From NCBI GenBank assembly GCA_018434685.1, contig JAHDOV010000004.1, positions 348,808 to 412,807 of the forward strand: a stretch of DNA of 64,000 nucleotides, written 5' to 3'. How positions within the stretch are numbered: the stretch's first letter is position 1; every line of letters begins with the position of its first letter. The translations under genes were made by a program, and so were the position numbers. The DNA is from Deltaproteobacteria bacterium (GTDB lineage: Bacteria; Desulfobacterota; Desulfomonilia; UBA1062). The notes beneath the pieces are model-generated. The model did not search any database and was not told the origin of the DNA. It worked only from the letters and a program-made list of their open reading frames with translations. This document shows positions 1 through 64,000 of the stretch, piece by piece.

Positions 1-886
1 AATTGGTGCACAGGGCAGCATCGACGGCGGCGAGGAAGTGGGGCGGGGCAAGGGAGACGCGTCCTCCATAACGGTTGATGGCCTTCATATAGTGGCAGCA
101 GCAGTCACAGCACGTGCAGATGGCATTGGGGCTCGACGGGGTGACGTTGGCGGACATGAAGACCAGGTTTCTTTCCCACCTTTGACGGACGATATCGTGC
201 ATCTCCTCCCTGCTCACGAGGCGGCCGCTGCCGCGCTCCACCGAAGATTGGGCGAAACTGCCGAATACGAGGCAGCCGTCTTGAGGGCCGGATCGCTCAC
301 ACTCGTGCCCGGCAAACAGGTGTGATTGCCTGCACTGGCAGACGTTGAGGACCCCGAGCTTGTCATGGGAGGCAATCATCTCGGAGATGAGATCGGAATC
401 GACAACCCGGCTCGTGTGCTCGACGGCGCTCTGGACCGGGATATTGCGGATGACGGGTGAAGGGGTGGTGCTGTAGCGGCGGGTATACCCGGTGTCAAAG
501 AGCGAGGTGATGAGCTGGCCGTACCTCCTGTGCCACGGGGAGTCGCTGCCGTCCATGAGCAGGTATTCGAACATGCCCGGAATGATCGGCAGCAGGCTGT
601 ATCTCTTCTCCGAGCAGAAGATGACCCGTCTTCGTGCCATGATATCGAGGAGATCTTGTATGTCTTGAATGTTCCGGCGTGCCCTGCGCGCGATCTTTTC
701 AAGGGAGCCGGGCAGATAGAAGGGCAGGTGCCGTGCCAGATCCGCCTCTTCCGGGCTGAAGAGGTGGCAGACCAGCTCTATGAGCTCTTCGCTCATGGGA
801 GGACCGAAGAGCCGCACAGAGGTAAAGATCCGTGCCAGTTCAATCTGTGCAGGATGTGCCTGCGTCATACTGCCGGGATTGTTCAC
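1..886 (-). CDS. Fe-S cluster-binding protein, N-terminal part (gene runs off window start; absent from ORF track because it has no in-window stop)
   Basis: Minus-strand frame open from 886 down to 1 (checked at 841-900 and 301-360). GTG start at 884-886 preceded by AAAGGAGG 6 nt upstream. Translation MNNPGSMTQAHPAQIELARIFTSVRLFGPPMSEELIELVCHLF... carries Cys clusters (NVCQCRQSHLFAGHECE; ICTCCDCCCHY). The ORFs listed at 38-325, 376-702 and 530-946 are in other frames and look spurious. Confidence 0.5.
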   Translation of the reverse strand, partial: MNNPGSMTQAHPAQIELARIFTSVRLFGPPMSEELIELVCHLFSPEEADLARHLPFYLPGSLEKIARRARRNIQDIQDLLDIMARRRVIFCSEKRYSLLPIIPGMFEYLLMDGSDSPWHRRYGQLITSLFDTGYTRRYSTTPSPVIRNIPVQSAVEHTSRVVDSDLISEMIASHDKLGVLNVCQCRQSHLFAGHECERSGPQDGCLVFGSFAQSSVERGSGRLVSREEMHDIVRQRWERNLVFMSANVTPSSPNAICTCCDCCCHYMKAINRYGGRVSLAPPHFLAAVDAALCTN

Positions 887-1036
887 GTGAGACCTCCTTT
901 TGCAGCCGATACACAAACGGTATTTATAGCAAATAATCTATTTTAAGCCTATTTTTTTCGGGAATCCGCGATTCACAGGGCACCCCTGCCATGACCCGAC
1001 ATGGTTATGGCACCCCCGCAGGTCTAACGAGTTGTG

Positions 1037-2101
1037 CTACGGTACCTCGAGGATGATCTTGACCTCCTTTGAGCTGCCGGAAGCGAGGAGTTCAAAGGAT
1101 GCCTGTACGTCCGTAAGCGGTATGGTCCTGCCGGCAAGATATCCAACGCTCAGGGTTTTGTCTGCAATACTCTTCATGGCCTGATCGAATTCCTCTATGG
1201 TATACCCCAGACCTGCCTTCAGTTCGATCTCCTTGATAATGAGCAGCAGGGTAATAATTGACTGGGGATGAAAGTTGATCCCGGCCAGGACCAGCCTACC
1301 CCGGGTTTTCAGAGCTGCCAGCGCGGTGTTGATGCCGGCATCCGAGGCAGAGGTCTCTATGGCGATATCGAAACTGCCCTGGGTGGCCTTCTTCATCTTT
1401 GAGATGAGATGGGGATCGCCTGCATCGAAGAGGGCATCTGTATTTAGGAACTCGCCGGCAAATGTCCTGCGGTGTGGATTGCTCTCGCTCAACACTATGG
1501 ATGAAGCGCCCTGTATTTTCGCCCACGCAGCACAGAGAAGGCCGATCGTCCCTGCTCCTATGACGAGGACGCGGTCTCCGGGCTTTACGCCTGCCTGGTG
1601 CGCGACATGGAGCGCGACAGAGGATGGTTCGATCAAACAGGCCTCAATGTCATCGATAGTATCCGGGAGCCTTCTCACCATGTCAGGACGTAATCTCAGA
1701 TACTGTGCAAATGCCCCGGGGCTGTTGTTGCCCGGAATGGCGCGCGTCAACCCCCGTGAACACAGATTCGGATGACCGGTGGTGCAGGGCGTGCACTCGC
1801 CGCAGGGGTCGAGAGGAAGGGCTGTCACGCGATCTCCGGGACAGAGGTCGTTCCTGCTTCCCGGGTCTACTACCCGGCCGCAGAATTCGTGACCGAGAAT
1901 AAGACCCTGTTTCCCGCACATGTCAAGACCGGTTTTCCAGTAATGCAGATCCGATCCACAGATCCCGCAGGCGCTCACGGAGATGATGACGCCGTGCCCG
2001 TCACGAGCCGGGGTATCTGTGTCCATGAGCTCCAGATGCCTTGCTGCGGTGAGTTTCACGGCACGCATCAAAAGCTCTGTTCTTCCTGTTCTTTTGAGCA
2101 T
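1037..2101 (-). CDS. Zn-dependent alcohol dehydrogenase (MDR superfamily; threonine/sorbitol dehydrogenase-like)
   Basis: 354 aa with a GHEFCG catalytic-Zn motif, a structural-Zn Cys cluster CGECTPCTTGHPNLC and a Rossmann motif VLVIGAGTIG. Confidence 0.8.
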   Translation of the reverse strand: MLKRTGRTELLMRAVKLTAARHLELMDTDTPARDGHGVIISVSACGICGSDLHYWKTGLDMCGKQGLILGHEFCGRVVDPGSRNDLCPGDRVTALPLDPCGECTPCTTGHPNLCSRGLTRAIPGNNSPGAFAQYLRLRPDMVRRLPDTIDDIEACLIEPSSVALHVAHQAGVKPGDRVLVIGAGTIGLLCAAWAKIQGASSIVLSESNPHRRTFAGEFLNTDALFDAGDPHLISKMKKATQGSFDIAIETSASDAGINTALAALKTRGRLVLAGINFHPQSIITLLLIIKEIELKAGLGYTIEEFDQAMKSIADKTLSVGYLAGRTIPLTDVQASFELLASGSSKEVKIILEVP

Positions 2102-2105
2102 GGGA

Positions 2106-4202
2106 TCAATCCTTCGCGAATTTTTCGATCCGGCACAACAGGGCTTTTATGGGCACGGAGCCGGTCACCGGGCACAAAGGCTCGTCGTTGGTGATCATGT
2201 TGATGTTGAGTCTCTGCCAGCCATCTTTCACACCGTACCAGTACCCGTGCGGGGCGTGTACCACCCCGGGATTGATATCACTGAAATACCGGGCCCTGAT
2301 CTCCACCCGGCCCCGGGGCGAGGAGAGGTATACCCATTCCCCGTCTTTGACGCCGAGAGATCTGGCGGTTTGCGGGTGGATCTGGAGTTCCGGGTCCGGG
2401 GATCGTTTCTTTAAAGAGGCAATGTTGCGGTGAGACGAATGGTAGTACACGATGTTTCTGCCGCCGGTGGTCAGAATCAGGGGATATTCCTTGAAGAGTT
2501 CCGGACTGCTTGCCGGTCCCTCGTCCGGCTCCCTGAACTCGGGCAGTGCCGGTATGCCGAGCATGGCGAGGTATTCGGCGCAGAGCTCCACCTTGCCGGA
2601 CGGGGTGCGGAATTTGCCGTATTTCTCATACCCCCTGTAGGTAAGGGGCGCAGCGGAATGACCTATTTGCTTCAACTCTTCAAAGGTCATGCCGAGGGGT
2701 TCGAGCCGGTAGTCCAGGGTTTCACGAACCGAGCCCCAGTAGCCCTCCAGCCCCATTTTCCTGGCAAGATCGCAGATGATCTGTTTCTCGTCCCTGCAGA
2801 CAGGCACCGGATCGAGGGCCTTTACCTGAGCGAACACGTGGTTCCTCATGAGCAGGTCTTCGATCTCATCACGCTCGGTCCAGTGCGCGGGCGGCAGGAT
2901 GACATCTGCAAGCTCCGTGGTGGGCGTGTGGTAGTAGTCCACGGCAAAGAGAAAATCGAGCTTGCTCAGCACTGTTCTCACCCTGGCGGAGTTCGGGTAT
3001 GCGCACACGCTGTTGTTGGCAAAGAGGCCGACAGCCTTGACCGGGTAGGGTGTGCCCGTTTCTATTGCAGGCCAGACCACTTGGGGCGGGCAGGGGATGG
3101 GGATGTGGCCGAAGAGCGGAAAGCGCTCGAGCCCCAGCATCTTGCCGGCCTGCTCTCTCGGCAGGTTGAGGTAGGCACTGTAGTCCGGGCCGTAGCACGA
3201 TCGCTTCTTTGTCGGAGGCACACAGTTGAGGTTGCCCCCCCTGGCCTCGAGATTGCCGGTAATGGCCGAGAGGATGGTGAGCCCCCTGGTGAGGTCAAAG
3301 GCATCGTTTGCCTGGCACACGCCCCCCATACCGGGACCGATGCTCGCAGGGCTGCTTCCGGCAAAGGCAATGGCTGCAGACTCGATGTCATCGGCACTCA
3401 GCCAGGTGATCTCGGCACAGCGTTTCGGGGTGTAGGAGGAGACGTGCTCTTTGAGCTTGTCAAATCCGGTGGTCCAGTTTTCCACAAACTCGTGATCGTA
3501 GAGATTGTTTTGGATGATCACATTGATAAAGCACAGCAGCAGGGCCACGTCGGTCCCCGGTCTGATCTTCAGCCAGTGGTCGGCCTTCTTTGCCAGAGGT
3601 GTACCCCGGGGATCCACGACGATGAGTTTTGCCCCGGCTTTCAGGCCCTCTTTGAGGTCATGCAGGTACAGGCCCGGCCAGGACGCCTCGGGATTGTGCG
3701 CCCACAGGAGGATGCACGTGCTGTTGGCAAAATCCGGATCCACAAGGCCGAACCCGCAGGTGGCAGCGCTTCCCAGGACGATGGGCCCGCCGCTCATGTT
3801 TGACGGGGCCATGAAGTTGGGCGACCCGAAGAGCGTCAGGAACCGGTTGAGGTAGGGGGCCATGCCCCTGGTTGTCCCGGTGCCGAATACCACGGACTCG
3901 GCGCCCCATTTCTCCCTGCTGTCAAGCAAACGCTCGGCAATGATATCCAGGGCATTGTCCCACGAGGTCGCGTCAAACCGTGCACCCCCCTTGCCCCCCA
4001 CCTTTACCAGCGGCGTGGTGATCCTGTCCGGGTGGTAGATCATCTCGGCTGCTGCCCTGCCTTTCGGGCAGGTATAGCCATGGCTGTGGGGGTGGTCCGG
4101 GTCACCCTTGACCGTGGTGAGCCTCCCGTCGTTGACCTCGAGAATGACGCCGCACCGGCTGTGACATTCAAAACAGATGCTCCTGGTTCTGGTTGAGCTC
4201 AT
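2106..4202 (-). CDS. molybdopterin-dependent oxidoreductase, DMSO reductase (MopB) family, cytoplasmic (no Tat signal)
   Basis: 698 aa. N-terminal 4Fe-4S motif C-x2-C-x3-C...C (SICFECHSRCGV...GYTCPKG) and length/domain order typical of MopB catalytic subunits. No twin-arginine signal. Confidence 0.8.
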   Translation of the reverse strand: MSSTRTRSICFECHSRCGVILEVNDGRLTTVKGDPDHPHSHGYTCPKGRAAAEMIYHPDRITTPLVKVGGKGGARFDATSWDNALDIIAERLLDSREKWGAESVVFGTGTTRGMAPYLNRFLTLFGSPNFMAPSNMSGGPIVLGSAATCGFGLVDPDFANSTCILLWAHNPEASWPGLYLHDLKEGLKAGAKLIVVDPRGTPLAKKADHWLKIRPGTDVALLLCFINVIIQNNLYDHEFVENWTTGFDKLKEHVSSYTPKRCAEITWLSADDIESAAIAFAGSSPASIGPGMGGVCQANDAFDLTRGLTILSAITGNLEARGGNLNCVPPTKKRSCYGPDYSAYLNLPREQAGKMLGLERFPLFGHIPIPCPPQVVWPAIETGTPYPVKAVGLFANNSVCAYPNSARVRTVLSKLDFLFAVDYYHTPTTELADVILPPAHWTERDEIEDLLMRNHVFAQVKALDPVPVCRDEKQIICDLARKMGLEGYWGSVRETLDYRLEPLGMTFEELKQIGHSAAPLTYRGYEKYGKFRTPSGKVELCAEYLAMLGIPALPEFREPDEGPASSPELFKEYPLILTTGGRNIVYYHSSHRNIASLKKRSPDPELQIHPQTARSLGVKDGEWVYLSSPRGRVEIRARYFSDINPGVVHAPHGYWYGVKDGWQRLNINMITNDEPLCPVTGSVPIKALLCRIEKFAKD

Positions 4203-4313
4203 AGTGTACCCTCCGTGAAACTGTTACAATGTTCAGCGGCCATAGTGAGGCACGCAAACTATCCAAGGATGTATTGCATACTGAAATCTAATACAACCGG
4301 GTGCTCTCGGGGT

Positions 4314-5123
4314 TCATTGTCCCTGGCCTTTTCCGGGTTCCCTGCGGCGGTTCGGGTTTGCAGGCAGAAGGGATATGCGCGCACGGTGTCTGCGCGTCTG
4401 CTCACAGAGGTAGGATCGATAACGCCGGGCAAGGTCCTCCGGGGTGACCCGTCCGGCCATGACGTCCTGGAGCAGGGTTCGCTGGGTGATGACATGTTCA
4501 TGCACAGCGATGGTGTTGAAGAAGGCTGCGCTGAACATCACGCGAAACCGCCGCATCGAGTTGGCGAACAACCGCAGGATCGTGCTGCCGGCAAGCTTCA
4601 CGATCTCGTCCTGGATCTGCACCTCGATCCCTGCCAGTTCCTGGTTGCTTGCACCCTGGTTCAGCAGATCGAGCTGCCGTACAAAAAGCCGGTCGATGGC
4701 GGCAAGGTCTGAGGGTGTGGAGCGGATGAGTGCCCCCTTCACGATGGCAGGCATGACGTCAATCCAGTGATCGAGGAGCTCGAGATTGAAGGCGCTGCCG
4801 AGATCGATTTCCGGCATGTCGAAGACGGCATCGAGAAAATCAAGGCCGGCATGTTCCCGGTAGTCGAGAACAACGACGCCTGATCCCCGAACGGCACGGA
4901 CGATATTCCTGCCTGCCAGTTCACCCAGGGCCGATCTGAGAGACGTCCGGTCCACACCGAGCTGCGCCGCAAGGACCCGGTCCGGGGGGAGCCGGTCGCC
5001 TGGGTTGAGTTCCCCGAGGAAGATGCGGGCCATGAGGGTCCGGGCAATCCGCCTGGGAAGAGGCATCTCGCCTTGTGTTGGGGCGGTGCTCACAGAGGTG
5101 TCTTGGTGGATAGCTTTAACCAT
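4314..5123 (-). CDS. GntR/FadR-family transcriptional regulator (true start probably the internal ATG near 5066)
   Basis: wHTH RIARTLMARIFLGELNPGDRLPPDRVLAAQLGVDRTSLRSAL followed by an FCD-like helical domain. The ORF tail reads into intergenic sequence. Confidence 0.65.
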   Translation of the reverse strand: MVKAIHQDTSVSTAPTQGEMPLPRRIARTLMARIFLGELNPGDRLPPDRVLAAQLGVDRTSLRSALGELAGRNIVRAVRGSGVVVLDYREHAGLDFLDAVFDMPEIDLGSAFNLELLDHWIDVMPAIVKGALIRSTPSDLAAIDRLFVRQLDLLNQGASNQELAGIEVQIQDEIVKLAGSTILRLFANSMRRFRVMFSAAFFNTIAVHEHVITQRTLLQDVMAGRVTPEDLARRYRSYLCEQTRRHRARISLLPANPNRRREPGKGQGQ

Positions 5124-5200
5124 ATAATTGGATAGTCCAATAAATGCAGGGACGTGTCAAGCAATAACTGCAGGGTCTGATCCCTGAGAGATTGTATCGA

Positions 5201-5767
5201 TCAGAGATCGAATCCCAGGCGGACCATCATGGTGATCATGTCGCCGTCGAGCACCTCATCCTCAAACACATGGTGGTAGCGTACATCGATTCCCAGGTAC
5301 ATGTTGTCTCTCAGGAGGAAGTTCATCCCGGCGCAGCCATAGATGCCCGATTCCCCGTCTGCCTCATCTCTCGGCGTGCCGGGCTGTGCCTCGGGTTCGT
5401 ACTTGAGATCGATAGAATAGATGCCGAACCCCCCTCCGGCGTAGAGTTCGACATTTTTTCCCACCGCGGTGGAGAATTGAGGGCCGAACGTGAATGAGAG
5501 GATCTTGATGGTATAGTCGCCGGGGTCTTCGACCTCGTCATCATGGCTGGAGTAGAAGAGGGCGGCATCCAGGCGCACAGTACTGTTTACCCGGTATCCT
5601 CCGAACAAACCCCAGGATATGCCGTCATCAACTTTGTCTGCGGAATCACCGGTCAGCAGGGCCTGGCCGAGCTGGGCACCGATATACCAGTTCTGTGCCG
5701 CCGCGATTGCAGGCGAACCCGGCAAAAGCAAGGCACCTACGAGGAGCACCATCACTGCCTTCATCAT
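5201..5767 (-). CDS. outer-membrane beta-barrel protein (OmpW/OmpA-like small barrel)
   Basis: Start MMKAVMVLLVGALLLPGSPAIAAAQ is a signal peptide with AAGGGGGATAAC-ATG RBS. Alternating beta-strand pattern and C-terminal MVRLGFDL. Confidence 0.6.
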   Translation of the reverse strand: MMKAVMVLLVGALLLPGSPAIAAAQNWYIGAQLGQALLTGDSADKVDDGISWGLFGGYRVNSTVRLDAALFYSSHDDEVEDPGDYTIKILSFTFGPQFSTAVGKNVELYAGGGFGIYSIDLKYEPEAQPGTPRDEADGESGIYGCAGMNFLLRDNMYLGIDVRYHHVFEDEVLDGDMITMMVRLGFDL

Positions 5768-5862
5768 GTTATCCCCCCTTTGCCTGAAAGAAAAACGGGC
5801 TGTGCCACAGGGGATCATAGGGTACCCGGTTCTCGAAGCAGGCAGGACCCGGTCGATGCGAA

Positions 5863-7488
5863 TCAGTTGCTCTGCAAAGGTTTATCATCTTCGGGTCCCG
5901 GTTCGAACACAGCCAGGTATGCCTTCTTACTCCCCACCGTCTCCTCCAGCCGGATATCTAGACGGCCCTTGCTCCGCAGCTCTGCTATTCCACGCCCCTT
6001 TCGTGTATCGATCCATGCGTACAGTCCCGGTGCGAGTTCCCGGTCTGCCCTTGTTACGGTATAGCGTTTCCCCGATACCATGGGGAAGAGGCCTTCGAGG
6101 ATCTCGTCTTCTCCCAGGTAAATAATAATGTCATCTCCCCTGGCAGAAGCAAGGGCTTCATGGGTATAGGCGAGGTAGTCCTCTTTGGGCTTCATGTAGC
6201 TGAAGTACACGCTCATCGTTGTGGAAAGCCCGATGCATATCAAGAGGACAAGGGGGAGCATGGAGCTTGCCTGGAAGATTACTGTGCGTCTCCAGACAAC
6301 GAGGAGAAAGGCTGTGGACAGGGCACCCATGATAAGTCCGAGCGTTGTCCTGTCCAGGAATATCCCGGCGAACGGGGCGAAACACCCGGCTACGGCAAGT
6401 GCCCAGGTAGCCTTGAAAAGGATCAGTTCCCAGGTCTTTTTTGCTCCGGCCTGCATCCAGTGGGCGATCATGCAGGCCATGACCGGATACAGGGGGGCGA
6501 GATATACCGAACGTTTTGTCGAGGAGATGCTCAGGAGGATAAGCGGTGCCATGAACAGGATGGCATACGGGTCTGTCCGGATGTTTTTCACTGAAAAGAC
6601 AAAAGCAGGGATAAAGACGAGCGTCCAGGGGATGAGGTTCCTGGGCAGGCTCTGCAGGTAATAGAAAAACCCGTGCTGGTGTCCCAGTGCGGCACCCTCG
6701 GGGGAACCGAGAAAGCGCATGAGATTGTTTACGACCAGGACCTCCCTCACAAAGGGCCACCCGCCCTGGAAATAGAGTGCAGCAGTCCAGGGGAGCATGG
6801 CCAGGCAGAAGAACAATACGATGGTGGCGGGGTTCAGCCCCCGGAGCAGAGTATAATCGCGCCTCAACAGCATGTCTCCTGCGATCATCGCAGCGAGGAT
6901 GGCCGGCCCGACAAAACCCTTGGCCATGAAGGAAAGCCCGATGGCAGAGCCGAGGATGAGCGCATCCAGGGATGAACCGCTCTGTTTGAGCCTCAGGTAA
7001 GCATAGAGGGAAAAAGTCACGGCAAAGGTCAGCGCGCTGTCCACCTGTATCCATCTGGACACCATGAAGAACTGCCAGGAGCTCGCCAGGACCCCCGCAG
7101 CAATGAGGCCAGCCATGATGCCGGACCTCCTCCTGACTATGGCAAAGGTGGTACACAGGGTGAGCAGTCCGAATACGACCGATACCAGGCGGTATGAGGC
7201 CTCATTCTCCGGGCCGATCACCATGCCGGAAAGCGCACCCGCGGCATAGTAGAGCGGGGGTTTTTCGAGGAACGGCTCCCCGTTGAGACGAGGGACGACA
7301 AAGTCCTTCGTGCGTGACATCTCTGCGCTGATGCCTGCCACAAGGGGCTCATCCGGCTTCCAGATGCCGTGGTTGAAGCCGGGCAGCAACGTTAGAGCGA
7401 TCACGACCACGGTAAGGAATATCCATCCTGAGGGAATGACATATCCGGGCATTTCACCAGTAGTTGATTTCATAGAGAGCCCTCTCAA
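5863..7488 (-). CDS. ArnT/PMT-like polytopic membrane glycosyltransferase (GT83/GT39 family)
   Basis: 541 aa with more than 10 predicted TM helices. Periplasmic loop DEP...ISAEM near the N-terminus and PMT_2-like hydrophobic core. Confidence 0.65.
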   Translation of the reverse strand: MRGLSMKSTTGEMPGYVIPSGWIFLTVVVIALTLLPGFNHGIWKPDEPLVAGISAEMSRTKDFVVPRLNGEPFLEKPPLYYAAGALSGMVIGPENEASYRLVSVVFGLLTLCTTFAIVRRRSGIMAGLIAAGVLASSWQFFMVSRWIQVDSALTFAVTFSLYAYLRLKQSGSSLDALILGSAIGLSFMAKGFVGPAILAAMIAGDMLLRRDYTLLRGLNPATIVLFFCLAMLPWTAALYFQGGWPFVREVLVVNNLMRFLGSPEGAALGHQHGFFYYLQSLPRNLIPWTLVFIPAFVFSVKNIRTDPYAILFMAPLILLSISSTKRSVYLAPLYPVMACMIAHWMQAGAKKTWELILFKATWALAVAGCFAPFAGIFLDRTTLGLIMGALSTAFLLVVWRRTVIFQASSMLPLVLLICIGLSTTMSVYFSYMKPKEDYLAYTHEALASARGDDIIIYLGEDEILEGLFPMVSGKRYTVTRADRELAPGLYAWIDTRKGRGIAELRSKGRLDIRLEETVGSKKAYLAVFEPGPEDDKPLQSN

Positions 7489-7747
7489 TGATTTTATACT
7501 CCTGCTCGGGGAGAGTTATCAATACACAAACCACAGTGTAGTCCATGGTCATTGCCGGTGTCACTGTCGTCCCAGAACCATGAGGACCCACTCCTCATTG
7601 CCTGTTATGGCTGTCGGTACCAGGGAAAATCCGGCAAGGGTTTCTAAGAGCTGCCGAGTATCACTGGCGCTGATCATGAACACCAGGCGGTCTCTGGTAG
7701 TGTCTGCGAGAAACCGCGAAGAGGCAAGGGTCCCCTGCGGGACAGTT

Positions 7748-8080
7748 TCATCGTGGAGCAGGTACTTTATTCAGAGCCCTCAACAAATGGCACAGGGCAA
7801 GGACAGGATGACGGCGAATGATCCGGGGGCCGGAGTATTTCATCACGCATCGTATCTTTTCCCTCATGACGGGGTTATAGCAATGCACCGGGCACCTGGA
7901 GCACACCGGTTTGTTTTTCCACAACGGGCATTTCTCAAGACGGGTGCGCGCATACTCGAGCAGGGTTGTGCACTCCGGGCAGAGCCCGGTTGTGCGGAGG
8001 TGGTTATCATGACAGTACAGGGATAGCATGGCTTCAAGGGTACGCCACTCTCGGTTCATGTTCAAAGACATAAGTGCCAT
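7748..8080 (-). CDS. YgbA-family (nitrous oxide-stimulated promoter family) Cys-rich protein
   Basis: Internal start MALMSLNMNREWRTLEAMLSLYCHDNH...LCPECTTLLEYARTRLEKCPLWKNKPVCSRCPVHCYNPVMREKIRCVMKYSGPRIIRRHPVLALCHL matches the roughly 110-aa YgbA family pattern. The upstream part of the listed 150-aa ORF is probably untranslated. Confidence 0.6.
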   Translation of the reverse strand: MALMSLNMNREWRTLEAMLSLYCHDNHLRTTGLCPECTTLLEYARTRLEKCPLWKNKPVCSRCPVHCYNPVMREKIRCVMKYSGPRIIRRHPVLALCHLLRALNKVPAPR

Positions 8081-8123
8081 TCTACCGTAAGAACATACCA
8101 ATTGGATACTGCCCAATGCGTGA

Positions 8124-9071
8124 TCAGGTTGTCCCCGTGAGGGGAGCATGCGGCATGTGACAGGCGTGCAGCTCTCTGGCAACCTGGTGTTCGATGTCAT
8201 TGATGAATCGATGCAGGCTTTCTATGCCGATGAGCGGCATTTTTGAATACGGGAAATTCAGCATGGGGAACGCTGCATAGGCAGTATCGGTTTGCGGGGA
8301 TGGACACAGGGGCTGCATCTTGTTGTGAACGATACAATGGATGCGGATATCGATGGCACTGAGCTCATCCAGGATGCGCCGGGACTCGGCATGGGACAAC
8401 TGATCGGAATTCATCACCAGGTGTATCCTGGTGCGGGTCCTGTCTTGAAAGATCTCTTTGACCTCCTGGCATTCATCACGCAGTTCATCGATTTTGAGCA
8501 GGATCTTGTCCCGCTCCACCTCTTTGTTCATCATTTTGATCCTGGTGATGAGCTCTTTTTTCCGGATGATTTCCGTGCGGAGGGCCGAGAGCTGCTCTAT
8601 CCAGATCAAAGACAGCGTTGGCAGGGCAAAAAACTTCAAGGCCAGGGCCGTGGGAGGCATATCGAAGATCAGATAATCGACCCCGGAATACTTTTCCTGG
8701 AAATACCTGAAGGCCATGAGCAGGGCATATTCCTCCAGCCCGGGGGAATGACGCAGGACCTTGAAATAGTGGTCCAGATTGAAGGCGCTCAGATACGAGT
8801 ACGTGTTTCTGACCTGGTGCTGGACATCCTTGAGATATGCCCTGATCCACCGGTCCTGGTCGATCTCGAGTGCCTTGAGCCCCGGCAGGATTTTTGTGGG
8901 CCTGTGGGTGAGCTTCATGCCGAAGATGTCGGAGAGATTGTGGGCCGGGTCCAGGGAGACCAGCAGGACATTGCAGGCGTTTTGAGCCAGGAAAACAGCA
9001 TTGAGCGAAGCCGATGTCGATTTTCCAACACCGCCCTTGCCCATGAAGAACAGGTTTGCGGCATGGCCCAT
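8124..9071 (-). CDS. ArsA/GET3-family anion-transporting ATPase, single-domain
   Basis: P-loop FFMGKGGVGKST, ArsA-type DPAHNLSD motif, 315 aa from ATG 9069-9071. The start overlaps the stop of the upstream 98-aa ORF (TAACATGG). Confidence 0.7.
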   Translation of the reverse strand: MGHAANLFFMGKGGVGKSTSASLNAVFLAQNACNVLLVSLDPAHNLSDIFGMKLTHRPTKILPGLKALEIDQDRWIRAYLKDVQHQVRNTYSYLSAFNLDHYFKVLRHSPGLEEYALLMAFRYFQEKYSGVDYLIFDMPPTALALKFFALPTLSLIWIEQLSALRTEIIRKKELITRIKMMNKEVERDKILLKIDELRDECQEVKEIFQDRTRTRIHLVMNSDQLSHAESRRILDELSAIDIRIHCIVHNKMQPLCPSPQTDTAYAAFPMLNFPYSKMPLIGIESLHRFINDIEHQVARELHACHMPHAPLTGTT

Positions 9072-9072
9072 G

Positions 9073-9369
9073 TTATCCGATCTCCAGTGCCGAAAAGAGT
9101 TCTGACAGGGGCTCATGGGCGGTATCAACCTTTTCCATCATGAGGAGAAGTTCTCTTTCCATCACGGGCATCAGGTTCAGCGAGATGTGCACCGGAGGTG
9201 AAGGCATGCCCACAAAGGATCCCAGTACCAGGAGGCCGAAGATATGCTCCAGTTCCTCCAGCTCGATCTCGATGGTCTTGACGGCCCGGCCCCGGAATAC
9301 CTCCGATGTCGTCAGCGCGAATGAAAGCAGTTTTTTTCTCAAGAAATCCGCCATGGATTGAATGCTCAT
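9073..9369 (-). CDS. small hypothetical protein (98 aa), translationally coupled to the ArsA-like ATPase
   Basis: RBS GAGGAAAGG before ATG 9369. Stop TAA lies immediately before the ArsA-like ATG. No Cys, so not ArsD-like. Confidence 0.5.
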   Translation of the reverse strand: MSIQSMADFLRKKLLSFALTTSEVFRGRAVKTIEIELEELEHIFGLLVLGSFVGMPSPPVHISLNLMPVMERELLLMMEKVDTAHEPLSELFSALEIG

Positions 9370-9381
9370 CGTGGCCTTTCC

Positions 9382-9810
9382 TCACCTGACCCTGAAGATG
9401 CGTCGTTCAAAGGCCAGCCTCCTGTTTGAAGGATAGAAATAATAGACAGCGTAGAGGCTCATCAAAACCGACCCCCCGAAGTACAGGTCCGGGAATTCGA
9501 ACCCATATGCCACCAGGCCCAGGTAGGGGGTGATCAATGCGATCCGGATCAGGTTGCGCTCGAAACGGATCAGTTCGGATGGTGTGGTGCTTGTCCTGAT
9601 GCGCAGCCGATAGGCAAAAACCGAGCGGTAAAAGACCGGTGCAGCAAGGGCAAAGAGCACGGATAACATGAAGATGACGGCTGCGAAAAGGGGCGGGTAC
9701 AGGAGGCCCTCCGGGGTGAAAGGTGATAGCTTGCAGGCGGAGATGAGGATGAACAGGATGATGGCCGGGATCAGGAGTAAAAAATAGGTCTTTCTCAGTG
9801 TGCCTGTCAT
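9382..9810 (-). CDS. small integral membrane protein (4 TM), hypothetical
   Basis: Internal start MTGTLRKTYFLLLIPAIILFILISA with four hydrophobic segments. Sits between cstA and the 98-aa gene on the same strand. Confidence 0.45.
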   Translation of the reverse strand: MTGTLRKTYFLLLIPAIILFILISACKLSPFTPEGLLYPPLFAAVIFMLSVLFALAAPVFYRSVFAYRLRIRTSTTPSELIRFERNLIRIALITPYLGLVAYGFEFPDLYFGGSVLMSLYAVYYFYPSNRRLAFERRIFRVR

Positions 9811-9878
9811 AGTCGATCCTTCCCTGAAAGCTCCGGAGGCGGAAGGACCCTGGTTGAAGGATCCTTCCGCCTGGTTTC

Positions 9879-11621
9879 TCAGATGGGTTCGGTAATATCC
9901 TCTGCAGAGAGGTTCCCATTGGTGCTGAAGAACTTGACCAGCCCTTCCACGGCGATCCACAGGGCGATAATCAGGATGATGACGTTGATCACCTGCAGGA
10001 GAACATTATTCTGCGTACCGAACTGGCCCTGGTTCAAGACGAGCGCCCAGATGGTCATGACGATCATGAAGACCGCAGGGGCCCCTGCAATGAGCCACTT
10101 CAGGCCGCCCTTGCTTTTGAGATACAGCGTAATGACAATGAGTGCCAGTCCCGCCAGCGTCTGATTGACGGCCCCGAAAAGGGGCCAGAGTTTCAAGGCA
10201 CCGTTTCCGCTGGCACCGGTTGCAAAGGCCAGGATTAACGCTGTTCCCACGGCAATTGCGGTGGCCACGTAGCGGTTGGTGAGAACATGGAGATGCAGGT
10301 CGCTGCAGAGCTCGGCAACCACATAGCGCTGGATGCGGGTGGCGGTATCAAGGGTGGTCCCGGCGAAAGACGCCACGAACACGCCCATGATCGTCAGCGC
10401 AATTCCCTTTGACAGGCCCAGGGCGGCAATCATATTGGCTGCGCCGTCCACGAAGGCACTGACCTTTGATCCAAGTCCTGCGGCTGCTGCCCAGGATGAG
10501 TAATGGGTGGTCCAGGCGGCCACGCCGGTGAGCACCTCTCCGCTCTTGGTGGTGTAGCCCATCCCGATGCCGGCGGAAACCGCTATGATGACCAGGGTGG
10601 CAAGGGTCCCTTCCAGCAGCATGGAACCATAGCCGACAAAGAGGGCATCCTGCTCGCTGCGAACCTGTTTGGCCGAGGTCCCGGAGGAGACCAGGGCGTG
10701 GAAGCCCGAGATGGCCCCGCAGGCGATGGTGATGAACAGGAACGGCCACATGGTCGGGGCCTGTGCCGGCGCAGACTGTATGGCAGGCGCAACGATTTCA
10801 AGCCCGCCGCTCATGGTGGAAACGATCACCCCCAGAATCAGGAGGGTCATGGCCACGACCAGCTGGTGTGAATTGATGAAATCCCGGGGCTGCAGCAGGG
10901 TGGTCACGGGCAGGGTCGAGGCAATAAAGGCATAGGTCAAAAGGATGATCGACCACACGCCGGTGGGCGGAATCCCGGCGATAGCGGGCATTTTCAGCGG
11001 CACATACGCGCCTATTACCACCGTGATGTACATGACGATGACGGCGATAATCGACCAGAGCATGACGTTGGCGCCTTTTTTATAGATGAGGTAGCCCAGG
11101 TAGACGGCAATGGGGATTTCCAGCCAGATAGGGATCACCGATTGTGGATACATGCTGAATATAATGGCGATGACCAGGCCGAATACGGCGATCACGATCC
11201 ACAGTTCCAGGAACACGATCAGGAAGAAAAAGATCTTGGTGCGGTTGTTGATGTATTTGGCAGTGTATTCCGAGATGGATTTTCCGGAATTGCGCATGGA
11301 GATAATGAGCGCGCCGAAATCATGGACAGCCCCCATGATGACACTGCCGAGGAATACCCAGATCAGTGCCGGGACCCATCCCCAGATGATGGCGATGGCC
11401 GGTCCGACAATCGGCCCTGTGCCGGCTATGGATGTGAAGTGGTGTCCGAAGATGACCTCTTTTTTTGTGGGGACATAATCGATGCCATCCTCAAATTCGT
11501 GGGCCGGGGTCTTGAATGAGGCCGAGAGTTTGAATATCCTGCTGCCGATAAACTCTCCGTAGAACTTATACATGATGATATAGCCGGCGAATGCCAAAAC
11601 CATGATCAGTAAAGCCTGCAT
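9879..11621 (-). CDS. cstA: carbon starvation protein A (peptide/pyruvate transporter family)
   Basis: Start MQALLIMVLAFAGYIIMYKFYGEF with AAGGAGG RBS. CstA N-terminal signature (HHFTSIAGTGPIVGPAIA) and multi-TM body. The listed ORF extends further upstream artefactually. Confidence 0.9.
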   Translation of the reverse strand: MQALLIMVLAFAGYIIMYKFYGEFIGSRIFKLSASFKTPAHEFEDGIDYVPTKKEVIFGHHFTSIAGTGPIVGPAIAIIWGWVPALIWVFLGSVIMGAVHDFGALIISMRNSGKSISEYTAKYINNRTKIFFFLIVFLELWIVIAVFGLVIAIIFSMYPQSVIPIWLEIPIAVYLGYLIYKKGANVMLWSIIAVIVMYITVVIGAYVPLKMPAIAGIPPTGVWSIILLTYAFIASTLPVTTLLQPRDFINSHQLVVAMTLLILGVIVSTMSGGLEIVAPAIQSAPAQAPTMWPFLFITIACGAISGFHALVSSGTSAKQVRSEQDALFVGYGSMLLEGTLATLVIIAVSAGIGMGYTTKSGEVLTGVAAWTTHYSSWAAAAGLGSKVSAFVDGAANMIAALGLSKGIALTIMGVFVASFAGTTLDTATRIQRYVVAELCSDLHLHVLTNRYVATAIAVGTALILAFATGASGNGALKLWPLFGAVNQTLAGLALIVITLYLKSKGGLKWLIAGAPAVFMIVMTIWALVLNQGQFGTQNNVLLQVINVIILIIALWIAVEGLVKFFSTNGNLSAEDITEPI

Positions 11622-12098
11622 ACGTACACCTCCTTGAAATTGAATTGCCTGCCCCTGAAATCTCACATGGTGACAGGTTCCAGCCATGTAAGACCATTGC
11701 AGAATTGATTGGATGTTATTCGAAGGAGTTCCGGCTGTGGTGACACAATTCTGCCCTATACCTGTGGTGCCTTCACAGATGAGGGATGCGGGTGTCCTGA
11801 AGCAATTCCAACACGTACAGAGAAATACGAATCCCCTGGTTGGCGAGAGATCACGATGTTGAACGGTCATCTCGCGCTGACCACGTATGACCAAGTCTGC
11901 CACAGGAAGAGGCAGATGACAAGCATATGTTTGCCTGGAGGGTAGATTATTGTCCAGCCTGTCCGCTTCTTTTGCCAAGGATGAAGTGGTATCTTGATCG
12001 CCTTTTGACAACGACTATATAGTGTGTCATGGGAGTCCTTCTTTGAGGTATTGCATGAAGTTTGCGTTTTAACGGATGCCCGTCAAGGAGATAAAACG

Positions 12099-12551
12099 AT
12101 GTCATTAGGGACAACACAATCACAGAAGCTGTTCAACATGGTGCTGCAGGTCATCATCAATATCCTCGTGGCCTACATCATCATCGTCATGGTCATAGGC
12201 CTTGGGAAGACCCTCTTTGGCATCAGGTCTCTCCTGATATGGGGGCCCATCGGCAGTGCGTTCTCCTCTGTCGTAACAGAGATCCTCACCTTTCTGGTGA
12301 TCATCGAGCTGTTCAGGAGCTTCATCGCGTATTTCAAGGAACACCGGATCAGACTCAACAACATGATGGACCCTGCAATAATCTTTGTCATCAGAGAGCT
12401 CATCGTGAGGCTGTACACGCACGATGAGCTCGAGTGGCAGACCCTCGTGGGGTTCAGTGTCCTCATCCTTTCCCTTGGCACGGTTCGGTCCATGGCCATC
12501 CGGTTCAGTCCGGGCGACAGGGGCGATGACGCGGTACCGGGAAAGGCCTGA
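12099..12551 (+). CDS. psiE: PsiE-family (phosphate-starvation-inducible E) membrane protein
   Basis: RBS AAGGAG 8 nt before ATG 12099. Four-TM layout with IIELFRSFIAYFKEHRIRL and IIFVIRELIVRL segments resembling PsiE. Confidence 0.55.
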   Translation: MSLGTTQSQKLFNMVLQVIINILVAYIIIVMVIGLGKTLFGIRSLLIWGPIGSAFSSVVTEILTFLVIIELFRSFIAYFKEHRIRLNNMMDPAIIFVIRELIVRLYTHDELEWQTLVGFSVLILSLGTVRSMAIRFSPGDRGDDAVPGKA

Positions 12552-12627
12552 TAAGGGACGGTCCCGCCACGACCGGGGGATTGCTGCAGGCACCCTTCTA
12601 TCGGCAGCCTTGTGCTGTCATTGCGGC

Positions 12628-13356
12628 CTAATCCGTGCCGCGAGCAGGGTCCTCGTTGATGGGGCCATCCGGGGTGAAGAGCCAGTGGAAGAATTTCCCC
12701 AGGCCCTTCCTGCCGGCTTTGGGGCTCTTGCCTGGCCCGGCCGGGGGTGGTGAGGCTTCGGCTTCGCCGCTTTTCACGGCTGCCGGTGCCCCGGTGTCAG
12801 CCCCGGTGCCCAGGGCTCTGCTGCCAGGAAGGTCTTCTTCCTGTTCCAGTCCCTTGATCAGATCATCCGCGCTGATGCTCAGCTGCATGTAATTTTTGCT
12901 GAAGGTCACCCTGAGCACCTTTCTGATGCCCGTTTCTTCCCACCGGAACTGATCGGCCCCGAAGGTCTCAAAGGAGTAGGCGAAGGTGGTCTTGCCGAAC
13001 CAATCGTGGCAGAGCTGACGGAAGGTAAGGAAGTTCCCGCTGTCCCGTCCCGGGGAGCGTCCGGCTTCGACCTCCACCGGTGCCTCGATGATGACCTCGA
13101 CAAGGTGGTCCCGGTAAGCCCGGTAGGTGATGGAGGTGAGCTGGGCAGCTCCCATGGTGAGAGCCTCTTTGTCCCGGACATAGGAGCAGGAATCTTCTTT
13201 ACAGGAGGTCTGCCGCATATCCGGGTGGGTGGACAGGGCAGTGCCCCAGGGTATGCCGCGGAATGTCTCGTCGCCGGGTGCCTCTGCGCGGACATCAGGT
13301 GCAGAGATCATTACGAATACAAGGGAAAGGAACACCAGTACGCGTGCACTTCTCAT
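12628..13356 (-). CDS. secreted hypothetical protein with low-complexity Pro/Ala/Gly-rich C-terminus
   Basis: Internal start MRSARVLVFLSLVFVMISAPDVRA is a signal peptide. Confidence 0.45.
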   Translation of the reverse strand: MRSARVLVFLSLVFVMISAPDVRAEAPGDETFRGIPWGTALSTHPDMRQTSCKEDSCSYVRDKEALTMGAAQLTSITYRAYRDHLVEVIIEAPVEVEAGRSPGRDSGNFLTFRQLCHDWFGKTTFAYSFETFGADQFRWEETGIRKVLRVTFSKNYMQLSISADDLIKGLEQEEDLPGSRALGTGADTGAPAAVKSGEAEASPPPAGPGKSPKAGRKGLGKFFHWLFTPDGPINEDPARGTD

Positions 13357-13691
13357 GGTATGTTCTCCTGACTGGATTCTTGAACGTTCCATAGCACACC
13401 CGCAACGTCTGTGCGTAGTCTTTTTTCCGGGCTCCCTTTCCTGCGGGGGTTTTTCTCGATGCTCCTCATCCAAGGCTCTGTTCCTTAAGGGGATTGTCGT
13501 CATGCCGCAAGAATATGCAGCGGGAGACCGCCAGGTTTATCGCTCGGTCTTGAGCGCTGTCGATAGGTGCGCACCAGGGCAAGGTATCGCTTCCCTGGCC
13601 GGACCGGGGCATGCTAAAGCACTGGCTTGAGAATCGGGCACGGGGGTGCGTGGTCAGGTGCCTGATGCGGAAAACGAGGGGAGGATACAAC

Positions 13692-14159
13692 ATGGAAGAA
13701 AGGAACGAAGAGGGGGCCACAGGGCCTCACCTGTTCGCGATGGAGGGCTGGATCAGCACGGCCCCGTTTGAACGGCTTCTCCATATGGAGATTGTCGATG
13801 CAGCCGATGGAAGGGCGGTGCTTACCATGCCTTTTCTCGTCGATCTGGCCCAGGGCGCCGGCATCATGCACGGGGGCGCTCTGCTGAGCCTGGCGGATAC
13901 GGCGGTGGTCATGGCGATAAAAAGCCTCCTGCCGCCCGGGACCCACTTCGGCACCATCTCTGCGGATGCCAGGTTTCTCTATCCGGTCAGGCAGGGCACT
14001 GTCATTGCGAAGGCGCAGGTGACCGGTCAACAGGACCGGACCCTCACGGGAGAGGCAACGGTGTTCAATGAAGAAGGAAGGCCGGTTATGGAATTCCTTG
14101 CCACCTTCAGGATTGCACGGGACAGTGCCATTCGGCAGATCACCTTCCCCGACGAATGA
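13692..14159 (+). CDS. PaaI-family hotdog-fold thioesterase
   Basis: GAGGGGAGGA RBS before ATG 13692. Hotdog signature HGGALLSLADTAVVMA. Confidence 0.7.
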   Translation: MEERNEEGATGPHLFAMEGWISTAPFERLLHMEIVDAADGRAVLTMPFLVDLAQGAGIMHGGALLSLADTAVVMAIKSLLPPGTHFGTISADARFLYPVRQGTVIAKAQVTGQQDRTLTGEATVFNEEGRPVMEFLATFRIARDSAIRQITFPDE

Positions 14160-14294
14160 GGCCTTGATCCGAGGGCTTTTGTTCTTCTTCTCAAGGCCCG
14201 GGACTCAGTGGCGGGAAGCCGCCAGACTCCTGTCGTGCCGCCATGGCTACGAGCTTCTGGGGTGAATCACAGGATAATATAGCATGATAAATTT

Positions 14295-14308
14295 ATAGAT
14301 TGATCTAT
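14295..14308 (+). promoter_or_regulatory. palindrome ATAGAT-TG-ATCTAT in the AT-rich promoter region of the fad operon; candidate regulator site
   Basis: Perfect 6-bp inverted repeat about 80 nt upstream of the fadD start. Confidence 0.3.
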
Positions 14309-14388
14309 CTTTAAGGTTGAAAAACCATGAGAATGCATATAATAGTATTGACATACAATAATACAATTACTGGGGAGGGCTCTTTGTC

Positions 14389-16014
14389 ATGATGGACTAT
14401 GCGTTGCTTCTGCGGACGTTTCTTCTCAGGTCTGCCAAATACTTTGCCAAGAAAGAGATCGTCTCGGTGTATCCCGACAGTGTATTCCGCTACACCTATG
14501 GCGACTACTACAAGCGGGTTTGCCAGCTCGCACACGCGCTGAAATCCCTGGGGATAGGGCGCGGCGACCGGGTGGCCAGCGTGGCGCTCAATGATCACCG
14601 GCACCTGGAGCTGTACTTCGGTGTGCCGTGCTACGGTGCGGTGCTCCATACCGTGAATTTCCGGCTGCCGCAGAACCACCTGGTCTACATCATCAATCAT
14701 GCCGAAGACCAGGTCCTCTTTGTGGACGCAGACCTGCTCATATTCGTGGAGCTGGTGAAAGACCAGCTCAAGACGGTCAAGAAGATCGTTGTGCTTTCCC
14801 AGACCGGCAAGATGCCGGAAACCAGCCTGGAAAATGTGGTGCTCTATGACGATCTGATCAAGGATTTCCCCGAGGAATACGACTTCCCGATCGACCTGGA
14901 TGAGAACGCCCCGGCGGTCATGTGCTATACCTCAGCCACCACCGGTGACCCCAAGGGGGTTATGTATTCCCACCGGGCCATCGTGCTCCACAGCTACGCC
15001 GTGGCTGTCACCCTGGGCGCCAGTGAAGCAGACTGTATTCTGCATATCGTGCCCATGTTCCATGCCAATGCGTGGTGTGCCCCGTTTGCCGCTGTGGGCG
15101 CGGGGTGCAAACAGGTGCTGCCCGGCAGGGAAGTGATCAACATGGAAAAGCTCTGCAGGACGATTGCAGAGGAAAAGGTCACCTTCACGGCAGGTGTGCC
15201 CACGATCTGGATGCTGCTGTACGACTATCTGGAAAAAGGCGGCTGGCACGATTTCTCTTCCTTTAAAACTATTGTCAGCGGCGGAGCGGCCCTGCCGAAG
15301 AAGCTGCTTATTGAATTCAATGAAAAGTACAACTTCCCCATCAAGCAGGCGTACGGTTCCACAGAGACCACCCCGCTTGCAACCGCAGCAATCCCCAAGA
15401 GCTATATGACCGACTGGAGCGACGAGGATCTCTACGATCTGCGTTGCAGTGTCGGCCTGATCGCCCTGGGTCTGGAATTGAAGATCGTCAACGATGCGGG
15501 CAATGAGGTGAAGATGGATGGCAAGGAATGGGGGGAGATTTGGCTGAGGGGGCCGTGGATTGCCAACGAGTATTACAAGGACCCCGAGCGCTCGGCACAG
15601 ACCTTTATTGACGGGTGGTTCCACACCGGCGACGTGGGCACCATCGACGACGAGGGCTATGTCAGGCTCGTGGACAGGACAAAAGATCTGGTCAAGAGCG
15701 CGGGCGAATGGATCTCTTCGGTGGACCTGGAAAACACTATCATGTCGCACCCCAAGGTCATGGAGGCGGCGATCATCGGCGTGCCTCACCCCAAGTGGCA
15801 GGAACGCCCCCTTGCCTGCGTCACAGCCTCGCCTGGCGAGACAGTGAGTGCGGACGAGCTGAAAGCATTCCTGAAAGACAAGGTCCAGGCAGCGTACTGG
15901 ATCCCGGATGATTTTATCTTCCTGCCCGAGATCCCCAAGACGAGTGTGGGCAAGTTCAACAAGCGAGAGCTGCGCAGGCTCTACGCAGAAGGCCAGCTGA
16001 TTTCAAAATCATGA
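14389..16014 (+). CDS. fadD: long-chain/medium-chain fatty acid-CoA ligase (AMP-dependent synthetase)
   Basis: AMP-binding motifs YTSATTGDPKGV, YGSTETT, GWFHTGDVG and C-terminal VGKFNKRELR. Confidence 0.9.
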   Translation: MMDYALLLRTFLLRSAKYFAKKEIVSVYPDSVFRYTYGDYYKRVCQLAHALKSLGIGRGDRVASVALNDHRHLELYFGVPCYGAVLHTVNFRLPQNHLVYIINHAEDQVLFVDADLLIFVELVKDQLKTVKKIVVLSQTGKMPETSLENVVLYDDLIKDFPEEYDFPIDLDENAPAVMCYTSATTGDPKGVMYSHRAIVLHSYAVAVTLGASEADCILHIVPMFHANAWCAPFAAVGAGCKQVLPGREVINMEKLCRTIAEEKVTFTAGVPTIWMLLYDYLEKGGWHDFSSFKTIVSGGAALPKKLLIEFNEKYNFPIKQAYGSTETTPLATAAIPKSYMTDWSDEDLYDLRCSVGLIALGLELKIVNDAGNEVKMDGKEWGEIWLRGPWIANEYYKDPERSAQTFIDGWFHTGDVGTIDDEGYVRLVDRTKDLVKSAGEWISSVDLENTIMSHPKVMEAAIIGVPHPKWQERPLACVTASPGETVSADELKAFLKDKVQAAYWIPDDFIFLPEIPKTSVGKFNKRELRRLYAEGQLISKS

Positions 16015-16066
16015 TAAGCAGATTCCATCGAGATGAAATGATGCGGTAAAACGCCAGGAGGACCAT

Positions 16067-17218
16067 ATGTCGTTATTGGAGAAACATTATACTGATGAGC
16101 ATCGCCTCTTTCGCGATGCGGTGAGAAGATATTTTGCCAAAGAGGTCACCCCCAAGGCGGACCAGTGGGAAAAGGACGGCATAGTCCCCCGCGAGGCCTG
16201 GAAGAAGCTCGGAGAGCAGGGCTTCCTCTGTCCGTGGCTGCCGGAAGAATACGGCGGTGTGGGGGCTGATTTCCTCTACTCGTTCATCCTCACCCAGGAA
16301 CTGGCCAGGACCAACTGCACCGGATTTTTCTTCCCGCTCCACTCCGATATCATCGTGCCGTATCTCTACAGCTTCGGCAACGAGGAGCAGAAGAAACGGT
16401 GGCTTCCGGGGTGCGTAACCGGCGATATCATCACCGCGGTCGCCATGACCGAGCCGGGCACGGGCTCGGATCTGGCCGCCATGCGTACAACAGCTATCAG
16501 GCAGGACGACCACTACATCATCAACGGTCAGAAGACGTTCATATCCAACGGCGTCAGCTGTGACCTGGTAATCGTTGCCGCGGTGACGAACCCGAAGGCC
16601 TCCTCGCCCTATGAGGGGATGTCGTTGATCGTCGTGGAGGATGGCACCCCTGGGTTCGAGAAAGGGAGAAAGCTCGACAAGATCGGCCTTCACTCGCAGG
16701 ATACCGCAGAGATGGCCTTTGTGGACTGCAAGGTCCCGGTGGAAAACCTGCTTGGCCAGGAGGGTCTCGGTTTCTACTACCTCATGGAAAAGCTCCAGCA
16801 GGAACGGCTCGTCTGTGCCATGGGCTCGCAGGTGGGCGCCGAGGAGGCTCTGCGCATAACCATCGAGTACACCAAGACCAGGGAGGCGTTCGGCAGGCCC
16901 ATCAGCCGGTTCCAGTACATCTCGTTCGAGCTCGCAAAGATGGCCACCGAGGTGGAGATCGGCAGGGCCTTTCTCGAGAGCTGCCTGATCGACCACCTGG
17001 ACAAAAAGCTCGACGTGAAGCGGGCCTCCATGGCCAAATACTGGATCTGCGAGATGCTCAACAGGGTGGTCTCTCAGTGTGTCCAGTTCCACGGCGGCTA
17101 CGGCTACATGGAGGAATACCCCATCGCGCGCATGTTCCGCGATGCCCGGGTCCAGACCATCTATGCCGGGACGTCGGAGATCATGCTGCTCATCATCAGC
17201 AGGCAGCTGGGGTTGTAG
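16067..17218 (+). CDS. acyl-CoA dehydrogenase
   Basis: 383 aa with ACAD fold motifs (AMTEPGTGSDLAAMRTTA, FHGGYGYMEEYPIARMFRDARV). Confidence 0.9.
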   Translation: MSLLEKHYTDEHRLFRDAVRRYFAKEVTPKADQWEKDGIVPREAWKKLGEQGFLCPWLPEEYGGVGADFLYSFILTQELARTNCTGFFFPLHSDIIVPYLYSFGNEEQKKRWLPGCVTGDIITAVAMTEPGTGSDLAAMRTTAIRQDDHYIINGQKTFISNGVSCDLVIVAAVTNPKASSPYEGMSLIVVEDGTPGFEKGRKLDKIGLHSQDTAEMAFVDCKVPVENLLGQEGLGFYYLMEKLQQERLVCAMGSQVGAEEALRITIEYTKTREAFGRPISRFQYISFELAKMATEVEIGRAFLESCLIDHLDKKLDVKRASMAKYWICEMLNRVVSQCVQFHGGYGYMEEYPIARMFRDARVQTIYAGTSEIMLLIISRQLGL

Positions 17219-17667
17219 AGAAGCTGCATGAAGTACCATGGGAATCGGTATGCGTCCGGCCCAGCAGCGCCCGGGCGCCGAGATGAAGAGGTCTCTCAGT
17301 GTGGTCAAAGGGGGGGTCCGGGGAGAACGCCGGAAACCCAGGGAGTGTTTCAGCAGGTGCTGGTTGTTATTGTTTCCCCCTGAGGGGATGAGGGTTTCCT
17401 ATGGCCCTTGGCGGTACTACTTGTAATGTGAGTTCGTTGGAATGGGGTAGGGGGGATGCAAGGTGGGCATGCCCCCCGACAGTTTCAGTCTCGATGACAC
17501 GTGAGGAGTAATGAACGGGAGCTGGCGCCCTGAAAGTTGCACAGTGCAGGCGGCAAACCCGGATCAACAGGAAGCGGTATGCATCAAAGACACGACATGA
17601 CATAAAATCTCACCAGACATCTCTGGTACTTTTTACATCTTATAGAACGAAGGAGGGGCTTGATCAG

Positions 17668-18984
17668 ATGGCAAAAAAGGCAGGAGGCAATTCGGTAAGG
17701 GTAGCGGTAATCGAGGGATGCAGGACGCCGTTTCTCCGTTCCGGGACCGGGTATTACGATCTCATGGGATGGGAGATCGGCCGGTATGCCGTGAAGGGGC
17801 TCATGGTGAAGACAGGGTTATCGCCACAGGAGGTGGACCATGTCCTGATGGGGTGTGTGGCAAATGATATCGCCACGACCAATGTGGCCCGGGAGATTTC
17901 GCTTGGGGCAGGGCTGCCCAACGATATTCCGGCACACACCTGTACGGTCGCGTGCATCTCCGCGAACATGGCCGTCACGAACGGGGCCAACCTCATTGCA
18001 ACGGGCAACGCGGACGTGGTGGTCGCCGGCGGGGTCGAGACCTTTTCCGACCCGGCCATCAAGGTGTCGAAGAGATATCGCCGCTTTATCCTGGATATGA
18101 CCATGTACAACCGCCCCAAGACCTTTGCCGGGAAGCTCAACCTGCTCAAGAAGATGAGCCCGCTCGACTTTGTCATGCCGGAACGGCCTGCTATCTCGGA
18201 ATATTCCACCGGGCTTATCATGGGCCAGACCGCTGAGCGCCTGGCAAAACGGCTCGGGATTACCCGGCTCGAACAGGATGAGTATGCCCAGATGTCACAC
18301 CATCGTGCAGCCAGGGCCCTCGAAGAGGGCAGGCTGGCCAAGGAGATCGTCCCGGTCGTCGTACCGGGCAAGGACAGGGCGGTCACCCTGGACAACGGGC
18401 CCCGCAAGGAAACCACCGTGGAGAAGATCGGCAAGCTCAAGGGTGCCTTTGACCGGAAATACGGGACGGTCACCGCGGCAAATTCATCCTTCCTCACCGA
18501 CGGGGGATCTGCCGTGCTTCTCATGAGCGAGGAGAAGGCCCGCAGCCTGGGACTGAAGCCCAAGGCCTTCATCAGGTCCTTTGCCTATACGGCCCAGGAT
18601 CTCTTTGACGAGCTTCTGCTCGGCCCGTGTTTTTCCATCCCCAGGGCCCTGGAAAAGGCGGGACTCAAGTTTTCCGATATCGGGGTGTTCGAGATCCACG
18701 AGGCCTTTTCTGCGCAGATGATCGGGAATCTCAAGTGCCTGAGCTCCAAGACCTTTGCCCAGGAAAGGCTCGGCCTGTCGCAGGCCGTGGGCGAGATCGA
18801 TATGGACAAGCTCAACCGCTACGGCGGATCGCTCTCCCTGGGGCATCCCTTCGGTGCTACCGGCGGCAGGCTGATCACCACCTGCTGCAACAGGCTTATC
18901 GACGAAGGGCAGCAGTTCGGCATCGTTGCAGGGTGCGCAGCCGGTGCCGTGGGCAACACCATTATCTTTGAAAATGCGAACTAA
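17668..18984 (+). CDS. fadI: 3-ketoacyl-CoA thiolase (FadI/FadA-like)
   Basis: Thiolase N-terminus VAVIEGCRTPF, active-site Cys region CTVACISANMA, C-terminal GAAGAVGNTIIFE. Paired with a FadJ-like gene downstream. Confidence 0.85.
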   Translation: MAKKAGGNSVRVAVIEGCRTPFLRSGTGYYDLMGWEIGRYAVKGLMVKTGLSPQEVDHVLMGCVANDIATTNVAREISLGAGLPNDIPAHTCTVACISANMAVTNGANLIATGNADVVVAGGVETFSDPAIKVSKRYRRFILDMTMYNRPKTFAGKLNLLKKMSPLDFVMPERPAISEYSTGLIMGQTAERLAKRLGITRLEQDEYAQMSHHRAARALEEGRLAKEIVPVVVPGKDRAVTLDNGPRKETTVEKIGKLKGAFDRKYGTVTAANSSFLTDGGSAVLLMSEEKARSLGLKPKAFIRSFAYTAQDLFDELLLGPCFSIPRALEKAGLKFSDIGVFEIHEAFSAQMIGNLKCLSSKTFAQERLGLSQAVGEIDMDKLNRYGGSLSLGHPFGATGGRLITTCCNRLIDEGQQFGIVAGCAAGAVGNTIIFENAN

Positions 18985-19005
18985 GACCATACGGAGGCAA
19001 GCGCT

Positions 19006-21177
19006 ATGAAATACATGCAGGTGGAAACAACCGGCGATGGCATAATGGCGGTAACCATAGACTGTCCGAAGTCAAGGGTGAACAAGGTGTCCAGCGGTTT
19101 GCTCGGAGAGATATCGGACCTGCTCGACAAGATAGAAAAGGATGTGACCCTCAAGGGGCTCGTCATTCTCAGTGCCAAGGATGACAACTTCGTGGTGGGG
19201 GCCGATGTGGATGAGCTCAGTGCCATGAAGAAGAAGGAAGAGGTGATCACCTATATTTCCAAGGCGCACGAGGTGCTCGCCCGGATAGAGGCCCTGCCCA
19301 TACCGGTGGTATCCGTGATCCACGGCAACTGCCTGGGAGGAGGGCTCGAGCTGACGCTCGTGACCGACTACCGCATGGCCTCGAACTCGACCAAGACTGT
19401 CATGGGGCTTCCCGAGGTGCAGCTCGGACTCATCCCTGCCGCAGGGGGGACCCAGAGGCTGCCGCGTCTCATCGGGCTGGCCAATGCGTTGCCGCTCATG
19501 CTTACCGGAGGGAACGTGAGGCCGAAAAAGGCCCTCAGGCTGGGACTCATCGATGAGATCGTCATGCCCTTCGGCATGAGGGAGGCAGCGTTGAAGAAGG
19601 CTGCGGAACTGGCGTCGAACATGGGCATGGTCAAGGCGAAAAAACGCTCTCTCAAGGATGCCGTGATCAATACCTTGCTGGAGAAGACGCCGCAGGGGCG
19701 GAATATCGTGTTCTCCAAGGCAAGGGCCCAGGTCATGAGGCAGACACAGGGTCTCTACCCGGCCGCGCTCGCCATCATCTCATCGGTGGAATTCGGACTG
19801 AAGCACGGGGTGGAAAGAGGCCTGAAAAACGACATCAGGATCTTTGCCGACCTGGTCATGGACGGCAAGTCAAAGGCGCTCAGGAGCCTGTTCGAGGGGA
19901 TGACCGCTCTCAAGAAAAACCCACTGGAGAAAAAGGTGAGGCCGGTGGAGAAAATGGCGGTTATCGGGTGCGGACTCATGGGGCACGGCATTGCCTCGGT
20001 GTCCACGTCGCTGTGCGATACGATCCTCATGAAGGATGTCTCCCTCGATGCCGCGGCAGCGGGCATGAAAGAGATCTCCAAGGGGCTCGCAAAGCGGGCG
20101 AAGTCAGGGGCAATAGCGCCGTTCGACGCCGATGCCCAGTACGGAAAGCTCGTCCCCTGCAATGACTACTCCCTGTTTTCGAAGTGCGGGCTCGTCGTCG
20201 AGGCGGTTTTCGAGGATATCGACCTGAAAAGAAAGATCCTCTCCGAGGTGGAGGCGGTCACGGATCAGGACACCATCTTTGCATCGAACACGTCGGCGCT
20301 GCCCATATCGCACATTGCTCTCGGGTGCAAACGGCCGGAGAACGTCATCGGCATGCACTACTTCTCCCCGGTGCCGAAGATGCCGCTGCTCGAGATCATC
20401 ACCACCGAGGCGACCGCTGACTGGGTCGAGGCAACGGCCCTGGAGTTCGGCATCAGGCAGGGGAAGACCTGTATCGTGGTCAAGGACGGGCCCGGATTCT
20501 ACACCACCCGTATCCTCGTCCCGCTGTTGAACGAGTCCATGGCGCTCGTGGAAGAGGGGGCAGATGCCAAGGAGATCGATACGGCCATGAAGCTCTTCGG
20601 GTACCCGGTGGGGCCCATTACCCTCGTGGATGAGCTCGGCATCGATGTGGCGGCGCACGTGGCAAGGGGAGAGATCAAGAAGCTCTTCGAGGCCAGGGGA
20701 CTCAAGGCCTCTGATGGCTACACCAGGCTGTTCGAGCAGGGGTACAAGGGCAGGAAGAATAAAAAGGGATTCTATCTCTACGATGCGCCCAAAAAGAAAG
20801 GGATGTTCTCCTTCGGCAGAAAAAATGGCGGCAGGCCCATAAACACCCATGTCTACGACATCCTCGGCGGTGAGAGAAAATCCTTTGACCGGGGGGAGAT
20901 TCAGGACCGGCTCAGCCTCGCAATGATCAATGAGGCGGTGCTCTGCCTGCAGGAGGGTATCCTCTCCTGTGCCAGAGACGGAGATATCGGCGCGGTGTTC
21001 GGGCTGGGCTTCCCGCCGTTTACCGGGGGTCCGTTCAGGTATGTCGACTCTGTGGGAGCAGCGGCTGTCGTGGACAGGATGAAGCGCCTTGAAGAAACCC
21101 GGGGAGCGCTCTACAGGCCTGCAGAACTCCTGGTGGAGATGGCATCGAAGGGGAAGAAGTTCCGGGAAAAGCTGTAG
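19006..21177 (+). CDS. fadJ: multifunctional fatty acid oxidation complex alpha subunit (enoyl-CoA hydratase / 3-hydroxyacyl-CoA dehydrogenase)
   Basis: 723 aa. N-terminal crotonase domain (IHGNCLGGGLELTL) plus C-terminal NAD-binding 3-HAD domain (MAVIGCGLMGHGIA). Confidence 0.9.
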   Translation: MKYMQVETTGDGIMAVTIDCPKSRVNKVSSGLLGEISDLLDKIEKDVTLKGLVILSAKDDNFVVGADVDELSAMKKKEEVITYISKAHEVLARIEALPIPVVSVIHGNCLGGGLELTLVTDYRMASNSTKTVMGLPEVQLGLIPAAGGTQRLPRLIGLANALPLMLTGGNVRPKKALRLGLIDEIVMPFGMREAALKKAAELASNMGMVKAKKRSLKDAVINTLLEKTPQGRNIVFSKARAQVMRQTQGLYPAALAIISSVEFGLKHGVERGLKNDIRIFADLVMDGKSKALRSLFEGMTALKKNPLEKKVRPVEKMAVIGCGLMGHGIASVSTSLCDTILMKDVSLDAAAAGMKEISKGLAKRAKSGAIAPFDADAQYGKLVPCNDYSLFSKCGLVVEAVFEDIDLKRKILSEVEAVTDQDTIFASNTSALPISHIALGCKRPENVIGMHYFSPVPKMPLLEIITTEATADWVEATALEFGIRQGKTCIVVKDGPGFYTTRILVPLLNESMALVEEGADAKEIDTAMKLFGYPVGPITLVDELGIDVAAHVARGEIKKLFEARGLKASDGYTRLFEQGYKGRKNKKGFYLYDAPKKKGMFSFGRKNGGRPINTHVYDILGGERKSFDRGEIQDRLSLAMINEAVLCLQEGILSCARDGDIGAVFGLGFPPFTGGPFRYVDSVGAAAVVDRMKRLEETRGALYRPAELLVEMASKGKKFREKL

Positions 21178-21268
21178 CTCCCACCGGCAGGGGAATACGG
21201 GGGTCTGAGGAACCGTGGAAAGGCCCCCGTGACCGGGGAGTATGGCCACGGGGAACGCTGCAGAAAGG

Positions 21269-22018
21269 TTACGCCTCTGCCCGTGCGATCGCCTTTTTGA
21301 GTGACTTCTCGATATAATCGATATGGGTTATCGTGGCATCCCGTGCCGCATCAGTGCTCCTGCTGGCGATGGCCTTGTATATGGCAAAGAGCTGCTGAAC
21401 GATCTTCCTCGAACTGCCTTCGATGAGGGAGAGCTTGTCCCTGCTGTACGGGAACGCATCTGCAAAGATGCTGTCTATGGATTTTCGCAGATACCCAAAG
21501 ACCGTATTCTTTGTCGATGCGGCAATGAGGTCGAAGAACTCCGTGTAGAGCCGGGTCCCCTCTCCGGCATTGTGGAGGATATCGTCGACCCCGAGATTCA
21601 GTGCCCTTTCGCAGAGATTCTTCATGGCAGCGAGGTCTTTTTTCGTGGCACGGGTGCATGCACAGGAGGCGGCCTCTGAGTCGAGAAAACGCCTCACGCT
21701 CAAGAGCTCCCAGATCTTCTGGGGGTCGATGGCGATGAGGTTCCCAATGGGTGATTCCGAATTCTCCTGAGGAATGGTGATAAATTTGCCCCTTCGATCG
21801 AGGGACTTGATGAAGCCCCGTGCCTCCAGGAGCTTCATGGCCTCTCTCAGGGAGATCCTGCTGATGCCGAAGAGCTTGGTCATCTTCTGCTCTGAGGGGA
21901 GTTTGTCTCCTGGCCTCAACGCGCCCTGTGTTATGAGATCCATGATCTGTTTGGCTACAAGTGTTGGAATCTTTGGTGCTTTTTCTATCCTCGAAATGAG
22001 AGGGTTCTTCGCATTCAT
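21269..22018 (-). CDS. GntR/FadR-family transcriptional regulator
   Basis: wHTH (KLPSEQKMTKLFGISRISLREAMKLLEARGFI) plus FCD domain. Convergent with the fad operon end. Confidence 0.75.
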   Translation of the reverse strand: MNAKNPLISRIEKAPKIPTLVAKQIMDLITQGALRPGDKLPSEQKMTKLFGISRISLREAMKLLEARGFIKSLDRRGKFITIPQENSESPIGNLIAIDPQKIWELLSVRRFLDSEAASCACTRATKKDLAAMKNLCERALNLGVDDILHNAGEGTRLYTEFFDLIAASTKNTVFGYLRKSIDSIFADAFPYSRDKLSLIEGSSRKIVQQLFAIYKAIASRSTDAARDATITHIDYIEKSLKKAIARAEA

Positions 22019-22296
22019 ATCCGACCTCTCAGTACATTATATGATAAACTTATAGTCATATAACTATATATAATACAAAAATAAAGAGGATTGTCCAGGC
22101 CTGGAGAGGTGATGCATAGTTTTCCGCCGGCACCGGTTCTTCGGGTGAGAGGAACCCCCTGTATGGTTCGAACCTGCCATGTTCCAGGGGAGAAGCGGCA
22201 TGAAACGCTCCTTCAGAGGGAGCGGCTCGCTTGAGGTATTGCAGCGTTGTTCATGTTCGGTTATAGTCAGCTCATGTTCAGGAGAGGCTGCAGGAG

Positions 22297-23337
22297 ATGA
22301 AGGTCTACACGCGTCTGGAGATTGAAGAGCTCCTTGCCCGGGTACAGGAAAACGAGGAGACTGCAGGGAAATTCTTCGAGGTGGAGATGAGTGTGCTCTC
22401 CACGCTCGATTTCCGGGAGTTTTTCGAAGAACTGCTCACCAAGATCAGGGAGAGGTTCAGTGTCCCCTATGTGTGGCTGTCCATGATAGCATCGAGCAAG
22501 GCGACCCGGCTCATCCATTCCTTTGCCGCATCACATGTCCTGGGTGCACAGCTCGGTTTCGTGGAGAAAGAGGTTTTCGGGGAGATCCTCAACGGGAGCA
22601 CAAAGCCCTGCCTGTGCAACGAACATCTTCACCGCTTCAAGCCGCTTCTCCCCGACGCCAGGGGGTATGTGTTCAACTCCATCGCGGTGGTGCCCATCAG
22701 CCTCGATGGAGAACCCATGGGGAGCCTGAATTTTGCGGATATCAGGAGCGAGCGGTTTACCCCGGATATCGATACCAGTCTCCTCGAACAGCTCGGGGTG
22801 GTGGTTTCCATCTGTCTGTCCAATGTTGCGGCCCACGAGGAGCTCCGCGCGCTGGCATTCAAGGACCCCCTGACCGGGCTCCTGAACCGCAGGGCCATGG
22901 AGAGGGCTCTGGAACGGGAGTTCGAACGGGCGAGACGCTACAAGTCGGAGCTGACCCTCGTGTTTGTCGACCTCGACGGGTTCAAGCTCGTAAACGACAG
23001 TTTCGGACACGACAGCGGTGACGACCTGCTCGTCCATGTCGCAACCTCTCTCTCGGGACTCAGCAGGGGCAGCGATATCGTTGCCCGGTTTGCCGGGGAC
23101 GAGTTCATCCTCATCCTCCCCGAGACCGATTGCGGAGAGGCGGAGAGATTCATGAAGCGGATACAGGCATACTTGCTCGAGCATCCTTTTGTGATCCGGG
23201 AGAAGTCTATCGCGGTGCAGCTGAGCTTTGGCATCGCGAGTGCCTCGGACGAGGGGATCGATGACATGGCCGCGTTTCTGAAAAAAGCGGATCAGGCCCT
23301 CTATGAGGACAAGGCACGCAAAAAGTCCTCAAAATGA
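22297..23337 (+). CDS. DUF484/GAF-like sensor - diguanylate cyclase with degenerate A-site (AGDEF instead of GGDEF)
   Basis: C-terminal GGDEF domain (LTGLLNRRAMERAL...RFAGDEFILIL) and N-terminal DUF484-like region. Confidence 0.7.
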   Translation: MKVYTRLEIEELLARVQENEETAGKFFEVEMSVLSTLDFREFFEELLTKIRERFSVPYVWLSMIASSKATRLIHSFAASHVLGAQLGFVEKEVFGEILNGSTKPCLCNEHLHRFKPLLPDARGYVFNSIAVVPISLDGEPMGSLNFADIRSERFTPDIDTSLLEQLGVVVSICLSNVAAHEELRALAFKDPLTGLLNRRAMERALEREFERARRYKSELTLVFVDLDGFKLVNDSFGHDSGDDLLVHVATSLSGLSRGSDIVARFAGDEFILILPETDCGEAERFMKRIQAYLLEHPFVIREKSIAVQLSFGIASASDEGIDDMAAFLKKADQALYEDKARKKSSK

Positions 23338-23563
23338 TCATGGAGGTGCCTTGCGCCAAGGGAGTGTGCCTGCCCCCTCCCCGGAGATTTCCCCGATCCC
23401 CCTGAATCTCCGGAAGAAAGAGTTGGGATTGTCCAACGTGCCTCAATAGTATATAGTGTGACAAAACCTCAGAGGGAAATGGCCTGTTGTTGAAGAACAG
23501 CACAGTTATTCAGATAATTACCTGAAAGACAAAATACTTTTTTACTATTGAGAGAGGGGTTGT

Positions 23564-25084
23564 ATGGGCGAAAAGATCGGATTTGATAACGAGCGCTATA
23601 TCACTGAACAGACCAGCTCCATCCTCGAGCGGGTGAGACGGTTCAACAATAAGCTGTACCTCGAATTCGGCGGGAAGCTCCTGTATGACTATCATGCAGC
23701 CCGCGTTCTGCCCGGGTATGATCCGAACGTGAAGATGAGGCTCTTGAAGGAGCTCAAGGACAAGGCGGACATCCTGCTGTGTATTTACGCAGGCGATATC
23801 GAGAGGAAAAAGATCCGTGCGGATTTCGGCATCACCTATGATTCGGATGCCTTGAAGCTCATCGACGACCTCAAGGGCTGGGACGTCAATGTCCTGGGCG
23901 TTGTCATCACCCGGTTTGAAGGCCAGCCCGCTGCAACGCTGTTCAAGAACAAGCTGGAAAGGAGGGGGATCAAGGTATTCAGACACCGCTATACCAAGGG
24001 CTATCCCACGGATATAGACCTTATTGTCAGCGATGAGGGGTACGGGGCGAACGACTACATAGAAACGAACAAGCCCCTCGTGATCGTTACCGGTCCGGGG
24101 CCGGGCAGCGGCAAACTGGCGACGTGCCTGTCCCAGATGTACCATGACTACAAGCGGGGTATGCAGTCGGGTTATGCCAAGTTCGAGACCTTCCCCATCT
24201 GGAACATCCCTCTCAAGCACCCGGCGAACATTGCCTATGAGGCGGCTACCGCCGATATCAGGGATTTCAACCTCATCGACCCCTTTCATCTCGAGGCCTA
24301 CGGAGAAACTTCCGTCAACTACAACCGCGATGTGGAGGTGTTCCCGGTCCTGCGGAGGATCCTGGAGAAAATCACCCAGACGGATTCCTTCTACAAGTCG
24401 CCAACGGACATGGGGGTGAACCGGGCGGGTTTTGCCATCACCGACGATGAAGTGGTGCGGGAAGCCTCGCGCCAGGAGGTGATCAGGCGTTATTTCCGCT
24501 ACCAGTGTGAATATGCCATGGGGTTTGCCGACAAGGAGACCGTTCAGCGGGTCGAGCTGTTCATCAAGGACTTTAACCTCTCTCCGGAATACCGGCGTGT
24601 CGTTGCCCCCGCCAGACAGGCAGCCGTGGATGCCCAGACCTGTGAGGGCAAGGGCAACGATGGCATCTTCTGCGGTGCGGCAATCGAGCTGAAAGACGGC
24701 TCCGTCATTACCGGCTGCAACTCCCCGCTGATGCATGCCGCATCGAGCGTTATCCTGCACGCCATCAAGCACCTGGCCGAGATACCTGCCAAGATCGAAC
24801 TGCTGCCGCGGACCATCACCGAGTCGGTGAGAAACTTCAAGACCGAGATCCTCAATGAAAAGACGGTGAGTCTCGACCTGGAAGAGGCCCTCGTGGCCCT
24901 GAGCATCAGCGCCACCTCAAACCCTGCGGCACGGCTGGCGATCGAGAAGGTCAAGGACCTTCGAGGGTGCGAAGTGCACATGACCCATATCCCCACACCC
25001 GGTGATGAGGCAGGCCTGAGACGCCTGGGAGTCAATGTGACGAGCGAGCCGAATTTCGCCACGAACAACCTGTATATCTCGTGA
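23564..25084 (+). CDS. DUF1846 (UPF0371) family protein
   Basis: 506 aa, MGEKIGFDNERYITEQTSSILERV...LYLEFGGKLLYDYHAARVLPGYDPN...GPGSGKLATCLSQ pattern recalled for this family. Confidence 0.55.
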   Translation: MGEKIGFDNERYITEQTSSILERVRRFNNKLYLEFGGKLLYDYHAARVLPGYDPNVKMRLLKELKDKADILLCIYAGDIERKKIRADFGITYDSDALKLIDDLKGWDVNVLGVVITRFEGQPAATLFKNKLERRGIKVFRHRYTKGYPTDIDLIVSDEGYGANDYIETNKPLVIVTGPGPGSGKLATCLSQMYHDYKRGMQSGYAKFETFPIWNIPLKHPANIAYEAATADIRDFNLIDPFHLEAYGETSVNYNRDVEVFPVLRRILEKITQTDSFYKSPTDMGVNRAGFAITDDEVVREASRQEVIRRYFRYQCEYAMGFADKETVQRVELFIKDFNLSPEYRRVVAPARQAAVDAQTCEGKGNDGIFCGAAIELKDGSVITGCNSPLMHAASSVILHAIKHLAEIPAKIELLPRTITESVRNFKTEILNEKTVSLDLEEALVALSISATSNPAARLAIEKVKDLRGCEVHMTHIPTPGDEAGLRRLGVNVTSEPNFATNNLYIS

Positions 25085-25241
25085 GGGAGAAGGATTGATT
25101 ACAGAATCCAGAAGAAAAGAATAGAGAATCCACGAGCGATCTTCCCGATAGGGGCGGACCAACTCCTGTTCTCTCCTGGATTCTGAATCCGGTCTTGAGT
25201 ATTTTTTCTTCCGAATACTGAATACTGGATTCCGTCTTTTT

Positions 25242-26702
25242 CTATTTTTTCTTCTTTTTCGTGTTCAGTGCCTGCTGGAGCTTTTCTCCCAGGGTGCTGA
25301 CCGACTCGGTCTTGGCGGTGGAGAACTTCCTCCAGTCATCCTCGTCGCGGGAATCGCCAGGGGCTAGGGTGATCCTGCGCTGATCGGCATCGATCTCTTC
25401 GATGACAACCATGATGCGCTCGCCCACCTGTTTTTTCTCCAGGGATGCGGGGTCATGAAATCTGCTGATCCTGGATTTCGGCAGAAGGCCCGTGATGCCG
25501 GGTTCCAGGGTGATGAAATAGCCGAACTGCTCCTTCTTCTCTATGGCGCCCTCTATGGCCTGATCAACCCGGTATTTTCCCGTAATGTCGATCCAGGGGT
25601 CTCCTTCTGCGTCCTTCATGCTCAGAGAGATCCGTTTCTGATTCGTGTCGATCTCTTTGATCATGACGGAGATGGTTTCGCCGGCCGATACGAGGTCCTG
25701 GGGTTTGAGCACGCGTTCTTTATAGCTCATCTCGGATATGTGCACCAGACCCTCTACACCGGGTTCGATCTCGACGAAGCAGCCGTAGTCCATGCACCGG
25801 GTCACCTTTCCGGTTGTCTTGTCCCCGTACTTAAACCTCTGGGTTACGCTCTCCCACGGGTCGGAACCGACCTGCTTCATGGACAGCGAGAGCTTTTTCT
25901 CCCCCTTTGCAGCGTCCTGCTGGATCCCGATCACCTTCACCCTGATGGTGTCACCGGCATGCAGGATTTCTTCGGGGCTTCCCAGTCGCGACCAGCTCAT
26001 CTCGGATATGTGCACCATGCCTTCCACACCGGGAGACAGCTCGACAAATGCACCATAGGGCATGAGTTTGCTCACCCTGGCCTCGTGGATGTCTCCCACG
26101 GACAGGGTTTCATAAAAGGCAGTCCGTGCTTTGAGCTGTTCCTTCTCCAGGAGAGACCGTCTGGAGATCACGATGTTCTTGCCCCCCTCCTCGAGATCCA
26201 TGAGGAGAAAGTGGAACGTCTGCCCCACGTAGTCCTCGGGGTGTTCCACGTAGACCGTGTCTATCTGGCTTATCGGGCAGAAGGCCCTCCGTTTCATGAC
26301 CTCTACGTTGAAGCCGCCCTTGCAGACCTCGATGACCTTGCCCTCGATGGGGACGGCATGGTCATAGGCCTCCTGGAGCATGTTCAGCCCGCCGATGCCC
26401 GATATGGCACGGGAAAGCTTGATCTCTCCGCCGCGCAGCGACACGACGTATAATTCGACGGTGTCCCCGACGGCATAGGGCAGGGTTCCGTCTTCATCGG
26501 CGAGTTCAGCCGTGTCCACGATGCCGTCGATCTTGCGTCCCGTATCCACGAAGATGCTCTCTCGTCCGATGGAGATGATTGTGCCGGTGATCTTGTCGCC
26601 TACCTGGATCGCATCCCCTGCATCGGGGGCATAGGAATCCAGGAGATCGGCCATAGAGGTTTTTTCTTCTTCAGTGGTCTTATCGTCGGTTGAATCAGAC
26701 AT
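25242..26702 (-). CDS. S1 RNA-binding domain protein (four tandem S1 domains; ribosomal protein S1-like)
   Basis: Repeated S1 motifs (G.V..I...GAFV.L..GVEGL.HISE), acidic N-terminus and Lys-rich C-terminus. Confidence 0.75.
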   Translation of the reverse strand: MSDSTDDKTTEEEKTSMADLLDSYAPDAGDAIQVGDKITGTIISIGRESIFVDTGRKIDGIVDTAELADEDGTLPYAVGDTVELYVVSLRGGEIKLSRAISGIGGLNMLQEAYDHAVPIEGKVIEVCKGGFNVEVMKRRAFCPISQIDTVYVEHPEDYVGQTFHFLLMDLEEGGKNIVISRRSLLEKEQLKARTAFYETLSVGDIHEARVSKLMPYGAFVELSPGVEGMVHISEMSWSRLGSPEEILHAGDTIRVKVIGIQQDAAKGEKKLSLSMKQVGSDPWESVTQRFKYGDKTTGKVTRCMDYGCFVEIEPGVEGLVHISEMSYKERVLKPQDLVSAGETISVMIKEIDTNQKRISLSMKDAEGDPWIDITGKYRVDQAIEGAIEKKEQFGYFITLEPGITGLLPKSRISRFHDPASLEKKQVGERIMVVIEEIDADQRRITLAPGDSRDEDDWRKFSTAKTESVSTLGEKLQQALNTKKKKK

Positions 26703-26821
26703 GGGTCCTTCTCCTCATAGTATGTATAAGGTTAGGGGATGGTATAGAAAAAAATATGTGGAGTAAAGAACAATTATGCAGGGGGCGGACAACGCACGGG
26801 CCAAGGGGTGAAGTCCGGCAG

Positions 26822-26861
26822 AAAAAAAGGCCCGTTGTTATCAACGGGCCCGGCTCTTTTT
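26822..26861 (-). terminator. rho-independent terminator (bidirectional hairpin) after paaK
   Basis: AAAAAAA-GGCCCGTTG-ttat-CAACGGGCC-cggctcTTTTT. Confidence 0.7.
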
Positions 26862-26893
26862 AACCTGATGGTGACTTCAGCTTCGGATGAATC

Positions 26894-28183
26894 CTAAAGT
26901 GTCCGGTTGTCGATGACCCGAACAGCCTTGCCCTGGGCGACCGGAATGCTTCCCGGCTCGCACAGGTCCACTTCCGGGGTGATCAGGATCTCGTCCCTGA
27001 GCTCGCGTACGATCTTCTGCCGCAGAGATTCCAGGGCCTTGTACTCATCGACAAACATGTTCGGATCGAGCTCGACCTTGACGATCATGTGGTCATTGTG
27101 TCCCTTGGTCTCGAGGATGATCTGATAGTTGCGGCCCACGCCCGGAATCCCGATGAGCACGGCTTCTACCTGGATGGGGAAGATGTTTACCCCCTTGAGG
27201 ATCATCATGTCATCGCTGCGGCCGGTGATGCGCTGCAGCCGCTTGTGGGTTCTTCCGCACGGACACGTGCCCGGGAGGATCGAGGTGAGGTCCTTGGTGC
27301 GGTAGCGGATGATGGGCATGGCCTCCCGGTTCAGGGTCGTAATCACGAGCTCTCCCTGCTCGCCGTCGGGCACGGGCTCGAGCGTATCCGGGTTTACGAT
27401 CTCCACGTAGTAGTTGTCTTCCCAGATGTGCGTGCCGTTCTTCTCCGGACATTCAAAGGCAACGCCGGGGCCGTTCATCTCGGAGAGCCCATAGGAGTTG
27501 AAGACATCTATCCCGAAGAAGTCCTCTACCTTTTTCCTCGTCTCCTCGGAGTATGGTTCTGCCCCCATGATGGCAGACTTGAAGTGGGGGAACTCCTTTT
27601 TCGGGTCGATGCCCATTGAATCGAGGGTATCGGCAAGGTGCATGGCATAGCTCGGGATCACGTGGATCACGGTGACGTCGAACTCCTTCATGAACTTGAG
27701 CTGCCGCTTCGTGTTGCCGGGGCCGGAAGGTATGGTGAGGCACCCGAGCCGTTCGGCACCGTAGTGCAGTCCGAGGCCGCCGGTAAACAGGCCGTATCCG
27801 ATCATGTTCAGGAACACGTCGTTCTTGCGTACCCCCATCATGTACATGCACCGGGTAACGAGCTCGGTCCACGTGTCGATATCCTTCTTGCTGTGATATA
27901 CGACCGTCGGTATCCCTGTGGTGCCCGACGATGAGTGGAGCCTGATCACCTCGTCGAGCGATGTGCACACCATGCCGTATGGATAGGCATCGCGGAGATC
28001 CTGTTTTGTGGTCAGCGGCAGCTTCTTGATGTCCGACAGGTCGTCAATGGCATAATCCCCAATGCCACGTGCCTTGTAGAAAGGGGATTGTGCTGCCCTT
28101 CGTAAGGTATCCTGAAGCCGTTGTAGCTGCAGTCCCTGCAAGTGGTCATAGCTGATACATTCGTTGGTTTTGTCCCAGTACAC
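26894..28183 (-). CDS. paaK: phenylacetate-CoA ligase family protein
   Basis: PaaK-type motifs (SSGTTGIPTVVYH, YGLSE, ILKGVNIFPIQVE) and length (429 aa). Confidence 0.85.
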   Translation of the reverse strand: MYWDKTNECISYDHLQGLQLQRLQDTLRRAAQSPFYKARGIGDYAIDDLSDIKKLPLTTKQDLRDAYPYGMVCTSLDEVIRLHSSSGTTGIPTVVYHSKKDIDTWTELVTRCMYMMGVRKNDVFLNMIGYGLFTGGLGLHYGAERLGCLTIPSGPGNTKRQLKFMKEFDVTVIHVIPSYAMHLADTLDSMGIDPKKEFPHFKSAIMGAEPYSEETRKKVEDFFGIDVFNSYGLSEMNGPGVAFECPEKNGTHIWEDNYYVEIVNPDTLEPVPDGEQGELVITTLNREAMPIIRYRTKDLTSILPGTCPCGRTHKRLQRITGRSDDMMILKGVNIFPIQVEAVLIGIPGVGRNYQIILETKGHNDHMIVKVELDPNMFVDEYKALESLRQKIVRELRDEILITPEVDLCEPGSIPVAQGKAVRVIDNRTL

Positions 28184-28458
28184 GGATCGGTCCCCCCTTG
28201 TGTGAAATAACAGTTTCTATAGCCCTATCACGTCGGGCCTATACCTGTCAAACCACAGCATGTCCCGGCTTGCATGTTCTGCGGGCAGGGAACCGGAGGG
28301 TACACAAACGGCAGAAAACAGGGGGAGCCGGTCTCAGAGACCAGGCAGGAAGGACACCAGCACGGGCATACCATGCCCTGCGCTCATGGAGATAGAATTC
28401 TAACCCGGCAGGAGGCACCGGGTGCATGTCTTTAGCAAGAGGCTGCCTTCGCCAGGAA

Positions 28459-28818
28459 TTACTGGGCCTGAGCCGGTGCAGGGGGTGCAGCATTCTGCGG
28501 CGAAACAGGTGCCTGATCTGGAGCGGCAGGCAGGGCCGGGGCAGCAGTCTCGGTCTGCTTCTGGGTATCCATGATACTCCGGGACGGTTTTTCAAAGGTA
28601 AAGTATCCCAGAGTCAGAGAGGTGAGCATGAAGAAGACCACGAGCACGCGGGTTGCCTTGTTGAGAAAATCGGCCGGACCTGCCGAGCCGAACAGGGCTT
28701 GACTCCCCGCCCCTCCGAACACCGCTCCGATATCGGCACCCTTGCCCGACTGCAGGAGTACGGAAATGATCAACAAGACCGATACGATGATATGAACAGC
28801 TAACAGAACTCCATACAT
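28459..28818 (-). CDS. secG: preprotein translocase subunit SecG
   Basis: MYGVLLAVHIIVSVLLIISVLLQSGKGADIGAVFGG signature. Pro/Ala-rich tail. Follows tpiA as in the canonical pgk-tpiA-secG arrangement. Confidence 0.85.
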   Translation of the reverse strand: MYGVLLAVHIIVSVLLIISVLLQSGKGADIGAVFGGAGSQALFGSAGPADFLNKATRVLVVFFMLTSLTLGYFTFEKPSRSIMDTQKQTETAAPALPAAPDQAPVSPQNAAPPAPAQAQ

Positions 28819-28825
28819 TTTCTTC

Positions 28826-29581
28826 TCATCCTTTAAATCGTAGTATTCTCTCGAATGAAGCTGCATCCAGGCTGGCACCGCCGACTAAAGCCCCATCGAT
28901 ATCGGACTGTGCCATGAGCGCATCTATAGTTTCGCCTTTTACACTCCCCCCGTAGAGGATCCGCATTTCAGAGGCTGCCGCAGCCCCGAAAAGCCCGGTC
29001 AGCACGGTCCTGATCCACGCATGGACCTCCTGGGCCATCTGGGGTGTCGCGGTCTTGCCGGTACCGATTGCCCAGACCGGTTCATAGGCGATAACGATCG
29101 TGTCTGCCTCGGCAGCCCCAATACCTGCAAGGCCCCCTCTCAGCTGGGTATCCACCACATCGAAGGTCTTGCCGGCTTCGCGTTCCTCGAGGGTTTCTCC
29201 AACGCAGACGATCGGGATCAATCCACCCCGCAGTGCAGCCAGGAGACGCTTGTTTACCGTTTCATCGGTCTCGCCGAAATACTGCCTGCGCTCGGAATGA
29301 CCGATGAGGGTATAGTCTGCCCCGCAGCTTTTGAGCATCCCTGCGCTGATTTCCCCGGTGTAGGCGCCCTGGTCTTCCCAGAAGACGTTCTGAGCCCCGA
29401 TCATGACAGGGGATCCTTCACACGCCTGGGCGAGTGCCTGGATATAGACAACCGGAGGACATATGAGGATATCCCGGTCCGTGACGTCGGAGACCCTCGG
29501 CACGAAGTCTTCTGCAAAGGAGCCTGCCTCGTCGAGACTTTTGAACATCTTCCAGTTGCCTGCTATGAGCGGTTTTCTCAT
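28826..29581 (-). CDS. tpiA: triosephosphate isomerase
   Basis: LIAGNWKM, AYEPVWAIGTGKTA, GGASL motifs. Confidence 0.95.
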   Translation of the reverse strand: MRKPLIAGNWKMFKSLDEAGSFAEDFVPRVSDVTDRDILICPPVVYIQALAQACEGSPVMIGAQNVFWEDQGAYTGEISAGMLKSCGADYTLIGHSERRQYFGETDETVNKRLLAALRGGLIPIVCVGETLEEREAGKTFDVVDTQLRGGLAGIGAAEADTIVIAYEPVWAIGTGKTATPQMAQEVHAWIRTVLTGLFGAAAASEMRILYGGSVKGETIDALMAQSDIDGALVGGASLDAASFERILRFKG

Positions 29582-29590
29582 GATACGGCC

Positions 29591-30775
29591 CTATTCCTCG
29601 AGGGCTTTCACGCCGGGCAGCACCTTGCCTTCGAGCATCTCCAGGAAGGCCCCGCCTGCGGTGGATACGAAGTCTATCTTATCCTCAGCCCTGGCTTTAT
29701 GTAGTGCAGCATCTGTATCACCCCCACCCACGATGGTCAATGCCTTTGATGCCGCGATGTTCCTCGTGATCTCCATGGTTCCTGCGGCAAAGGCATCGAT
29801 CTCGAACACCCCCATGGGACCGTTCCAGACGATGGTATTGCAGTCGGTAAGTGCCTCGGCGAACAGCATAGCGGATGCAGGACCAATATCGAGCCCCATG
29901 AGGTCGGAGGGGATCTCCTGGATGGTCCTGGTGAATGCCTCCTGTCCCTCTTTGGGTTCTGCGGCGCAGATGCAGTCGACCGGCAGGTAGAACTTCACCC
30001 CCTGAGCCTGAGCCTTTTCCATGATCGTCCTGGCCGTGTCGACGAGGTCATCCTCCACGAGAGATTTCCCGATATTCTGGCCGAGTGCCTTGACAAAGGT
30101 AAAGGCCATGCCGCCGCCGATGATGATCTTGTCCACCTTTTCCACCAGGTTCTCCAGGATTTCGAGCTTTCCCGACACCTTTGCCCCGCCCACGACCGCG
30201 GCAAAGGGCCTGCTCGGGTTCTCGAGGGCCCTTTTGATGTAGTCCACCTCCCGGATCATGAGAAACCCGGCGGCCTTATCGGCGATATAATCACACACGC
30301 CCACGTTTGAGGCATGGGCCCGATGAGCCGTGGCAAAGGCATCATTCACGAAGCAGTCACCGAGTTCGGCAAGCTGCCTGGCAAAATCCGGGTGGTTCTT
30401 CTCTTCTCCGATATGAAATCTGAGATTCTCCAGGAGCAGCACGTCACCGGGGTTCAACTCGTCCACCATGGCCTTAACCTGGTCGCCTATGCAGTCGGGC
30501 GCCATGTTGACGCTCGTGCCGAGGAGCTCCGAGAGCCTCCGTGCTACCGGTACCAGACTTTTACCCTTCAATACCGCCCCCTTGGGCCGTCCCAGGTGGG
30601 ACATGAGGATGACCTTCCCCCCCTGTTCCACGATGTACTGGATGGTCGGCAGGGCAGCCTTTATGCGTGCATCATCGGTAATGGAGAACGTTTCGTCGAG
30701 CGGTACGTTGAAATCTACCCGGATGAGTACCCGTTTCGATCTCAAGTCCAGATCTTTGACGGACTTAATACCCAT
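29591..30775 (-). CDS. pgk: phosphoglycerate kinase
   Basis: RVDFNVP, MSHLGRPKG, GGGDT motifs. 394 aa. Confidence 0.95.
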   Translation of the reverse strand: MGIKSVKDLDLRSKRVLIRVDFNVPLDETFSITDDARIKAALPTIQYIVEQGGKVILMSHLGRPKGAVLKGKSLVPVARRLSELLGTSVNMAPDCIGDQVKAMVDELNPGDVLLLENLRFHIGEEKNHPDFARQLAELGDCFVNDAFATAHRAHASNVGVCDYIADKAAGFLMIREVDYIKRALENPSRPFAAVVGGAKVSGKLEILENLVEKVDKIIIGGGMAFTFVKALGQNIGKSLVEDDLVDTARTIMEKAQAQGVKFYLPVDCICAAEPKEGQEAFTRTIQEIPSDLMGLDIGPASAMLFAEALTDCNTIVWNGPMGVFEIDAFAAGTMEITRNIAASKALTIVGGGDTDAALHKARAEDKIDFVSTAGGAFLEMLEGKVLPGVKALEE

Positions 30776-30961
30776 AGCGTTTCCTCCTTATGTGGTATAT
30801 GTTGTCGGTGATAACACCACGCAGCTGTTCAGAGAAAGAGATCATTTTGGAGGTCAAGCACGCCACCTTAAAAAAACGACCTCTTTACAAAGTGACCTAT
30901 CTCCAAGTAAATATGACTTTGTATATTATCAAGATGTAATATCTGTCAATGGGATTTCGAG

Positions 30962-31642
30962 ATGAACAGGCACAGGCAGCTAGGCCCGAAGGTGATGGAT
31001 ACCCTGGGAGATCAGTTTCGCTCTCTCGTAGCCAATCTGATCAAGGGCAACCGGAAGAGGGCTCATTCCCTTGCAAAGATCGCCCGGGAAGAGATCCCGT
31101 CTGCAGGGCTCAGCATCGCCGCCCAGAACCTCATCGAGGAGATGGCCCAGGCCCAGGCAATCAAGAACTCGCTGATCAATGTCCCTTCCATCGTTCCGGG
31201 CATCGGCACGTTTCTCTCCGTGTGGCTCATCGGGCTCGAAGACTTCTTTCTCCTGGATCAGAGCGTGACGCTCATCCACGCCCTGTGCATACTTCATGGG
31301 GTAGATCAGGACGATTCGCAGGCCATGGAGGATTTTGCCATTCGGATGATCGGGGAGGTGTATGGGATTACCGGTGTGGATAAGGGGGCAAGCCCCGGTG
31401 TCATCAGCAAGGACTTCATGACCAAGATGCTTCCGCAGAAGTATCTCGATATGGGGATGAACAGGGGTTTACATAAGATCGCCGCCAGGATACTGCCGAT
31501 CAAGAGGCGGTCACGACTGCTGCCGATCGGGATCGGCCTTTCGATGTCGGCATACCATGCCTACCATACGATTGTTTCTGTGGGGCAGCTCTCGCTCAAG
31601 CAGATGCCCCAGCTCAAGCTGGCGGTAGCCGGAGACAGTTGA
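30962..31642 (+). CDS. hypothetical protein, possibly EcsC-like
   Basis: 226 aa. Central G..G..DFFLL...L...LHGVDQDD pattern resembles the EcsC family. Divergent from pgk. Confidence 0.35.
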   Translation: MNRHRQLGPKVMDTLGDQFRSLVANLIKGNRKRAHSLAKIAREEIPSAGLSIAAQNLIEEMAQAQAIKNSLINVPSIVPGIGTFLSVWLIGLEDFFLLDQSVTLIHALCILHGVDQDDSQAMEDFAIRMIGEVYGITGVDKGASPGVISKDFMTKMLPQKYLDMGMNRGLHKIAARILPIKRRSRLLPIGIGLSMSAYHAYHTIVSVGQLSLKQMPQLKLAVAGDS

Positions 31643-31672
31643 GAGGGGGGAGGCCTCGGGCAGATACTCCGG

Positions 31673-32101
31673 TTAGAGCCGGTAGATCTCCTTGTCCCAG
31701 ATTTTCACCCAGTTTCTCTTGAGTACCTCGGTTGCTGCCGTGACGTTGTCCACCTCGAGGATAATGATGGGATTGCTTGCCCTGCCAATGTAGGGATACA
31801 TGGTAATGGCATTGATCTTTGCGTCGCGCAGGGGTTTGAGAACAGCGTTCATGCCGCCGGGGTGATCGGGCATCTCGACAGCAAGCACCTCTGTCTCGAG
31901 GTAGCCGATCTCCTCTGAACTCAGGGCGTTCTTCGCCTTCTTGGGATCATCAACGACAATACAGATGGATGATATCTCGGTGGATTCCTGCCCCACAGAG
32001 ATGGCCCGGATATTGACACCGTGTTTTCCCAGGACATCACTTAAATACGAGAGCTTGCCCGACACGTTTGCGGTCTCTAAACGCAGTTGTTTGATAGCCA
32101 T
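31673..32101 (-). CDS. ACT domain-containing protein (two ACT-like halves)
   Basis: 142 aa; immediately downstream of the 2-oxoacid:ferredoxin oxidoreductase genes. Confidence 0.65.
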   Translation of the reverse strand: MAIKQLRLETANVSGKLSYLSDVLGKHGVNIRAISVGQESTEISSICIVVDDPKKAKNALSSEEIGYLETEVLAVEMPDHPGGMNAVLKPLRDAKINAITMYPYIGRASNPIIILEVDNVTAATEVLKRNWVKIWDKEIYRL

Positions 32102-32104
32102 GTC

Positions 32105-32650
32105 CTATGTCTCCTTTGAAAAAAAATCACATCCTACCAGCAAGGCTTCAATGTTCTTCTGCTTGAACTTTGCTTTTGATTTTCCCAGCATCTTCTCCAT
32201 GTTGTCGAGGATGGTGGACAGCTTGACCTGGCGGGTCCTGGTCACAAAGGCACCGAGCATGACCATGTTCGCGTAGCGTTCTCCGACACTGGCCTTTGCG
32301 AGGTCATTGACCGGGATCTCTACCACCTCGATATCACCCCGTACCGGGCGTTCGGTCACGATGGAGGTGTTGATGAAGACCTCACCGCCTGATGCGCTCT
32401 GGTTCTGGAGTCTCCCCAGGGAGAGGTTGTCCATGATTACAAGATAGTCCGGGGACGAGGCCACGGGAGATGCGATCTCTTCATCGGATATGGCGATCGT
32501 GCAGGAGGTGACACCTCCGCGCATTTCCGCACCGTAGGCGGGCAGATAGGTGACATGGTGACCCTCCAGCATCGCCGCCCAGGCAAAGCACTGGCCCGAG
32601 AACAGGATCCCCTGTCCGCCGATGCCGCTCATGACAGTTTTATGGAGCAT
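32105..32650 (-). CDS. 2-oxoacid:ferredoxin oxidoreductase gamma subunit
   Basis: Start MLHKTVMSGIGGQGIL immediately after the beta-subunit stop (TAG 32653-32655). POR/KOR gamma pattern. Confidence 0.75.
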   Translation of the reverse strand: MLHKTVMSGIGGQGILFSGQCFAWAAMLEGHHVTYLPAYGAEMRGGVTSCTIAISDEEIASPVASSPDYLVIMDNLSLGRLQNQSASGGEVFINTSIVTERPVRGDIEVVEIPVNDLAKASVGERYANMVMLGAFVTRTRQVKLSTILDNMEKMLGKSKAKFKQKNIEALLVGCDFFSKET

Positions 32651-32652
32651 AA

Positions 32653-33408
<756 letters not shown>

Positions 33409-34479
33409 CTACAACTCCTTCTGAAGCCAGTACCGTTCGATAATGCGGGCGAGCTCCTGTGGTGCGGGTACGATACCCCCGGGCCGGCCGTAGAATTCAC
33501 ACGGGACTCTTCCCTCCACAGCCAGACGCACGTCATCTATCATCTGCCCGGTACTCATCTCGAATACCAGGAATATCTTGCTTTTTTTCGCCACAGAGAT
33601 GATTGCCTCATCAGGGAACGGCCAGAGGGTTATGGGGCGAAGCAGTCCCACCTTCAATCCCTGGCTCCTGGCACGTTTGACTGCACCCTTGGCAATCCGT
33701 GCCGCGGTTCCATACGCGATGATCGTCATCTTCGCATCGTCCGTCATGAACTCTTCCCACTGGGGCAGCTCCTGTTTCATGAGATCGTACTTGCGCTTGA
33801 GCTTCCAGTTGTGCTCTTCCATCTCCCGGACATCGAGGATCAGGGACTTGATGATCCGCGAGGGTCTCCCCTGAGCCCCGTCGAGGATATAGTCCTTCGG
33901 TGGAAGATCCTCTGCAGGCCTGATGTATTCATGGGCGATAATGGGCTCCACGATCTGTCCGGTCATGCCGTCTCCGAGTATCATCACCGGGGTCCGGTAC
34001 TTGTCGGCCACATCGAATGTCTGCATGGTGATATCGTAGAGTTCCTGGACCGAGGCAGGGGCATAGACGGGCATACGGTAATCTCCGTGGCCTCCTCCCC
34101 TTGTTGCCTGATAGTAGTCGCCCTGACTCGGGGCAATGTTTCCGAGCCCGGGACCGCCCCTGTTGATATTGACGATAACCGCTGGCAGCTCGAGGGCTGC
34201 CATGAACGAGAGCCCTTCCTGCTTGAGGCTGATGCCGGGAGAGGAGGAGCTCGTCATGGCCCGTGCCCCTGTCGCTGCGGCACCGAGCACCATGTTGATG
34301 GAGGCTATCTCGCTCTCGCCCTGGAGGAAGACCCCGCCGACCTCTTCCATTCTCCGGGACATATACTCGGGTATCTCATTCTGCGGGGTGATGGGGTATC
34401 CGAAGTAACATCTGCATCCTGCCTGCACCGCTGCCTCACTGAGGGCATCGGTACCCTTCATGAGCACCTTTTCATCCAC
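33409..34479 (-). CDS. 2-oxoacid:ferredoxin oxidoreductase alpha subunit
   Basis: 356 aa with GNEA-like N-terminus (LMKGTDALSEAAVQAGCRCYFGYPITP) typical of POR/KOR/VOR alpha. Confidence 0.85.
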   Translation of the reverse strand: MDEKVLMKGTDALSEAAVQAGCRCYFGYPITPQNEIPEYMSRRMEEVGGVFLQGESEIASINMVLGAAATGARAMTSSSSPGISLKQEGLSFMAALELPAVIVNINRGGPGLGNIAPSQGDYYQATRGGGHGDYRMPVYAPASVQELYDITMQTFDVADKYRTPVMILGDGMTGQIVEPIIAHEYIRPAEDLPPKDYILDGAQGRPSRIIKSLILDVREMEEHNWKLKRKYDLMKQELPQWEEFMTDDAKMTIIAYGTAARIAKGAVKRARSQGLKVGLLRPITLWPFPDEAIISVAKKSKIFLVFEMSTGQMIDDVRLAVEGRVPCEFYGRPGGIVPAPQELARIIERYWLQKEL

Positions 34480-34684
34480 GGTACACCTCTATCGCAACTT
34501 CAGGACACATCACGGCGCACAGGGCGCAGCCCCTGCAGGGCTCTTTCACATACTCGGCAGGATGATATCCCTTGTCATTCAGGCTGTCGGAAAGGCATAT
34601 TGCCTCATCAGGACAAACAGTGATACACAGTTCACAGGCCTTGCATAATCCTTGATCGATCTTAATCTTTCCCTTGGCTGCCAT
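34472..34684 (-). CDS. 4Fe-4S dicluster ferredoxin (oxidoreductase delta subunit)
   Basis: Two CxxCxxCxxxCP motifs (CKACELCITVCP; CRGCALCAVMCP). Overlaps the alpha-subunit start by 8 nt. Confidence 0.8.
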   Translation of the reverse strand: MAAKGKIKIDQGLCKACELCITVCPDEAICLSDSLNDKGYHPAEYVKEPCRGCALCAVMCPEVAIEVYRG

Positions 34685-34882
34685 TTTTCCCCGGCCACTC
34701 TTTCTTTGATTTGGCTCGTTATGTAACATCAAAACGCATTTCTGTACAGAAAAGATTTCTTAAGGGATTTCAGGAAGATCTCTACAAAGGACGCAATGGT
34801 TAGCCCGGTTTTCACGGAGTTCCCTTCAGGTGGATCTGCCGCTTCGCTCCAGGGGAAGACAGCGATGTTTTTTGAGGTCAAG

Positions 34883-34912
34883 CCCTTGAAATTTCATACA
34901 CATGCCCTATTA
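34883..34912 (+). promoter_or_regulatory. sigma-32 (RpoH)-type heat-shock promoter upstream of the Hsp20 cluster
   Basis: CCCTTGAAA (34883-34891), 13 nt spacer, CCCTATTA (34905-34912). Close to the consensus CTTGAAA-N13-15-CCCCATNT. About 35 nt upstream of the first Hsp20 start. Confidence 0.6.
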
Positions 34913-34947
34913 GAAAAACTGAAATAAAACCCATGGAGGTGAATGAT

Positions 34948-35385
34948 ATGTTGAGAACAATGAGACCCGGACTTCGATGGGATCCGTGGCGAGAGATGGA
35001 AAGGCTGGAGAGCGAAATGGGGAGCCTGTTCTCCGGTCTGAACAGACCCCGGGCTGCGAAATTCCCGCCCATGAACGTCTTTGCCGGCGAAGCAGACGTG
35101 GTCATCACGTCCGAGATACCAGGGATCGATCTGGCAGACATCGACCTGTCCTTAACCGGCGACACCCTGACCATCAAGGGGAGCCGCAAGCCGCAGGAGC
35201 TTGGGGAGGGTCAGGCCTGGCACCGCAGAGAACGGGGTTCCGGCAGTTTTTACCGGACGATACAGCTTCCGTTCACTGTGGACGGCTCCAAGGTCGAGGC
35301 GGATTACACCAAAGGCATCCTCAAGATAAAGCTCCCGCGTGCCGAGGCTGACAAGCCGAGGAAGATCAGCATAAAGACTGCATAA
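34948..35385 (+). CDS. Hsp20/alpha-crystallin small heat shock protein
   Basis: Alpha-crystallin domain with GILKIKLPR C-terminal motif. GGAGGTGA RBS. Downstream of a sigma-32-like promoter. Confidence 0.85.
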   Translation: MLRTMRPGLRWDPWREMERLESEMGSLFSGLNRPRAAKFPPMNVFAGEADVVITSEIPGIDLADIDLSLTGDTLTIKGSRKPQELGEGQAWHRRERGSGSFYRTIQLPFTVDGSKVEADYTKGILKIKLPRAEADKPRKISIKTA

Positions 35386-35404
35386 CCAGGGGGAGGTGAT
35401 TGGT

Positions 35405-35812
35405 ATGACAACCGAAAACAAAGAACTGGAAAGAACGAAAGAGGCAGCTGAGAATGTGGTTACCGAGAGGACAAAGAACACGGTGACCTACATCCCGAAC
35501 GTCGATATTTTAGAGACCGGCGAAGGGCTTGTTATCCTGGCCGACTTGCCGGGTGCCGGGGAGGATGACGTGAACGTCACCCTGGAAAACAACGTGCTCT
35601 CTATCGAGGCCCGGGTTTCTAAGGAGACGATGGAAGGATACAAGCCTGCGCATATGGAGTACGGCATCGGCGACTACAGCCGCGCCTTCACCATCAATGA
35701 GACCATTGACGGAAGCCGGATAGAGGCAAAGATGAAGGACGGCGTATTGCGCATTGTGCTGCCAAAGGCAGAGTCTGCAAAACCCAAAACAATACCTATC
35801 CAGAAGGGATAG
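35405..35812 (+). CDS. Hsp20/alpha-crystallin small heat shock protein
   Basis: GVLRIVLPKAE motif. Second of three tandem sHsp genes. Confidence 0.85.
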   Translation: MTTENKELERTKEAAENVVTERTKNTVTYIPNVDILETGEGLVILADLPGAGEDDVNVTLENNVLSIEARVSKETMEGYKPAHMEYGIGDYSRAFTINETIDGSRIEAKMKDGVLRIVLPKAESAKPKTIPIQKG

Positions 35813-35833
35813 CGCAGAGAAGGAGGTGGGACT

Positions 35834-36343
35834 ATGGCAATGAAATACATGGCTCCATTCGGGTGGGGCAGGAGAGGTGTTCCTGCCGGCCAGGGAACCG
35901 AGGTACATCCCGTTGACCTGTTCCAGAGGGAGATGAACAGGCTGGTCGATGAATTTTTCAAGGGGTTCGGCATGAGGCCGTTTTCCGAAGACCTGGAATC
36001 CCTCGGTTCGTTCAACCCTCAGGTGGACATGTCCGAGGACGACAAAGCTATCCGGGTCACCGCCGAGCTGCCGGGCATGGATGAGAAGGATATCGAGATC
36101 AATCTGAGCAAGGATACCCTGACCATCAAGGGCGAGAAGAAGTCGGAGTCGGAGAAGAAGGACGAGGAGTCCTACTACATGGAACGTTCCTTCGGTTCCT
36201 TTACCAGGGTGCTCCAGATCCCGGCGGAGGTTGATCCGAACAAGGTCGAGGCTGTATTCAAAAAGGGTGTTCTGAATATCACCCTGCCGAAGCTGGAAAA
36301 GGAAAAGAATGCTCAGAAAAAGATCGAGATCAAGAGCGCGTAG
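35834..36343 (+). CDS. Hsp20/alpha-crystallin small heat shock protein
   Basis: GVLNITLPKLEK motif. Third tandem sHsp. Confidence 0.85.
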   Translation: MAMKYMAPFGWGRRGVPAGQGTEVHPVDLFQREMNRLVDEFFKGFGMRPFSEDLESLGSFNPQVDMSEDDKAIRVTAELPGMDEKDIEINLSKDTLTIKGEKKSESEKKDEESYYMERSFGSFTRVLQIPAEVDPNKVEAVFKKGVLNITLPKLEKEKNAQKKIEIKSA

Positions 36344-36369
36344 AAAAACCGCAACCACCGATTGAGAAA

Positions 36370-36398
36370 GGGGGCGCCTCGCCCCCTTTTTTTTGTTT
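36370..36398 (+). terminator. rho-independent terminator after the Hsp20 cluster
   Basis: GGGGGCgcctcGCCCCC followed by TTTTTTTT. Confidence 0.75.
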
Positions 36399-36403
36399 CC
36401 TGA

Positions 36404-36440
36404 CGAACATCCTTGAATTTACCCGGTCTTGTACCTAGAG
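36404..36440 (+). promoter_or_regulatory. possible second heat-shock-type promoter upstream of clpB
   Basis: CCTTGAAtttacccggtcttgtaCCTAGAGAT; the -10-like element is a weaker match. Confidence 0.3.
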
Positions 36441-36480
36441 ATATAGTAGTGGTTGTGAACACAAGGAGGTAGCGTACTAC

Positions 36481-39120
36481 ATGGATATAAACAAGTTCAC
36501 CCAGAAATCACAGGAGGCTCTGCAGGACGCACAGAACATTGCCGTGCGCTTCGGTCATGTGGAGATGGATGTGGAGCACCTGCTCCTGGCAGTGGTGGAG
36601 CAGGCCGACGGCCTGGTGCCGAGACTGTTTGCCAAGATGGATGTCCCTCTGGGGCCGTTCACCGTCGAGGTCCACAAGGAACTGGAGCGAAGGCCCAAGG
36701 TCTCCGGTCCGGGGGCAGAGGCCGGCAAGGTATATGTCACGCAGCGGTTCAACAGGGTGCTGGTCAAGGCCAAGGACGAGGCCTCCCGCCTCAAGGACGA
36801 GTATGTCTCCGTGGAGCACCTGCTCTTTGCCATGATCGACGAGGGCACAGCGAACCCGGCAGGAAAGATCCTGTCGCAGTTCAAGGTTACCAAGGAGCGT
36901 GTTCTCGGGGCCCTGACCTCGATCCGGGGCAATCAGCGGGTTACCAGCGACAATCCCGAGACCGCCTACGAGGCGCTCGAGAAATACGGCATCGATCTCG
37001 TGGCACAGGCCCAGATGGGAAAGCTCGATCCGGTTATCGGGCGGGATGCCGAGATCAGGAGGGTGATACGGATACTTTCCCGGAAGACCAAGAACAATCC
37101 GGTGCTCATCGGAGAACCCGGGGTGGGCAAGACGGCAATCGTCGAAGGGCTGGCCCAGAGGATTGTCCGGGGAGATGTCCCCGAAGGTCTCAAGGACAAG
37201 ACCATCTTTGCCCTCGATATGGGCTCGCTGGTCGCGGGCGCCAAATTCCGGGGAGAGTTCGAGGAGCGGCTCAAGGCGGTCCTCAGTGAGATAAAGGCGA
37301 GCGAGGGGAGAATCCTCCTCTTCATCGACGAACTGCACAACATCGTCGGAGCGGGAAGGGCCGAGGGTTCCATGGATGCCGGCAACATGCTCAAACCCAT
37401 GCTGGCACGGGGCGAGCTCCACTGTCTCGGGGCAACCACCCTCGATGAATACCGGAAGTACCTGGAAAAGGACAAGGCCCTGGAGCGGCGGTTCCAGCCG
37501 GTCATGGTGGATCCGCCCACGGTGGAGGATACCATATCCATCCTGCGGGGCCTCAAGGAGCGTTTCGAGGTGCACCATGGCGTGAAGATTCAGGACAGCT
37601 CGCTGGTGGCCTCGGCCGTGCTGTCCAACCGGTATATCACGGACAGATTCCTGCCGGACAAGGCCATCGACCTCGTGGACGAGGCCTGCGCCATGATCAG
37701 AACCGAGATCGACTCCATGCCTGCCGAACTCGACGAGGTGACGAGAAAGGTGATGCAGCTCGAGATCGAAGAGGCTGCCCTGAAAAAGGAAAAGGACAAG
37801 GCGAGCAAGGTTCGTCTCGACGAGCTCCGCAAGGAGCTTGGGGACCTGAAGGAGCAGGCCGACACCATGCGTGCCCAGTGGGAGGAGGAGAAGGAATCGA
37901 TCCGCGGGCTCAGCACGCTGCGGGAGGAGATCGAAGAGGTCAAGGTGGAGATCCAGAAGGCGGAGCGGGTCTATGACCTGAACCGGGCCGCCGAACTCAG
38001 GCACGGCAGGCTTCCGCACCTCGAGACGCAGCTTCACGATGCCGAACAGGCCGCAGGCAGGCAGGAAAAGCGACTCCTGAGGGAGCAGGTGACCGAGGAA
38101 GTCATTGCGGATATCATCTCGCGGTGGACAGGGATCCCGGTATCACGACTCGTGGAGGGGGAAAAGGAAAAGCTCCTGAAGCTCGACGAGATTCTTCACG
38201 AGAGGGTCATAGGCCAGGACGAGGCGGTTCAGGCCGTTGCCGATGCCGTTATCCGCGCTCGTTCCGGGATCAAGGACCCTGCGCGGCCGATCGGGTCGTT
38301 CATTTTCCTCGGACCCACCGGCGTCGGCAAGACCGAGCTTGCCAAGACCCTGGCACAGGCGCTCTTCGACACGGAAGACAACATGGTCCGCATAGACATG
38401 AGCGAGTATATGGAAAAGCACACGGTGTCCCGTCTCATCGGCTCGCCCCCGGGGTACGTCGGGTATGAGGAGGGCGGCCAGCTTACCGAGGCGGTGCGGC
38501 GAAAACCCTACTCGGTCGTCCTGTTCGACGAGATCGAGAAGGCACACCACGACGTCTTCAATGTGCTCCTCCAGATCCTCGATGACGGGAGGGTGACGGA
38601 CTCCCACGGAAGGACCGTGAACTTCAAGAATACCGTGATCATCATGACCTCGAACATCGGGTCGCAGGATCTCGTCGAAGGGCTCAACGATCAGGGCGAG
38701 ATCACCGTCAGGGCCCGCGATGCCGTGATGGCCGAGATGCGGCTCCACTTCAGGCCCGAGTTCCTCAACAGGGTCGACGAGGTCGTCCTGTTCAAGGCAC
38801 TGACGCTGGGCGAGATAAAACAGATCGTCGGCCTGCTTATCGAGAACCTCAGGAAGCGGCTCGCTGAGCGGGAGATCGGCATTGTGCTGAGCGACGCGGC
38901 TAAGGAGTTCATTGCCCGGGAGGGGTTTGATCCGGTCTATGGTGCGCGTCCGCTGAAGCGGTTCCTGCAGCGGGAACTGGAAACCCGCCTCGGCCGGGCC
39001 CTCATCTCGGGTGAGATCATGGACGGGTCCGAGGTGGTCGTGGATCTGAAAGATTCACACCTGGTCTTCAAGGTAGAGCATCCTGCAGGTGGCGACATGG
39101 CCGCGCAGCAGGGTGGCTGA
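36481..39120 (+). CDS. clpB: ATP-dependent chaperone ClpB
   Basis: 879 aa with two AAA+ modules (GEPGVGKT; [15 protein letters not shown]), a coiled-coil middle domain and Clp_N repeats. Confidence 0.95.
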
Positions 39121-39126
39121 TCCTGA

Positions 39127-39166
39127 TTTTATAGCCGGGGGGATACTCCCCCCGGTATAAAAAACC
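39127..39166. terminator. bidirectional rho-independent terminator between clpB and the convergent hydrolase gene
   Basis: ttttatagCCGGGGGGAtactCCCCCCGGtataaaaaa. Confidence 0.7.
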
Positions 39167-39263
39167 TCCAATTTGAGCCAGCTAACATCCTCACACCGTG
39201 GGATACAATAGATAGGTATCTTAATTAAGGACACAATCGGTTTTGTCAAGAGGGAGGATCTCT

Positions 39264-40031
39264 TTACAGCTTTTCCTCGATAAAAGAGTAGATCTTGTTG
39301 CGGTACCCATGGGCGTGACAGGACAGGAATGCCTCGATATGGCCGACCCCGTCGAGCAGCATGAGCTCTTTGGGTTCTGCTGAAACCTCGTGCATTCTTA
39401 TGGAATGTGAATAGGGAACGACCGCATCGTTGGTGCCGTGAATGAAGAGCTTGGGCACCTGGCTTAAGGGGAGGGTCTCCAGGGCGGAGAATCCCTCGTC
39501 CGGGACCGTGCACTGCAGTTGGGGATACGCCTGGATAAACAGGTCATGGAAGGAGTAGAGGCCGGCCTCGAGGATCGCCCCCCTGAGGGTGGGGAAATCA
39601 GGGAGGATCCTTGCCAGGGTATAGGCCCCCATGGACTGGCCGAATCCGAAGATGGCTTTTCCGTATTTTTCCGGGTTGTCAAAGACGTGAGCGAATACCG
39701 TGCGGGCGTCGTCCTGTATCCCCCTGAGCGTGGGGTTTCCCGCAGACCTTCCATAGCCGCTGTAGTCGAAGGTCAGGAGGCTGTAGCCCATATCGAGCAG
39801 GAAAATGGCGCCGGTGATGTGCGATGTCATGTTCTCTGCATTGCCATGGAGATGGATGATGGTGGCCTGCCTGGCGTTTGGGGTTTTCGGCCGGACGAGC
39901 CAGCAGTTGATCCGGTCGTTCAGGAAGAGGTCTTCCTTGGGATACCCGTGGTCTTGAGGGTCGTAGTACAGGAAATGATCAGGATAGAAGCAGTGTTCTT
40001 CGGTAATGACCATGGGGAAAGTATAGTGCAT
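39264..40031 (-). CDS. alpha/beta-fold hydrolase
   Basis: Nucleophile elbow GQSMGA, Asp and His in the expected order (HGTNDAVVP...GVGHIE). Confidence 0.75.
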   Translation of the reverse strand: MHYTFPMVITEEHCFYPDHFLYYDPQDHGYPKEDLFLNDRINCWLVRPKTPNARQATIIHLHGNAENMTSHITGAIFLLDMGYSLLTFDYSGYGRSAGNPTLRGIQDDARTVFAHVFDNPEKYGKAIFGFGQSMGAYTLARILPDFPTLRGAILEAGLYSFHDLFIQAYPQLQCTVPDEGFSALETLPLSQVPKLFIHGTNDAVVPYSHSIRMHEVSAEPKELMLLDGVGHIEAFLSCHAHGYRNKIYSFIEEKL

Positions 40032-40094
40032 GCGGGGTATTCATGCAAGGGGCGTATTGACCGGTGGTAGGCCTGGTATGCTATAGTAGTCTGC

Positions 40095-40838
40095 GTGACT
40101 GCCGTGGTGACACTACTGTCTGATTTCGGTACGCGCGATGCCTATGTCGCGCAGGTGAAGGCCCGAGTACTGAGCGCCAGACCGGATGTGCAGCTTGTTG
40201 ATATCACGCATGAAGTCCTTTCCTATTCCATGATTGCCGGCGGCTGGCTCGTATATACCTCGTATGCTTATTTCCCTGCGGGGACAATTCACCTGGCCGT
40301 TGTCGATCCCGGCGTCGGGACCGGCCGTGCTGTCATCCTCGTCAGGAAGGCCGGGCATATCTTCATCGGTCCGGACAACGGCCTCTTCTCCTTCCTCTAT
40401 CCGGCAGACGAGGTCCTGGAGGTGGTCTGGAGACCCCCCGGTCCGATCTCCCCCACCTTTCACGGCCGGGATATCTTTGCCCCCGTGGCAGTGCAGGTGC
40501 TCATGAATCCCACGTGCGACGGGCTCGGCACCGTGCTTGAAAATCCCGTGACGATCGAGGTGCACGAGCCCATGGTGGTCCAGATCGACCGCTTCGGGAA
40601 TATTGTGACCAATATCCCGGGGCCCGGCTTGAGCCCGGGCAGTTCGATGCGTATGGGAAAGGCACGCATCGAAGACCGTGCGCAGACCTATGCCGATATA
40701 CCCGGGGGCGGACTCGCCATGGTGCTGGGCAGTGCCGGTACCATCGAGGTGGCGATGAACAGGGCTAGTGCCGCCGAGGTCACCGGTGCGTACGTGGGGA
40801 TGCCGATTCAGCTGGATTTTCCAGGCCCCCATACCTGA
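40095..40838 (+). CDS. SAM hydroxide adenosyltransferase family protein (DUF62; fluorinase/chlorinase-like SAM hydrolase)
   Basis: GTG start. N-terminal VVTLLSDFGTRDAYVAQVKARVL pattern and C-terminal beta-barrel domain typical of PF01887. Confidence 0.65.
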   Translation: MTAVVTLLSDFGTRDAYVAQVKARVLSARPDVQLVDITHEVLSYSMIAGGWLVYTSYAYFPAGTIHLAVVDPGVGTGRAVILVRKAGHIFIGPDNGLFSFLYPADEVLEVVWRPPGPISPTFHGRDIFAPVAVQVLMNPTCDGLGTVLENPVTIEVHEPMVVQIDRFGNIVTNIPGPGLSPGSSMRMGKARIEDRAQTYADIPGGGLAMVLGSAGTIEVAMNRASAAEVTGAYVGMPIQLDFPGPHT

Positions 40839-40880
40839 GAGATCTTCTGTTGGAAAGGGCATGAAAGTGTTACCCATGTC

Positions 40881-40901
40881 CTGAACCTGTTCAGGTTTTT
40901 T
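40881..40901 (+). terminator. rho-independent terminator after the SAM hydroxide adenosyltransferase-family gene
   Basis: CCTGAAC-ctg-TTCAGG followed by TTTTTT. Confidence 0.65.
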
Positions 40902-40945
40902 CCTTACACCTTAAACCCTATACCTCGGGCCTGTTTCATTTCAGA

Positions 40946-41611
40946 TCAGGGATAGATCCTCTCTCCGAAGATCATGGTGCCGATCCGCACCATGGTTGCC
41001 CCCTCTTCGACGGCGATGAGGTAGGAGTCGCTCATTCCCATGGACAGGTGTTTCATGTCGACATGGGGAATTCTCTCAGCCCTGATTCCGTCGAACAGGG
41101 CCTTGGTATTCCTGAAATAGGGCCTGAGGCCCGCGGGGTCGTCCAGGAACGGACCCATGGTCATCAAGCCCTCAATGGCGATGTGCGGCAGCAGGGAGAT
41201 CCTCTCGATGAGGGCCTTCACGTCCCCGGGCATGACGCCTGCCTTCTGCGGCTCTTGACCGCTGTTGACCTCGATGAGGATGGGCATGACCTTGCCGTGT
41301 TTTTCTGCCTGCTTGTCGATGATCTCGGCAAGTTCCACCGAGTCGACGGTCTCGATCATATCGAAGAGCGGGACGACCTGTTTCACCTTGTTTTTCTGTA
41401 TGTGGCCGATGAAGTGCCAGGTGGCCCTGCTGCCAATCTCCTCGATGACCTCCCTCGACTCCTGGAGGTAGTTCTCACCGACAGCGCTGATCCCGGCATC
41501 CAGCGCCTCGAGGATCTCGCCCGCGGTGCGGGTCTTGGCAGCAGCGACGACGAGGACTTCCTCCGGTATCGTGGAGAGAATCCTGCGGACATGGTCTGAG
41601 ATCGTACCCAT
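40946..41611 (-). CDS. yggS: YggS-family pyridoxal phosphate homeostasis protein
   Basis: 221 aa. LVVAAAKTRTAGEILEALDAGISAVGENYLQE and HFIGHIQKNK signatures. Confidence 0.85.
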   Translation of the reverse strand: MGTISDHVRRILSTIPEEVLVVAAAKTRTAGEILEALDAGISAVGENYLQESREVIEEIGSRATWHFIGHIQKNKVKQVVPLFDMIETVDSVELAEIIDKQAEKHGKVMPILIEVNSGQEPQKAGVMPGDVKALIERISLLPHIAIEGLMTMGPFLDDPAGLRPYFRNTKALFDGIRAERIPHVDMKHLSMGMSDSYLIAVEEGATMVRIGTMIFGERIYP

Positions 41612-41776
41612 GGCGTTATTCTTAATATATTGCCTGGTTTGTCAATACACAATCTCACCCAAACCATGCACCCGGAAAGAAGACGAGCAGCGGGAAGAAT
41701 CCGGCTTCGCACCACAGCGTGCGCTGGCCATAAAAAAGGCTCGTCTTGTCGGGAAAAATGTGTATAGGATTGAGCC

Positions 41777-42436
41777 ATGAACAAGGTCCTGGCGATCGTG
41801 TGTGCGTGCGCGGCATTCAGTATCTTTTCTCCTGCCCGGGAGTTCACGGGGCTTCAGCAGTTCGTCGATCCCGGGGAGCTTGTCTCAGGGAAGGTCCAGG
41901 TCTTTGATTATGACGCCGGGAAAAACCGCACATACCGGGTCGGTGCCGTACGGATCGATGCCGCCCCGGCCGTAGTCCGGGGCCTGCTTGAAGACCTGGA
42001 GAACCTGGGCAGATCGTTGCCCCATATCGAGTATTACCTCATCAGGCACCGGGTCACGGGCGCACAGGGCAGTGCGAAGGGGGAGATCCTTGTGGAGGGA
42101 CGGTTTAGCCTGAGCGATTTCCCCGCGCAGTATACCATTGCCCTGGAATCTGATTGGGGGAACCTGTGGAGAAAATGGCGGATCCTGACCCCTGATGAGG
42201 TGGAATCCTACAACAGAAAAGGCATCCATGTCTTGCCCACCAGCGGTCTGATCAGAAACCTGGAGGGATTCGAGTACCTTCAATCCGTTGACGGGGGGGC
42301 AAAGACCGTTTACTACTATGCCCTGAACCTGACGAGCACCATACCGCTGCCGGAATCCGTCACGAGAACCATTGAGCGTGCCGTGTTTGTGGAGCGATTG
42401 TCCCTGATCAAAAAAATGGCGGAATCAGGCCACTGA
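41777..42436 (+). CDS. secreted hypothetical protein
   Basis: Signal peptide MNKVLAIVCACAAFSIFSPA. No recognisable catalytic motif. Confidence 0.45.
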   Translation: MNKVLAIVCACAAFSIFSPAREFTGLQQFVDPGELVSGKVQVFDYDAGKNRTYRVGAVRIDAAPAVVRGLLEDLENLGRSLPHIEYYLIRHRVTGAQGSAKGEILVEGRFSLSDFPAQYTIALESDWGNLWRKWRILTPDEVESYNRKGIHVLPTSGLIRNLEGFEYLQSVDGGAKTVYYYALNLTSTIPLPESVTRTIERAVFVERLSLIKKMAESGH

Positions 42437-42499
42437 AATCCGCTGTGTCCCGGGATCGACCCTGCCGCTCATCAAGGGTCAGGCCCCGGTCATGATCCT

Positions 42500-42516
42500 T
42501 TGCCTACAATAGGCAA
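42500..42516 (+). promoter_or_regulatory. perfect palindrome TTGCCTA-CAA-TAGGCAA upstream of the nrpR-like gene / gdhA operon; candidate operator
   Basis: 7-bp perfect inverted repeat with 3-nt spacer in the 340-bp upstream region. Confidence 0.4.
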
Positions 42517-42780
42517 TGAAAGAGGCAGCTGCCGATTCCCATCCTCATGGCCGGTGAATCGTTCGCATGCAGGCCCGCTGTTTTCCGGTCATTCTGAAGA
42601 ACAAGTTGTGGCAATCGGCACGGCAATTTCCCTATCACCTCCTGATGCCGTAAGGGAAACGGGTGCTGAAAACAGGGCGAAGAGAAGAGGGTGAGCGATA
42701 AATTCTGATTGACAGAAACGTGGCGTCCGTGTATGCAGCTACGGAAAACGGTTGCCGATAACCTTCCTATAAGGGATGCT

Positions 42781-43791
42781 ATGTTTGTATATGAAGAGAT
42801 AGAGAGAAAGAGTATCGTTATCCTGCGGATTCTCAATCAGGCAGGGCAACCCCTGGGAGCCCGCCTGATCGCCCGGAAGATGAAGGACTACGGGGTAAAC
42901 CTCAGTGAGCGGGCTGTGCGCTACCATCTCCAGTTCATGGACCAGAAGGGACTGACGGACCTTGTGGGGAGGAGAGACGGCAGGGTCATCACGGAAAAAG
43001 GCATCGAGGAGCTCAGGAATGCACGGGTGCAGGACAAGGTGGGGTATGCGATCTCCCGTATTGAGATCCTCTCGTACAAGACCACCTTCGACATCACCCG
43101 GAAAACAGGCCAGGTACCGGTCAATGTCTCTCTCTTCCCGGCACGGATCTTCCCCGATGCCCTCTCCGCCATGAAGGATGCCTTTGATGAAGGGTTCTGC
43201 GTGAGCGATCTCTGCTGTGTGGCAAGAGAAGGCAGATTTATCGGCGACATGCCTGTTCCGGCCGGATTCGTCGGGTTCGCAACGGTATGCAGCATCATAT
43301 TCAACGGTGTCCTGCTGAAACGTGGTATACCCATGGATTCTCAGTTCGGCGGCATTGTCCAGATGCAGGAGAAAAAGCCCATACGGTTTATCGAGCTCAT
43401 TCACTATTCCGGCACGTCACTCGATCCATCGGAGGCCTTTATCAGCGCGAAGATGACCGCGGTCAGAGACGTTATTTCCGGGGGTGACGGGAAGATCCTG
43501 GCAAACTTCCGCGAGATTGCAGGCATCTGCCGGGAAAGTGTCGGCGAGATCGTGGAGATGCTCGGCAAGGTAGGGATCCGCGGTGTCCTCTCCATGGGCA
43601 AGATGGGTGAGCCTGCCTGCCAGGTGCCGGTGGATGTTAACAAGGTCGGCATGGTGCTGATGGGCGGGCTCAATCCGGTCGCATCGGCCCGTGAGAAGGG
43701 GATCGAAACCGAGAACTTCGCCATGTCCACGGTGATGGACTACATGGATTTAAAGCCATTCTCTGAGATTTATCGTGAGATGAACGGATGA
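42781..43791 (+). CDS. NrpR-like transcriptional regulator (wHTH + NrpR/DUF128 domain)
   Basis: Internal ATG 42781 (MFVYEEIERKSIVILRILNQAGQPLGARLIARKMKDYGVNLSERAVRYHLQFMDQKGLTDLVGRRDGRVITEKGIEEL) matches the NrpR N-terminal wHTH pattern, followed by a DUF128-like body. Located 38 nt upstream of gdhA. Confidence 0.55.
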   Translation: MFVYEEIERKSIVILRILNQAGQPLGARLIARKMKDYGVNLSERAVRYHLQFMDQKGLTDLVGRRDGRVITEKGIEELRNARVQDKVGYAISRIEILSYKTTFDITRKTGQVPVNVSLFPARIFPDALSAMKDAFDEGFCVSDLCCVAREGRFIGDMPVPAGFVGFATVCSIIFNGVLLKRGIPMDSQFGGIVQMQEKKPIRFIELIHYSGTSLDPSEAFISAKMTAVRDVISGGDGKILANFREIAGICRESVGEIVEMLGKVGIRGVLSMGKMGEPACQVPVDVNKVGMVLMGGLNPVASAREKGIETENFAMSTVMDYMDLKPFSEIYREMNG

Positions 43792-43817
43792 GCACAATAA
43801 CAACGATGATAAACTAG

Positions 43818-45167
<1,350 letters not shown>

Positions 45168-45203
45168 CCCCCTATAGTTCAGGGACGCAACACAACCGAT
45201 ATG

Positions 45204-45240
45204 CCCGGCCCCTCACGGACATCGAGGGGCCGGGTTTTCT
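45204..45240 (+). terminator. rho-independent terminator after gdhA
   Basis: CCCGGCCCCTC-acggacatc-GAGGGGCCGGG followed by TTTTCT. Confidence 0.7.
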
Positions 45241-45364
45241 CCGTCTACTGCGGGGACAGCAGCGAGTCCCACGGCTCCGGGACCCTTGCCGGATACCCTG
45301 CCCCGGTTCATGTGAGACCGCCGATGGCGGCACCGCCGTGTCCTGCCTATAAAGGAAGCCTCGA

Positions 45365-47727
45365 TCAATGATCGAGTTCGATCCTCGTCCTGCTGATGAT
45401 CTCCTGTTTCACCGTATCGGGGAGTTCATCGAAGTACGCACAGTACCCGGCCACCCGCACGACTATGCCGGGGTGCTTCCCGGGGTGCGCCCGTGCGTCG
45501 GCAAGCACCTCCGGATCAACGACATTGAGCTGCATCTCCATACCGCCCGATGCAAAGAACCCCTCGGTGAGCGCGGTCATGATTTGGAGACCCTTGGGCC
45601 CGGCAAGGGTTCCGGCATCGAAACGGAGGTTGAGCGCATACCCGTTGGCTGCCAGGGAGGAGTCCACCCGGGCCACGGAGTTCAGCAGGGCCGTGGGTCC
45701 TTGGCGGTCCACCCCGTTGCAGCACCCGAGCGATGCGGCCAGGGGCTCGTTGCTCCTCCTTCCACTCGGCAATGCCCCGGTGCGTTTGCCGAATCCCACG
45801 TGGGTCGACGATGAGTAGAATCCCGGGATGTAGGGTCCGCCCCTGGTGTTCGTGTACTTTGCCAGGGCGTCATGGAAGATGTGCGCAGTCAGGTCTGCAT
45901 ACCGGTCAGGAAGATCCTGATCATTGCCAAACTTGGGGGCTGCCCTGAGCTCTGCTCTGAGCATGTCCGCCCCGGTAAAGTCGTTCATCATGGCAGCGAT
46001 CACCTCGGGGAGGCTGTAGGACTGTTTTCTGAAGACAACCTCGTCGATGGCGGCAAGGGAATCGGCCACATCGGCCACGCCCACGCCCTGGATGCCGCTC
46101 GAGTTATACTGCGCCCCTCCGGCTGTCACGTCGCGGCCACTTTCCAGGCACCCTTGACCAGCATGGAGGAAAAAGGCGTGGGATGGAAGTCGCGGTTTGC
46201 CTTCTCGATAATCCGGATGTCCGTGATCAGGCGGCTCACCAGGTGATCCACCTGTGCCCTGAAGGCCTCGATGACATCGTCCATGGTCCTCAAGAGAGAC
46301 GGATCAGGGGTTTTGGCCCCGATCCCGAGCCTTTTGCCAGGTCTTCTGCCCCGATTCAGGGCAAGAATCAGGCACATGGGCAGATTGATCAGTGCCGCAT
46401 CGGTGGAGCAGAAGCTTCTGCCCGGCATGGTTGGCTCCACGCACCCCACCACCCCGTAATCGCGGGCCTCTTCGATGGTGTATCCATGGGCCGTGAGCGC
46501 GGCAATGGTGGCCTCATCATTGAACAGTCCCGGCACGGCGTTCCCTTTGCAGGCCACCTCCACGGCGCGCTTCACGTACTGCTCGGGTGAGACGTGGCTG
46601 ATCCGGGCCATGTAGTTGGGGTCGCGCAGGCCTGCCAGCTCCATGACGTCGAGGAACAACCAGGTCAGGTCGTTGACCGCATCGTTGCCCTTGCTGTTCA
46701 CGCCTCCCACCGTGGCTGCCTGGGCTACCAGGTACCCGCCGTGGTACTCGCTTACCCTGCTGGAGAGCAGGAACATGTGCTCGGTGGTCTTGGCTGAGAA
46801 GCACAGGAGCAGCTCCAGTGCCCTGTCCCTGCCAATTCTTCCGGCCTCCATGTCAGCTTTGTAGAAAGGATAGAGGTACTGGTCGATCCTGCCGAAGGAT
46901 ATGGCTGAATTCAGCCCCTCGAGGCAGACCGCCATGTGGGTGAGCCACAGCGACTGAAGGGCCTCCTGCAGTGTTTCTGCAGGTTCCAGGGGAACCTTTG
47001 CGCAGATGCGCGCGATTTCAAGGAGCTCCTGCTTCCGCACCGGGTCGCTCTCGCCGGCGGCGAGCCGACGTGCCTCGCCGGAGAGTCTGCCCGCGTAGGC
47101 GGCAAGGCCCTCGCAGGCGATGAGCGCGGCCGCGTGGAGGTCGCTTCCCTTCTCGTCGATCGTCTCCATGTAACCCTTGATGCCCTGTGTGATCATCCGG
47201 TCGTAGCCGGGCAGGAAGTGGCCGATGCCGCCGCTCTCATTGATGAGGTAGGATGAGGCATCCAGCTGCTTCAGCACGTAGCGGCCCAGCTTCGGGTTGT
47301 ACCATCCGAAGGCCCGGGACACCATGTTCCGGGTGAGCCAGTAGGGCAGCACCTTCACGAGGAGTGTCAGCTTGTCCCGCCAGGGTACGGGGTAGGGGTT
47401 GGTTTTCCTCCTGTCCATCCACAGGAGCTCCTCGCTCATGACCGCGCCGGCGAGTTCGGGCTGGATAATGGCTGACTTTCTCTTGCTTCCGACATTTCCG
47501 ACAATGAGTTCATCATCAAATATGGTAGCGGACTTGTTCTGCAGCAGATAGTTCAGTGCCCTGGCCTTGCGGATCACCATGGGCTCTTTCTTGTTGTCGT
47601 GTTTTTTGAAGAATTCGGTGACGAGTTCTGCCCGCTCGGTGCAGAGCATGACCGGGTTCGACAACAGTTCGTTTTTGATCCGGCTGAACCGTGCAGGTGT
47701 CTCTGACGATACCGCCATGTCTCTCAT
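45365..47727 (-). pseudogene. glycyl radical enzyme, PFL2 family (GRE-2), interrupted by an apparent 1-nt deletion in a G-run near 46150 (possible pseudogene or sequencing error)
   Basis: The N-terminal ORF 46126-47727 ends ...TPFSSMLVKGAWKVAAT*. The alternate frame over the same bases reads GCLESGRDVTAGGAQYN, a conserved GRE motif, and continues into ORF 45365-46129, which carries the glycyl radical motif RVAGY. A Cys-loop GCVE is present. Confidence 0.7.
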
Positions 47728-47749
47728 GGGTTTTTCTCCTGTTTCACCA

Positions 47750-48610
47750 TCATGGCTGCGCCGGGAAATTCACCACGGGCGTCAGGGCCTCTTCGGGGTA
47801 AATCTGGCCGTGCAACGGCGGCATGGAATTGTAGACCCAGTCGATGTCCACCGTGCCCAGAGAGGCACCTCTGCACTTCTCAATCCCGTTAAAGGTCCCG
47901 CGCACCAGGACATCTTCCATGTCCATGGTCAGGCCGAAGACGGCAACCCTGCTTCCGGGAGCGATTCTGAGGAGCTCCTCTTTATAGGCAAGGGGTGAAA
48001 AAGCAAGCCTCCTGCTGTCGGCGGCCTGACACTGAATGAGCGGAATGAGCGCAGGGAATCCGTCATGATCGATATATGAGATGAAGACGATGGCATCGAG
48101 CCTGTTGAACAGGCCCTGTGCCCAGGGTTTCAGGATGCGGTCTTTCACCCCTGTTCTGGCACCTGATTTAACCGCCATAGTAACGAGCGAAGAGAGGATT
48201 ATTCTTGCCAGGGGAAGGGATTCCCTGCCGTAGGTTTCCTTGAGGTCCATATAGTGCACGGTATGGATACCTAGGTAGGCGTTGTAGCGGAACATGGGTT
48301 TGGTATTGAACATCTCATAGTCCGCGCCGTGCTTTACTTCATGTGTCCAGACGGCCTTGCCTCGCCACAGGCTCCTGTCCATGGTCATGATGAGAAATGC
48401 CGTCTTCGGGTTTTTTTTGACATGCTCCTTGCTCTTCCCATTGGAGAACTGACCCCAGATGATCTGTTCCGGTGATTTTGCCTGCAGTGCGGTGATGAGC
48501 GTGACGTGCGGCTGGCCCTCGGGATTGATCGTTGCGATGAGCCCCACCTTTGCCTCGGGCTCGAATTCCGGCATATCCTTTTCATCAAAGGCAGTAAATA
48601 TTTTATTCAT
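47750..48610 (-). CDS. tandem pyridoxamine-5'-phosphate-oxidase-like (FMN-binding split barrel) protein
   Basis: Start MNKIF with GGAGGG RBS. Its ATG overlaps the activase stop (ATGA). Two PNPOx-like halves (KVGLIATINPEGQPHVTLITAL; AIVFISYIDHDGFPALIPLIQ). Confidence 0.55.
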   Translation of the reverse strand: MNKIFTAFDEKDMPEFEPEAKVGLIATINPEGQPHVTLITALQAKSPEQIIWGQFSNGKSKEHVKKNPKTAFLIMTMDRSLWRGKAVWTHEVKHGADYEMFNTKPMFRYNAYLGIHTVHYMDLKETYGRESLPLARIILSSLVTMAVKSGARTGVKDRILKPWAQGLFNRLDAIVFISYIDHDGFPALIPLIQCQAADSRRLAFSPLAYKEELLRIAPGSRVAVFGLTMDMEDVLVRGTFNGIEKCRGASLGTVDIDWVYNSMPPLHGQIYPEEALTPVVNFPAQP

Positions 48611-49665
48611 GAACTTCCCTCCTCTGTACAAACTCCACCATTGACCAGTCCAGCAGATGGCGAACCCTCGTCCTGACCTGCCGGGATCCCCGTAGGACCG
48701 CTTGTCTGAACAATTGACGGGTCAACGCCCGAACCTCTGGCAATATCAGCAAAATATTCCAGCTCCTGCTTGCTCATGAGTTTGAAATCCCTGCATGCCC
48801 AGTGCAGGCCGAGCCCGTCATACTTGTGCGTGCACAGATTGTTGAACGAGCAGAGCTCCCAGTGAGAGACACTATCGCCGAGCTTGTCAGCGATAAACTC
48901 TCCGATACCCAGGATATTGTCTTGTGTCGCGGTATGCCCAGGGATGATGGGGGTGCGGACCCAGAGCTGTGCCGGTCTGGCGCACGTCTTCATTGTCTCT
49001 GCAACAAAGACGAGATTGTTCAGGATCCGCTCATTGGTTGCCCCGGTAAAGCGCCTGTGCCTTTCCGGGTCGATCTCTTTGATATCGTACAGGACCAGAT
49101 CCGCATGTTCGATAACCTTGGCCAGATTCTTCTGCGGGCATTGGCCGCAGGTATCGAGCGCCGTGTGGATTCCTCGCTCCCTGAGTTCTCTGAGGAATGC
49201 AGCGGCAAACGGCGCCTGCATGGTGGGTTCTCCCCCGGAGATCGTGATACCGCCACGGGATTTTTCAAAATAAATCCTGTCCTTGAGCACTTCCGAGACC
49301 AGCTCGTCGAGAGCCCATTCCTGGCCAAGCGCCTCGAGGGCAGTGGAGGGGCAGGCGTTTGTGCACGAAAGACAACCGGTGCAGAGGCTGCGGTCGATCT
49401 GCACGCCGTCGGGCGTGAGGGAAAGCGCTCCCTGTTCACAGGTGTCCAGGCATGTCCTGCAGCCGATGCACCTGCTCTTTACCCAGTGGACCTGCGGGTG
49501 TGGTGATATGCTCTCAGGGTTGTGGCACCAGGTGCACTGTAAGGGACAGCCCTTGAAAAAGACCGTGCTCCTGATCCCGGGACCGTCCTCGGTGGAAAGC
49601 CTCTGAATCCTCAAGATGAGGGCCTTTGCGGCTTCAGCTGTTGTCGAGTCATTCATGAGAGGCAT
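48607..49665 (-). CDS. glycyl-radical enzyme activating protein (radical SAM with extra ferredoxin-like clusters)
   Basis: CxxxCxxC radical-SAM motif (CPLQCTWCHN) plus two additional Cys clusters (CIGCRTCLDTC; CTGCLSCTNACP) typical of PFL2-type activases. Confidence 0.85.
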   Translation of the reverse strand: MPLMNDSTTAEAAKALILRIQRLSTEDGPGIRSTVFFKGCPLQCTWCHNPESISPHPQVHWVKSRCIGCRTCLDTCEQGALSLTPDGVQIDRSLCTGCLSCTNACPSTALEALGQEWALDELVSEVLKDRIYFEKSRGGITISGGEPTMQAPFAAAFLRELRERGIHTALDTCGQCPQKNLAKVIEHADLVLYDIKEIDPERHRRFTGATNERILNNLVFVAETMKTCARPAQLWVRTPIIPGHTATQDNILGIGEFIADKLGDSVSHWELCSFNNLCTHKYDGLGLHWACRDFKLMSKQELEYFADIARGSGVDPSIVQTSGPTGIPAGQDEGSPSAGLVNGGVCTEEGSS

Positions 49666-49668
49666 CCT

Positions 49669-52185
49669 TTAGAGGCCTTCGTGGCTGATCCGGGCAATAA
49701 CCTCGTCCTGGAGTTCCTTGCCGATGCTCGTGAAGTAGGCGTTGTACCCGGTTATCCTCACCAGCAGGGACGGGTAGTTCTCGGGATTCTTCTGTGCGTC
49801 GCGCAGCATGTCGGCGTCGACCATGTTTATCTGGAGCGACGACCCGCCGTTTTCTATGCAGCCCTTTAAGAAGGCCTTGAATTTATCCCGGTGCTTTTCG
49901 TCTCTCAGGAGCGAGGGGCTGATGGTGATGGTGTGGCTCGCACCGTTGGGCAGACAGCTGCAGTACCCGTTCCAGTCGCCGCTTCCGTCTGGCAGCCTTC
50001 CGCCAAAGGCCTTGCCCACTGAATTCATATTCGCCGTGGGGCCGTTGATGTCTGCGCCGTTCGAGGGACAGATGGCATTCGAGAGGAACTGCCCCTTGGG
50101 CCTGCCATTGGGGCTTGCCGGAAGGATAAAGCCGTCGCCCACCCAGTAGTTCCAGCTGAGCATGCCCGGCCTGAACTGGCGCTTGGTGCTGGCGGTTGTA
50201 TGCCTCCAGGTCTCATTGCACCAGAGGTCCATAACTTTTCGGGCCATGTCGTCTGCGACATCATCGTCGCGCCCGTATTTCGGTGCCTTGAACCTGGCCT
50301 TGGCCTGGAGCACCTCGTTGTCCTGCCAGTTTGCCCTGAGTGCATCGATGAGCTCGGCCATGGTGCACTCGTGATTGTCGAAGACCAGGTATTTGATGGA
50401 GAGGAGGGAATCCACGGTAGTGGCAAAGGTGACTGCCTCCAGCGTGGTAAAGTTCAGCTCCGCCCCGCCCTGGGTGATGTCGATCCCCTTTTGAGCACAC
50501 CCCCTGATCAGGCAGGAGAGGTACGGGGTGGGGCAGAACCTGGCACGGATGGACTCTGATTTCTCATAGAGGTCGACGCACCGTTTGATGATGGCCCTGG
50601 TCTGCTGCGCATATGCCTCCCAGAACTCCTGCCAGGCAGCAAACGTTGCCGCATCCCCGGTGTTTGGTCCGTCCTGTTTTATCTTGTCCCTCTTGCCGGT
50701 TATAGGGTCAACGAATTCAAGCAGGTCCCTGCCCCCGGTGAGCGCAAGTTCCACGGCCTTGAACAGGTTGAGGTTGTTGTCCACGGTCCCGGACCTGTCA
50801 TTGCCCACCATGGTGTTCTCCAGGCAGCCCACCGGCGCATAGTCGTGCACGTTGTCCTCGTTGATGAGCTCTTCAACCCCGGCCCTTTTCGCCTCGTGCA
50901 TCATGCCGGCAATGGAGCGTTCGTCAAAGTTCAGGAGGAAGGGTGATCCCTGGCTGGATGAGATCATGTCCACAACCGTATCCAAAAGTTTTTCAGGAGA
51001 ACCCTGGTGAAGCCGGACATTGGGTTTGGGCTCCAGGATGGGCGACATCTCGTCGATCACCTCCAGCATGGCATAGGTCAGCTCGTTTGTCATGTCTTTG
51101 CCGAGGGCACCCAGGCCGGAGAGCGTTATGAGCTGGCCGTAGCCGGCGGTGATTCCCTGGTTGCCGGTACGGATCATGGCATCATAGACCGTGTTCGCAT
51201 GCATCCAGAAACACTTCATGAGCTCCTTGCCGAACTCCCGGTCCATGCCTTGACCCAGGGAATATTCCCAATACGGCAGGAGATACTGGTCTATGCGTCC
51301 GAAAGAAACCCCGGGGCCCGGATAGTTCTCGTCGCTCATGATGAGCATGTGAGTCATCCACAGGGCCTGAAGGGCCTCCCAGAATGTTTGAGCCGGCTCC
51401 CAGGGCACCCGTTTCAGGTTCTGTTCCATCTGCGCAAGTTCGCTCTTACGGGCAGGGTCCTTCTCCTTTGCGGCGAGGTCTGCGCACACATCCGCATACT
51501 TTGCGGCGAGCTCTCCCGGCATGGTGGCGGCAGTCATCATGGCCCTGATCTGTGCGCCTTTTGGCCCCCTCTTATCGGAAGTACTCAGGGTTTCATACCG
51601 GGCCCTGAGGTCTTCATAGATCCCCTTCCATCCGATTTTCAAAGCCCGCTCGTATCCCGGGATGATGTGCCCGCTCGTTGCCCCTGAATTGCCGTAGCCA
51701 TGGTCGTGGAACCACTTCATCGAAGCCCTGGCGCCATCTTTCCCGTAGATGAGCCTGTCCCGGGAGCGTGCCTCCTCCCTGGTCCAGCATTTCGATGTCT
51801 GGAGGTTGAAGCGGGCACCTGCGATGAGATCGCCGGGCAGGATCTCCTGGGGCACATGGTTCACCATGACCTCTTTTACAAACCAGGCCTTTCTCTCAGG
51901 CAGGCTCCTGGACCAGAAGTCGTCCGGCAGGGTGAGAGTGCGGGCCGCCTGGTACATGGAAGACCGGAATGTCTGCATGAAGGCATATGTCTCCGGGACG
52001 ATGTAGAAGGTCATCTCGTCGAAGATGACATCCCACGGCGTACCGGTTGTCCATGCGGTGAACTCATTGTTCCACACCCGCTTCGAGCCCAGGAAGTAGT
52101 AGTCGCGCAGGTACTGTATCCTGGGGGAGAGCCCTCTCGGCTCCTTTACCTGGTAACGGGCCTGTGGCGTTGTTGAAACGCTCAT
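49669..52185 (-). CDS. glycyl radical enzyme, PFL2 family (GRE-1), unknown substrate
   Basis: 838 aa. Cys-loop VGCLENT (GCxE eliminase-type), GRE core motifs (SFGRIDQYL; TPYLSCLIRGCAQKGIDITQGGA) and glycyl radical motif RITGYNAYF. Confidence 0.8.
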   Translation of the reverse strand: MSVSTTPQARYQVKEPRGLSPRIQYLRDYYFLGSKRVWNNEFTAWTTGTPWDVIFDEMTFYIVPETYAFMQTFRSSMYQAARTLTLPDDFWSRSLPERKAWFVKEVMVNHVPQEILPGDLIAGARFNLQTSKCWTREEARSRDRLIYGKDGARASMKWFHDHGYGNSGATSGHIIPGYERALKIGWKGIYEDLRARYETLSTSDKRGPKGAQIRAMMTAATMPGELAAKYADVCADLAAKEKDPARKSELAQMEQNLKRVPWEPAQTFWEALQALWMTHMLIMSDENYPGPGVSFGRIDQYLLPYWEYSLGQGMDREFGKELMKCFWMHANTVYDAMIRTGNQGITAGYGQLITLSGLGALGKDMTNELTYAMLEVIDEMSPILEPKPNVRLHQGSPEKLLDTVVDMISSSQGSPFLLNFDERSIAGMMHEAKRAGVEELINEDNVHDYAPVGCLENTMVGNDRSGTVDNNLNLFKAVELALTGGRDLLEFVDPITGKRDKIKQDGPNTGDAATFAAWQEFWEAYAQQTRAIIKRCVDLYEKSESIRARFCPTPYLSCLIRGCAQKGIDITQGGAELNFTTLEAVTFATTVDSLLSIKYLVFDNHECTMAELIDALRANWQDNEVLQAKARFKAPKYGRDDDVADDMARKVMDLWCNETWRHTTASTKRQFRPGMLSWNYWVGDGFILPASPNGRPKGQFLSNAICPSNGADINGPTANMNSVGKAFGGRLPDGSGDWNGYCSCLPNGASHTITISPSLLRDEKHRDKFKAFLKGCIENGGSSLQINMVDADMLRDAQKNPENYPSLLVRITGYNAYFTSIGKELQDEVIARISHEGL

Positions 52186-52197
52186 GGTAGCCTCCTG

Positions 52198-52923
52198 TCA
52201 TTTGTGCGGGAGAATTGATCTCAGGTGGGTCTCTCCATGGTCGAGGATCTCGCGCATGATTGCTATGGAACGGTCCTGGTCCTTGGCCGAAATGGCCTTC
52301 ACCAGTTTTTTGTGAAAGTCGAAGGTAGCCGGCACCACGCTGGGGTCTGTGAAGAACAGAGAGGTGAAGTTCATATACACCGGCTTGAACGAGTTGATGA
52401 GGAGGGGGTAGATGATGTTTCCCGAGGCAATGCCGATGAGGTGGTGAAATTCGAAGTCTGTCCGGGTAATTTTCTCGAGATCGTCCTTTGAAAGTGCATC
52501 CTCACGGTTCAGGATCTGCCGGAATGCCTCGAGGTGCTCAGGTGTCCTGTGGACGGCTGCGAGCCTGGTGGTCTCGATCTCGATGAGGCTTCGTGTCCGG
52601 ATCAGGCCTTCCAGGATAGCGGGATCGAGCCGCCCTTCCTGATAGTTGATGAGCGAGGTGAGGACGGCGAGAGACCCCTGGGACCTGAAGTCGTTCACCA
52701 CGGTGCCGACCCGGGGCCGCATGGTAACGAGCCCCTTTGCTGCCAGATCCACGAGCCCTTCATGAACGACAGGCCTGCTGACGCCCAGCTGGAGGGCAAG
52801 CTCCCGCTCGGGAGGCAGTTTCTGGCCGATGGCGATCTTTCCGGTGAGGATCAGGTTCTCGAACCGGGAGATGAAGACCTCCTTGAGGCTCTCGGTCTTG
52901 AGCGGTTTGAGCATGTCCCTCAT
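52198..52923 (-). CDS. GntR/FadR-family transcriptional regulator, heads the GRE locus
   Basis: wHTH (IGQKLPPERELALQLGVSRPVVHEGLVDLAAKGLV) plus FCD domain. Confidence 0.75.
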   Translation of the reverse strand: MRDMLKPLKTESLKEVFISRFENLILTGKIAIGQKLPPERELALQLGVSRPVVHEGLVDLAAKGLVTMRPRVGTVVNDFRSQGSLAVLTSLINYQEGRLDPAILEGLIRTRSLIEIETTRLAAVHRTPEHLEAFRQILNREDALSKDDLEKITRTDFEFHHLIGIASGNIIYPLLINSFKPVYMNFTSLFFTDPSVVPATFDFHKKLVKAISAKDQDRSIAIMREILDHGETHLRSILPHK

Positions 52924-53474
52924 GACTCCTCCCTTTGGCAGGTGGTAATACCAGCAGCCACTATACCCCGGGGAGAACCGGCATGCAAGGGAAAAGATGG
53001 CATGCCTGAGAGTCGGTTCGATAAAGGCATGATCCCTCCATTGCGTAACAGGGAGATCACAGCGGATCCACGTTACTATTGCCTTTCACTTTTTATTTAT
53101 AATAGGGTATAGTTACACCTGAGAGTAAATCCGTGAGTGCGTCTTTATGATCGTTTGAGGTTGAACATGGGGAGAAATGGATTTAAGAACCCAATATATG
53201 TGAAATATTATACACATAATTGGCAATATTTTACCCATAAAACCTTTTTTTCTTGCAGGCCGAAGTTGTTTCTGGAAGCCTACTTTGTTGAAATACGTGA
53301 TGAAAACTGAATAATCTCGTATTGCATGGATTTTGCTTTATTTTAAGTGCCATTGTAAAGATGGATAGGGCCTCGATGATATCTCTTTGAAGGGATGATG
53401 CGGGGAGACGGATTGGCAGGGCGTAGTACTCAGACAAACAAAAAAGGATAGCTTCCTGTTCTTTTTGGAATGAG

Positions 53475-54401
53475 ATGTTTATGATGATGAAAAGAGCATT
53501 TGTGATTTCCCTGTTTGCGGCAATTATCGTTGGTGTATCAGGAATCCCTCTGCATGCCGGACAGATAGTGACCGATGATGTGCGTGTGTGGGCCCGCGAG
53601 GCGTTGGCGCAGGAAAAAGGCCTTGAAGCAGAGCCTGCCGGCAACACGCTTGCGGTGCTCTACTTTCACAACAGGTCCGGCAAGGCCTTGCTGAATCCGC
53701 TTCAGAAAGGGCTCGCCTTCATGCTCATGACGGATCTTTCCCAGGTGGACGGGCTCGTTCTCGTGGAGCGGGTGAAGCTGCAGGCATTGACAGAGGAAAT
53801 GGATCTGGGGATCTCCGGACTGGTGGACCCTGAATCGGCGCCGAAGGTAGGGCGGGTGCTGGGTGCCAGATTCCTCGTCGGCGGGGATCTTCAGGGCACG
53901 GCAGCTGAACTGGGCATAGCCTCCGATGTGCTGGAGGTGCCTGGCCAGCGGGTCGCGGGCAGCCCTTCGAGCAAGGGAGATCTTCCCGGGATATTTGCAA
54001 TGGAAAAGGAGCTTCTTTTTGCGATCATCTCCATCCTGAAGATAGAGCTCTCTGAGCAGAAAAAGCTGGAACTGGAAAAACCGTTTACCACGCAGATCGA
54101 TGCACTGTTCAACCTGATGTATGCGATAGACAGCGCTGACCGGGGTGATTATCTCAAGGCCGAGGCATACTATACTGAGGCGCTCCGGAAGGACCCGGGG
54201 CTTAATGCCGCCCAGGACGGACTGCAGGAGCTCAAGGATCTGAATCTGGTCGGATCTCATGACCGGAGCAAGGCCATGGCGGAGTCGTTGGAGGAAAGGA
54301 CGTCACAGACAAGCCGGTTAACCGATGATTATATCTCACGGAGAAACAGAAACCCCGGCGATAATCTGAAAACCGCAGGACGGATACGGGTGCAGTGGTG
54401 A
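53475..54401 (+). CDS. secreted CsgG/LpoB-like domain protein with C-terminal TPR-like region
   Basis: Signal peptide. LAVLYFHNRS...LVERVKLQALTEEMDLGISGLVD pattern shared with the lipoprotein at 63135-63626. C-terminal helical YYTEALRKDPGLNAAQDGL. Confidence 0.5.
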   Translation: MFMMMKRAFVISLFAAIIVGVSGIPLHAGQIVTDDVRVWAREALAQEKGLEAEPAGNTLAVLYFHNRSGKALLNPLQKGLAFMLMTDLSQVDGLVLVERVKLQALTEEMDLGISGLVDPESAPKVGRVLGARFLVGGDLQGTAAELGIASDVLEVPGQRVAGSPSSKGDLPGIFAMEKELLFAIISILKIELSEQKKLELEKPFTTQIDALFNLMYAIDSADRGDYLKAEAYYTEALRKDPGLNAAQDGLQELKDLNLVGSHDRSKAMAESLEERTSQTSRLTDDYISRRNRNPGDNLKTAGRIRVQW

Positions 54402-57400
54402 AAAAAAACAATAAGGCCATTGGTGTACTGTATGCTGTTGTATGTGCAAGCCTGTTCCTGATGTGTTCATGCAGCGGCAGCTCCGGCAGTGCGTCAGAAA
54501 ACGAGGGAACAGGGTCGATCGTATTCTCCCTTCAACTGCCGGCCGAACCTTTTTCCTCAGCAGACGGCAAGGATGTGCAATACAAGGCCGCTTCCATAGA
54601 CTGCGACAGGCTGGGGATCGTGAGCGTCGAGGCCCAAGTCTACGACGAACATGAAGAGCTGATCGCACAGGGCGGTCCGTGGGACTGCAGCCTCGGTGAA
54701 GGGATCATATACGGCATAAAGGCTGGAAACAACAGGACCGTTCTCCTCTTTCTCAGGGATGAAAACCACATAGTGCGCTATACCGGAAACAAGTCGGAAA
54801 TCAGAGTCATTGCAGGGCAGACAACAGATATAGGGACCATCATCGTTATCGAGGGGGAGGAAGAGGACAACCATGCCCCTGTGCTCACTGGCGGCGGCGT
54901 AACCCCTGAGGCAGGAGTTGCACAAGAGACCTTCACCTACTCGGTACATTACCGGGATATAGATGGCCACGCTGCCTCCCAGAGATCCGTCTATATAGAC
55001 GGCGCACCCTATACCATGAGTCTGACCAGCGGTGCCGGGTATGACGGTACGTATACCTACCGGACCACGCTGCCTGTGGACGATCACACCTACTATTTCG
55101 TATTCAACGACGGCTACGGCGGCACCGTCAGGCTGCCCGGTTCCGAGATGTATGCCGGGCCGCGCGTGCGTGCGGTAAACAATGACCCGGTAGCCGGAGA
55201 CGACCAAGCGAGTGCGGTCCGAGGCGGCAGGGTGGCGGATGGCTTGCTCGACAATGATTATGACCCTGACGATGACGATCTCCTGGTCAATACGACACCG
55301 GTAACAGGTCCTGATCACGGCAATGTGGTACTCAACCAGGACGGCACCTTTATCTACACCCATGACGGCAGCGAGACAGCGAGCGACAGCTTCACCTATG
55401 AGGTACGTGACGGCTGGGGCGGTTCGGCAACTGCCGTGGTAAGCATTTCCGTGTCACTGGACCCGCAGGACAACCATGCCCCTGTGCTCACTGGCGGCGG
55501 CGTAACCCCTGAGGCAGGAGCTGCACAAGAGACCTTCACCTACTCGGTACATTACCGGGATATAGATGGCCACGCTGCCTCCCAGAGATCCGTGTATATA
55601 GACGGCGCACCCTATACCATGAGCCTGAGCAGCGGTGCCGGGTATGACGGTACATATACCTACCGGACCACGCTGCCTGTGGACGATCACTCCTACTATT
55701 TCGTATTCAACGACGGCTACGGCGGCACCGTCAGGCTGCCCGGTTCCGAGATGTATGCCGGACCGCGCGTGCGTGCGGTAAACAATGACCCGGTGGCCGG
55801 GGACGACGAAGCGAGTGCAGTCCGCGGCGGCAGGGTGGCGCATCGCGTGCTCGACAATGATTATGACCCTGACGATGACGATCTCCTGGTCAATACGACA
55901 CCGGTAACAGGTCCTGATCACGGCAACCTGGTGCTCAACCAGGACGGGACCTTTGTCTACACCCATGACGGCAGCGAGACAGCGAGCGACAGTTTCACCT
56001 ATGAGGTCGGTGACGGCTGGGGCGGCTCGGCCTTTGCAACGGTGAGCATAACGGTTTCTTTGGACCCGCAGGACAACCATGCCCCGGTGCTCACTGGCGG
56101 GATCGTATCTCCGGGCGCGGGCGAGGTAACAGAGTCGTTCACGTATACGGTTTACTACAGTGATGTTGACGGTCATGCAGCACAGGAGAAATTTCTCTAC
56201 ATAGACGGCACACGCTATGACATGGTGCTGCTCGATGGAACTCCCTATGCCGGGACCTATGCCTATGAGACAGACCTGCCGCTTGGTTCCCATGAATACT
56301 ACTTCACGTTCACAGACGGCTATGGCGGATCGGCCAGCCTGCCCGAGTCAGGGGCATACCAGGGGCCGTGTGTTGTGGCCGTGGCATATTTTGTAGCATC
56401 CTCACGGGGAAGCGATGATTATGTCGGGTCTATTGCGTATCCGTTTGCAACGATCGGGCATGCCATCGATGCGGTACAGGGTAGTGGAGACAGCCCGGTT
56501 ACCATCTTTATCGCTCAGGGCAGCTATGCCGAGAATCTCGTCCTGGATTCCTGGGAATCGCTTTCCGGCGGCTGGCTCGATGATTTCAGCCGGCAGTGGG
56601 ATTTTGCCGGCAACGGGATCACGCCGGCACCTGAATACGAGACCGTCATTGACGGCGGGCAGGTAGGGAGATGTATTACCGCAGTCTCGGCCGAAGGTGT
56701 CAGCCTCAGCGGTGTGACCCTTTTTAACGGCAATGCCGGCGATTATCAAAAAGGCGGCTCTGCACTCTATCTTGGTTCCTGCTCAGCTGATATCGACTTC
56801 TGCACCATAGTGAACAACACCACCGTATCGGACAATGATATCCACGGCGGGGCAGTGTATAACGATGAGAGCAGCCCCACATTCTCCCGGTGTCTGTTTG
56901 CCGATAATGTAGTAACCGGACCACATATCAAACATGGAGGCGCTCTATATAATTACCGATCGTCTCCGCGCATTGTCGGATGTATTTTCAGGGATAACCA
57001 CGCCGGGTGCAACATGGGTGCCGGCGGGGCCATCTATAACCTTGAAAGCGACGCCGAGATCGTAGACTCTGTCTTTGCCGGAAACACCACCGGCGGATGC
57101 TACAGCTACGGGGCGGGGATATATAATGAATCGAGCGATCCCTTAATTACGAACTGCCTGTTCGTGGGGAATACGGCAACGGGCAGTTGTATCGCACGAG
57201 GGGGCGCTGTGTATAATCAATTAAGCAGCCCGAACATGACCAACTGCAGCTTCTCGCTCAATTCGGCATCAAATGCAGACGGGAACAGCAGGGGCGGCGG
57301 CATATACAATGATGCAGCCTCTGCACCGGTGATCACCAACTCTATACTCTGGGGAGACACGGCGCGACTGGGCAAGGAAATCTTCAACGAGGACTCCTCG

Positions 57401-57646
57401 ATATGCCGGGTCACCTACTGCGACATCGATCAGGACCTGACCGAGAGCGATATTGTTCACCACAATATTCGTGAAGCCCCGCTCTTTGTCGATGCCTCAG
57501 GCGGTGATCTGCACCTCGATGGCGAGTCACCCTGCATCGATGCGGGTACGAATGATGCGCCGTGGCTTTTGGAAACGGATTTCGAGGGAGATCCTCGGAT
57601 TGTGAATGAACATATCGATATGGGTGCAGATGAATATGTCGATTGA
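54395..57646 (+). CDS. large surface (lipo)protein: tandem about 201-aa repeats plus C-terminal right-handed beta-helix with Pmp-like GGA[ILV] / FxxN repeats
   Basis: GTG start overlapping the upstream stop. N-terminal signal with Cys cluster LFLMCSCSG. Two near-identical 603-bp repeats plus a divergent third, each with DNHAPVLTGGGVTPEAG and a cadherin/Ig-like segment (NNDPVAGDD...TFTYEV). The C-terminus has repeated GGAVYN/GGAIYN/GGALYN and FADN/FRDN/FAGN/FVGN/FSLN motifs. Confidence 0.7.
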   Translation: MVKKNNKAIGVLYAVVCASLFLMCSCSGSSGSASENEGTGSIVFSLQLPAEPFSSADGKDVQYKAASIDCDRLGIVSVEAQVYDEHEELIAQGGPWDCSLGEGIIYGIKAGNNRTVLLFLRDENHIVRYTGNKSEIRVIAGQTTDIGTIIVIEGEEEDNHAPVLTGGGVTPEAGVAQETFTYSVHYRDIDGHAASQRSVYIDGAPYTMSLTSGAGYDGTYTYRTTLPVDDHTYYFVFNDGYGGTVRLPGSEMYAGPRVRAVNNDPVAGDDQASAVRGGRVADGLLDNDYDPDDDDLLVNTTPVTGPDHGNVVLNQDGTFIYTHDGSETASDSFTYEVRDGWGGSATAVVSISVSLDPQDNHAPVLTGGGVTPEAGAAQETFTYSVHYRDIDGHAASQRSVYIDGAPYTMSLSSGAGYDGTYTYRTTLPVDDHSYYFVFNDGYGGTVRLPGSEMYAGPRVRAVNNDPVAGDDEASAVRGGRVAHRVLDNDYDPDDDDLLVNTTPVTGPDHGNLVLNQDGTFVYTHDGSETASDSFTYEVGDGWGGSAFATVSITVSLDPQDNHAPVLTGGIVSPGAGEVTESFTYTVYYSDVDGHAAQEKFLYIDGTRYDMVLLDGTPYAGTYAYETDLPLGSHEYYFTFTDGYGGSASLPESGAYQGPCVVAVAYFVASSRGSDDYVGSIAYPFATIGHAIDAVQGSGDSPVTIFIAQGSYAENLVLDSWESLSGGWLDDFSRQWDFAGNGITPAPEYETVIDGGQVGRCITAVSAEGVSLSGVTLFNGNAGDYQKGGSALYLGSCSADIDFCTIVNNTTVSDNDIHGGAVYNDESSPTFSRCLFADNVVTGPHIKHGGALYNYRSSPRIVGCIFRDNHAGCNMGAGGAIYNLESDAEIVDSVFAGNTTGGCYSYGAGIYNESSDPLITNCLFVGNTATGSCIARGGAVYNQLSSPNMTNCSFSLNSASNADGNSRGGGIYNDAASAPVITNSILWGDTARLGKEIFNEDSSICRVTYCDIDQDLTESDIVHHNIREAPLFVDASGGDLHLDGESPCIDAGTNDAPWLLETDFEGDPRIVNEHIDMGADEYVD
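54866..56390 (+). repeat. 603-bp tandem repeat (2 near-identical copies plus 1 divergent partial copy) inside the large surface protein gene
   Basis: Copy 1 at 54866-55468 and copy 2 at 55469-56071 differ by only scattered SNPs. Copy 3 from 56072 is diverged. All in frame (201 aa). Confidence 0.85.
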
Positions 57647-57674
57647 AATGAACAGTGAAGGGAACTCATCCATT

Positions 57675-58826
57675 ATGAGCAGATACCAGGGCAGCCCGTG
57701 CAATGTATTAATCAGGCAGATAGCGTTAATCCTGTTTATCGTCTTTTCCGGCGCAGGAGTTGTCTGTGCCTCCGGGAATACCATGTCAAGCGGATTTCAC
57801 TATGACTGGTGGGATAGTGACGAGGGTGATAAAGGGATGCAGTTGTACCTCCCGATACAGGCCGCCTCAGAGTATCGAGGGGTTTCTTTCGAGGTGCTCA
57901 CTGCCTATGCATACACCCGGGTCGATCCTTCCGGCGGCTCGAAGCGGTCTTTGAGCGATTTTGTGGACACAAAGGTGAATTTCGCCTATCCCCTCGAGGG
58001 AAGATACGGCTGTGATATCGTCTTTGGGCTCGGGTTCAATCTGCCCACCGGTCACACGGACCTGAGCACCAGGGATCTGGTGCTTGTTGTCCCTCCTGAT
58101 CTCATGTCCATCAACTCCTTCGGGGAGGGGCTGAACATGAATCCCCGAGTCAGCATCGCCAGGCAGTGGGGAAAGCTCGTGGCAGGGATAGGCCTGGGAT
58201 ATGCCTGGCGCGGTGAATATGACTACAGTGACGGTGTCGAGGATTACGACCCGGGCGAGATATTCACCCTGACCGGTGAGGCTGCCTATGAGTTTTCTCC
58301 CCAGTGGTATGGTAAGGCCTACGGGGAATATGAATCCTTCAGCAAGGACACCGTCGATGGAGATGATTATTACCAGGAAGGCGATGTAACGCTCATGGGC
58401 CTCGGGCTGAGCTATGTCCAGCCTGCATGGGACCTGGGCTTGAGCCTGACCGGCATCTTCAGGGACAAGAGCAAAATACAGCAGGGCACCATCGTGCCCA
58501 CGGAAGCGAAAAACAGCCATGGCGATGAGTGGATAGCAGCAATTGTATACCGGTATTTTCAGGACAAGGACACCACGGTGAGCACGTCACTGGAATATCT
58601 TTCTTTGCAGGAAAACGACTATGATGCGAGCTCCCTGTACTACATCGGCAAGAGGCAGAAGATCACGCTCGGGTGCATGGTAAGCAAGATTTTGAAAAAA
58701 GATCTCGAGGCCTCGGCAGAGATAAAGGGATTCATCATGGATGATGAGAAGAACTGGTATCACCCGGGTGAGGACTATAGCTACAGGGGATTTTCGCTGG
58801 GGGCTTCGGTAACCAAGGGCTTTTAG
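57675..58826 (+). CDS. outer-membrane beta-barrel protein
   Basis: Signal peptide MSRYQGSPCNVLIRQIALILFIVFSGAGVVCASG. Aromatic-rich alternating strands. C-terminal ...GASVTKGF with terminal Phe. Confidence 0.6.
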   Translation: MSRYQGSPCNVLIRQIALILFIVFSGAGVVCASGNTMSSGFHYDWWDSDEGDKGMQLYLPIQAASEYRGVSFEVLTAYAYTRVDPSGGSKRSLSDFVDTKVNFAYPLEGRYGCDIVFGLGFNLPTGHTDLSTRDLVLVVPPDLMSINSFGEGLNMNPRVSIARQWGKLVAGIGLGYAWRGEYDYSDGVEDYDPGEIFTLTGEAAYEFSPQWYGKAYGEYESFSKDTVDGDDYYQEGDVTLMGLGLSYVQPAWDLGLSLTGIFRDKSKIQQGTIVPTEAKNSHGDEWIAAIVYRYFQDKDTTVSTSLEYLSLQENDYDASSLYYIGKRQKITLGCMVSKILKKDLEASAEIKGFIMDDEKNWYHPGEDYSYRGFSLGASVTKGF

Positions 58827-58894
58827 ATTTCGAAGTAATATTCGGATAGGTATTCTAACATTTTTTAGGATAACTACTTCCTAACTTATTCTTT

Positions 58895-59086
58895 TTTTAT
58901 GTTACTTTCTTTGCGTGCACAAGAGAAAGTAACCAAAGAAATGCACCCCGCGAAGCCGCCCTTCGGGTTCGTTCGCTCACTCGGGAAAAATCAGCTCGCA
59001 ATTAAACTCGCTCCATTTCATTACGCTCAGACAGAATTGCTCGTTTTTCTGATTTTTCCCTCCCTCGCTCACCGGCTTCAAGGGGA
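58895..59086 (+). repeat. about 190-bp structured repeat, left copy, inverted relative to 62711-62908
   Basis: About 85-90% identical to the reverse complement of 62711-62908. Contains a terminal 10-bp-stem hairpin (58901-58933), a CCC-UUCG-GGG hairpin and a GGGAAAAATCAG...CTGATTTTTCCC long stem. The listed ORF 58899-59129 is an artefact. Confidence 0.8.
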
Positions 59087-59295
59087 CCCGGGGTTCAGCG
59101 CTGAAATTCACTGTCTGGAAAAGAATTAGCTACCATCAATACCGGTGCACATAACCATGGGAGATATGGATCAGGTCATGTTGCTTAAAAGTAAATAGTC
59201 GTCGCAGATATATGCATTTTGTAACATGTCGATCACCGTGGCTGAAAGCCGTCCGTTGGTTTGCCTTGTTGGATTACAATTTGGCTGTCTTCACC

Positions 59296-61692
59296 TCATG
59301 TTTCAAAGCCTTCTTTATCTCTTTCCGATCTTTTGCTGGTAAGCTTTCTCCTGCGCTTTTTTCTCTCTGCGTCACTCCACTCAGACCACGAAGGGAGGTT
59401 AAGATAGAGTTGTAGAGTGGCGTCGGCAAGCAAATTGAGTTCTCTCAAATCATAATCGCGCTCACTATAGCGATCGTACAAACCACCTTTATCTTTCCAA
59501 GCCTCTCCGATACTATGGGAAAAAAGTTCCATGCCCGTCAACACAATAACATGGCTGCTCACTTTTCTATTCAATCTTTTCCTTCGTTCAGAAAGTGCCA
59601 GATTTCGTATCATCTTTACTTCTGATTCCTCTAATGCATTGTTGAGCGTTGCGAAGACCAGCGCAGCTCCAGGAAAAGCAACGGCCAAGTCCTTCATTCG
59701 GTCTATGTCCTTGCGTTCGAATTTATTGAAACTCTTACACTCTGCATGAACGATGTAGGTCCCCTTCTTGCGCCATGTAGATGGCTTGTATAGGCAGGTG
59801 AAATCTGCCTCTAAACGTTTCCCGTCTTTCTCCGCTATATAACTAAAAAGAGGAGTGACAAAACGATCAAAATCACCACCCAATAGCCTGAGAGTAAGCA
59901 GAACCGTAAAAGCTCCTTGGGCAACGGACCCTGCGAAGGGACCATGAGCCCGGTATGTCCATTGAATATTTTTAGGAGACTTCAGTGGTGGTGAGTAGTC
60001 AGAGAGACAGAAACGACAGCGTAGTTCATAGTCGAGCTCATTTAGTTGATACCAATTGTAGCGCGTACACACAGGACATTGAACTTTAGCCCCTAACCTC
60101 AAGGCGTTTACGGACAGCAATCCTTCCAGAAAGCGTTCAGCATCGTAGAATAGTCCGTCTGACTGGATAACTTGTTTAAGCTTCGCTACGACCGCCTGGT
60201 AAGGTTTTCCAGCTTCTTTCTCCAACTCCCCAAGCAACTCTACAACGCCATAGTGGGCGAGTTGCGAAATGCCGTAAACACCGCCGAGCTGCTTCAAAAG
60301 CTGTTTTGCGATTCTTCCAGGTCCAGATAAGGATACTTTCCAACCTCGTTCTCGAAACCAATGGGTCATGACTTTCTCAGATCGAGGTAGGTCGAGGAAT
60401 ATCAAATCCCTGTAATTGTGTGCTAAAAAAACAGGGCCAAATTTCGAAAATCGCCAATTGAAGTAACCTAGGTTTCCTATTGCTGAGGACAATTCTCGGC
60501 TTCCTTCAGGAAAAACCTCGGCTAGGGGCTCCTTTGATGTGAAAAATCGAAAGCTGAATTCGTTGGCAAATTTAGGTTTGCCTGAGTAATCTTGAAATAC
60601 GTCGATTTCCGGATCTTGCGACCGCAGCTCCAGTCTCTCCTCGCCCTCAGTGATTCTTCGCTCCTCCTCGTAGGCAAAGGGAAAAGCGATGTCCTCGCCG
60701 GGCACGTTGTCGCGCGCCCAGGCATCCCATAAGCGAGGATACCACCACTGAAGTAGGTACTGATCAGGTTTCGGGATATTTAGCGAGTGGCAAAAATCTT
60801 TGACCAAATCCTCTGAAAGCGAACGGGACCTCTGGACTGTGGTGTGGTAAAACATTTCAGGATTGTGCCTATAAGGCTGATAATTTTTTTCGATGAAGTT
60901 CAAGGCAAATGCCTTTACGCTGGCCATGTTCGCGACCTGGATGGGGATCGGAATCACATTGACGCCTGCAGCTCGCAGATTCCAGTAGTCGATTACGTCT
61001 TGGGCACTTGTTGCGTCGCAAACGAACAAAGTGGGGTTGCGAAGAGGTTTTTCCTGTAATGCCCAAGAGCTTAACCTTCGAGGAAATAGGTTAGGTGACT
61101 TCAGAATGTCAAGAAGCTTGCTCAGAGTTACTTGGCTTTTTGAAATGCCCGGATGGGTAAGGAAATGCTCGTCGATGATCTTCTGGGCTGTCTTCGGAAG
61201 CACGCCAAAGACACTTGCTAAGAAGAGACGGTAGGCTCGCGGTAATTCAAGAAAAATGACCTGGAGATCATCATTTCTCTTGTATTTCAGCTCTTTCTTG
61301 ATGAAATCATTCAGTAAATCGATCAACCCGATGCCGTATGTGGGGGTTACTGAGTTTTCTAAAGCTCCAATCAATTCATCAGCGTTAATGATGTCTCGAT
61401 TACCCACCTGAAACACACGATTTGCGCAACTACCAATGGGTACCACCAGATCGGGGTCAAACCCGGTTAAGTATCCTTCAACAATCTCCGAAGGAAGTGG
61501 AAGATGCCGAACACGATGAGCCTCCCATTTGACAGGAGTACGACGGTAAACCGGAATTATTGGATTATAACTTCCACCCCAAAGGAAAGTGCTGAGTTCG
61601 ATAGCGCGGAAAAGCCCCACACGATCTGCGGGATCAACCAGAAATCCCACTCTTAAGGGTCGTACTTTAATGTTTATGTTTCCCGAAGCCAC
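59296..61692 (-). CDS. large uncharacterised protein (798 aa) with zinc ribbon and putative PD-(D/E)xK nuclease-like C-terminal motif; candidate defence/mobile-element protein
   Basis: GTG start at 61690-61692. C-x2-C-x17-C-x2-C (CPVCTRYNWYQLNELDYELRCRFC). D...ExK candidate (EADFTCLYK...TYIVHAECKSF). Lower GC than the flanking genes. No similarity to any family I recognise. Confidence 0.6.
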   Translation of the reverse strand: MASGNINIKVRPLRVGFLVDPADRVGLFRAIELSTFLWGGSYNPIIPVYRRTPVKWEAHRVRHLPLPSEIVEGYLTGFDPDLVVPIGSCANRVFQVGNRDIINADELIGALENSVTPTYGIGLIDLLNDFIKKELKYKRNDDLQVIFLELPRAYRLFLASVFGVLPKTAQKIIDEHFLTHPGISKSQVTLSKLLDILKSPNLFPRRLSSWALQEKPLRNPTLFVCDATSAQDVIDYWNLRAAGVNVIPIPIQVANMASVKAFALNFIEKNYQPYRHNPEMFYHTTVQRSRSLSEDLVKDFCHSLNIPKPDQYLLQWWYPRLWDAWARDNVPGEDIAFPFAYEEERRITEGEERLELRSQDPEIDVFQDYSGKPKFANEFSFRFFTSKEPLAEVFPEGSRELSSAIGNLGYFNWRFSKFGPVFLAHNYRDLIFLDLPRSEKVMTHWFRERGWKVSLSGPGRIAKQLLKQLGGVYGISQLAHYGVVELLGELEKEAGKPYQAVVAKLKQVIQSDGLFYDAERFLEGLLSVNALRLGAKVQCPVCTRYNWYQLNELDYELRCRFCLSDYSPPLKSPKNIQWTYRAHGPFAGSVAQGAFTVLLTLRLLGGDFDRFVTPLFSYIAEKDGKRLEADFTCLYKPSTWRKKGTYIVHAECKSFNKFERKDIDRMKDLAVAFPGAALVFATLNNALEESEVKMIRNLALSERRKRLNRKVSSHVIVLTGMELFSHSIGEAWKDKGGLYDRYSERDYDLRELNLLADATLQLYLNLPSWSEWSDAERKKRRRKLTSKRSERDKEGFET

Positions 61693-61841
61693 ATTCTCTC
61701 ATCTTTCTGATTATTGAAATGCTCATAAAGCCAGGTGGTAATCCTGGACTAACATATTCAAGGACCCGACGTAGGCATAAGCAGCACAAGCGCATCCCGC
61801 GTTGATCTGCTTGCATTTGATCGGCCTTTTAAAAAACCCAT

Positions 61842-61880
61842 TCAGGCGGGGCGAGGGGGGAATCGAACCCCCCGCGCTTA
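61842..61880 (-). other. tRNA 3'-half-like fragment (T-arm GGGGG-TTCGATT-CCCCC plus acceptor 3' strand); no complete cloverleaf
   Basis: Minus-strand sequence gcgcGGGGGGTTCGATTCCCCCCCTCGCCCCgcc. No plausible 5' acceptor partner sits within tRNA distance (nearest is about 117 nt upstream). Confidence 0.4.
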
Positions 61881-62153
61881 CTCCCATATATAAAAGGTGA
61901 AAGTCACAGCAACTCATCCGTTCCCCTGTAGGGTTGTAGATCGCCCCAGCAGCGCTCCCCCCGCCACTACACAAATCAATTTGATAGTTGTTCCCATTTT
62001 GACCTCCATTCTCGTCTTAATCTCAATAGCTAAGCTCCCAACTATTTGGATTAATAACGATAGGCCCAATATGAACCCAACTAGGAACACATATGATTCG
62101 ATGTAACTGACACCTATACATGGGCATCCTTTACATAATTCAGATAAATAACT

Positions 62154-62393
62154 TTATTCTCTTGGGAGTAGATCTTTTGCATTCCGGGATGGAATAGGCA
62201 GCCCTTTTTCTTTCAGGTGATCAATAAGACGCTGCTCATAAGGCGGAGCCCAGCCATCCCAGTTACCCTCATAACAAGACATGCAGACAGAAATGTTATA
62301 ACTCTTAATGTATCTTCCATCATACACATGTGGGCCCATTTGAAATTGCCCATCACAAATAAAACATTTATCCATGAACTTCTTTTCAGACAT
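62154..62393 (-). CDS. small zinc-ribbon protein (79 aa) in a very AT-rich segment
   Basis: Internal start MSEKKFMDKCFICDG...CMSCYEG (two CxxC pairs) with GGAGGA RBS 5 nt upstream. Surrounding 61.98-62.70 kb is conspicuously AT-rich. Confidence 0.5.
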   Translation of the reverse strand: MSEKKFMDKCFICDGQFQMGPHVYDGRYIKSYNISVCMSCYEGNWDGWAPPYEQRLIDHLKEKGLPIPSRNAKDLLPRE

Positions 62394-62710
62394 GTGTCCT
62401 CCAATGCCTAAATGCAGAAAGATACTATGCAGATAAAAAGGTTGCATATGGGCTGTTAGCTAAGCAAATGCAGATATAAAACAACAAGCTCATAACACCT
62501 TTCAATAAATTCAATTAATCTTAATATTATATCATTATCTGCAAATTAATGTCCATATGTTTCCTCAACGGCATAAAGTAGAAGATTATAGATCCCGTGC
62601 CAATATGTTCCATAACCCAAGAATGCACATAATCATTAGAGACCTATTGCCTCTCTTGGTGATATGTTTTGAGAGATCATAGCTGAATAACTCAGCACCA
62701 GAACCAATTC

Positions 62711-62908
62711 CCCCTTGAAGCCGGCGAGGGAGTGCAGGAAAAATCCGAAAGACGAGCAATTTTGTCTGAGCGGAATGAAATGGAGCGAGTTTAATTGCGA
62801 GCGGATTTTTCCTGTGCGAGTGAGCGTACTCCGCTGGAAGCGGAGCGGCTTCGCGGGGGTGCATTTCTTTGGTTACTTTCTTTCGTGCAAGCAAAGAAAG
62901 TAACATAA
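62711..62908 (-). repeat. about 190-bp structured repeat, right copy (inverted)
   Basis: Reverse complement aligns with 58895-59086. The stems are maintained by compensatory changes (CAGGAAAAATCCG...CGGATTTTTCCTG; CTCCGC-ttcca-GCGGAG). The listed ORF 62586-62906 is an artefact. Confidence 0.8.
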
Positions 62909-63011
62909 ATACATATAGATAGAATCAAGCTATCGATTAAATAGGCCCTTTAGTAAAGTGACATAGGTAACACTCTAAAAAAATAGATTTGAAAGAACAC
63001 CCTCCTATGGG

Positions 63012-63047
63012 AAATAAAAAAGGGGACCTTGTTGAAAGGCCCCCTTG
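63012..63047 (-). terminator. probable terminator hairpin downstream of the CsgG-like lipoprotein gene
   Basis: gaaataaaaaa-GGGGACCTTgttgAAAGGCCCCC; on the minus strand the hairpin is followed by TTTTTTATTTC. Confidence 0.45.
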
Positions 63048-63134
63048 TGTTCTTCAAATGCTCTACTAAGGTTTATCTACAAATCTTCTTCTACGAAAGG
63101 CCCCTATGCCTCCATATTAAACAACCCATTGTGT

Positions 63135-63626
63135 TCAGAACAACTCCAGTGCCGCACCCCTGGCCGCATCGAGCCAGGCCGATATCCCGGTCTCCGTTGT
63201 GGTCTTCTGCGCCGCACGCACGATCTTGCCGGTGCTGACATCCACGAGCCGCAGGTCGATGCGCATGGTCTCGCCGAGCACCTGAAAGGCACCGAACACC
63301 ATCTGCTGTGCCCCTGCCATCTTTCCGATTCGGAGCCTGGTGTTCTCGTCTGCAAGGTCCGACGATCCGAGGTTCAGCTCCTCGAGCACGAGGAGCAGTT
63401 GCTGGCGTTCCACCACCTGGTACGATCCTTTGTCACTGATCGTCTCCATCACCCCGGAGGTGAGGATCTGCCCCAGGGCCTCTCGGGAAGAGTCATCGTA
63501 ACTCAGATTCTCCAGATCCCAGACAGCGATGGTAGCCGGGCCGGTCTGCGTCGGGGTTGTTGCACACCCTGAAAACAGGATCAGGAAGACCAAGGAGGTC
63601 CAGAACAAAGCGCGCTTTGAGAGCAT
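63135..63626 (-). CDS. CsgG/LpoB-like lipoprotein
   Basis: Internal start MLSKRALFWTSLVFLILFSGC (lipobox) with AGGGATAAGGG RBS. IAVWDLENLS...VVERQQLLLVLEELNLGSSDL pattern like the 53475 gene. Confidence 0.6.
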   Translation of the reverse strand: MLSKRALFWTSLVFLILFSGCATTPTQTGPATIAVWDLENLSYDDSSREALGQILTSGVMETISDKGSYQVVERQQLLLVLEELNLGSSDLADENTRLRIGKMAGAQQMVFGAFQVLGETMRIDLRLVDVSTGKIVRAAQKTTTETGISAWLDAARGAALELF

Positions 63627-63630
63627 ACCC

Positions 63631-64000
63631 TTATCCCTCAGTGAGCGTCTTGTCGATCTTTTCCACTGCCTTGTCATCACGCTTGAGGGGCCGCTCCTGG
63701 TCGATTATCCTGCAGTAGGAAAGGTCCGGTTCAACGATTGTTACCTCGAGCCCGGCAATGTTCTTCGCTGCCTGCTGAAGTTTCTTTCCCTTGTATTCGA
63801 TGGGCTCCTGTTCTTCGATAACCCCGAATCTGCTGCCCATGACCACCCCCTGGTTTGATCCGAGGTTGATCATGACCTTGTCTCCGGTCACATTCACCAC
63901 ATAGGCCTGCAGGGGGTAGGTCGTCATGACCGTCGTGAGGATTTCCCTGTTGAGCTTGTGAAGATCTTTCTTCAGCGTGGCATCGGTGCTTAATTCCCGG
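63631..64000 (-). CDS. partial CDS (C-terminal part; gene continues beyond window end), hypothetical periplasmic protein
   Basis: Frame open from 64000 to the stop at 63631. The ORF-track start at 63927 is only the first in-window ATG. Ends 4 nt before the lipoprotein start. Confidence 0.5.
   Translation of the reverse strand, partial: RELSTDATLKKDLHKLNREILTTVMTTYPLQAYVVNVTGDKVMINLGSNQGVVMGSRFGVIEEQEPIEYKGKKLQQAAKNIAGLEVTIVEPDLSYCRIIDQERPLKRDDKAVEKIDKTLTEG

Follow-up and report, generated by a model that had tools for sequence, protein, structure and literature searches.

Gene content of the locus

We read the open reading frames of the window, by which we mean the whole 64,000-nt stretch analysed here (Deltaproteobacteria bacterium, UBA1062; GCA_018434685.1, JAHDOV010000004.1, 348,808 to 412,807 of the forward strand). 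Five genes were found on the minus strand where the original prediction had placed them, in the order GntR regulator, glycyl radical enzyme (GRE-1), activase, PNPOx-like protein and second glycyl radical enzyme (GRE-2). The regulator, first gene of the operon (52198..52923, minus strand, 241 aa), belongs to the FadR/FCD subfamily of the GntR family: it has an N-terminal winged helix-turn-helix and a C-terminal FCD domain (Pfam GntR 4e-17, FCD 5e-19, FadR_C 9e-19) and is accompanied by a palindromic operator of the TGGT-N3-ACCA type. This putative GntR/FadR-type operator, TGGTATTACCA, was read directly at 52943..52953 (minus strand), about 20 nt 5' of the GntR start codon.

GRE-1 (49669..52185, minus strand, 838 aa) carries the barrel and glycyl radical domains of the PFL-like branch of the GRE superfamily (Pfam PFL-like at residues 169-679 and Gly_radical at 746-819; PF02901 6.5e-119, PF01228 3.5e-22). 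The radical-SAM activase (48607..49665, minus strand, 352 aa) scored 303 bits on TIGR02494 against a cut-off of 174 and contains the Pfam domains Radical_SAM, Fer4_12 and Fer4. It has the CX3CX2C motif of a cognate GRE activase (CPLQCTWC) together with two ferredoxin-type cluster motifs. The ATG of the PNPOx-like gene (47750..48610, minus strand, 286 aa) lies on the TGA of the activase, so that the predicted ATGA overlap could be read directly. The motifs described earlier for the two GREs were also found in the translations: Cys loops VGCLENT in GRE-1 and VGCVEPT in GRE-2, the core motif SFGRIDQYL, ALQALWMTHM and ALQSLWLTHM, and the radical motifs RITGY (GRE-1) and RVAGY (GRE-2). Such common motifs had led to the two being called paralogs, but at 31% identity over 678 aa, no higher than between either of them and CutC, glycerol dehydratase (GD) or HypD, they belong to separate families.

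GRE-2 had been taken for a single gene product, whereas its span (47727..45365, minus strand) holds two open reading frames separated by a 1-nt frameshift. The N-terminal fragment (46126..47727, minus strand, 533 aa) contains a PFL-like domain with the His and Cys-Val-Glu, and the C-terminal fragment (45365..46129, minus strand, 254 aa) the end of this domain and the glycyl radical domain with RVAGY; both superfamily domains are present across the two. The frameshift site (46151..46153, minus strand) reads GGG in the window and GGGG in an independent Logan assembly of SRR13787007 (L001), which differs from the window by this one gap in 15,225 nt and encodes an intact GRE-2 of 787 aa. The frameshift is most likely an assembly error. 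It is doubtful that GRE-2 is a true pseudogene here, with a real frameshift and GRE-1 alone functional: the gene is split both in the deposited genome and in the NCBI protein set, which includes the 533-aa fragment (P0296), but the independent assembly, which differs nowhere else over 15 kb, carries the additional G and an uninterrupted reading frame. Moreover, the fault sits in a homopolymer run, GRE-2 has no further damage, and the listed homologs other than the window's own fragment are full length (780-809 aa).

GRE-1 among characterised glycyl radical enzymes

By sequence, GRE-1 is one tight, separate and uncharacterised clade of PFL2-type GREs. We found more than 120 clusters of relatives, 72-92% identical and with lengths of 834-842 aa in nearly every case, and in a representative library GRE-1 makes up a single 50%-identity cluster. 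The atypical N-terminus that had been remarked on, about 170 aa, proved to be unique to the clade and strongly conserved (mean column identity in the family 0.83, compared with 0.82 for the core). In the representative library only about eight sister clusters have it in common with GRE-1; the alignment of every other GRE starts at about residue 170, with 31-36% identity.

Gly813 of RITGY, the glycyl radical site, was invariant across 18 family members, as were Cys454 and Glu456 of the Cys loop (C-L-E) within the family. The Cys-x-Glu motif, which defines GRE 1,2-eliminases and isomerases (PMC13450708), is present in both GRE-1 (C-L-E) and GRE-2 (C-V-E). In alignments with PDB sequences, Cys454 and Glu456 fall opposite GD Cys433 and Glu435, residues whose catalytic roles we take from the same review (PMC13450708). 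In pairwise sequence alignments His173, also invariant in the family, falls opposite GD His164, the HypD His and CutC Asp216. GRE-1 would therefore have the His that protonates the leaving hydroxyl in C-O-cleaving dehydratases.

Neither GRE reached any curated equivalog cut-off, in agreement with the earlier view that both lie outside the characterised clades. The highest NCBIfam equivalog score of GRE-1 was 351 bits, where cut-offs are 1000-1150, and that of repaired GRE-2 was 491. GD was rejected by score (GRE-1 390 on TIGR01774, subfamily cut-off 678) and by residue, as the counterparts of Ser282 and Asp447 in a pairwise alignment are Gly292 and Val468 in GRE-1; we take these two to be substrate-pocket residues of GD. 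For CutC (TIGR04394, cut-off 1050) the scores were 300 for GRE-1 and 491 for GRE-2, and both have His at the Asp216 position. For HypD (NF043068, cut-off 1100) they were 338 and 477; the HypD label that some JGI records attach to GRE-1 homologs is not supported by the equivalog score. The C-S lyases IslA, IseG and HpsG were rejected by score (NF048011, 351 versus 1000) and by the one position that could be mapped of their sulfonate-anchoring Arg/Gln/Arg triad, where the IseG Arg, in the strand aligned to GRE-1 669-680, corresponds to invariant Gly674. Pyruvate formate-lyase was likewise excluded, the loop being G-C-L-E without a second Cys (TIGR01255 87 versus 994).

Among known systems, GD and propanediol dehydratase (1R9D, 5I2G) resemble GRE-1 in the PFL-like barrel, the glycyl radical domain, the Cys-x-Glu loop, the His164-equivalent His, a dedicated activase that carries two additional Fe-S motifs and a weak genomic tie to glycerol metabolism. 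However, only residues 171-835 of GRE-1 are aligned (phmmer 266 bits). The conserved 170-aa N-terminus and insertions at about 483-512 and 724-745 are its own, and its cassette lacks dhaT and microcompartment genes but has the constant split-barrel partner. The best match to a solved structure was Archaeoglobus fulgidus PFL2 (2F3O, E 1.5e-86), which is also the second best for GRE-2. It has Cys-x-Glu and is itself a GRE with no assigned function; the match begins at GRE-1 residue 172 and leaves out the N-terminal region, and no split-barrel partner of it is described in the 2026 review (PMC13450708).

The conserved cassette and its split-barrel partner

Relatives of GRE-1 occur in no fewer than 588 species of the genome catalogue, bacteria of oxygen-free sediments. 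We kept 80 loci with GRE-1 identities of 69-89%, spanning Syntrophales, Desulfobacterales, Leptospirales/Spirochaetota, Myxococcota, Bacteroidales and Anaerolineae. The activase adjoins GRE-1 in 65 of the 66 loci whose sequence extends far enough, and the PNPOx-like gene comes after GRE-1 in all 62 other-species loci with enough downstream sequence. A GntR gene precedes GRE-1 in 48 of 74 loci. GntR control, as originally proposed, is backed by boxes of the TGGTA(A/T)TACCA type in 46 of 49 GntR loci, 12-77 nt before the estimated GntR start, where 0.02 are expected per 310 nt. The conserved unit is GntR, GRE-1, activase and PNPOx-like gene, in that order; no other gene family was represented more than 4 times among the 126 neighbouring proteins. 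It had been asked beforehand whether the GREs fell into known clades and whether the partner lacked conservation elsewhere, and on both counts the earlier reading was supported. Its picture of a PNPOx-like partner in a two-GRE locus holds for GRE-1 but not for GRE-2, which is adjacent to the cassette in 5 of 81 loci.

Other neighbours were scattered. Six Syntrophaceae loci have a bona fide glycerol kinase gene (GlpK, 712 bits versus 498) immediately 5' of GRE-1, and in at least three of these (L013, L017, L024) an SfMCT-type lactate transporter gene is found 3' of the PNPOx-like gene, followed in L013 by a D-2-hydroxyacid dehydrogenase gene. The sister GRE at 43% identity lies in a gene cluster with glpK and a glycerol-3-phosphate oxidase/dehydrogenase-like FAD enzyme, and L041 has a fused 2-oxoacid dehydrogenase E1 upstream. 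An NrpR-like regulator and glutamate dehydrogenase adjoin the cassette in the window and about six related loci, L072 has an ammonium transporter (Amt) and an unannotated ORF of 114 aa immediately upstream, and PlsC-type acyltransferases occur in some loci. The hints to a substrate are sparse (6 of 81 loci and one sister locus) and not fully coherent: glycerol kinase sits poorly with a carboxylate-sensing regulator, and other loci have nitrogen-related neighbours (NrpR-like with glutamate dehydrogenase, or Amt). The fact that GRE-1 does not keep GD Ser282 and Asp447 was also counted against the account proposed below.

The best NCBIfam similarities of the regulator were to NanR, FadR, PdhR, LldR and GlcC, all far below the cut-offs. 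Like E. coli PdhR, LldR and GlcC, it combines the GntR winged helix-turn-helix with an FCD domain and has a TGGT-N3-ACCA-type operator inside its own promoter region; unlike them, it scores 78-95 bits where the equivalog cut-offs are 189-330.

The PNPOx-like partner was modelled by AF2 (pLDDT 83.8) as two beta-barrel halves. Foldseek matched it to single-domain FMN, F420 or heme split barrels, each covering about half of the query (111-140 columns), with probability 1.0 for HupZ, 2HTD, 3F7E, 1WLK and PhdC and target TM scores of 0.47-0.75, one domain each. The modelled fold would thus place it in the FMN-binding split-barrel/PNPOx-like superfamily. The two halves align in register with each other, and both match a 150-aa single-domain relative from the 43% sister locus (E 1e-8 and 3e-8), which bears out the tandem split barrel that had been proposed. 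In sequence searches Pfam PNPOx_N scored 28.1, exactly at threshold, on the N half only, and a profile of the partner found no relative better than E 0.02 among solved structures. PdxH identity was rejected for want of an NCBIfam PdxH match; the lone NCBIfam match, below threshold, was an F420 PPOX-class model (19.6 versus 79). The N half has an invariant G58-x-S60-K61, and Ser-x-Lys is missing from the C half. There are no cysteine motifs. The last 23 residues form a tail that is disordered in the model (pLDDT <50) and includes invariant P264, P265, G268, I270, Y271 and P272. Homologs of the partner fall into more than 3000 clusters.

The partner gene also occurs beside two sister GRE clades. 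A GRE gene 50% identical to GRE-1 overlaps a gene for a 293-aa PNPOx-like protein with no activase between them, and in this clade the partner is kept although Phe occupies the catalytic Cys position; the 43% sister has the 150-aa single-domain PNPOx_N gene just upstream of its GRE. The partner therefore tracks the GRE and not the activase. The PNPOx-like gene lies directly 3' of GRE-1 in L020 and directly after the GRE gene in L088, where the activase is not between, and in L094 it precedes the GRE gene, apart from the activase.

Proposed function and alternatives

We propose an autoregulated GRE-1 operon with eliminase-type chemistry, a GRE-bound split-barrel accessory and an add-on GRE-2, an account to which, taken whole, we give an even chance. 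The cassette would be a mobile, self-contained operon of four genes, autoregulated by a FadR-type GntR repressor acting on TGGTA(A/T)TACCA. Judged by its conserved residues, the activase would install the radical on Gly813, Cys454 would take a hydrogen from the hydroxylated carbon of the substrate, Glu456 would deprotonate the hydroxyl of that carbon and His173 would protonate the neighbouring leaving hydroxyl. These steps would give a carbonyl product, and GRE-1 would act like the C-O-cleaving 1,2-eliminases. Regulator similarity to PdhR, LldR and GlcC was counted among the hints to the substrate; the scattered links to glycerol kinase, a lactate-type transporter and a pyruvate-type regulator are weak pointers towards a small hydroxy compound of three carbons. 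With low confidence, we take the most likely substrate to be a small hydroxy acid or polyol of the C3 type, related to glycerol, glycerate or lactate.

No redox partner is required for a 1,2-elimination, and this chemistry therefore leaves the role of the split-barrel protein unexplained; its retention with a sister GRE that has Phe in place of the catalytic Cys fits poorly with simple support of thiyl chemistry. The protein may be a fused pseudo-dimer derived from an ancestral single-domain split-barrel partner of the GRE-1 subfamily. Since a single phosphate-binding-type motif is retained, the protein probably has one flavin-type cofactor. By analogy with the small subunits of HPAD, BSS and MASS, we infer a GRE-bound accessory subunit, whose most likely job would be to relay the single activation electron or otherwise control the radical state. 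HPAD gamma, BSS beta and gamma, and MASS delta are similarly small proteins, encoded beside the catalytic GRE, co-conserved with it and dispensable for the formal chemistry; they are, however, Fe-S or rubredoxin-like proteins, whereas the partner is a tandem FMN-type split barrel with presumed GRE binding. The June 2026 review of the superfamily (PMC13450708) gives accessory subunits only for HPAD, BSS and MASS, and the words FMN, flavoprotein and pyridoxamine do not appear in it. A tandem split-barrel, flavoprotein-like partner is thus a kind of accessory absent from it, in keeping with the earlier remark that such a partner was not recognised from the characterised systems. LssP of the limonenylsuccinate synthase operon (PMC12583861), which we compared by description only, is likewise a PNPOx-family protein encoded and expressed in a GRE operon with no role assigned, but it goes with an X-succinate synthase and not with a Cys-x-Glu eliminase.

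The partner could instead be a flavin- or deazaflavin-dependent oxidoreductase that reduces or oxidises the reactive carbonyl or enol made by GRE-1, and neither a subunit nor an activation factor, much as P5C reductase acts after HypD. Reductases that depend on F420 or FMN (3f7e, 4qvb) are among its split-barrel relatives, the cassette has no other product-handling enzyme, and the partner stays at the GRE gene even without an intervening activase. Against this, the cassette encodes neither an NAD(P)H-binding domain nor a separate reductase, and most of its host lineages are not known to use F420. The disordered tail with invariant positions and the degenerate C half look more like a docking module, and the clade whose GRE lost the catalytic Cys still keeps the partner. 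We regard a separate pathway enzyme as the less likely role, and an unlikely one. A dedicated low-potential donor to the activase [4Fe-4S] cluster, replacing flavodoxin and making no lasting contact with GRE-1, would suit the ATGA translational coupling in the window, the position of the partner after the activase in nearly all loci and the D. vulgaris FMN-binding protein among the fold matches. That protein (1WLK and relatives) shares the split-barrel fold of each partner half but is a homodimer of single-domain subunits, and is not known to be linked to a GRE. Flavodoxin, the in vivo reductant of E. coli PFL-AE (PMC13450708), sets a precedent as a physiological donor to a GRE activase, although it folds differently and its gene does not accompany GRE operons. 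The gene arrangements in L088, L020 and L094 speak against such a donor, as does the fact that other GRE systems in the same phyla do without one, and we consider it improbable.

In place of the C-O cleavage that we favour, GRE-1 might act as a C-N lyase on amino alcohols such as ethanolamine or aminopropanol, from phospholipid head groups for example, and serve nitrogen acquisition by setting free ammonia or an amine. The NrpR-like and glutamate dehydrogenase neighbours and the L072 genes would fit, and the PlsC-type acyltransferases and GlpK would suit phospholipid turnover. However, GRE-1 has an invariant, dehydratase-like His at the Asp216 position of CutC, the only known C-N-cleaving GRE. 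The nitrogen-related genes are seen in a few lineages only, the regulator belongs to the FadR type that senses carboxylates, and acetaldehyde-handling and microcompartment genes are absent among the cassette neighbours, so that we give C-N cleavage very little credence.

GRE-2 is a lineage-specific add-on and not part of the conserved unit. Homologs that share 65% identity with it stand alone, and no activase gene lies in their vicinity. It may represent a second, canonical and uncharacterised GRE that was put behind the cassette in some lineages, where it could share the one activase.

Layout, conservation and regulation of the cassette

Six ORFs were found on the minus strand of the window, from 52923 to 45365. 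Pfam and NCBIfam identified a GntR/FCD regulator (52923..52198, 241 aa), the glycyl radical enzyme (GRE) GRE-1 (52185..49669, 838 aa), a radical-SAM activase (49665..48607, 352 aa) and a PNPOx-like tandem split-barrel protein (48610..47750, 286 aa; hereafter the partner), which together form the cassette. The second GRE, GRE-2, follows as two ORFs of 533 aa and 254 aa (47727..46126 and 46129..45365). The activase stop and the partner start share an ATGA overlap with a GAGGAGG ribosome-binding site ahead of it, and 22 nt separate the partner stop from the GRE-2 start. These ORFs and domain matches bear out the original prediction of a GntR regulator, two GREs, an activase and a PNPOx-like gene, and every motif it quoted was found in the window sequence; two corrections apply, both concerning GRE-2.

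ORFs were called in 81 non-redundant loci and compared with the window proteins. The partner gene came after GRE-1 in all 62 loci with at least 2.3 kb downstream of GRE-1, the activase came after it in 65 of 66, and a GntR gene stood ahead of it in 48 of 74. Median identity to the window proteins was 72% for GRE-1, 60% for the partner, 57% for the activase and 56% for GntR. All-against-all clustering of ORFs from the 81 loci gave no conserved neighbour beyond these four genes, and no Pfam family occurred in more than four of 126 flanking proteins. Locus-by-locus checks of the cassette neighbours likewise found no recurring gene outside the four. No transporter, no aldehyde or alcohol dehydrogenase and no microcompartment shell is conserved beside the cassette. 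Such a compact four-gene unit with one activase is tractable and suited to heterologous expression.

At 52953..52943, about 20 nt ahead of the GntR start, stands the sequence TGGTATTACCA. Of 49 loci, 46 have a TGGTA(A/T)TACCA box, or one of a few one-base variants of it, 12-77 nt ahead of where the GntR start is estimated to lie; boxes of this type have a background frequency of 0.02 per 310 nt. The box has the classic operator shape of the FadR subfamily and is a putative operator; we also take it to resemble the E. coli PdhR box. The best NCBIfam similarities of the regulator, all sub-threshold, were to NanR, FadR, PdhR, LldR and GlcC. The simplest reading would be an autoregulated operon with a small carboxylate as the sensed signal, and the operator offers a way to the inducing ligand via the regulator. 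Rfam and tRNA scans of the window gave no match, and hence no riboswitch clue to the ligand.

Extent, predicted chemistry and candidate substrates of GRE-1

Pfam and all solved structures match GRE-1 only from about residue 170 onward. In a protein library clustered at 50% identity, the GRE-1 family appeared as one full-length representative (66% identity), and its N-terminal region was common to about eight sister clusters (34-50% identity), whereas all other GREs, including the GRE-2 family, aligned only from about residue 170 (31-36%). Within the GRE-1 family this N-terminal region (15-170) is as conserved as the catalytic core, with mean column identities of 0.83 and 0.82. A large protein collection held more than 120 clusters of relatives at 72-92% identity, nearly all of 834-842 aa (two at 817 aa, four at 850-877 aa), the named ones from Deltaproteobacteria, Desulfomonilia, Syntrophobacteraceae and Spirochaetota MAGs. 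A scan with one genome per species found a GRE-1 relative in at least 588 species; the 80 loci that were retained show 69-89% identity. Carriers include Syntrophales, Desulfobacterales (Desulfosarcina, Desulfonema, Desulfosudis oleivorans), Leptospirales/Spirochaetota, Myxococcota, Bacteroidales, Anaerolineae and Binatia.

No NCBIfam equivalog cut-off was reached by GRE-1 (best scores at most 351 bits vs cut-offs of 1000-1150), and it fell below the PFL2 subfamily cut-off (390 vs 678). The HypD and PFL labels of source annotations were rejected on the curated cut-offs. Judged by these comparisons, GRE-1 is a distinct, tight and very widespread GRE clade with a unique conserved N-terminus. It is among the better conserved GRE clades, keeping about 70% identity from phylum to phylum and a length fixed at about 838 aa, and it occurs in at least six major bacterial lineages. 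Literature searches on the clade and the partner found no paper addressing either. The original prediction had also named the outcome that would speak against it, namely both GREs lying inside characterised clades beside an unconserved PNPOx-like gene; the missed equivalog cut-offs and the partner in 62 of 62 loci point the other way.

Pairwise alignments to solved GREs placed His173 of GRE-1 at the position of His164 in the B12-independent glycerol dehydratase (GD) and of the equivalent His in HypD, which is Asp216 in CutC. Cys454 and Glu456 aligned with GD Cys433 and Glu435, and Gly813 with the radical glycine. Each of these four residues is invariant in the GRE-1 family. The AlphaFold2 model of GRE-1, built on an 18-sequence alignment, had a mean pLDDT of 53, with active-site strands below 50, and was set aside as unusable. 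A June 2026 review defines GRE eliminases and isomerases by the Cys-x-Glu motif and states that the GD His protonates the leaving hydroxyl (PMC13450708). Together with this motif definition, the residue set corresponds to that of a C-O-cleaving 1,2-eliminase, which GRE-1 probably is. The C-O eliminases of the review are GD, PD, HpfG, HypD, HypG and HpzG, beside the C-N eliminase CutC, the C-S eliminases IslA, IseG and HpsG, the isomerases HplG, YbiW and PflD, and further classes comprising decarboxylases, X-succinate synthases, formate lyases and aminoacyl radical enzymes (PMC13450708). By sequence, GRE-1 is not orthologous to any known C-O-cleaving 1,2-eliminase. In the alignment, GD Ser282 and Asp447 are replaced by Gly292 and Val468; a distinctive invariant strand, MLSWNYW, and insertions at about 483-512 and 724-745 also mark GRE-1. 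Sulfur-transport genes adjoining one locus (L002) and sulfatase neighbours had prompted a reading of GRE-1 as a sulfonate C-S lyase. This was rejected because the sulfonate-anchoring Arg of IseG is replaced by the invariant Gly674 and such neighbours are sporadic.

Sparse hints from the neighbours in a minority of loci, taken with the regulator of carboxylate type, suggest that the substrate of GRE-1 may be a small C3 hydroxy acid or polyol. Six loci of one Syntrophaceae lineage (L013, L014, L016, L017, L023, L024; for example L024 8480..9958 and 14587..15810) lack GntR; in its place, immediately upstream, is a bona fide glycerol kinase (NCBIfam 712 vs cut-off 498). In at least three of them (L013, L017, L024) an SfMCT-type lactate transporter gene (448 vs 320) comes after the partner, and in L013 a D-2-hydroxyacid dehydrogenase is next. 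A sister-clade GRE with 43% identity, P0368, has both glpK and a glycerol-3-phosphate oxidase/dehydrogenase-like FAD enzyme in its cluster. Three loci are flanked by PlsC-type acyltransferases, L041 has a fused 2-oxoacid dehydrogenase E1 upstream, and a TPP enzyme lies downstream of another sister, P0366. A nitrogen-linked substrate, which we rank lower, would fit the NrpR-like gene (WHD_RNase_R and NRD1_2 domains) and glutamate dehydrogenase gene that adjoin the cassette in the window (42709..45167, plus strand, convergent to the cassette) and in about six relatives, as well as the ammonium transporter and unannotated 114-aa ORF upstream at L072; the ranking follows from the His that GRE-1 has where CutC has Asp. 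The NrpR-like gene also adjoins the cassette in relatives at 75% identity that have no GRE-2, and its position may reflect simple synteny or a nitrogen link. A short list of candidate substrates can be drawn from the links to glycerol, lactate and pyruvate. GREs perform chemically hard anaerobic reactions, and newly assigned clades have each brought to light a new route of metabolism, as with choline, hydroxyproline, isethionate and anhydro-sugars.

The P0368 locus (L094, 572..10394) also contains a 47-aa Cys-rich ORF, a fragment of an NAD-dependent glycerol-3-phosphate dehydrogenase, DUF4125, an activase and GlpK, and a three-gene set in which the glycerol-3-phosphate oxidase/dehydrogenase-like FAD enzyme is joined by another FAD oxidoreductase and DUF1667. 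A metagenome scan for P0368 relatives returned two true ones (73% and 46%) on short contigs, the remainder being generic GREs.

The split-barrel partner

The AlphaFold2 model of the partner (pLDDT 83.8) has two beta-barrel halves (1-130 and 160-262) and a low-confidence tail (264-286). Foldseek against the PDB returned single-domain split-barrel proteins at probability 1.0, each match spanning about half of the partner; among them were HupZ, 2HTD (a putative PNPOx), 3F7E (an F420 reductase), the FMN-binding protein of Desulfovibrio vulgaris and PhdC, a prFMN maturase. With hhalign the halves aligned to each other in register (E 0.0016), and both match one 150-aa single-domain relative (E 1e-8 and 3e-8). 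On these comparisons the partner is predicted to be a fused pseudo-dimer. An invariant Gly-x-Ser-Lys stretch, which we take to lie where such proteins bind the cofactor phosphate, is kept in the N half alone, so that probably one cofactor site is left. The partner profile searched against the PDB reached a best E of 0.02 and gave no cofactor assignment by homology; its Pfam PNPOx_N score was exactly at the threshold. Positions W258-V259-Y260-N261, M263-P264-P265, G268 and I270-Y271-P272 are invariant, and those from P264 onward fall inside the low-confidence tail of the model, which suggests a docking segment.

Sister clades of GRE-1 were informative on this association. Directly after P0362 (50% identity), and overlapping it, comes a PNPOx-like gene of 293 aa without an intervening activase; its product is 38% identical to the window partner and keeps the tail motif. 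At L020 the partner gene comes directly after GRE-1. In P0368 the GCLEN loop is intact and RVTGYNAYF is present; a single-domain PNPOx_N gene lies just ahead of this GRE and its activase further downstream. No PNPOx-like gene was present in the loci examined for the sister clades P0365 and P0366. The partner thus tracks the GRE, not the activase, and its presence beside sister-clade GREs indicates that the association is old within the GRE-1 subfamily; the tandem form seems to have arisen by fusion from an ancestral partner that was a homodimer. P0362 (L088, 260..3669) retains the partner despite a Phe for the catalytic Cys and a degenerate radical motif, and several other sister clusters have no Cys or no glycyl radical domain at all. 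P0365 (L090, 6753..10156) has neither and yet adjoins an activase. These two degenerate sisters, which share the N-terminus, may be pseudo-enzymes or carry out other chemistry.

The original prediction had not recognised such a partner from characterised GRE systems. This agrees with the June 2026 review, in which only HPAD, BSS and MASS have accessory subunits and the words FMN, flavoprotein and pyridoxamine are absent from the text (PMC13450708). The only literature link found for a PNPOx-like protein in a GRE operon was LssP, an expressed protein of unassigned role in the limonenylsuccinate synthase operon (PMC12583861). The obligate split-barrel partner of GRE-1 is of a type not previously tied to GREs, and its role is one that we infer. 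GRE-1 and the partner might form an obligate two-component enzyme with a flavin in turnover, for example in electron supply or removal, a reading that we consider improbable. If true, the GRE reaction would be reductive or oxidative overall, much as class III ribonucleotide reductase depends on an external reductant. Both the reaction class and the subunit type would then be new to GREs and, given at least 588 species of sediment and digester anaerobes, a major unrecognised turnover route for a common small metabolite would be indicated. Should the partner turn out to be a flavin subunit or a dedicated activation factor, it could ease the bottleneck of GRE activation in vitro.

GRE-2 and the flanks of the window

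The upstream GRE-2 frame ends in ...SSMLVKGAWKVAAT* and the downstream frame, read backwards, gives CLESGRDVTAGGAQYN, so the two ORFs are a single protein broken by a 1-nt frameshift; the GRE-2 gene of the original prediction is present but not unbroken in the window. The Logan assembly of run SRR13787007 covers the same locus with one differing position in 15,225 nt. At minus-strand 46153..46151 the window reads GGG and the SRR13787007 assembly GGGG, and the extra G restores an unbroken 787-aa protein (homologs are 780-809 aa). A homopolymer error of the deposited assembly is the most likely explanation, ahead of a genuine variant. The 533-aa fragment stands at NCBI as a protein entry (P0296).

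GRE-1 and GRE-2 are 31% identical over 678 aa, about what either has with CutC, GD or HypD; the locus does encode two GREs, but they are not close paralogs. GRE-2 aligned over its whole length with CutC, A. fulgidus PFL2 and GD (E 1e-142 to 1e-153), as expected of a canonical full-length PFL2-type protein. It reached no NCBIfam equivalog cut-off (at most 491 bits vs at least 994) and scored below the subfamily cut-off (629 vs 678). Of the two GREs, GRE-1 is the more divergent.

GRE-2 adjoins the cassette in only five of 81 loci. At least a dozen homologs (at least 68% identity) were found on metagenome contigs equal in length to contigs with GRE-1 or the partner, a circumstantial match. GRE-2 homologs of about 65% identity lie by themselves as orphans, away from any activase, and the MAG of one (L087) has its GRE-1 cassette on a different contig (L049). 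From these orphans and the few cassette-adjacent genes, the GRE-2 family appears to rely on an activase encoded elsewhere, and in the lineage of the window GRE-2 looks to be parked behind the cassette. No activase lies within 8 kb of the lone family members at L086/L087 (8001..10373) and L085 (8001..10370), which are about 65% identical; near the former are an AFOR-type aldehyde oxidoreductase and an Fe-ADH, and a MaoC dehydratase and an IS66 transposase adjoin the latter. L027 carries a second activase-like gene and a third GRE (4613..5551 and 19089..21632) besides GRE-1 and GRE-2.

At the far end of the window, G+C is 0.47-0.48 over 58001..64000 vs about 0.57 over the remainder, and this stretch could be a foreign island.

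Follow-up and report, generated by a model that had tools for sequence, protein, structure and literature searches.

ORF1, ORF2 and ORF3 are real genes that form one operon, and we propose that they represent the outer-membrane side of an envelope module that is conserved in Desulfobacterota and Nitrospirota. The analysed window comprises 64,000 nt of contig JAHDOV010000004.1 of assembly GCA_018434685.1 (positions 348,808 to 412,807, forward strand), and all evidence is genomic, i.e. gene neighbourhoods and predicted folds. The original prediction of three co-directional genes with an adhesin-like lipoprotein lacking a fused barrel was borne out, as the lipoprotein shares its operon with a CsgG/LpoB-like TPR protein of the periplasm and a barrel of the outer membrane (Table 1). 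The surface-protein locus originally described does not stand alone: the trio is an arm of a larger conserved cluster, which has more than 10 genes and includes a cassette of Ser/Thr kinase, PP2C and FHA genes, in most cases together with T6SS genes. We read the whole as a putative envelope sensing and display module with a polymorphic surface lipoprotein, a reading with an inferred mechanism to which we assign about an even chance of being correct.

Table 1. Positions of the features within the window
Feature	Position	Strand	Description	Basis or remark
ORF1	53475-54401	+	Secreted periplasmic protein, 308 aa	Pfam, AF2 model, Foldseek, synteny
ORF2	54395-57646	+	Lipoprotein, 1083 aa, N-A-B-A-B-A-beta-helix	Pfam, family alignment
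ORF2 N-domain	54470-54862	+	Residues 26-156	Two conserved Cys, GGPWxC motif
ORF2 repeat unit 1	54864-55466	+	A domain (no Pfam family) and B domain (Big_9/cadherin-like)	Recombinant mosaic
ORF2 repeat unit 2	55467-56069	+	A and B domains	93.9% identical to unit 1
ORF2 third A domain	56070-56369	+	Diverged half unit	64% nt identity to unit 1
ORF2 beta-helix	56375-57643	+	Right-handed, GGAxYN / CxFxxN coils	Beta_helix, Chlam_PMP
ORF3	57675-58826	+	Outer-membrane beta-barrel, 383 aa	AF2, Foldseek, conserved residues
Small lipoprotein gene	63135-63626	-	CsgG/FlgO/LpoB-like outer-membrane lipoprotein, 163 aa, LFSGC lipobox	First gene of convergent arm
Gene of 650-aa periplasmic protein	63631-64000	-	Last 123 codons (gene runs off window)	Open frame to window end

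ORF1 consists of a signal peptide (cleavage at about LHA/GQ), a TolB-N/LpoB/CsgG-like alpha/beta domain (residues ~58-168), TPR-like helices (170-278) and, at the C-terminus, a disordered stretch whose last residues are VQW. Pfam CsgG matched with 8e-8, spanning only model positions 13-97 of 210, and TPR_2 matched weakly. The AF2 model (pLDDT 78) retrieved the TolB N-domain, LpoB, GNA1162, the CsgG pre-pore, FlgT, PelC and the periplasmic domain of CadC in Foldseek; the LpoB equivalog model reached 14.9 against a cut-off of 110.55. The CsgG/LpoB/TolB N-domain/PelC fold is shared by the alpha/beta domains of ORF1, the small lipoprotein (CsgG 6e-16, FlgO and LpoB in Pfam) and the 650-aa protein. 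Unlike CsgG, ORF1 has an ordinary signal peptide without a lipobox and is not lipidated, and its model is devoid of transmembrane hairpins; a CsgG-like channel is thus not supported. Curli or Pel genes were not found nearby. The idea that CsgG-like periplasmic proteins flank the region held insofar as both CsgG-like genes are present, with the reservations that ORF1 covers just part of the CsgG model and that the second protein is a lipoprotein encoded on the minus strand.

The start codon of ORF2 is the GTG at 54395 or at 54398, the latter overlapping the stop codon of ORF1 in the sequence GTGA. The lipidated cysteine is most likely C26 (LMCSC), a position set by alignment with family members. 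The 130-aa N-domain that begins here gave no Pfam match at E<=10 and occurs as a single copy in the window, and its family comprises 635 cluster representatives at E<=1e-3. In these proteins of 130-1755 aa, the domain is almost always N-terminal behind the lipobox, with a short tether of 10-20 residues. The architectures fit N-(B-A)n-H, and the passengers are interchangeable (Ig, cadherin, PKD or beta-helix) and differ between family members, including fn3, DUF1565/beta-helix, CARDB, He_PIG, and 13 PKD domains with RCC1. In a reverse test, 17 loci were fetched independently by an N-domain pattern, and in 16 of them the N-domain protein adjoined an ORF1 homologue or the barrel; the sole exception was a contig of 1150 bp. 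The N-domain is essentially confined to this gene neighbourhood, as a private "handle" of the cluster. It is the N-terminal domain that is the diagnostic part of ORF2, not the repeats or the beta-helix. The N-domain lipoprotein is missing in about half of the loci, so the core works without it, and ORF2 is an accessory that varies strongly and is optional for the core. Among loci lacking a strong N-domain protein, 28 of 49 had a long form of ORF1 (at least 330 aa, with TSP_3/MopE repeats), compared to 3 of 17 loci with such a protein, a trend uncorrected for phylogeny.

Repeat units 1 and 2 of ORF2, for which about 97% nucleotide identity had been given, are identical in 566 of 603 nt (93.9%). 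They differ by no indels and by 37 substitutions (21 synonymous and 16 non-synonymous), and the identity declines from 97.3% in the A half to 93.8% in the B head and only 75% in the final 60 nt. Pfam detected Big_9/Cadherin twice in ORF2, besides Beta_helix. TRF did not report the array because its longest period was 500. Of the two almost identical modules and the diverged third one originally described, the first two were found as such, and the third is an A half only. In a mosaic test, unit 1 was compared with orthologues of 990 aa: its B head was 76% identical to the second B of the orthologue and 63% to the first, whereas its B tail was 85% identical to the first B and 72% to the second. 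Judged by these alignments, unit 1 is a recombinant mosaic, and the comparison showed that the near-identical 603-bp units go back to a recent non-reciprocal recombination in which A and most of the second B were copied over the first B. Of the two proposed origins, very recent duplication or ongoing homologous recombination, recent homologous recombination was therefore retained; the mosaic pattern ruled out a simple duplication, as well as an assembly artefact. A short-read contig of the same strain ends 30 nt into the repeat. Phase variation is not supported, as the 603-nt unit is in frame and unequal exchange would alter the size of the protein rather than switch its expression on or off. 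Recombination in the array is consistent with a rapid diversification of an exposed module.

The C-terminal part of ORF2 is a Pmp-like beta-helix, as proposed. Beta_helix matched with 2.4e-9, and Chlam_PMP reached 30.9 bits (cut-off 20.6) when the C-terminal 424 aa were analysed alone, compared to 17.8 bits in the full-length scan; DUF1565 remained just below its cut-off (20.1 versus 20.3 bits). The protein ends in a choice-of-anchor Q domain (residues 1039-1081; NF041518, 29.2 bits, cut-off 25), which is not followed by a sorting signal. Chlamydial Pmps, which are type Va autotransporters, share the GGA[ILV]/FxxN coils with ORF2. Unlike them, ORF2 is a lipoprotein whose helix is located C-terminally behind Ig/cadherin modules, and the Pfam scan revealed no autotransporter domain, in agreement with the predicted absence of a fused barrel. 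The domain searches yielded no pectate-lyase or epimerase family match at E<=0.1.

ORF3 had been listed from position 57606. The ATG at 57675, located behind the ribosome-binding site GAAGGGAA and 29 nt past the ORF2 stop codon, is the probable start. The three genes had been said to overlap or abut; this applies to ORF1 and ORF2, which overlap, and ORF3 abuts ORF2 without overlapping it. The protein, which starts with a signal peptide (VCA/SG) and ends in Phe, is predicted as a barrel of ~16 strands (AF2 pLDDT 91.5). Its third external loop, NLPTG...FGEGxNxNP, is long and highly conserved. Foldseek retrieved generic barrels only (FadL, AlgE, porins; TM 0.40-0.48), and neither Pfam (E<=0.1) nor NCBIfam gave a match. 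Pfam detected no POTRA, ShlB, TPS or autotransporter domain at the trio, so type 5 or two-partner secretion, which had been considered for the barrel, is not supported; nor is the locus of the curli secretion type. The conserved third loop is located at the site of the porin constriction loop, which speaks against a lumen wide enough to conduct proteins.

About 80 genomes of Desulfobacterota and Nitrospirota carry the genes of ORF1 and the barrel side by side. The ORF1 homologue immediately precedes the barrel in almost every one of the 80 loci (fetched with the barrel as query, with flanks of 8-10 kb, and phylogenetically non-independent). The small lipoprotein gene lies within about 115 bp of the barrel in most of the 43 loci carrying it. 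It opens a convergent arm, in which it is followed by genes for the 650-aa protein (AhpC/TSA thioredoxin fold, TPR, CsgG/LpoB-like and FlgT_C-like parts), an inner-membrane Hanks-type kinase with a periplasmic PEGA domain, a secreted trypsin-like protease, a PP2C and a double-FHA protein. Together with ORF1 and the barrel, these genes make up the core of the module, as synteny shows. Downstream sequence of 7 kb or more was available for 53 loci; 36 of these had the small lipoprotein and the 650-aa protein, 30 the protease, 26 the kinase and 23 PP2C. For the genome studied here, a Logan contig of the same strain that extends past the window end and is identical to the window over 1201 of 1201 nt encodes the 650-aa protein, kinase-PEGA, Trypsin_2, PP2C, FHA, VipA/VipB, a Tox-PAAR-like protein and DUF3540; it contains the exact small lipoprotein, and the open frame at the window end is the tail of its 650-aa protein. 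Of the 19 non-redundant loci that extend past the FHA gene, 13 have a T6SS hallmark gene next to it, including this genome and a locus with ClpV-VgrG-DUF4280; the T6SS genes seen there are VipA/VipB, VgrG, PAAR-like and ClpV. In the other six, housekeeping or other signalling genes follow (YgbB, PfkB, FHA-GAF-HisKA, FHA-sigma54 activator), so the T6SS link is frequent rather than obligatory. Judging from signal peptides, lipoboxes and the transmembrane helix of the kinase (~287-307), the parts span the whole envelope.

A close parallel in gene content is the TagQRST-PpkA-PppA-Fha1 pathway of the Pseudomonas aeruginosa H1-T6SS (PMC13584744), in which outer-membrane and periplasmic accessories are likewise encoded beside a Hanks-type kinase with a periplasmic domain, PP2C, FHA and T6SS genes. 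In contrast to it, no envelope protein of our module is homologous to TagQ, TagR, TagS or TagT, the conserved neighbours include neither an ABC transporter nor an FGE-sulfatase-type TagR, the kinase ectodomain is PEGA, and a beta-barrel, three TolB-N-like proteins, a trypsin-like protease and a variable lipoprotein are added. A 2026 review of T6SS accessory factors makes no mention of CsgG, TolB, PEGA or a barrel component (PMC13584744). TslA/TagM1 and OmpA, which mediate contact-dependent placement of T6SS assembly (PMC9251886; PMC13584744), resemble the module by role, in that an outer-membrane-anchored or periplasmic protein and a barrel are proposed to inform the T6SS of cell contact; that system has no kinase and no variable adhesin-like lipoprotein. 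CglB and GltABHK of Myxococcus gliding are also alike by role, with an outer-membrane lipoprotein adhesin and dedicated barrels in a deltaproteobacterial-type envelope machine; they differ in that CglB is a vWA protein and its machine a motility apparatus (PMC9946355).

The gene arrangement also resembles Slam, where a periplasmic TPR part and an outer-membrane barrel are encoded beside variable surface-lipoprotein cargo. By this logic ORF1 and the barrel would move or hold the N-domain lipoprotein as a stand-alone export or anchoring system, with the kinase, FHA and T6SS genes as mere neighbours, which we consider rather unlikely. The strict synteny of the N-domain with ORF1 and the barrel, the extracellular-type passengers, the choice-of-anchor Q domain, the unrelated DNA between the trio and the convergent arm in the window and in close relatives, and the absence of the kinase arm within the flank in some loci all fit it. 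However, about half of the loci have ORF1 and the barrel without the N-domain lipoprotein, so that export cannot be their only role, and the proximity of the convergent arm to the barrel in most carrier loci, the conserved porin-like loop 3 and the lack of a match to DUF560 or another translocator family in Pfam also argue against it. Moreover, TPR and DUF560 barrel form one polypeptide in Slam and two proteins here, the phyla differ, and recognition would use an N-terminal domain instead of the C-terminal barrel domain by which T11SS cargo is recognised (PMC5449769, PMC8406197).

Less probable still is a periplasmic scaffold without sensing or display, in which the lipoprotein faces the periplasm and is part of a structural ring or anchor, built together with the TolB-N-like/TPR proteins, the other lipoproteins and the barrel (an accessory or alternative T6SS outer-membrane anchor, or a cell-wall tether). 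TolB-N/CsgG/PelC/FlgT folds typically form periplasmic rings beneath the outer membrane, and the FlgT_C and FlgO matches, the adjoining T6SS genes and the short tether would agree with this, but structural proteins of the periplasm rarely have cadherin, PKD, fn3, He_PIG and Pmp-repeat passengers, or passengers that change so fast from genome to genome. Exopolysaccharide export of the Pel/alginate type, with the beta-helix lipoprotein as a polysaccharide-modifying enzyme, is suggested by the combination of TPR protein, PelC-like domain and barrel, by the Foldseek matches of ORF1 to PelC/PelBC and those between the barrel and AlgE (TM 0.46-0.48), and by the beta-helix fold, which AlgG-type epimerases and lyases also have. 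We regard it as very improbable, since the conserved neighbours lack glycosyltransferase/synthase families, the middle proteins often have no beta-helix (fn3, PKD, He_PIG, CARDB), epimerase and lyase matches were absent at the above threshold, and the barrel matches are generic. Equally remote is the reading that the barrel is an ordinary porin, or a channel for hydrophobic compounds (COG4313/Phenol_MetA_deg-like), whose gene has an unrelated adhesin gene beside it by chance: among the 127 barrel homologues found, some have a weak precomputed PF13557 match and one is named 'transporter', and the 16-strand layout with a conserved loop 3 is porin-like, but the window barrel itself has no Pfam match at E<=0.1 and an invariant synteny with ORF1 and the convergent arm over two phyla would not be expected for a general porin.

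In the sensing and display module that we favour, the N-terminal domain of ORF2 would dock the lipoprotein to ORF1 and the barrel, and the passengers, which in ORF2 are the cadherin/Ig modules and the beta-helix of Pmp repeats, may be displayed on the surface for binding or contact, an exposure deduced from the domain types only. By analogy with TagQRST-PpkA-Fha1 and TslA/OmpA, events at this surface element could be relayed via the periplasmic scaffold proteins and the protease to the kinase/FHA switch. The envelope module is widespread among relatives of sulfate reducers and so far undescribed.

The surface-protein region comprises three genes on one strand, ORF1 (a periplasmic TolB-N/LpoB/CsgG-like TPR protein of 308 aa), ORF2 (a lipoprotein of 1,083 aa), and ORF3 (the barrel). 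For ORF2, two start codons are candidates, GTG 54395 and GTG 54398, the latter overlapping the ORF1 stop codon as GTGA. Mechanical ORF calling placed the start of ORF3 at 57606, within ORF2. As the ATG at 57675 is preceded by a ribosome-binding site (GAAGGGAA) and begins a typical signal peptide, and as the nearest barrel homologue has a length of 384 aa, ORF3 probably starts there, encodes 383 aa, and abuts ORF2. The original prediction that the genes overlap or abut one another thus stands as an overlap for ORF2 with ORF1 and as abutment only for ORF3. A scan for promoters and terminators gave background-level signals only.

Features of the locus and of related loci (window positions unless a locus or protein is named; L101 is a same-strain contig, the other L-numbers are loci from other genomes or metagenomes)
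Feature	Position	Strand	Description
ORF1	53475-54401	+	End reads ...RVQW-TGA
First repeat unit	54864-55466		603 nt
Second repeat unit	55467-56069		603 nt
Third repeat copy	56070-56369		64% identity, first half of unit only
N-domain	ORF2 residues 26-156		
A domain			~100 aa, without Pfam family at E≤10
B domain			Big_9/cadherin-like
H domain			Right-handed beta-helix with GGAxYN/FxxN coils
Lower-GC insert	58900-63100		GC 39-49% vs 52-61% around
798-aa ORF in insert	59296-61692	-	
Small lipoprotein	63135-63626	-	CsgG/FlgO/LpoB-like, 163-185 aa in the family; opposite strand to barrel, immediately after it in most other genomes
650-aa protein, last 123 codons	63631-64000	opposite to barrel	~650 aa, secreted; AhpC/TSA fold, TPRs, CsgG/LpoB-like domain, FlgT_C-like domain
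650-aa protein, same-strain contig	L101:8044-9996		
Hanks kinase			~395 aa; TM helix ~287-307, then periplasmic PEGA domain
Trypsin_2 protease			Secreted; conserved arm
PP2C phosphatase			Conserved arm
Double-FHA protein		divergent	Conserved arm
Sheath-like protein	L101:2252-3823		~6-8 kb past window end; 523 aa, VipA residues 6-93, VipB 233-422
Duplicated ORF1-barrel pair	L079:7974-11463		Barrels of 416 and 418 aa
Extended ORF1 homologues, no N-domain lipoprotein at locus	L023:5504-7963, L066:4429-7866, L013:6083-7912, L044:6745-7905		And others
Split PFL-like ORFs	45365-46129, 46126-47727	-	254 and 533 aa

Using its own domains as queries, we found that ORF2 has the architecture N-A-B-A-B-A-H. 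Alignment with family members identifies Cys26 as the predicted lipidation site. The Pmp-type GGA[ILV] and FxxN motifs noticed before proved to be real coils of the beta-helix: the Chlam_PMP model matched the C-terminal 424 residues (660-1083) alone in three stretches with 30.9 bits (cut-off, 20.6), whereas a scan of full-length ORF2 gave 17.8 bits. Residues 1039 to 1081 matched the choice-of-anchor Q model (NF041518) with 29.2 bits (cut-off, 25); ORF2 ends two residues later, and no C-terminal sorting signal was found behind this domain. No relatives of ORF2 were found among PDB sequences. A pectate-lyase-type enzyme, which would likewise be built on a beta-helix, was rejected since no pectate-lyase family matched.

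The tandem 603-bp repeats of ORF2 are present, although their identity is 93.9% (566/603 positions, without indels) and not ~97% as first estimated, and the diverged third module covers only half a unit. Tandem Repeats Finder, limited to a longest period of 500, returned nothing for the array; the repeat was found by a direct-repeat search and a script. The two units differ at 37 positions, 21 synonymous and 16 non-synonymous. The nearest ORF2 orthologues, with 990 aa, ~85% identity, and an origin in four independent contigs, show the layout N-B-A-B-A-H, with their two B domains being 77% identical at the DNA level. The heads of both B domains in the window are closer to the second B of the orthologue (76-79%) than to the first (63%). 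Of the B tails, that of the first is closer to the first B of the orthologue (85% vs 72%) and that of the second to the second (77% vs 68%). Identity between the A copies of the two units is 97.3%, against 79% between them and the first A of the orthologue. The conflict between B heads and B tails indicates that the first repeat unit is a mosaic. By this comparison, a non-reciprocal exchange after the split of the lineages copied A and most of the second B over the head of the first B.

An assembly artefact was considered and rejected: the mosaic history of the first unit rules out a simple assembly duplication, and 37 in-frame differences without indels distinguish the two copies. A same-strain short-read assembly (Logan SRR13787007) was identical at 11,418 of 11,419 nt, its contig stopping at 54893, 30 nt into the repeat, which is the behaviour expected of a true repeat. 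Recombination, one of the two origins considered initially, is therefore retained, and simple duplication is not. The ~210 members of the ORF2 family compared usually follow N-(B-A)n-H, where n is 1 to 3, or have runs of A; module number thus differs between lineages, and the order found in the window is unique among these members. Because the unit is in frame, a change in copy number would alter the size of the protein and not switch its expression. The mosaic repeat represents a concrete case of diversification of an adhesin-like protein via intragenic recombination.

The barrel has 127 homologues from Desulfobacterota and Nitrospirota, and 80 genome loci were fetched with it as query. An ORF1 homologue lies directly upstream of the barrel in nearly all of them. 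The barrel follows ORF1 immediately in about half; in the remaining loci a gene of 250 to 1,700 aa lies in between, which mostly has just the N-domain in common with ORF2 and carries passengers such as He_PIG, fn3, CARDB, DUF1565/beta-helix, or 13 PKD domains with an RCC1 propeller. Genes with the N-domain may also directly follow the barrel or directly precede ORF1. At one locus the ORF1-barrel pair is tandemly duplicated, and the second copy of ORF1 is broken into two ORFs. An exhaustive search for the N-domain yielded 635 representatives at 50% clustering, in proteins of 130 to 1,755 aa, where it almost always begins at residue 25 to 50, behind a lipobox. In the reverse test, a metagenome scan with only the single N-domain pattern GGPWxC[SDT]xGE, which samples closer relatives only, 16 of 17 loci had an ORF1 homologue and/or a barrel adjoining, the sole exception being a contig of 1,150 bp. 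The link of the N-domain to the module is exclusive in these data. Synteny and N-terminal placement together indicate that the N-domain is a handle private to this neighbourhood, with a swappable passenger making up the remainder of ORF2. This unnamed N-terminal lipoprotein domain family, with more than 600 clusters at 50% identity, is now searchable.

ORF1 has an ordinary signal peptide without a lipobox cysteine. In its AF2 model (pLDDT 78), an alpha/beta domain is followed by a TPR-like helical domain and then by a tail that is disordered. Foldseek neighbours of the alpha/beta domain were the TolB N-domain, LpoB, GNA1162, pre-pore CsgG, FlgT, and PelC. The tail (residues 278-308) ends in the family-conserved ...G-x-x-x-V-x-W, and this aromatic C-terminus recalls those of outer-membrane proteins. 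ORF1 homologues extended by TSP_3 or MopE-like repeats occurred in 28 of 49 loci without an N-domain lipoprotein vs 3 of 17 with one (Fisher p = 0.006, a statistic that ignores the kinship of the loci), a weak supporting trend. The C-terminal extensions consist of up to 10 copies of thrombospondin type 3 or MopE-like metal-binding repeats.

A separately encoded outer-membrane barrel, as originally proposed, was borne out by a confident AF2 model of a plain barrel (pLDDT 91.5) for a gene with its own signal peptide. The model predicts ~16 strands, counted from the secondary-structure string, in which turns of 2 to 4 residues alternate with long loops. Read from the same string and not from coordinates, the best-conserved stretch, NLPTG...FGEGxNxNP (residues 122-157), would form the third external loop. 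In general porins, the constriction loop sits at this position; a porin-like loop 3 in the model argues against a wide translocation pore. Foldseek returned generic barrels only (TM 0.40-0.48). The barrel had no Pfam match at E≤0.1, no NCBIfam match, and, with the barrel profile, no sequence relative in the PDB; PADLOC matched neither it nor ORF1. PF13557 (Phenol_MetA_deg/COG4313), unmatched by the window barrel at E≤0.1, has a precomputed match in ~20 of 120 homologues. The barrel family, which lies outside Pfam models, can likewise now be searched for.

The beta-helix motif repeats are common to ORF2 and the chlamydial Pmp proteins of type Va secretion, but the C-terminal autotransporter barrel of the latter is absent here, and no Autotransporter family matched ORF2 at E≤0.1, as had been predicted. 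Two-partner or other type 5 secretion, raised as a possible class for the barrel, did not hold up either: the barrel has no POTRA, ShlB, or Bac_surface_Ag domain, its AF2 model is a plain barrel, and ORF2 has no TPS (Haemagg_act) match. As to the other class raised, CsgG-like secretion, the Pfam CsgG match (PF03783) of ORF1 spans only model positions 13 to 97 of 210. A true CsgG channel is a lipoprotein with two transmembrane hairpins per subunit. ORF1 has neither lipidation signal nor long hairpins in its AF2 model, where TPR-like helices come next, and is therefore not such a channel; the curli partners CsgA/B/E/F were not among the conserved neighbour families. On the LpoB equivalog model TIGR02722 (cut-off, 110.55 bits), ORF1 scored 14.9 bits and the small lipoprotein 22 bits.

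As in Slam/T11SS, a cargo-type lipoprotein gene lies between ORF1 and the barrel or flanks them, a likeness of shared logic only and not of homology: Slam/T11SS is defined by a DUF560 14-strand barrel with an N-terminal TPR in one protein, whereas here the barrel has ~16 predicted strands and the TPR is on a separate protein. For Pel/alginate-type export, no synthase/glycosyltransferase or polymer-modifying genes were present among the families conserved across the 80 loci. The locus thus lacks the defining features of type Va, Vb, CsgG, LpoB, Slam/T11SS, and Pel/alginate export. It resembles the T6SS threonine phosphorylation pathway (PpkA-PppA-Fha) in that genes for a membrane Hanks kinase carrying a periplasmic domain, for PP2C, and for an FHA protein occur together, but none of the envelope components of that pathway are found, the envelope genes here having unrelated folds; no ABC-transporter or TagR-type family representing TagQ/TagR/TagS/TagT-type sensors was among the conserved neighbours. 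The literature, covered incompletely and including a 2026 review of T6SS accessory factors (PMC13584744), yielded no module with CsgG/TolB-like, PEGA, or barrel parts. We rate the locus as a putative accessory module that connects the envelope to a kinase, is often linked to a T6SS, and includes a polymorphic lipoprotein.

The kinase arm emerged when the ORFs of all 80 loci were clustered into conserved neighbour families. Downstream sequence of 7 kb or more was available for 53 loci; 36 of these have the pair of small lipoprotein and 650-aa protein, 30 have the protease, 26 the kinase, and 23 PP2C, with flank length limiting all four figures. The second CsgG-like protein predicted to flank the region is this small lipoprotein; the 650-aa gene behind it runs off the window end. 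A lower-GC insert of ~4.3 kb parts barrel and small lipoprotein; in most other genomes these two are directly adjacent. Its 798-aa ORF had no Pfam, NCBIfam, or PADLOC match, and a close relative (L001) carries a different insert at the same spot (a BrnT toxin and small ORFs). A same-strain Logan contig (L101), identical to the window over 1,201 of 1,201 nt and ending within the insert at 62800, extends past the window end and carries the 650-aa protein, kinase-PEGA, Trypsin_2, PP2C, and FHA genes. Kinase, PP2C, and FHA are encoded together in this contig and in 23 to 30 other loci. In the one 650-aa sequence inspected, TSRPS stands where the CxxC of the thioredoxin fold is expected, and the AhpC/TSA-like domain is probably not redox-active.

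Beyond the FHA gene, the same-strain contig encodes a fused VipA/VipB sheath-like protein, a 258-aa protein, a Tox-PAAR-like protein, DUF3540, and a 676-aa protein. In 12 loci, the FHA gene is followed by VipA/VipB-type homologues of 385 to 550 aa; behind the sheath-like protein of L103 stands an FHA-GAF protein and not classical T6SS genes. On an unrelated metagenome contig (L090), ClpV, VgrG, and DUF4280 flank the FHA gene. Of the 19 non-redundant loci whose sequence extends past the FHA gene, 13 have a T6SS hallmark gene beside it, the flanks stopping at 8 to 10 kb. The other six have YgbB, PfkB, a HEAT-repeat protein, FHA-GAF-HisKA, or an FHA-sigma54 activator. Desulfosarcina carries a vWA-FHA protein. 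The 53 kb upstream within the window contain housekeeping and metabolic genes and no T6SS genes.

In that upstream part, the window differs from the short-read data: at 46151-46154 it reads CCC and a same-strain short-read contig (L102) CCCC, so that in the window the gene for a 787-aa PFL-like glycyl-radical enzyme is broken into two ORFs. This looks like a long-read homopolymer error or a recent pseudogene.

At the level of sequence, the association of these genes and the recombination history of ORF2 are established. The predicted locations are the outer membrane for the barrel and the cytoplasm for PP2C and FHA, with two lipoproteins, three secreted proteins, and a kinase across the inner membrane. 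Most probably, ORF1 and the barrel would form an outer-membrane complex onto which the N-domain would dock the lipoprotein. The passenger would be surface-exposed, as its domain types and choice-of-anchor Q are typical of extracellular proteins. By analogy to TagQRST-PpkA-Fha1 and TslA/OmpA (PMC13584744, PMC9251886), the module would feed the kinase/FHA switch, and this switch would control a T6SS in most genomes. The core also occurs without the lipoprotein, and the T6SS link is not universal.

A more far-reaching reading, which we consider rather unlikely, is that the locus is the antenna of a hitherto unrecognised pathway through which contact is sensed for type VI secretion. A dedicated barrel and the TolB-N/TPR protein would hold the adhesin lipoprotein, which is polymorphic and recombines, at the cell surface; binding or envelope disturbance would be reported via periplasmic TolB-N-like scaffold proteins and the trypsin-like protease; the signal would arrive at the PEGA-domain Ser/Thr kinase, whose FHA target would trigger T6SS assembly. 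To our knowledge, almost nothing is known of the control of T6SS firing outside Proteobacteria, and the envelope sensors known to us, TagQRST, TslA, and RtkS, are each limited to a few genera. The core module is present in cultured Desulfosarcina strains (L044, L055), which makes it experimentally approachable; D. widdelii PP31 and D. alkanivorans PL12 are cultured carriers, and an N-domain gene occurs in a Geobacter relative. The barrel, TolB-N-like scaffolds, protease, and variable lipoprotein tied to kinase and FHA would represent a candidate input device of environmentally dominant anaerobes. If the contact-sensing pathway were real, it would correspond to TagQRST or TslA in function while sharing none of their parts, and it would be common among anaerobic Desulfobacterota and Nitrospirota.

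What the first reader, a model, noticed from the sequence alone, without database searches (positions are those of the whole stretch)
58830..63130. AT-rich insertion island bounded by inverted about 190-bp structured repeats, carrying a 798-aa orphan protein, a tRNA-fragment and a small zinc-ribbon protein
Between the outer-membrane protein gene ending at 58826 and the CsgG-like lipoprotein gene ending at 63135 lies about 4.3 kb that looks foreign. The 798-aa gene is visibly lower in GC than its neighbours and 61.98-62.70 kb is strongly AT-rich.

The segment is bracketed by two inverted copies of an about 190-bp repeat (58895-59086 and 62711-62908). It contains a tRNA 3'-half-like fragment of the kind left at integration sites. 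Its two genes have no family I can recognise but carry nucleic-acid-type motifs: a zinc ribbon plus a D...ExK candidate in the large protein, and CxxC...CxxC in the 79-aa protein.

It is inserted into a locus of surface/secretion genes that continues on both sides. Taken together this resembles a small mobile or defence island whose cargo is undescribed.
Basis: partly seen in the sequence, partly recalled or inferred. Interest (0 to 1): 0.8.

Follow-up and report, generated by a model that had tools for sequence, protein, structure and literature searches.

The report
Repeat-bounded foreign cassette carrying a nuclease
A 4.3-kb foreign DNA segment is bracketed by two inverted copies of a folded repeat that also occurs in distant bacteria and phages, and it carries a large unstudied nuclease gene that elsewhere sits among anti-phage defence genes.

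Summary
Window 58.83-63.13 kb is compositionally foreign: GC 0.446 against 0.567, and GC3 0.47 and 0.38 against about 0.75. It is bracketed by inverted ~190-nt repeats (58896-59085 and 62711-62909, 85% identical), the only two copies in 64 kb.

- **The 798-aa protein is not an orphan.** It represents a family of at least 2,217 clusters with no Pfam, NCBIfam or PADLOC model. It has a zinc ribbon and a C-terminal PD-(D/E)xK nuclease fold. In all seven other loci inspected it lies among defence or mobile-element genes, twice directly after hsdS of a type I R-M operon.
- **The tRNA fragment is a full-length, decayed tRNA-Sec-like remnant.**
- **The repeats belong to a widespread structured family.** It has a sequence-conserved hairpin, a pseudoknot, nested stems with heavy compensatory change, and a conserved loop. 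It occurs in Ralstonia megaplasmids, where a 451-nt empty inverted pair shows presence/absence polymorphism, and in phage contigs. Rfam has no match.

A syntenic relative has the same repeat pair at the same site with entirely different cargo. A third locus also shows an inverted pair with other cargo. The right repeat continues into a conserved leader with a near-consensus promoter.

Best reading: a repeat-bounded, promoter-equipped cassette carrying a candidate defence nuclease. How it moves is unknown; I found no recombinase.

The parts
57606..58826 (+). Left native flank: outer-membrane beta-barrel-type protein gene, last gene of the CsgG-cadherin-OMP operon
   Evidence: ORF. 132 homologues, some carrying PF13557. 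82% nt identity with the syntenic locus L011. GC3 0.67.
58896..59085 (+). Left structured repeat unit, with the hairpin end facing outward. P1 hairpin at 58901-58933, third half-site CAAAGAAA at 58934-58941, conserved loop AAACTCGC...CGCTCAGACAG at about 59004-59034, closing stem CCCC/GAAGCCG...CGGCTTC/GGGG.
   Evidence: Covariance model 245.9 bits. Covariation counts.
59246..61771 (-). Single-gene module that travels between genomes: the 798-aa gene (CDS 59296-61692) with about 80 nt upstream and about 50 nt downstream
   Evidence: DNA homology to L012 (83.6%) and to L003-L005 (77%) stops at these limits. Family size. Structure and nuclease fold. Invariant residues.
61848..61947 (-). Decayed tRNA-Sec-like element: intact 7-bp acceptor stem and T arm, anticodon loop missing 4 nt
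   Evidence: Rfam RF01852 at 22.4 bits, below the gathering score of 47. ARAGORN negative. Fold.
62154..62393 (-). 79-aa CxxC...CxxC protein gene, first gene behind the leader
   Evidence: ORF and RBS. Called as a gene on Logan contig L001. No Pfam, NCBIfam, PADLOC or plasmid hit. One PHROG hit at E 0.19, not significant. Single-sequence model unusable, pLDDT 51.
62394..62710 (-). Conserved non-coding leader adjoining the right unit (GC 0.35), shared with L007, L006 and, in shorter form, L011. It ends about 35 nt before the first cargo start codon.
   Evidence: Alignment A2. L011 sequence read directly. BLAST 69.9% over 501 nt to L007.
62526..62555 (-). Near-consensus sigma-70 promoter TGGACA-18-TATAAT with an extended -10 TG, pointing into the cargo
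   Evidence: 11 of 12 matches. It lies in the conserved part of the leader.
62711..62909 (-). Right structured repeat unit, with the hairpin end facing outward and a longer P2 hairpin
   Evidence: Covariance model 242.7 bits.
63020..63046 (-). Intrinsic terminator of the right-hand native operon, lying outside the right unit
63135..63680 (-). Right native flank: CsgG-like lipoprotein gene
   Evidence: PF03783 at E 6e-16. Syntenic in L011. GC3 0.753.

Best explanation
The 4.3-kb segment is a horizontally acquired gene cassette. It sits between two inverted copies of a ~190-nt repeat unit from a widespread family of small, highly structured, apparently mobile intergenic elements.

Shown:
- The two units face each other with their sequence-conserved hairpin ends outward.
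- The right unit continues into a conserved ~320-nt leader with a strong promoter that reads into the cargo.
- The cargo differs between otherwise syntenic genomes and between loci, while the units and the leader are kept.

Inferred:
- The pair of units plus the leader acts as a platform. Its content is exchanged by recombination between copies of the element on other replicons, including phages, or by an unidentified enzyme acting in trans.
- That enzyme would recognise the folded single-stranded or cruciform form of the unit. I infer this because base pairing is kept almost only by Watson-Crick double changes.

Cargo in this genome: a 79-aa zinc-ribbon protein, a decayed tRNA-Sec-like remnant carried in from an earlier location, and a 798-aa protein.

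The 798-aa protein has alpha/beta (Rossmann-like) N-terminal domains, a helical region, a Cys4 zinc ribbon and a C-terminal PD-(D/E)xK nuclease. I take it to be a self-contained sensor-nuclease of anti-phage defence: the N-terminal domains sense an infection cue and the nuclease domain cuts nucleic acid. No cyclase, CRISPR or methylase partner travels with it, so it is closer in logic to a stand-alone or type IV-like restriction enzyme than to a signal-activated Card1/Can2 effector.
For: **Foreign composition:**

**Inverted units:**

**Same pair, other cargo:**
- L011 has flanks 76-86% identical to the window and units at 9801-10015(+) and 13563-13767(-). Its cargo is AT-rich and unrelated, including a BrnT toxin.
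- L007 reads tRNA-Val, unit(+), two unrelated ORFs, unit(-).
- The leader is conserved in the window, L007, L006 and L011.

**Structure of the unit:**
- All six close copies fold alike.
- 94.4% of cells are paired, against 41-57% in slid controls. 32 of 44 pairs show double changes. 0 of 500 shuffles reach the observed values.
- The pseudoknot is supported by four or five compensatory variants.
- Only 8 G.U among 552 pair cells.

**Family spread and mobility:**
- 138 plasmid records, up to 16 places per Ralstonia megaplasmid.
- A 451-nt inverted-pair element is present or absent at the glgB-glgX site between strains whose flanks are 98% identical.
- Units occur in phage and viral contigs.
- An 85.6%-identical unit occurs in a MAG labelled Bacteriovoracaceae.

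**The 798-aa protein:**
- 333 or more close homologues and 2,217 cluster representatives.
- Invariant Cys4 and D...ExK.
- It moves as a single-gene module.
Against: - No recombinase, transposase or integrase lies in or next to the island, or in the other cargos.
- No target-site duplication is seen at the window's borders (read directly).
- No empty site was recovered for this locus. More distant relatives are rearranged or their contigs end there.
- Units also occur singly and as direct repeats in a phage structural module. The inverted pairing is therefore not obligatory, and the units might be independent insertions.
- The copy number in this genome beyond the 64-kb window is unknown.
- The defence role of the 798-aa family rests on neighbourhood and fold only. 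No PADLOC model matches. The N-terminal sensor assignment is weak, with Foldseek TM 0.19/0.33.
Confidence: 0.5

Rival explanations
1. The two units are independent insertions of a small selfish repeat (MITE/REP-like) into AT-rich intergenic DNA at the edges of a recombination hotspot. The island itself arrived and is exchanged by ordinary homologous recombination through the conserved flanking operons. The units play no part in cargo movement.
For: Units occur singly and in direct orientation in phage contigs, in either orientation relative to genes. There is no recombinase and no target duplication in the window. The site lies between two convergent operons, a typical hotspot. L011 differs also outside the left unit: it has an extra 125-aa gene that is ancestral, since L047 has it too.
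Against: Three separate loci have the inverted pair exactly at the borders of the AT-rich cargo, hairpin ends outward. The right unit is always joined to the same promoter leader. In Ralstonia the inverted pair behaves as one 451-nt insertion/deletion unit. There are only two units in 64 kb, and both are at the island borders.
Confidence: 0.25
2. The units are functional structured RNAs (insulator, terminator, 3' UTR stabiliser or small RNA) that serve neighbouring genes. Their position at the island borders reflects transcriptional insulation of foreign DNA, not mobility.
For: Very strong covariation, a pseudoknot and a conserved loop. Always intergenic, including after the capsid gene of a phage. 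The cargo operon would read through the left unit. The reverse strand folds 7-17 kcal/mol better in all six copies. A.C outnumbers G.U by 11 to 2 in the inner helices, so the reverse strand would carry the wobble pairs.
Against: G.U pairs are almost absent (1.4%), which is unusual for an RNA family. Orientation relative to flanking genes is not fixed. The right-hand operon has its own terminator before the unit. Neither orientation has a U-tract after the hairpin. Ralstonia shows presence/absence polymorphism of the whole inverted pair. The P1 arm sequence, not just its pairing, is conserved across phyla.
Confidence: 0.15
3. The 3.6-kb segment is an invertible (phase-variable) cassette that flips by recombination between the 190-nt inverted repeats.
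For: An inverted repeat of 85% identity flanks the segment. An independent Logan assembly of the same sequence breaks inside both units, as expected if both orientations are present, though any inverted repeat longer than the k-mer gives the same break.
Against: The promoter and all cargo genes lie inside the segment, so inversion would not switch expression. No invertase is present. The 15% divergence between the arms argues against frequent exchange over their whole length.
Confidence: 0.05

Closest known systems
MITEs and foldback-type non-autonomous transposable elements, including MITE pairs that bracket passenger genes (from my own knowledge: integron mobilisation units and the 439-bp MITE pair around class 1 integrons in Acinetobacter)
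   Same: Terminal inverted repeats, no transposase inside, several copies per replicon in Ralstonia, presence/absence polymorphism of a 451-nt unit, and the ability to enclose unrelated genes.
   Different: The arms are long (~190 nt). They have their own multi-stem architecture, a pseudoknot, and a loop and hairpin conserved in sequence across phyla. Single units and direct repeats also occur. No cognate transposase is known. One arm carries a conserved promoter leader. Target duplication is unclear: 4-nt CCCC in Ralstonia, none seen here.
Integron gene cassettes and attC sites
   Same: Folded, structure-conserved recombination-site-like repeats that separate variable, promoter-driven, often defence-type cargo. 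In phage contig L036 the units are direct repeats around single ORFs.
   Different: No IntI integrase. No R''-L''/L'-R' attC consensus. The units are inverted in the window, L011, L007 and Ralstonia. The units are about 190 nt with conserved primary sequence.
REPIN/RAYT and IS200/IS605-type hairpin ends (single-strand transposition)
   Same: Palindromic units found as inverted pairs. Pairing is maintained by strict Watson-Crick compensation, suggesting recognition in single-stranded DNA. In Ralstonia the insertion lies in the loop of a pre-existing hairpin.
   Different: REPs are 20-40 nt with GTAG or CGTC tags (PMC3733652, abstract only, as listed). No such tag occurs here, and no RAYT or TnpA gene was seen in any locus.
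Card1/Can2/Cdn1 CARF-nuclease effectors of type III CRISPR
   Different: Twice the size, with an extra helical region and a Cys4 zinc ribbon. No sequence similarity to solved structures and no DUF1887 Pfam hit. Never next to CRISPR or cyclase genes in the eight contexts seen.
Stand-alone or type IV-like restriction nucleases and genes embedded in type I R-M operons (from my own knowledge: PrrC, RloC, Mrr in the immigration control region)
   Same: A single gene with no methylase of its own. It lies between hsdS and hsdM in L008 and directly after hsdS in L045, where the contig ends before the next gene is identified. The nuclease fold also resembles FokI, BspD6I, MspJI and AspBHI.
   Different: No recognisable DNA-modification reader domain. 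No family model matches. Activity is untested.

Membership tests
MITE / foldback non-autonomous transposable element | Terminal inverted repeats at both ends of the element | tested here: met
   58896-59085 against 62711-62909, 84.7% identical. The same arrangement occurs in L011, L007, L014, L015 and L016.
MITE / foldback non-autonomous transposable element | Multiple copies per genome | tested here: inconclusive
   Up to 16 places per Ralstonia megaplasmid. Only 2 copies in this 64-kb window. The rest of this genome was not available.
MITE / foldback non-autonomous transposable element | Presence/absence polymorphism at a site between related strains | tested here: met
   Ralstonia glgB-glgX spacer: a 451-nt indel between CFBP2957 and Rs5 or FJAT445. 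Not shown for the window's own site.
MITE / foldback non-autonomous transposable element | Target-site duplication | tested here: inconclusive
   CCCC lies at both junctions in Ralstonia, which could equally be deletion microhomology. Nothing is evident at the window's borders.
MITE / foldback non-autonomous transposable element | A cognate autonomous element or transposase with the same ends | tested here: not met
   No transposase was found between or beside the units in any locus examined. This was not an exhaustive search.
Integron cassette array | IntI tyrosine recombinase with attI next to the array | tested here: not met
   No recombinase domain in the island or its flanking genes.
Integron cassette array | attC sites in direct orientation with the RYYYAAC...GTTRRRY cores | tested here: not met
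   The units are inverted here. The P1 ends GTTACTT/AAGTAAC do not fit the cores (read directly).
tRNA-targeted integrative genomic island | Integrase gene and direct att repeats, one within an intact tRNA gene at a border | tested here: not met
   No tRNA gene in the window. The tRNA-Sec-like remnant is internal and decayed. No integrase. No direct repeats at the borders.
Rfam structured RNA families | Score at or above the gathering threshold of any of the 4227 models | tested here: not met
   No match in the window at gathering thresholds. Over 58700-63200 there was nothing relevant at E up to 5.
PD-(D/E)xK nuclease superfamily (798-aa protein, C-terminal domain) | Conserved acidic residues and lysine in a D...(D/E)xK arrangement on an alpha-beta-beta-beta-alpha-beta core | tested here: met
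CARF-nuclease effectors (Card1/Can2, DUF1887) | CARF ligand-binding domain recognisable by sequence or fold | tested here: inconclusive
   Foldseek aligns about 630 columns to Cdn1 and Card1, but with TM 0.19/0.33. No Pfam hit in any of 43 members.
CARF-nuclease effectors (Card1/Can2, DUF1887) | Genomic association with type III CRISPR-Cas or another cyclic-oligonucleotide synthase | tested here: not met
   None in the eight contexts examined.
Known anti-phage defence systems (PADLOC-DB 2.0) | Match to a system protein model | tested here: not met
   No hit at E up to 1 for either the 798-aa or the 79-aa protein.
tRNA-Sec gene | Passes the Rfam gathering score or ARAGORN, with an intact UCA anticodon loop | tested here: not met
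   22.4 bits against 47 needed. Four nucleotides of the anticodon loop are missing. ARAGORN negative.

The most novel reading that the evidence does not exclude
The ~190-nt unit (P1 hairpin with pseudoknot, closing stem, long hairpin with the AAACTCGC...CGCTCARACAG loop) is the recombination site of a so far undescribed cassette-exchange system that recognises folded single-stranded DNA. On this reading, inverted or direct pairs of units delimit promoter-driven cassettes that are shuttled among chromosomes, megaplasmids and phages across phyla. The 798-aa Rossmann/zinc-ribbon/PD-(D/E)xK protein is a new stand-alone defence nuclease carried as one such cassette.
Probability: 0.2. Interest if true: 0.85.

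Novelty: new variant of a known kind. Interest (0 to 1): 0.62.

Why it matters
Two leads come out of one locus.

**A structured repeat family.** It spans phyla and has unusually strong compensatory support, yet no Rfam entry. It marks the borders of exchangeable, promoter-equipped gene cassettes. If the units are recombination or mobilisation sites, this would be a way of moving defence and toxin genes that needs no nearby recombinase and that current island finders would miss.

**A very large, unannotated protein family.** It has at least 2,217 clusters at 50% identity and members of about 800 aa. It has a nuclease fold and a consistent defence-island address: beside hsdS in two type I R-M operons, in Tn7-like cargo, and next to DISARM-like and Dcm/Vsr clusters. 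It is a concrete, testable candidate for a new single-gene anti-phage system.

Tried and rejected
- **More repeat copies through the protein database.** I used a chimeric query made of the spurious ORFs that cross the unit in several frames.
- **Exact-pattern scans with the Desulfobacterota-type loop.** The genome and metagenome collections gave one locus each and viral contigs gave none. The more general P1 and short-loop patterns worked better.
- **Rfam.** Nothing for the units at gathering thresholds or at E up to 5.
- **Literature.** Searching the conserved words as text found only unrelated primers. Searches for Ralstonia MITEs or palindromic repeats found no description of this element.
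- **Empty-site test.** The closest relative, L011, is occupied with other cargo. L024 and L046 are rearranged. L047 ends just past an ancestral small gene that the window has lost.
- **79-aa protein.** The single-sequence AlphaFold model has pLDDT 51.5, so I ran no fold search on it. tblastn against plasmids found nothing.
- **afdb50 fold library.** It was unavailable.
- **Sigma-54 promoter at the conserved TGGCACG in the leader.** Rejected, because the -12 GC element is absent in all four copies (read directly).
- **attC-type cores, REP tags and tyrosine-integrase att structure.** Considered and not met; see the membership tests.
- **P1 as a terminator.** Rejected as the sole function, because no U-tract follows it in either orientation.

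Full report
**1. The observation**

The segment between the outer-membrane protein gene (ends 58826, + strand) and the CsgG-like gene (ends 63135, - strand) is compositionally foreign.
- GC is 0.446 over 58827-63134, against 0.567 for the rest of the window. The minimum is 0.35-0.37 in 62.2-62.7 kb.
- Third-position GC is 0.469 for the 798-aa gene and 0.375 for the 79-aa gene. The neighbouring genes have 0.63-0.77, and twelve other long ORFs of the window average 0.749 with a minimum of 0.639.

The inverted repeat is real. 58896-59085 matches the reverse complement of 62711-62909 at 84.7% over 202 columns (E 3e-60). Neither BLAST nor a covariance model finds a third copy in the 64 kb.

An independent Logan assembly of the same DNA (L001, 3680 nt) equals window 59060-62739. 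It ends inside both units.

ARAGORN finds no tRNA and Rfam finds nothing at gathering thresholds.

**2. The site in relatives**

The flanks are native. On the left lies a CsgG/TPR, cadherin/beta-helix, OMP operon. On the right lies a CsgG-like/FlgT_C-like operon, convergent with the first and carrying its own terminator at 63046-63020.

Metagenome contig L011 is syntenic (PFL, GntR, CsgG, cadherin, OMP ... CsgG-like). Its nucleotide identity to the window is 82-86% on the left and 76% on the right.
- It has the same two inverted units at the same place: 9801-10015(+) and 13563-13767(-).
- The ~3.5 kb between them is unrelated to the window's cargo. It holds small ORFs, one BrnT toxin and no 798-aa gene. 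It is again AT-rich (0.37-0.43) and all on the strand that reads away from the right unit.

The site instead behaves as a repeat-bounded variable slot.

I could not find an empty site. L024 and L046 are rearranged. L047 ends just beyond a small secreted-protein gene that L011 also has outside its left unit and that the window has lost.

**3. The repeat unit**

More copies came from exact-pattern scans and BLAST:
- L006, a MAG labelled Bacteriovoracaceae, 85.6% identical to the left unit.
- L007, where a unit starts directly after the CCA end of tRNA-Val and a second, inverted unit lies 1.4 kb further on, with two unrelated ORFs between them.
- Ralstonia megaplasmids: 138 plasmid records, up to 16 places in one record.
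- An Ilyobacter megaplasmid (hairpin part only, 7 places), plus Caballeronia and Burkholderia.
- About fifteen viral contigs.

All copies share one architecture:
- **P1 hairpin.** Its 13-nt arms are conserved in sequence, GT(T/C)ACTTTCTTTG - N6-8 - CAAAGAAAGTAAC. They are followed by a third half-site, CAAAGAAA.
- **Pseudoknot.** Four nucleotides of the P1 loop pair with the four nucleotides after CAAAGAAA. Compensatory variants seen are TGCA/TGCA, TGCC/GGCA, CGCA/TGCG, TGTG/CACA and CGGG/CCCG.
- **Closing stem P0.** CCCC..GAAGCCG pairs with CGGCTTC..GGGG, about 150 nt apart.
- **Short hairpin P2**, of variable length.
- **Long hairpin P3-P4.** It is topped by the conserved loop AAACTCGC(N)CGCTCA(G/A)ACAG, always about 100 nt from P1.
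- **TCGCTCA motif**, recurring four times in direct orientation.

I built a covariance model from six copies with a structure I specified by hand. It recovers the Ralstonia units at 57-71 bits and a viral unit at 73 bits.

Covariation on the resulting alignment:
- 94.4% of pair cells are standard pairs, against 41-57% when the partners are slid by 1-3 columns.
- 32 of 44 pairs show changes on both sides.
- No shuffle of 500 reaches the observed values.
- The alignment is fitted to the model, which inflates these figures, but the margin is large.
- The pseudoknot helix is paired in 70% of all rows. That set includes reverse-strand partial matches and Ralstonia copies with another register.

Two features argue against a plain RNA motif.
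- G.U pairs are almost absent: 8 of 552 cells in 13 full copies, and in the inner helices 2 G.U against 11 A.C.
- The P1 arms are conserved as sequence, not only as pairing, from Fusobacteria to Betaproteobacteria.

The reverse strand folds 7-17 kcal/mol better in all six close copies.

From this I infer a structure that matters in DNA, either single-stranded or cruciform, or in both strands. This inference is not tested.

**4. Evidence that units move**

In Ralstonia two inverted units lie 90-130 nt apart (L014, L015, L016).

At the glgB-glgX spacer, strain CFBP2957 carries such an element. Strains Rs5 (flanks 98% identical) and FJAT445 lack exactly 451 nt.
- The empty allele is a small hairpin, GTTTCGTCCCC-GGCA-GGGGATGAAAC.
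- The element sits after CCCC, and CCCC is present at both junctions.

This is either an insertion with a 4-nt duplication into a hairpin loop, or a clean excision at microhomology. Either way the inverted pair is a discrete unit of gain or loss.

Units are not always paired.
- Phage contig L036 encodes terminase, a Mu-type portal, capsid and cement proteins. It has three units in direct orientation in intergenic spaces, two of them around a single cement-protein gene.
- L039 has two direct units.

I found no transposase, integrase or other recombinase in or beside any unit-bounded segment.

**5. The leader**

The right unit of the window continues inward into about 320 nt of AT-rich non-coding DNA. 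This DNA is homologous to the sequence following the units in L007 and L006 and, in shortened form, in L011.

It contains a near-consensus promoter, TGGACA-18-TGnTATAAT, at 62555-62526 on the - strand. It matches 11 of 12 positions.

Homology ends at ...TCTGCATAGT, about 35 nt before the first cargo start codon. Downstream of that point each locus has its own genes.

The left unit has no such extension. The element is therefore polar: unit, leader with promoter, cargo, then an inverted unit.

**6. The cargo**

*(a) The 79-aa protein (62393-62154)*
- It has CxxC...CxxC and a good ribosome-binding site.
- It matches no Pfam, NCBIfam or PADLOC family and nothing in plasmids. The only PHROG hit has E 0.19, which is not significant.
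- The single-sequence model is too poor to use.

*(b) The tRNA-like element (61947-61848, - strand)*
- It has a perfect 7-bp acceptor stem and T arm.
- It aligns end to end with the tRNA-Sec model at 22.4 bits, below the threshold of 47.
- Its anticodon loop lacks four nucleotides.
- It lies just outside the DNA that travels with the 798-aa gene, not at an island border. I read it as a scar from an earlier selC-type location of neighbouring DNA. This is an inference.

*(c) The 798-aa gene*
- It moves as a single-gene module. DNA homology to other contigs (83.6% to L012, 77% to L003-L005) runs only from 61771 to 59246.
- The protein has 333 or more homologues at 53-84% identity. Source labels include Desulfobacteraceae, Desulfomonilaceae, Gammaproteobacteria, Uhrbacteria and a Hodarchaeota bin.
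- An exhaustive HMMER search finds 2,217 cluster representatives, 579 of them below 1e-30 and nearly all 780-830 aa.
- None of 43 members hits Pfam. There is no NCBIfam, PADLOC, PHROG or PDB-sequence match.
- The AlphaFold model (pLDDT 78, pTM 0.67) shows two alpha/beta domains (1-330), a beta-rich segment, a helical region, a Cys4 ribbon and a C-terminal alpha-beta-beta-beta-alpha-beta domain. That last domain carries the invariant E628/D630/E651/K653.

Seven other neighbourhoods all point to defence or mobile DNA:
- between hsdS and hsdM of a type I R-M operon (L008), and directly after hsdS in a second one (L045), where the contig ends before the next gene can be identified;
- beside an MmeI-type methylase, helicase, MZB and PLD set, with toxin-antitoxin genes (L003, L004);
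- as cargo of a Tn7-like element, with AAA_21 and PIN proteins (L044);
- between IS21 copies and toxin-antitoxin genes (L002);
- next to a GIY-YIG-like ORF, judged only from reading its sequence (L012);
- a 28%-identical homologue lies on a Photobacterium plasmid.

No cyclase or CRISPR genes accompany it.

**7. Interpretation**

*Shown:*
- The segment is a foreign, AT-rich cassette.
- A structured repeat pair and a promoter leader are kept while the cargo varies.
- The repeat family is widespread and structurally constrained, and in Ralstonia it is polymorphic for presence.
- The large gene belongs to a big unannotated nuclease family that keeps company with defence systems.

*Inferred:*
- The units are the sites through which cargo is mobilised or exchanged.
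- They act in a folded DNA form.
- The 798-aa protein is a self-contained sensor-nuclease of anti-phage defence.

The main rival is that the units are independent selfish insertions at a hotspot. It remains credible because single and direct units exist and because I found no enzyme and no target duplication here.

**8. Novelty**

Repeat-bounded passenger segments and single-gene defence nucleases are known kinds. What is unusual:
- the unit's size, multi-stem architecture, pseudoknot and cross-phylum sequence conservation;
- the near-exclusive Watson-Crick compensation;
- the attached promoter leader;
- the absence of the unit from Rfam 15, and of the protein family from Pfam, NCBIfam and PADLOC.

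I could not query ISfinder or newer defence catalogues. I therefore class this as a new variant of a known kind rather than categorically new.

Noticed in passing
window 61848-61947 (- strand): Full-length but decayed tRNA-Sec-like element: 7-bp acceptor stem and T arm intact, anticodon loop missing 4 nt, Rfam 22.4 bits against 47 needed. It sits between the 79-aa gene and the 798-aa gene module, not at an island border.
   Followed up: yes
window 61914-62090 (- strand): 58-aa ORF with a hydrophobic helix (FLVGFILGLSLLIQIVGSLAI) that starts just after the 79-aa gene and overlaps the tRNA-like element. It may be a small membrane protein or may be spurious.
   Followed up: no
window 53000-53500: A second AT-rich stretch (GC 0.38-0.41) between the GntR gene and the CsgG/TPR gene. 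Most of it is shared with the syntenic contig L011, so it looks like native regulatory DNA rather than an insertion.
   Followed up: partly
window 54395-57646 (+ strand): The 1083-aa cadherin/Big_9/beta-helix surface protein contains a near-exact internal duplication of about 600 nt (repeated ~200-aa modules). The L011 orthologue is shorter (989 aa), so the repeat number varies between relatives.
   Followed up: no
L011 9303-9680 (- strand); L047 3027-3356 (- strand): A small secreted-protein gene lies between the OMP gene and the left unit in L011 and follows the OMP gene in L047. It is absent from the window, so the window has a deletion just outside the left unit.
   Followed up: partly
L015 4999-5449 against L026 and L027 (Ralstonia glgB-glgX spacer): A 451-nt inverted pair of units is present in strain CFBP2957 and absent in Rs5 and FJAT445. 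The empty allele is an 11-bp-stem hairpin with loop GGCA, and CCCC lies at both junctions of the occupied allele.
   Followed up: yes
L036 1093-1272, 7044-7223, 7874-8051 (all - strand): A phage structural-module contig (terminase, Mu-type portal, capsid, two cement proteins) carries three units in direct orientation in intergenic gaps, two of them flanking one cement-protein gene.
   Followed up: partly
L007 7-81 and 82-286: A unit begins immediately after the CCA end of an intact tRNA-Val gene, so at least one member of the family abuts a tRNA 3' end.
   Followed up: partly
L008 8811-13881; L045 6741-10649: In two unrelated contigs the homologue of the 798-aa gene follows hsdS of a type I restriction-modification operon. 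In L008 hsdM comes next. In L045 the contig ends before the next gene can be identified.
   Followed up: yes
L001 (Logan SRR13787007 contig, equal to window 59060-62739): An independent assembly of the same DNA breaks inside both units. This is what an inverted repeat longer than the assembler's k-mer produces, and it would also fit two orientations of the segment in the population.
   Followed up: no
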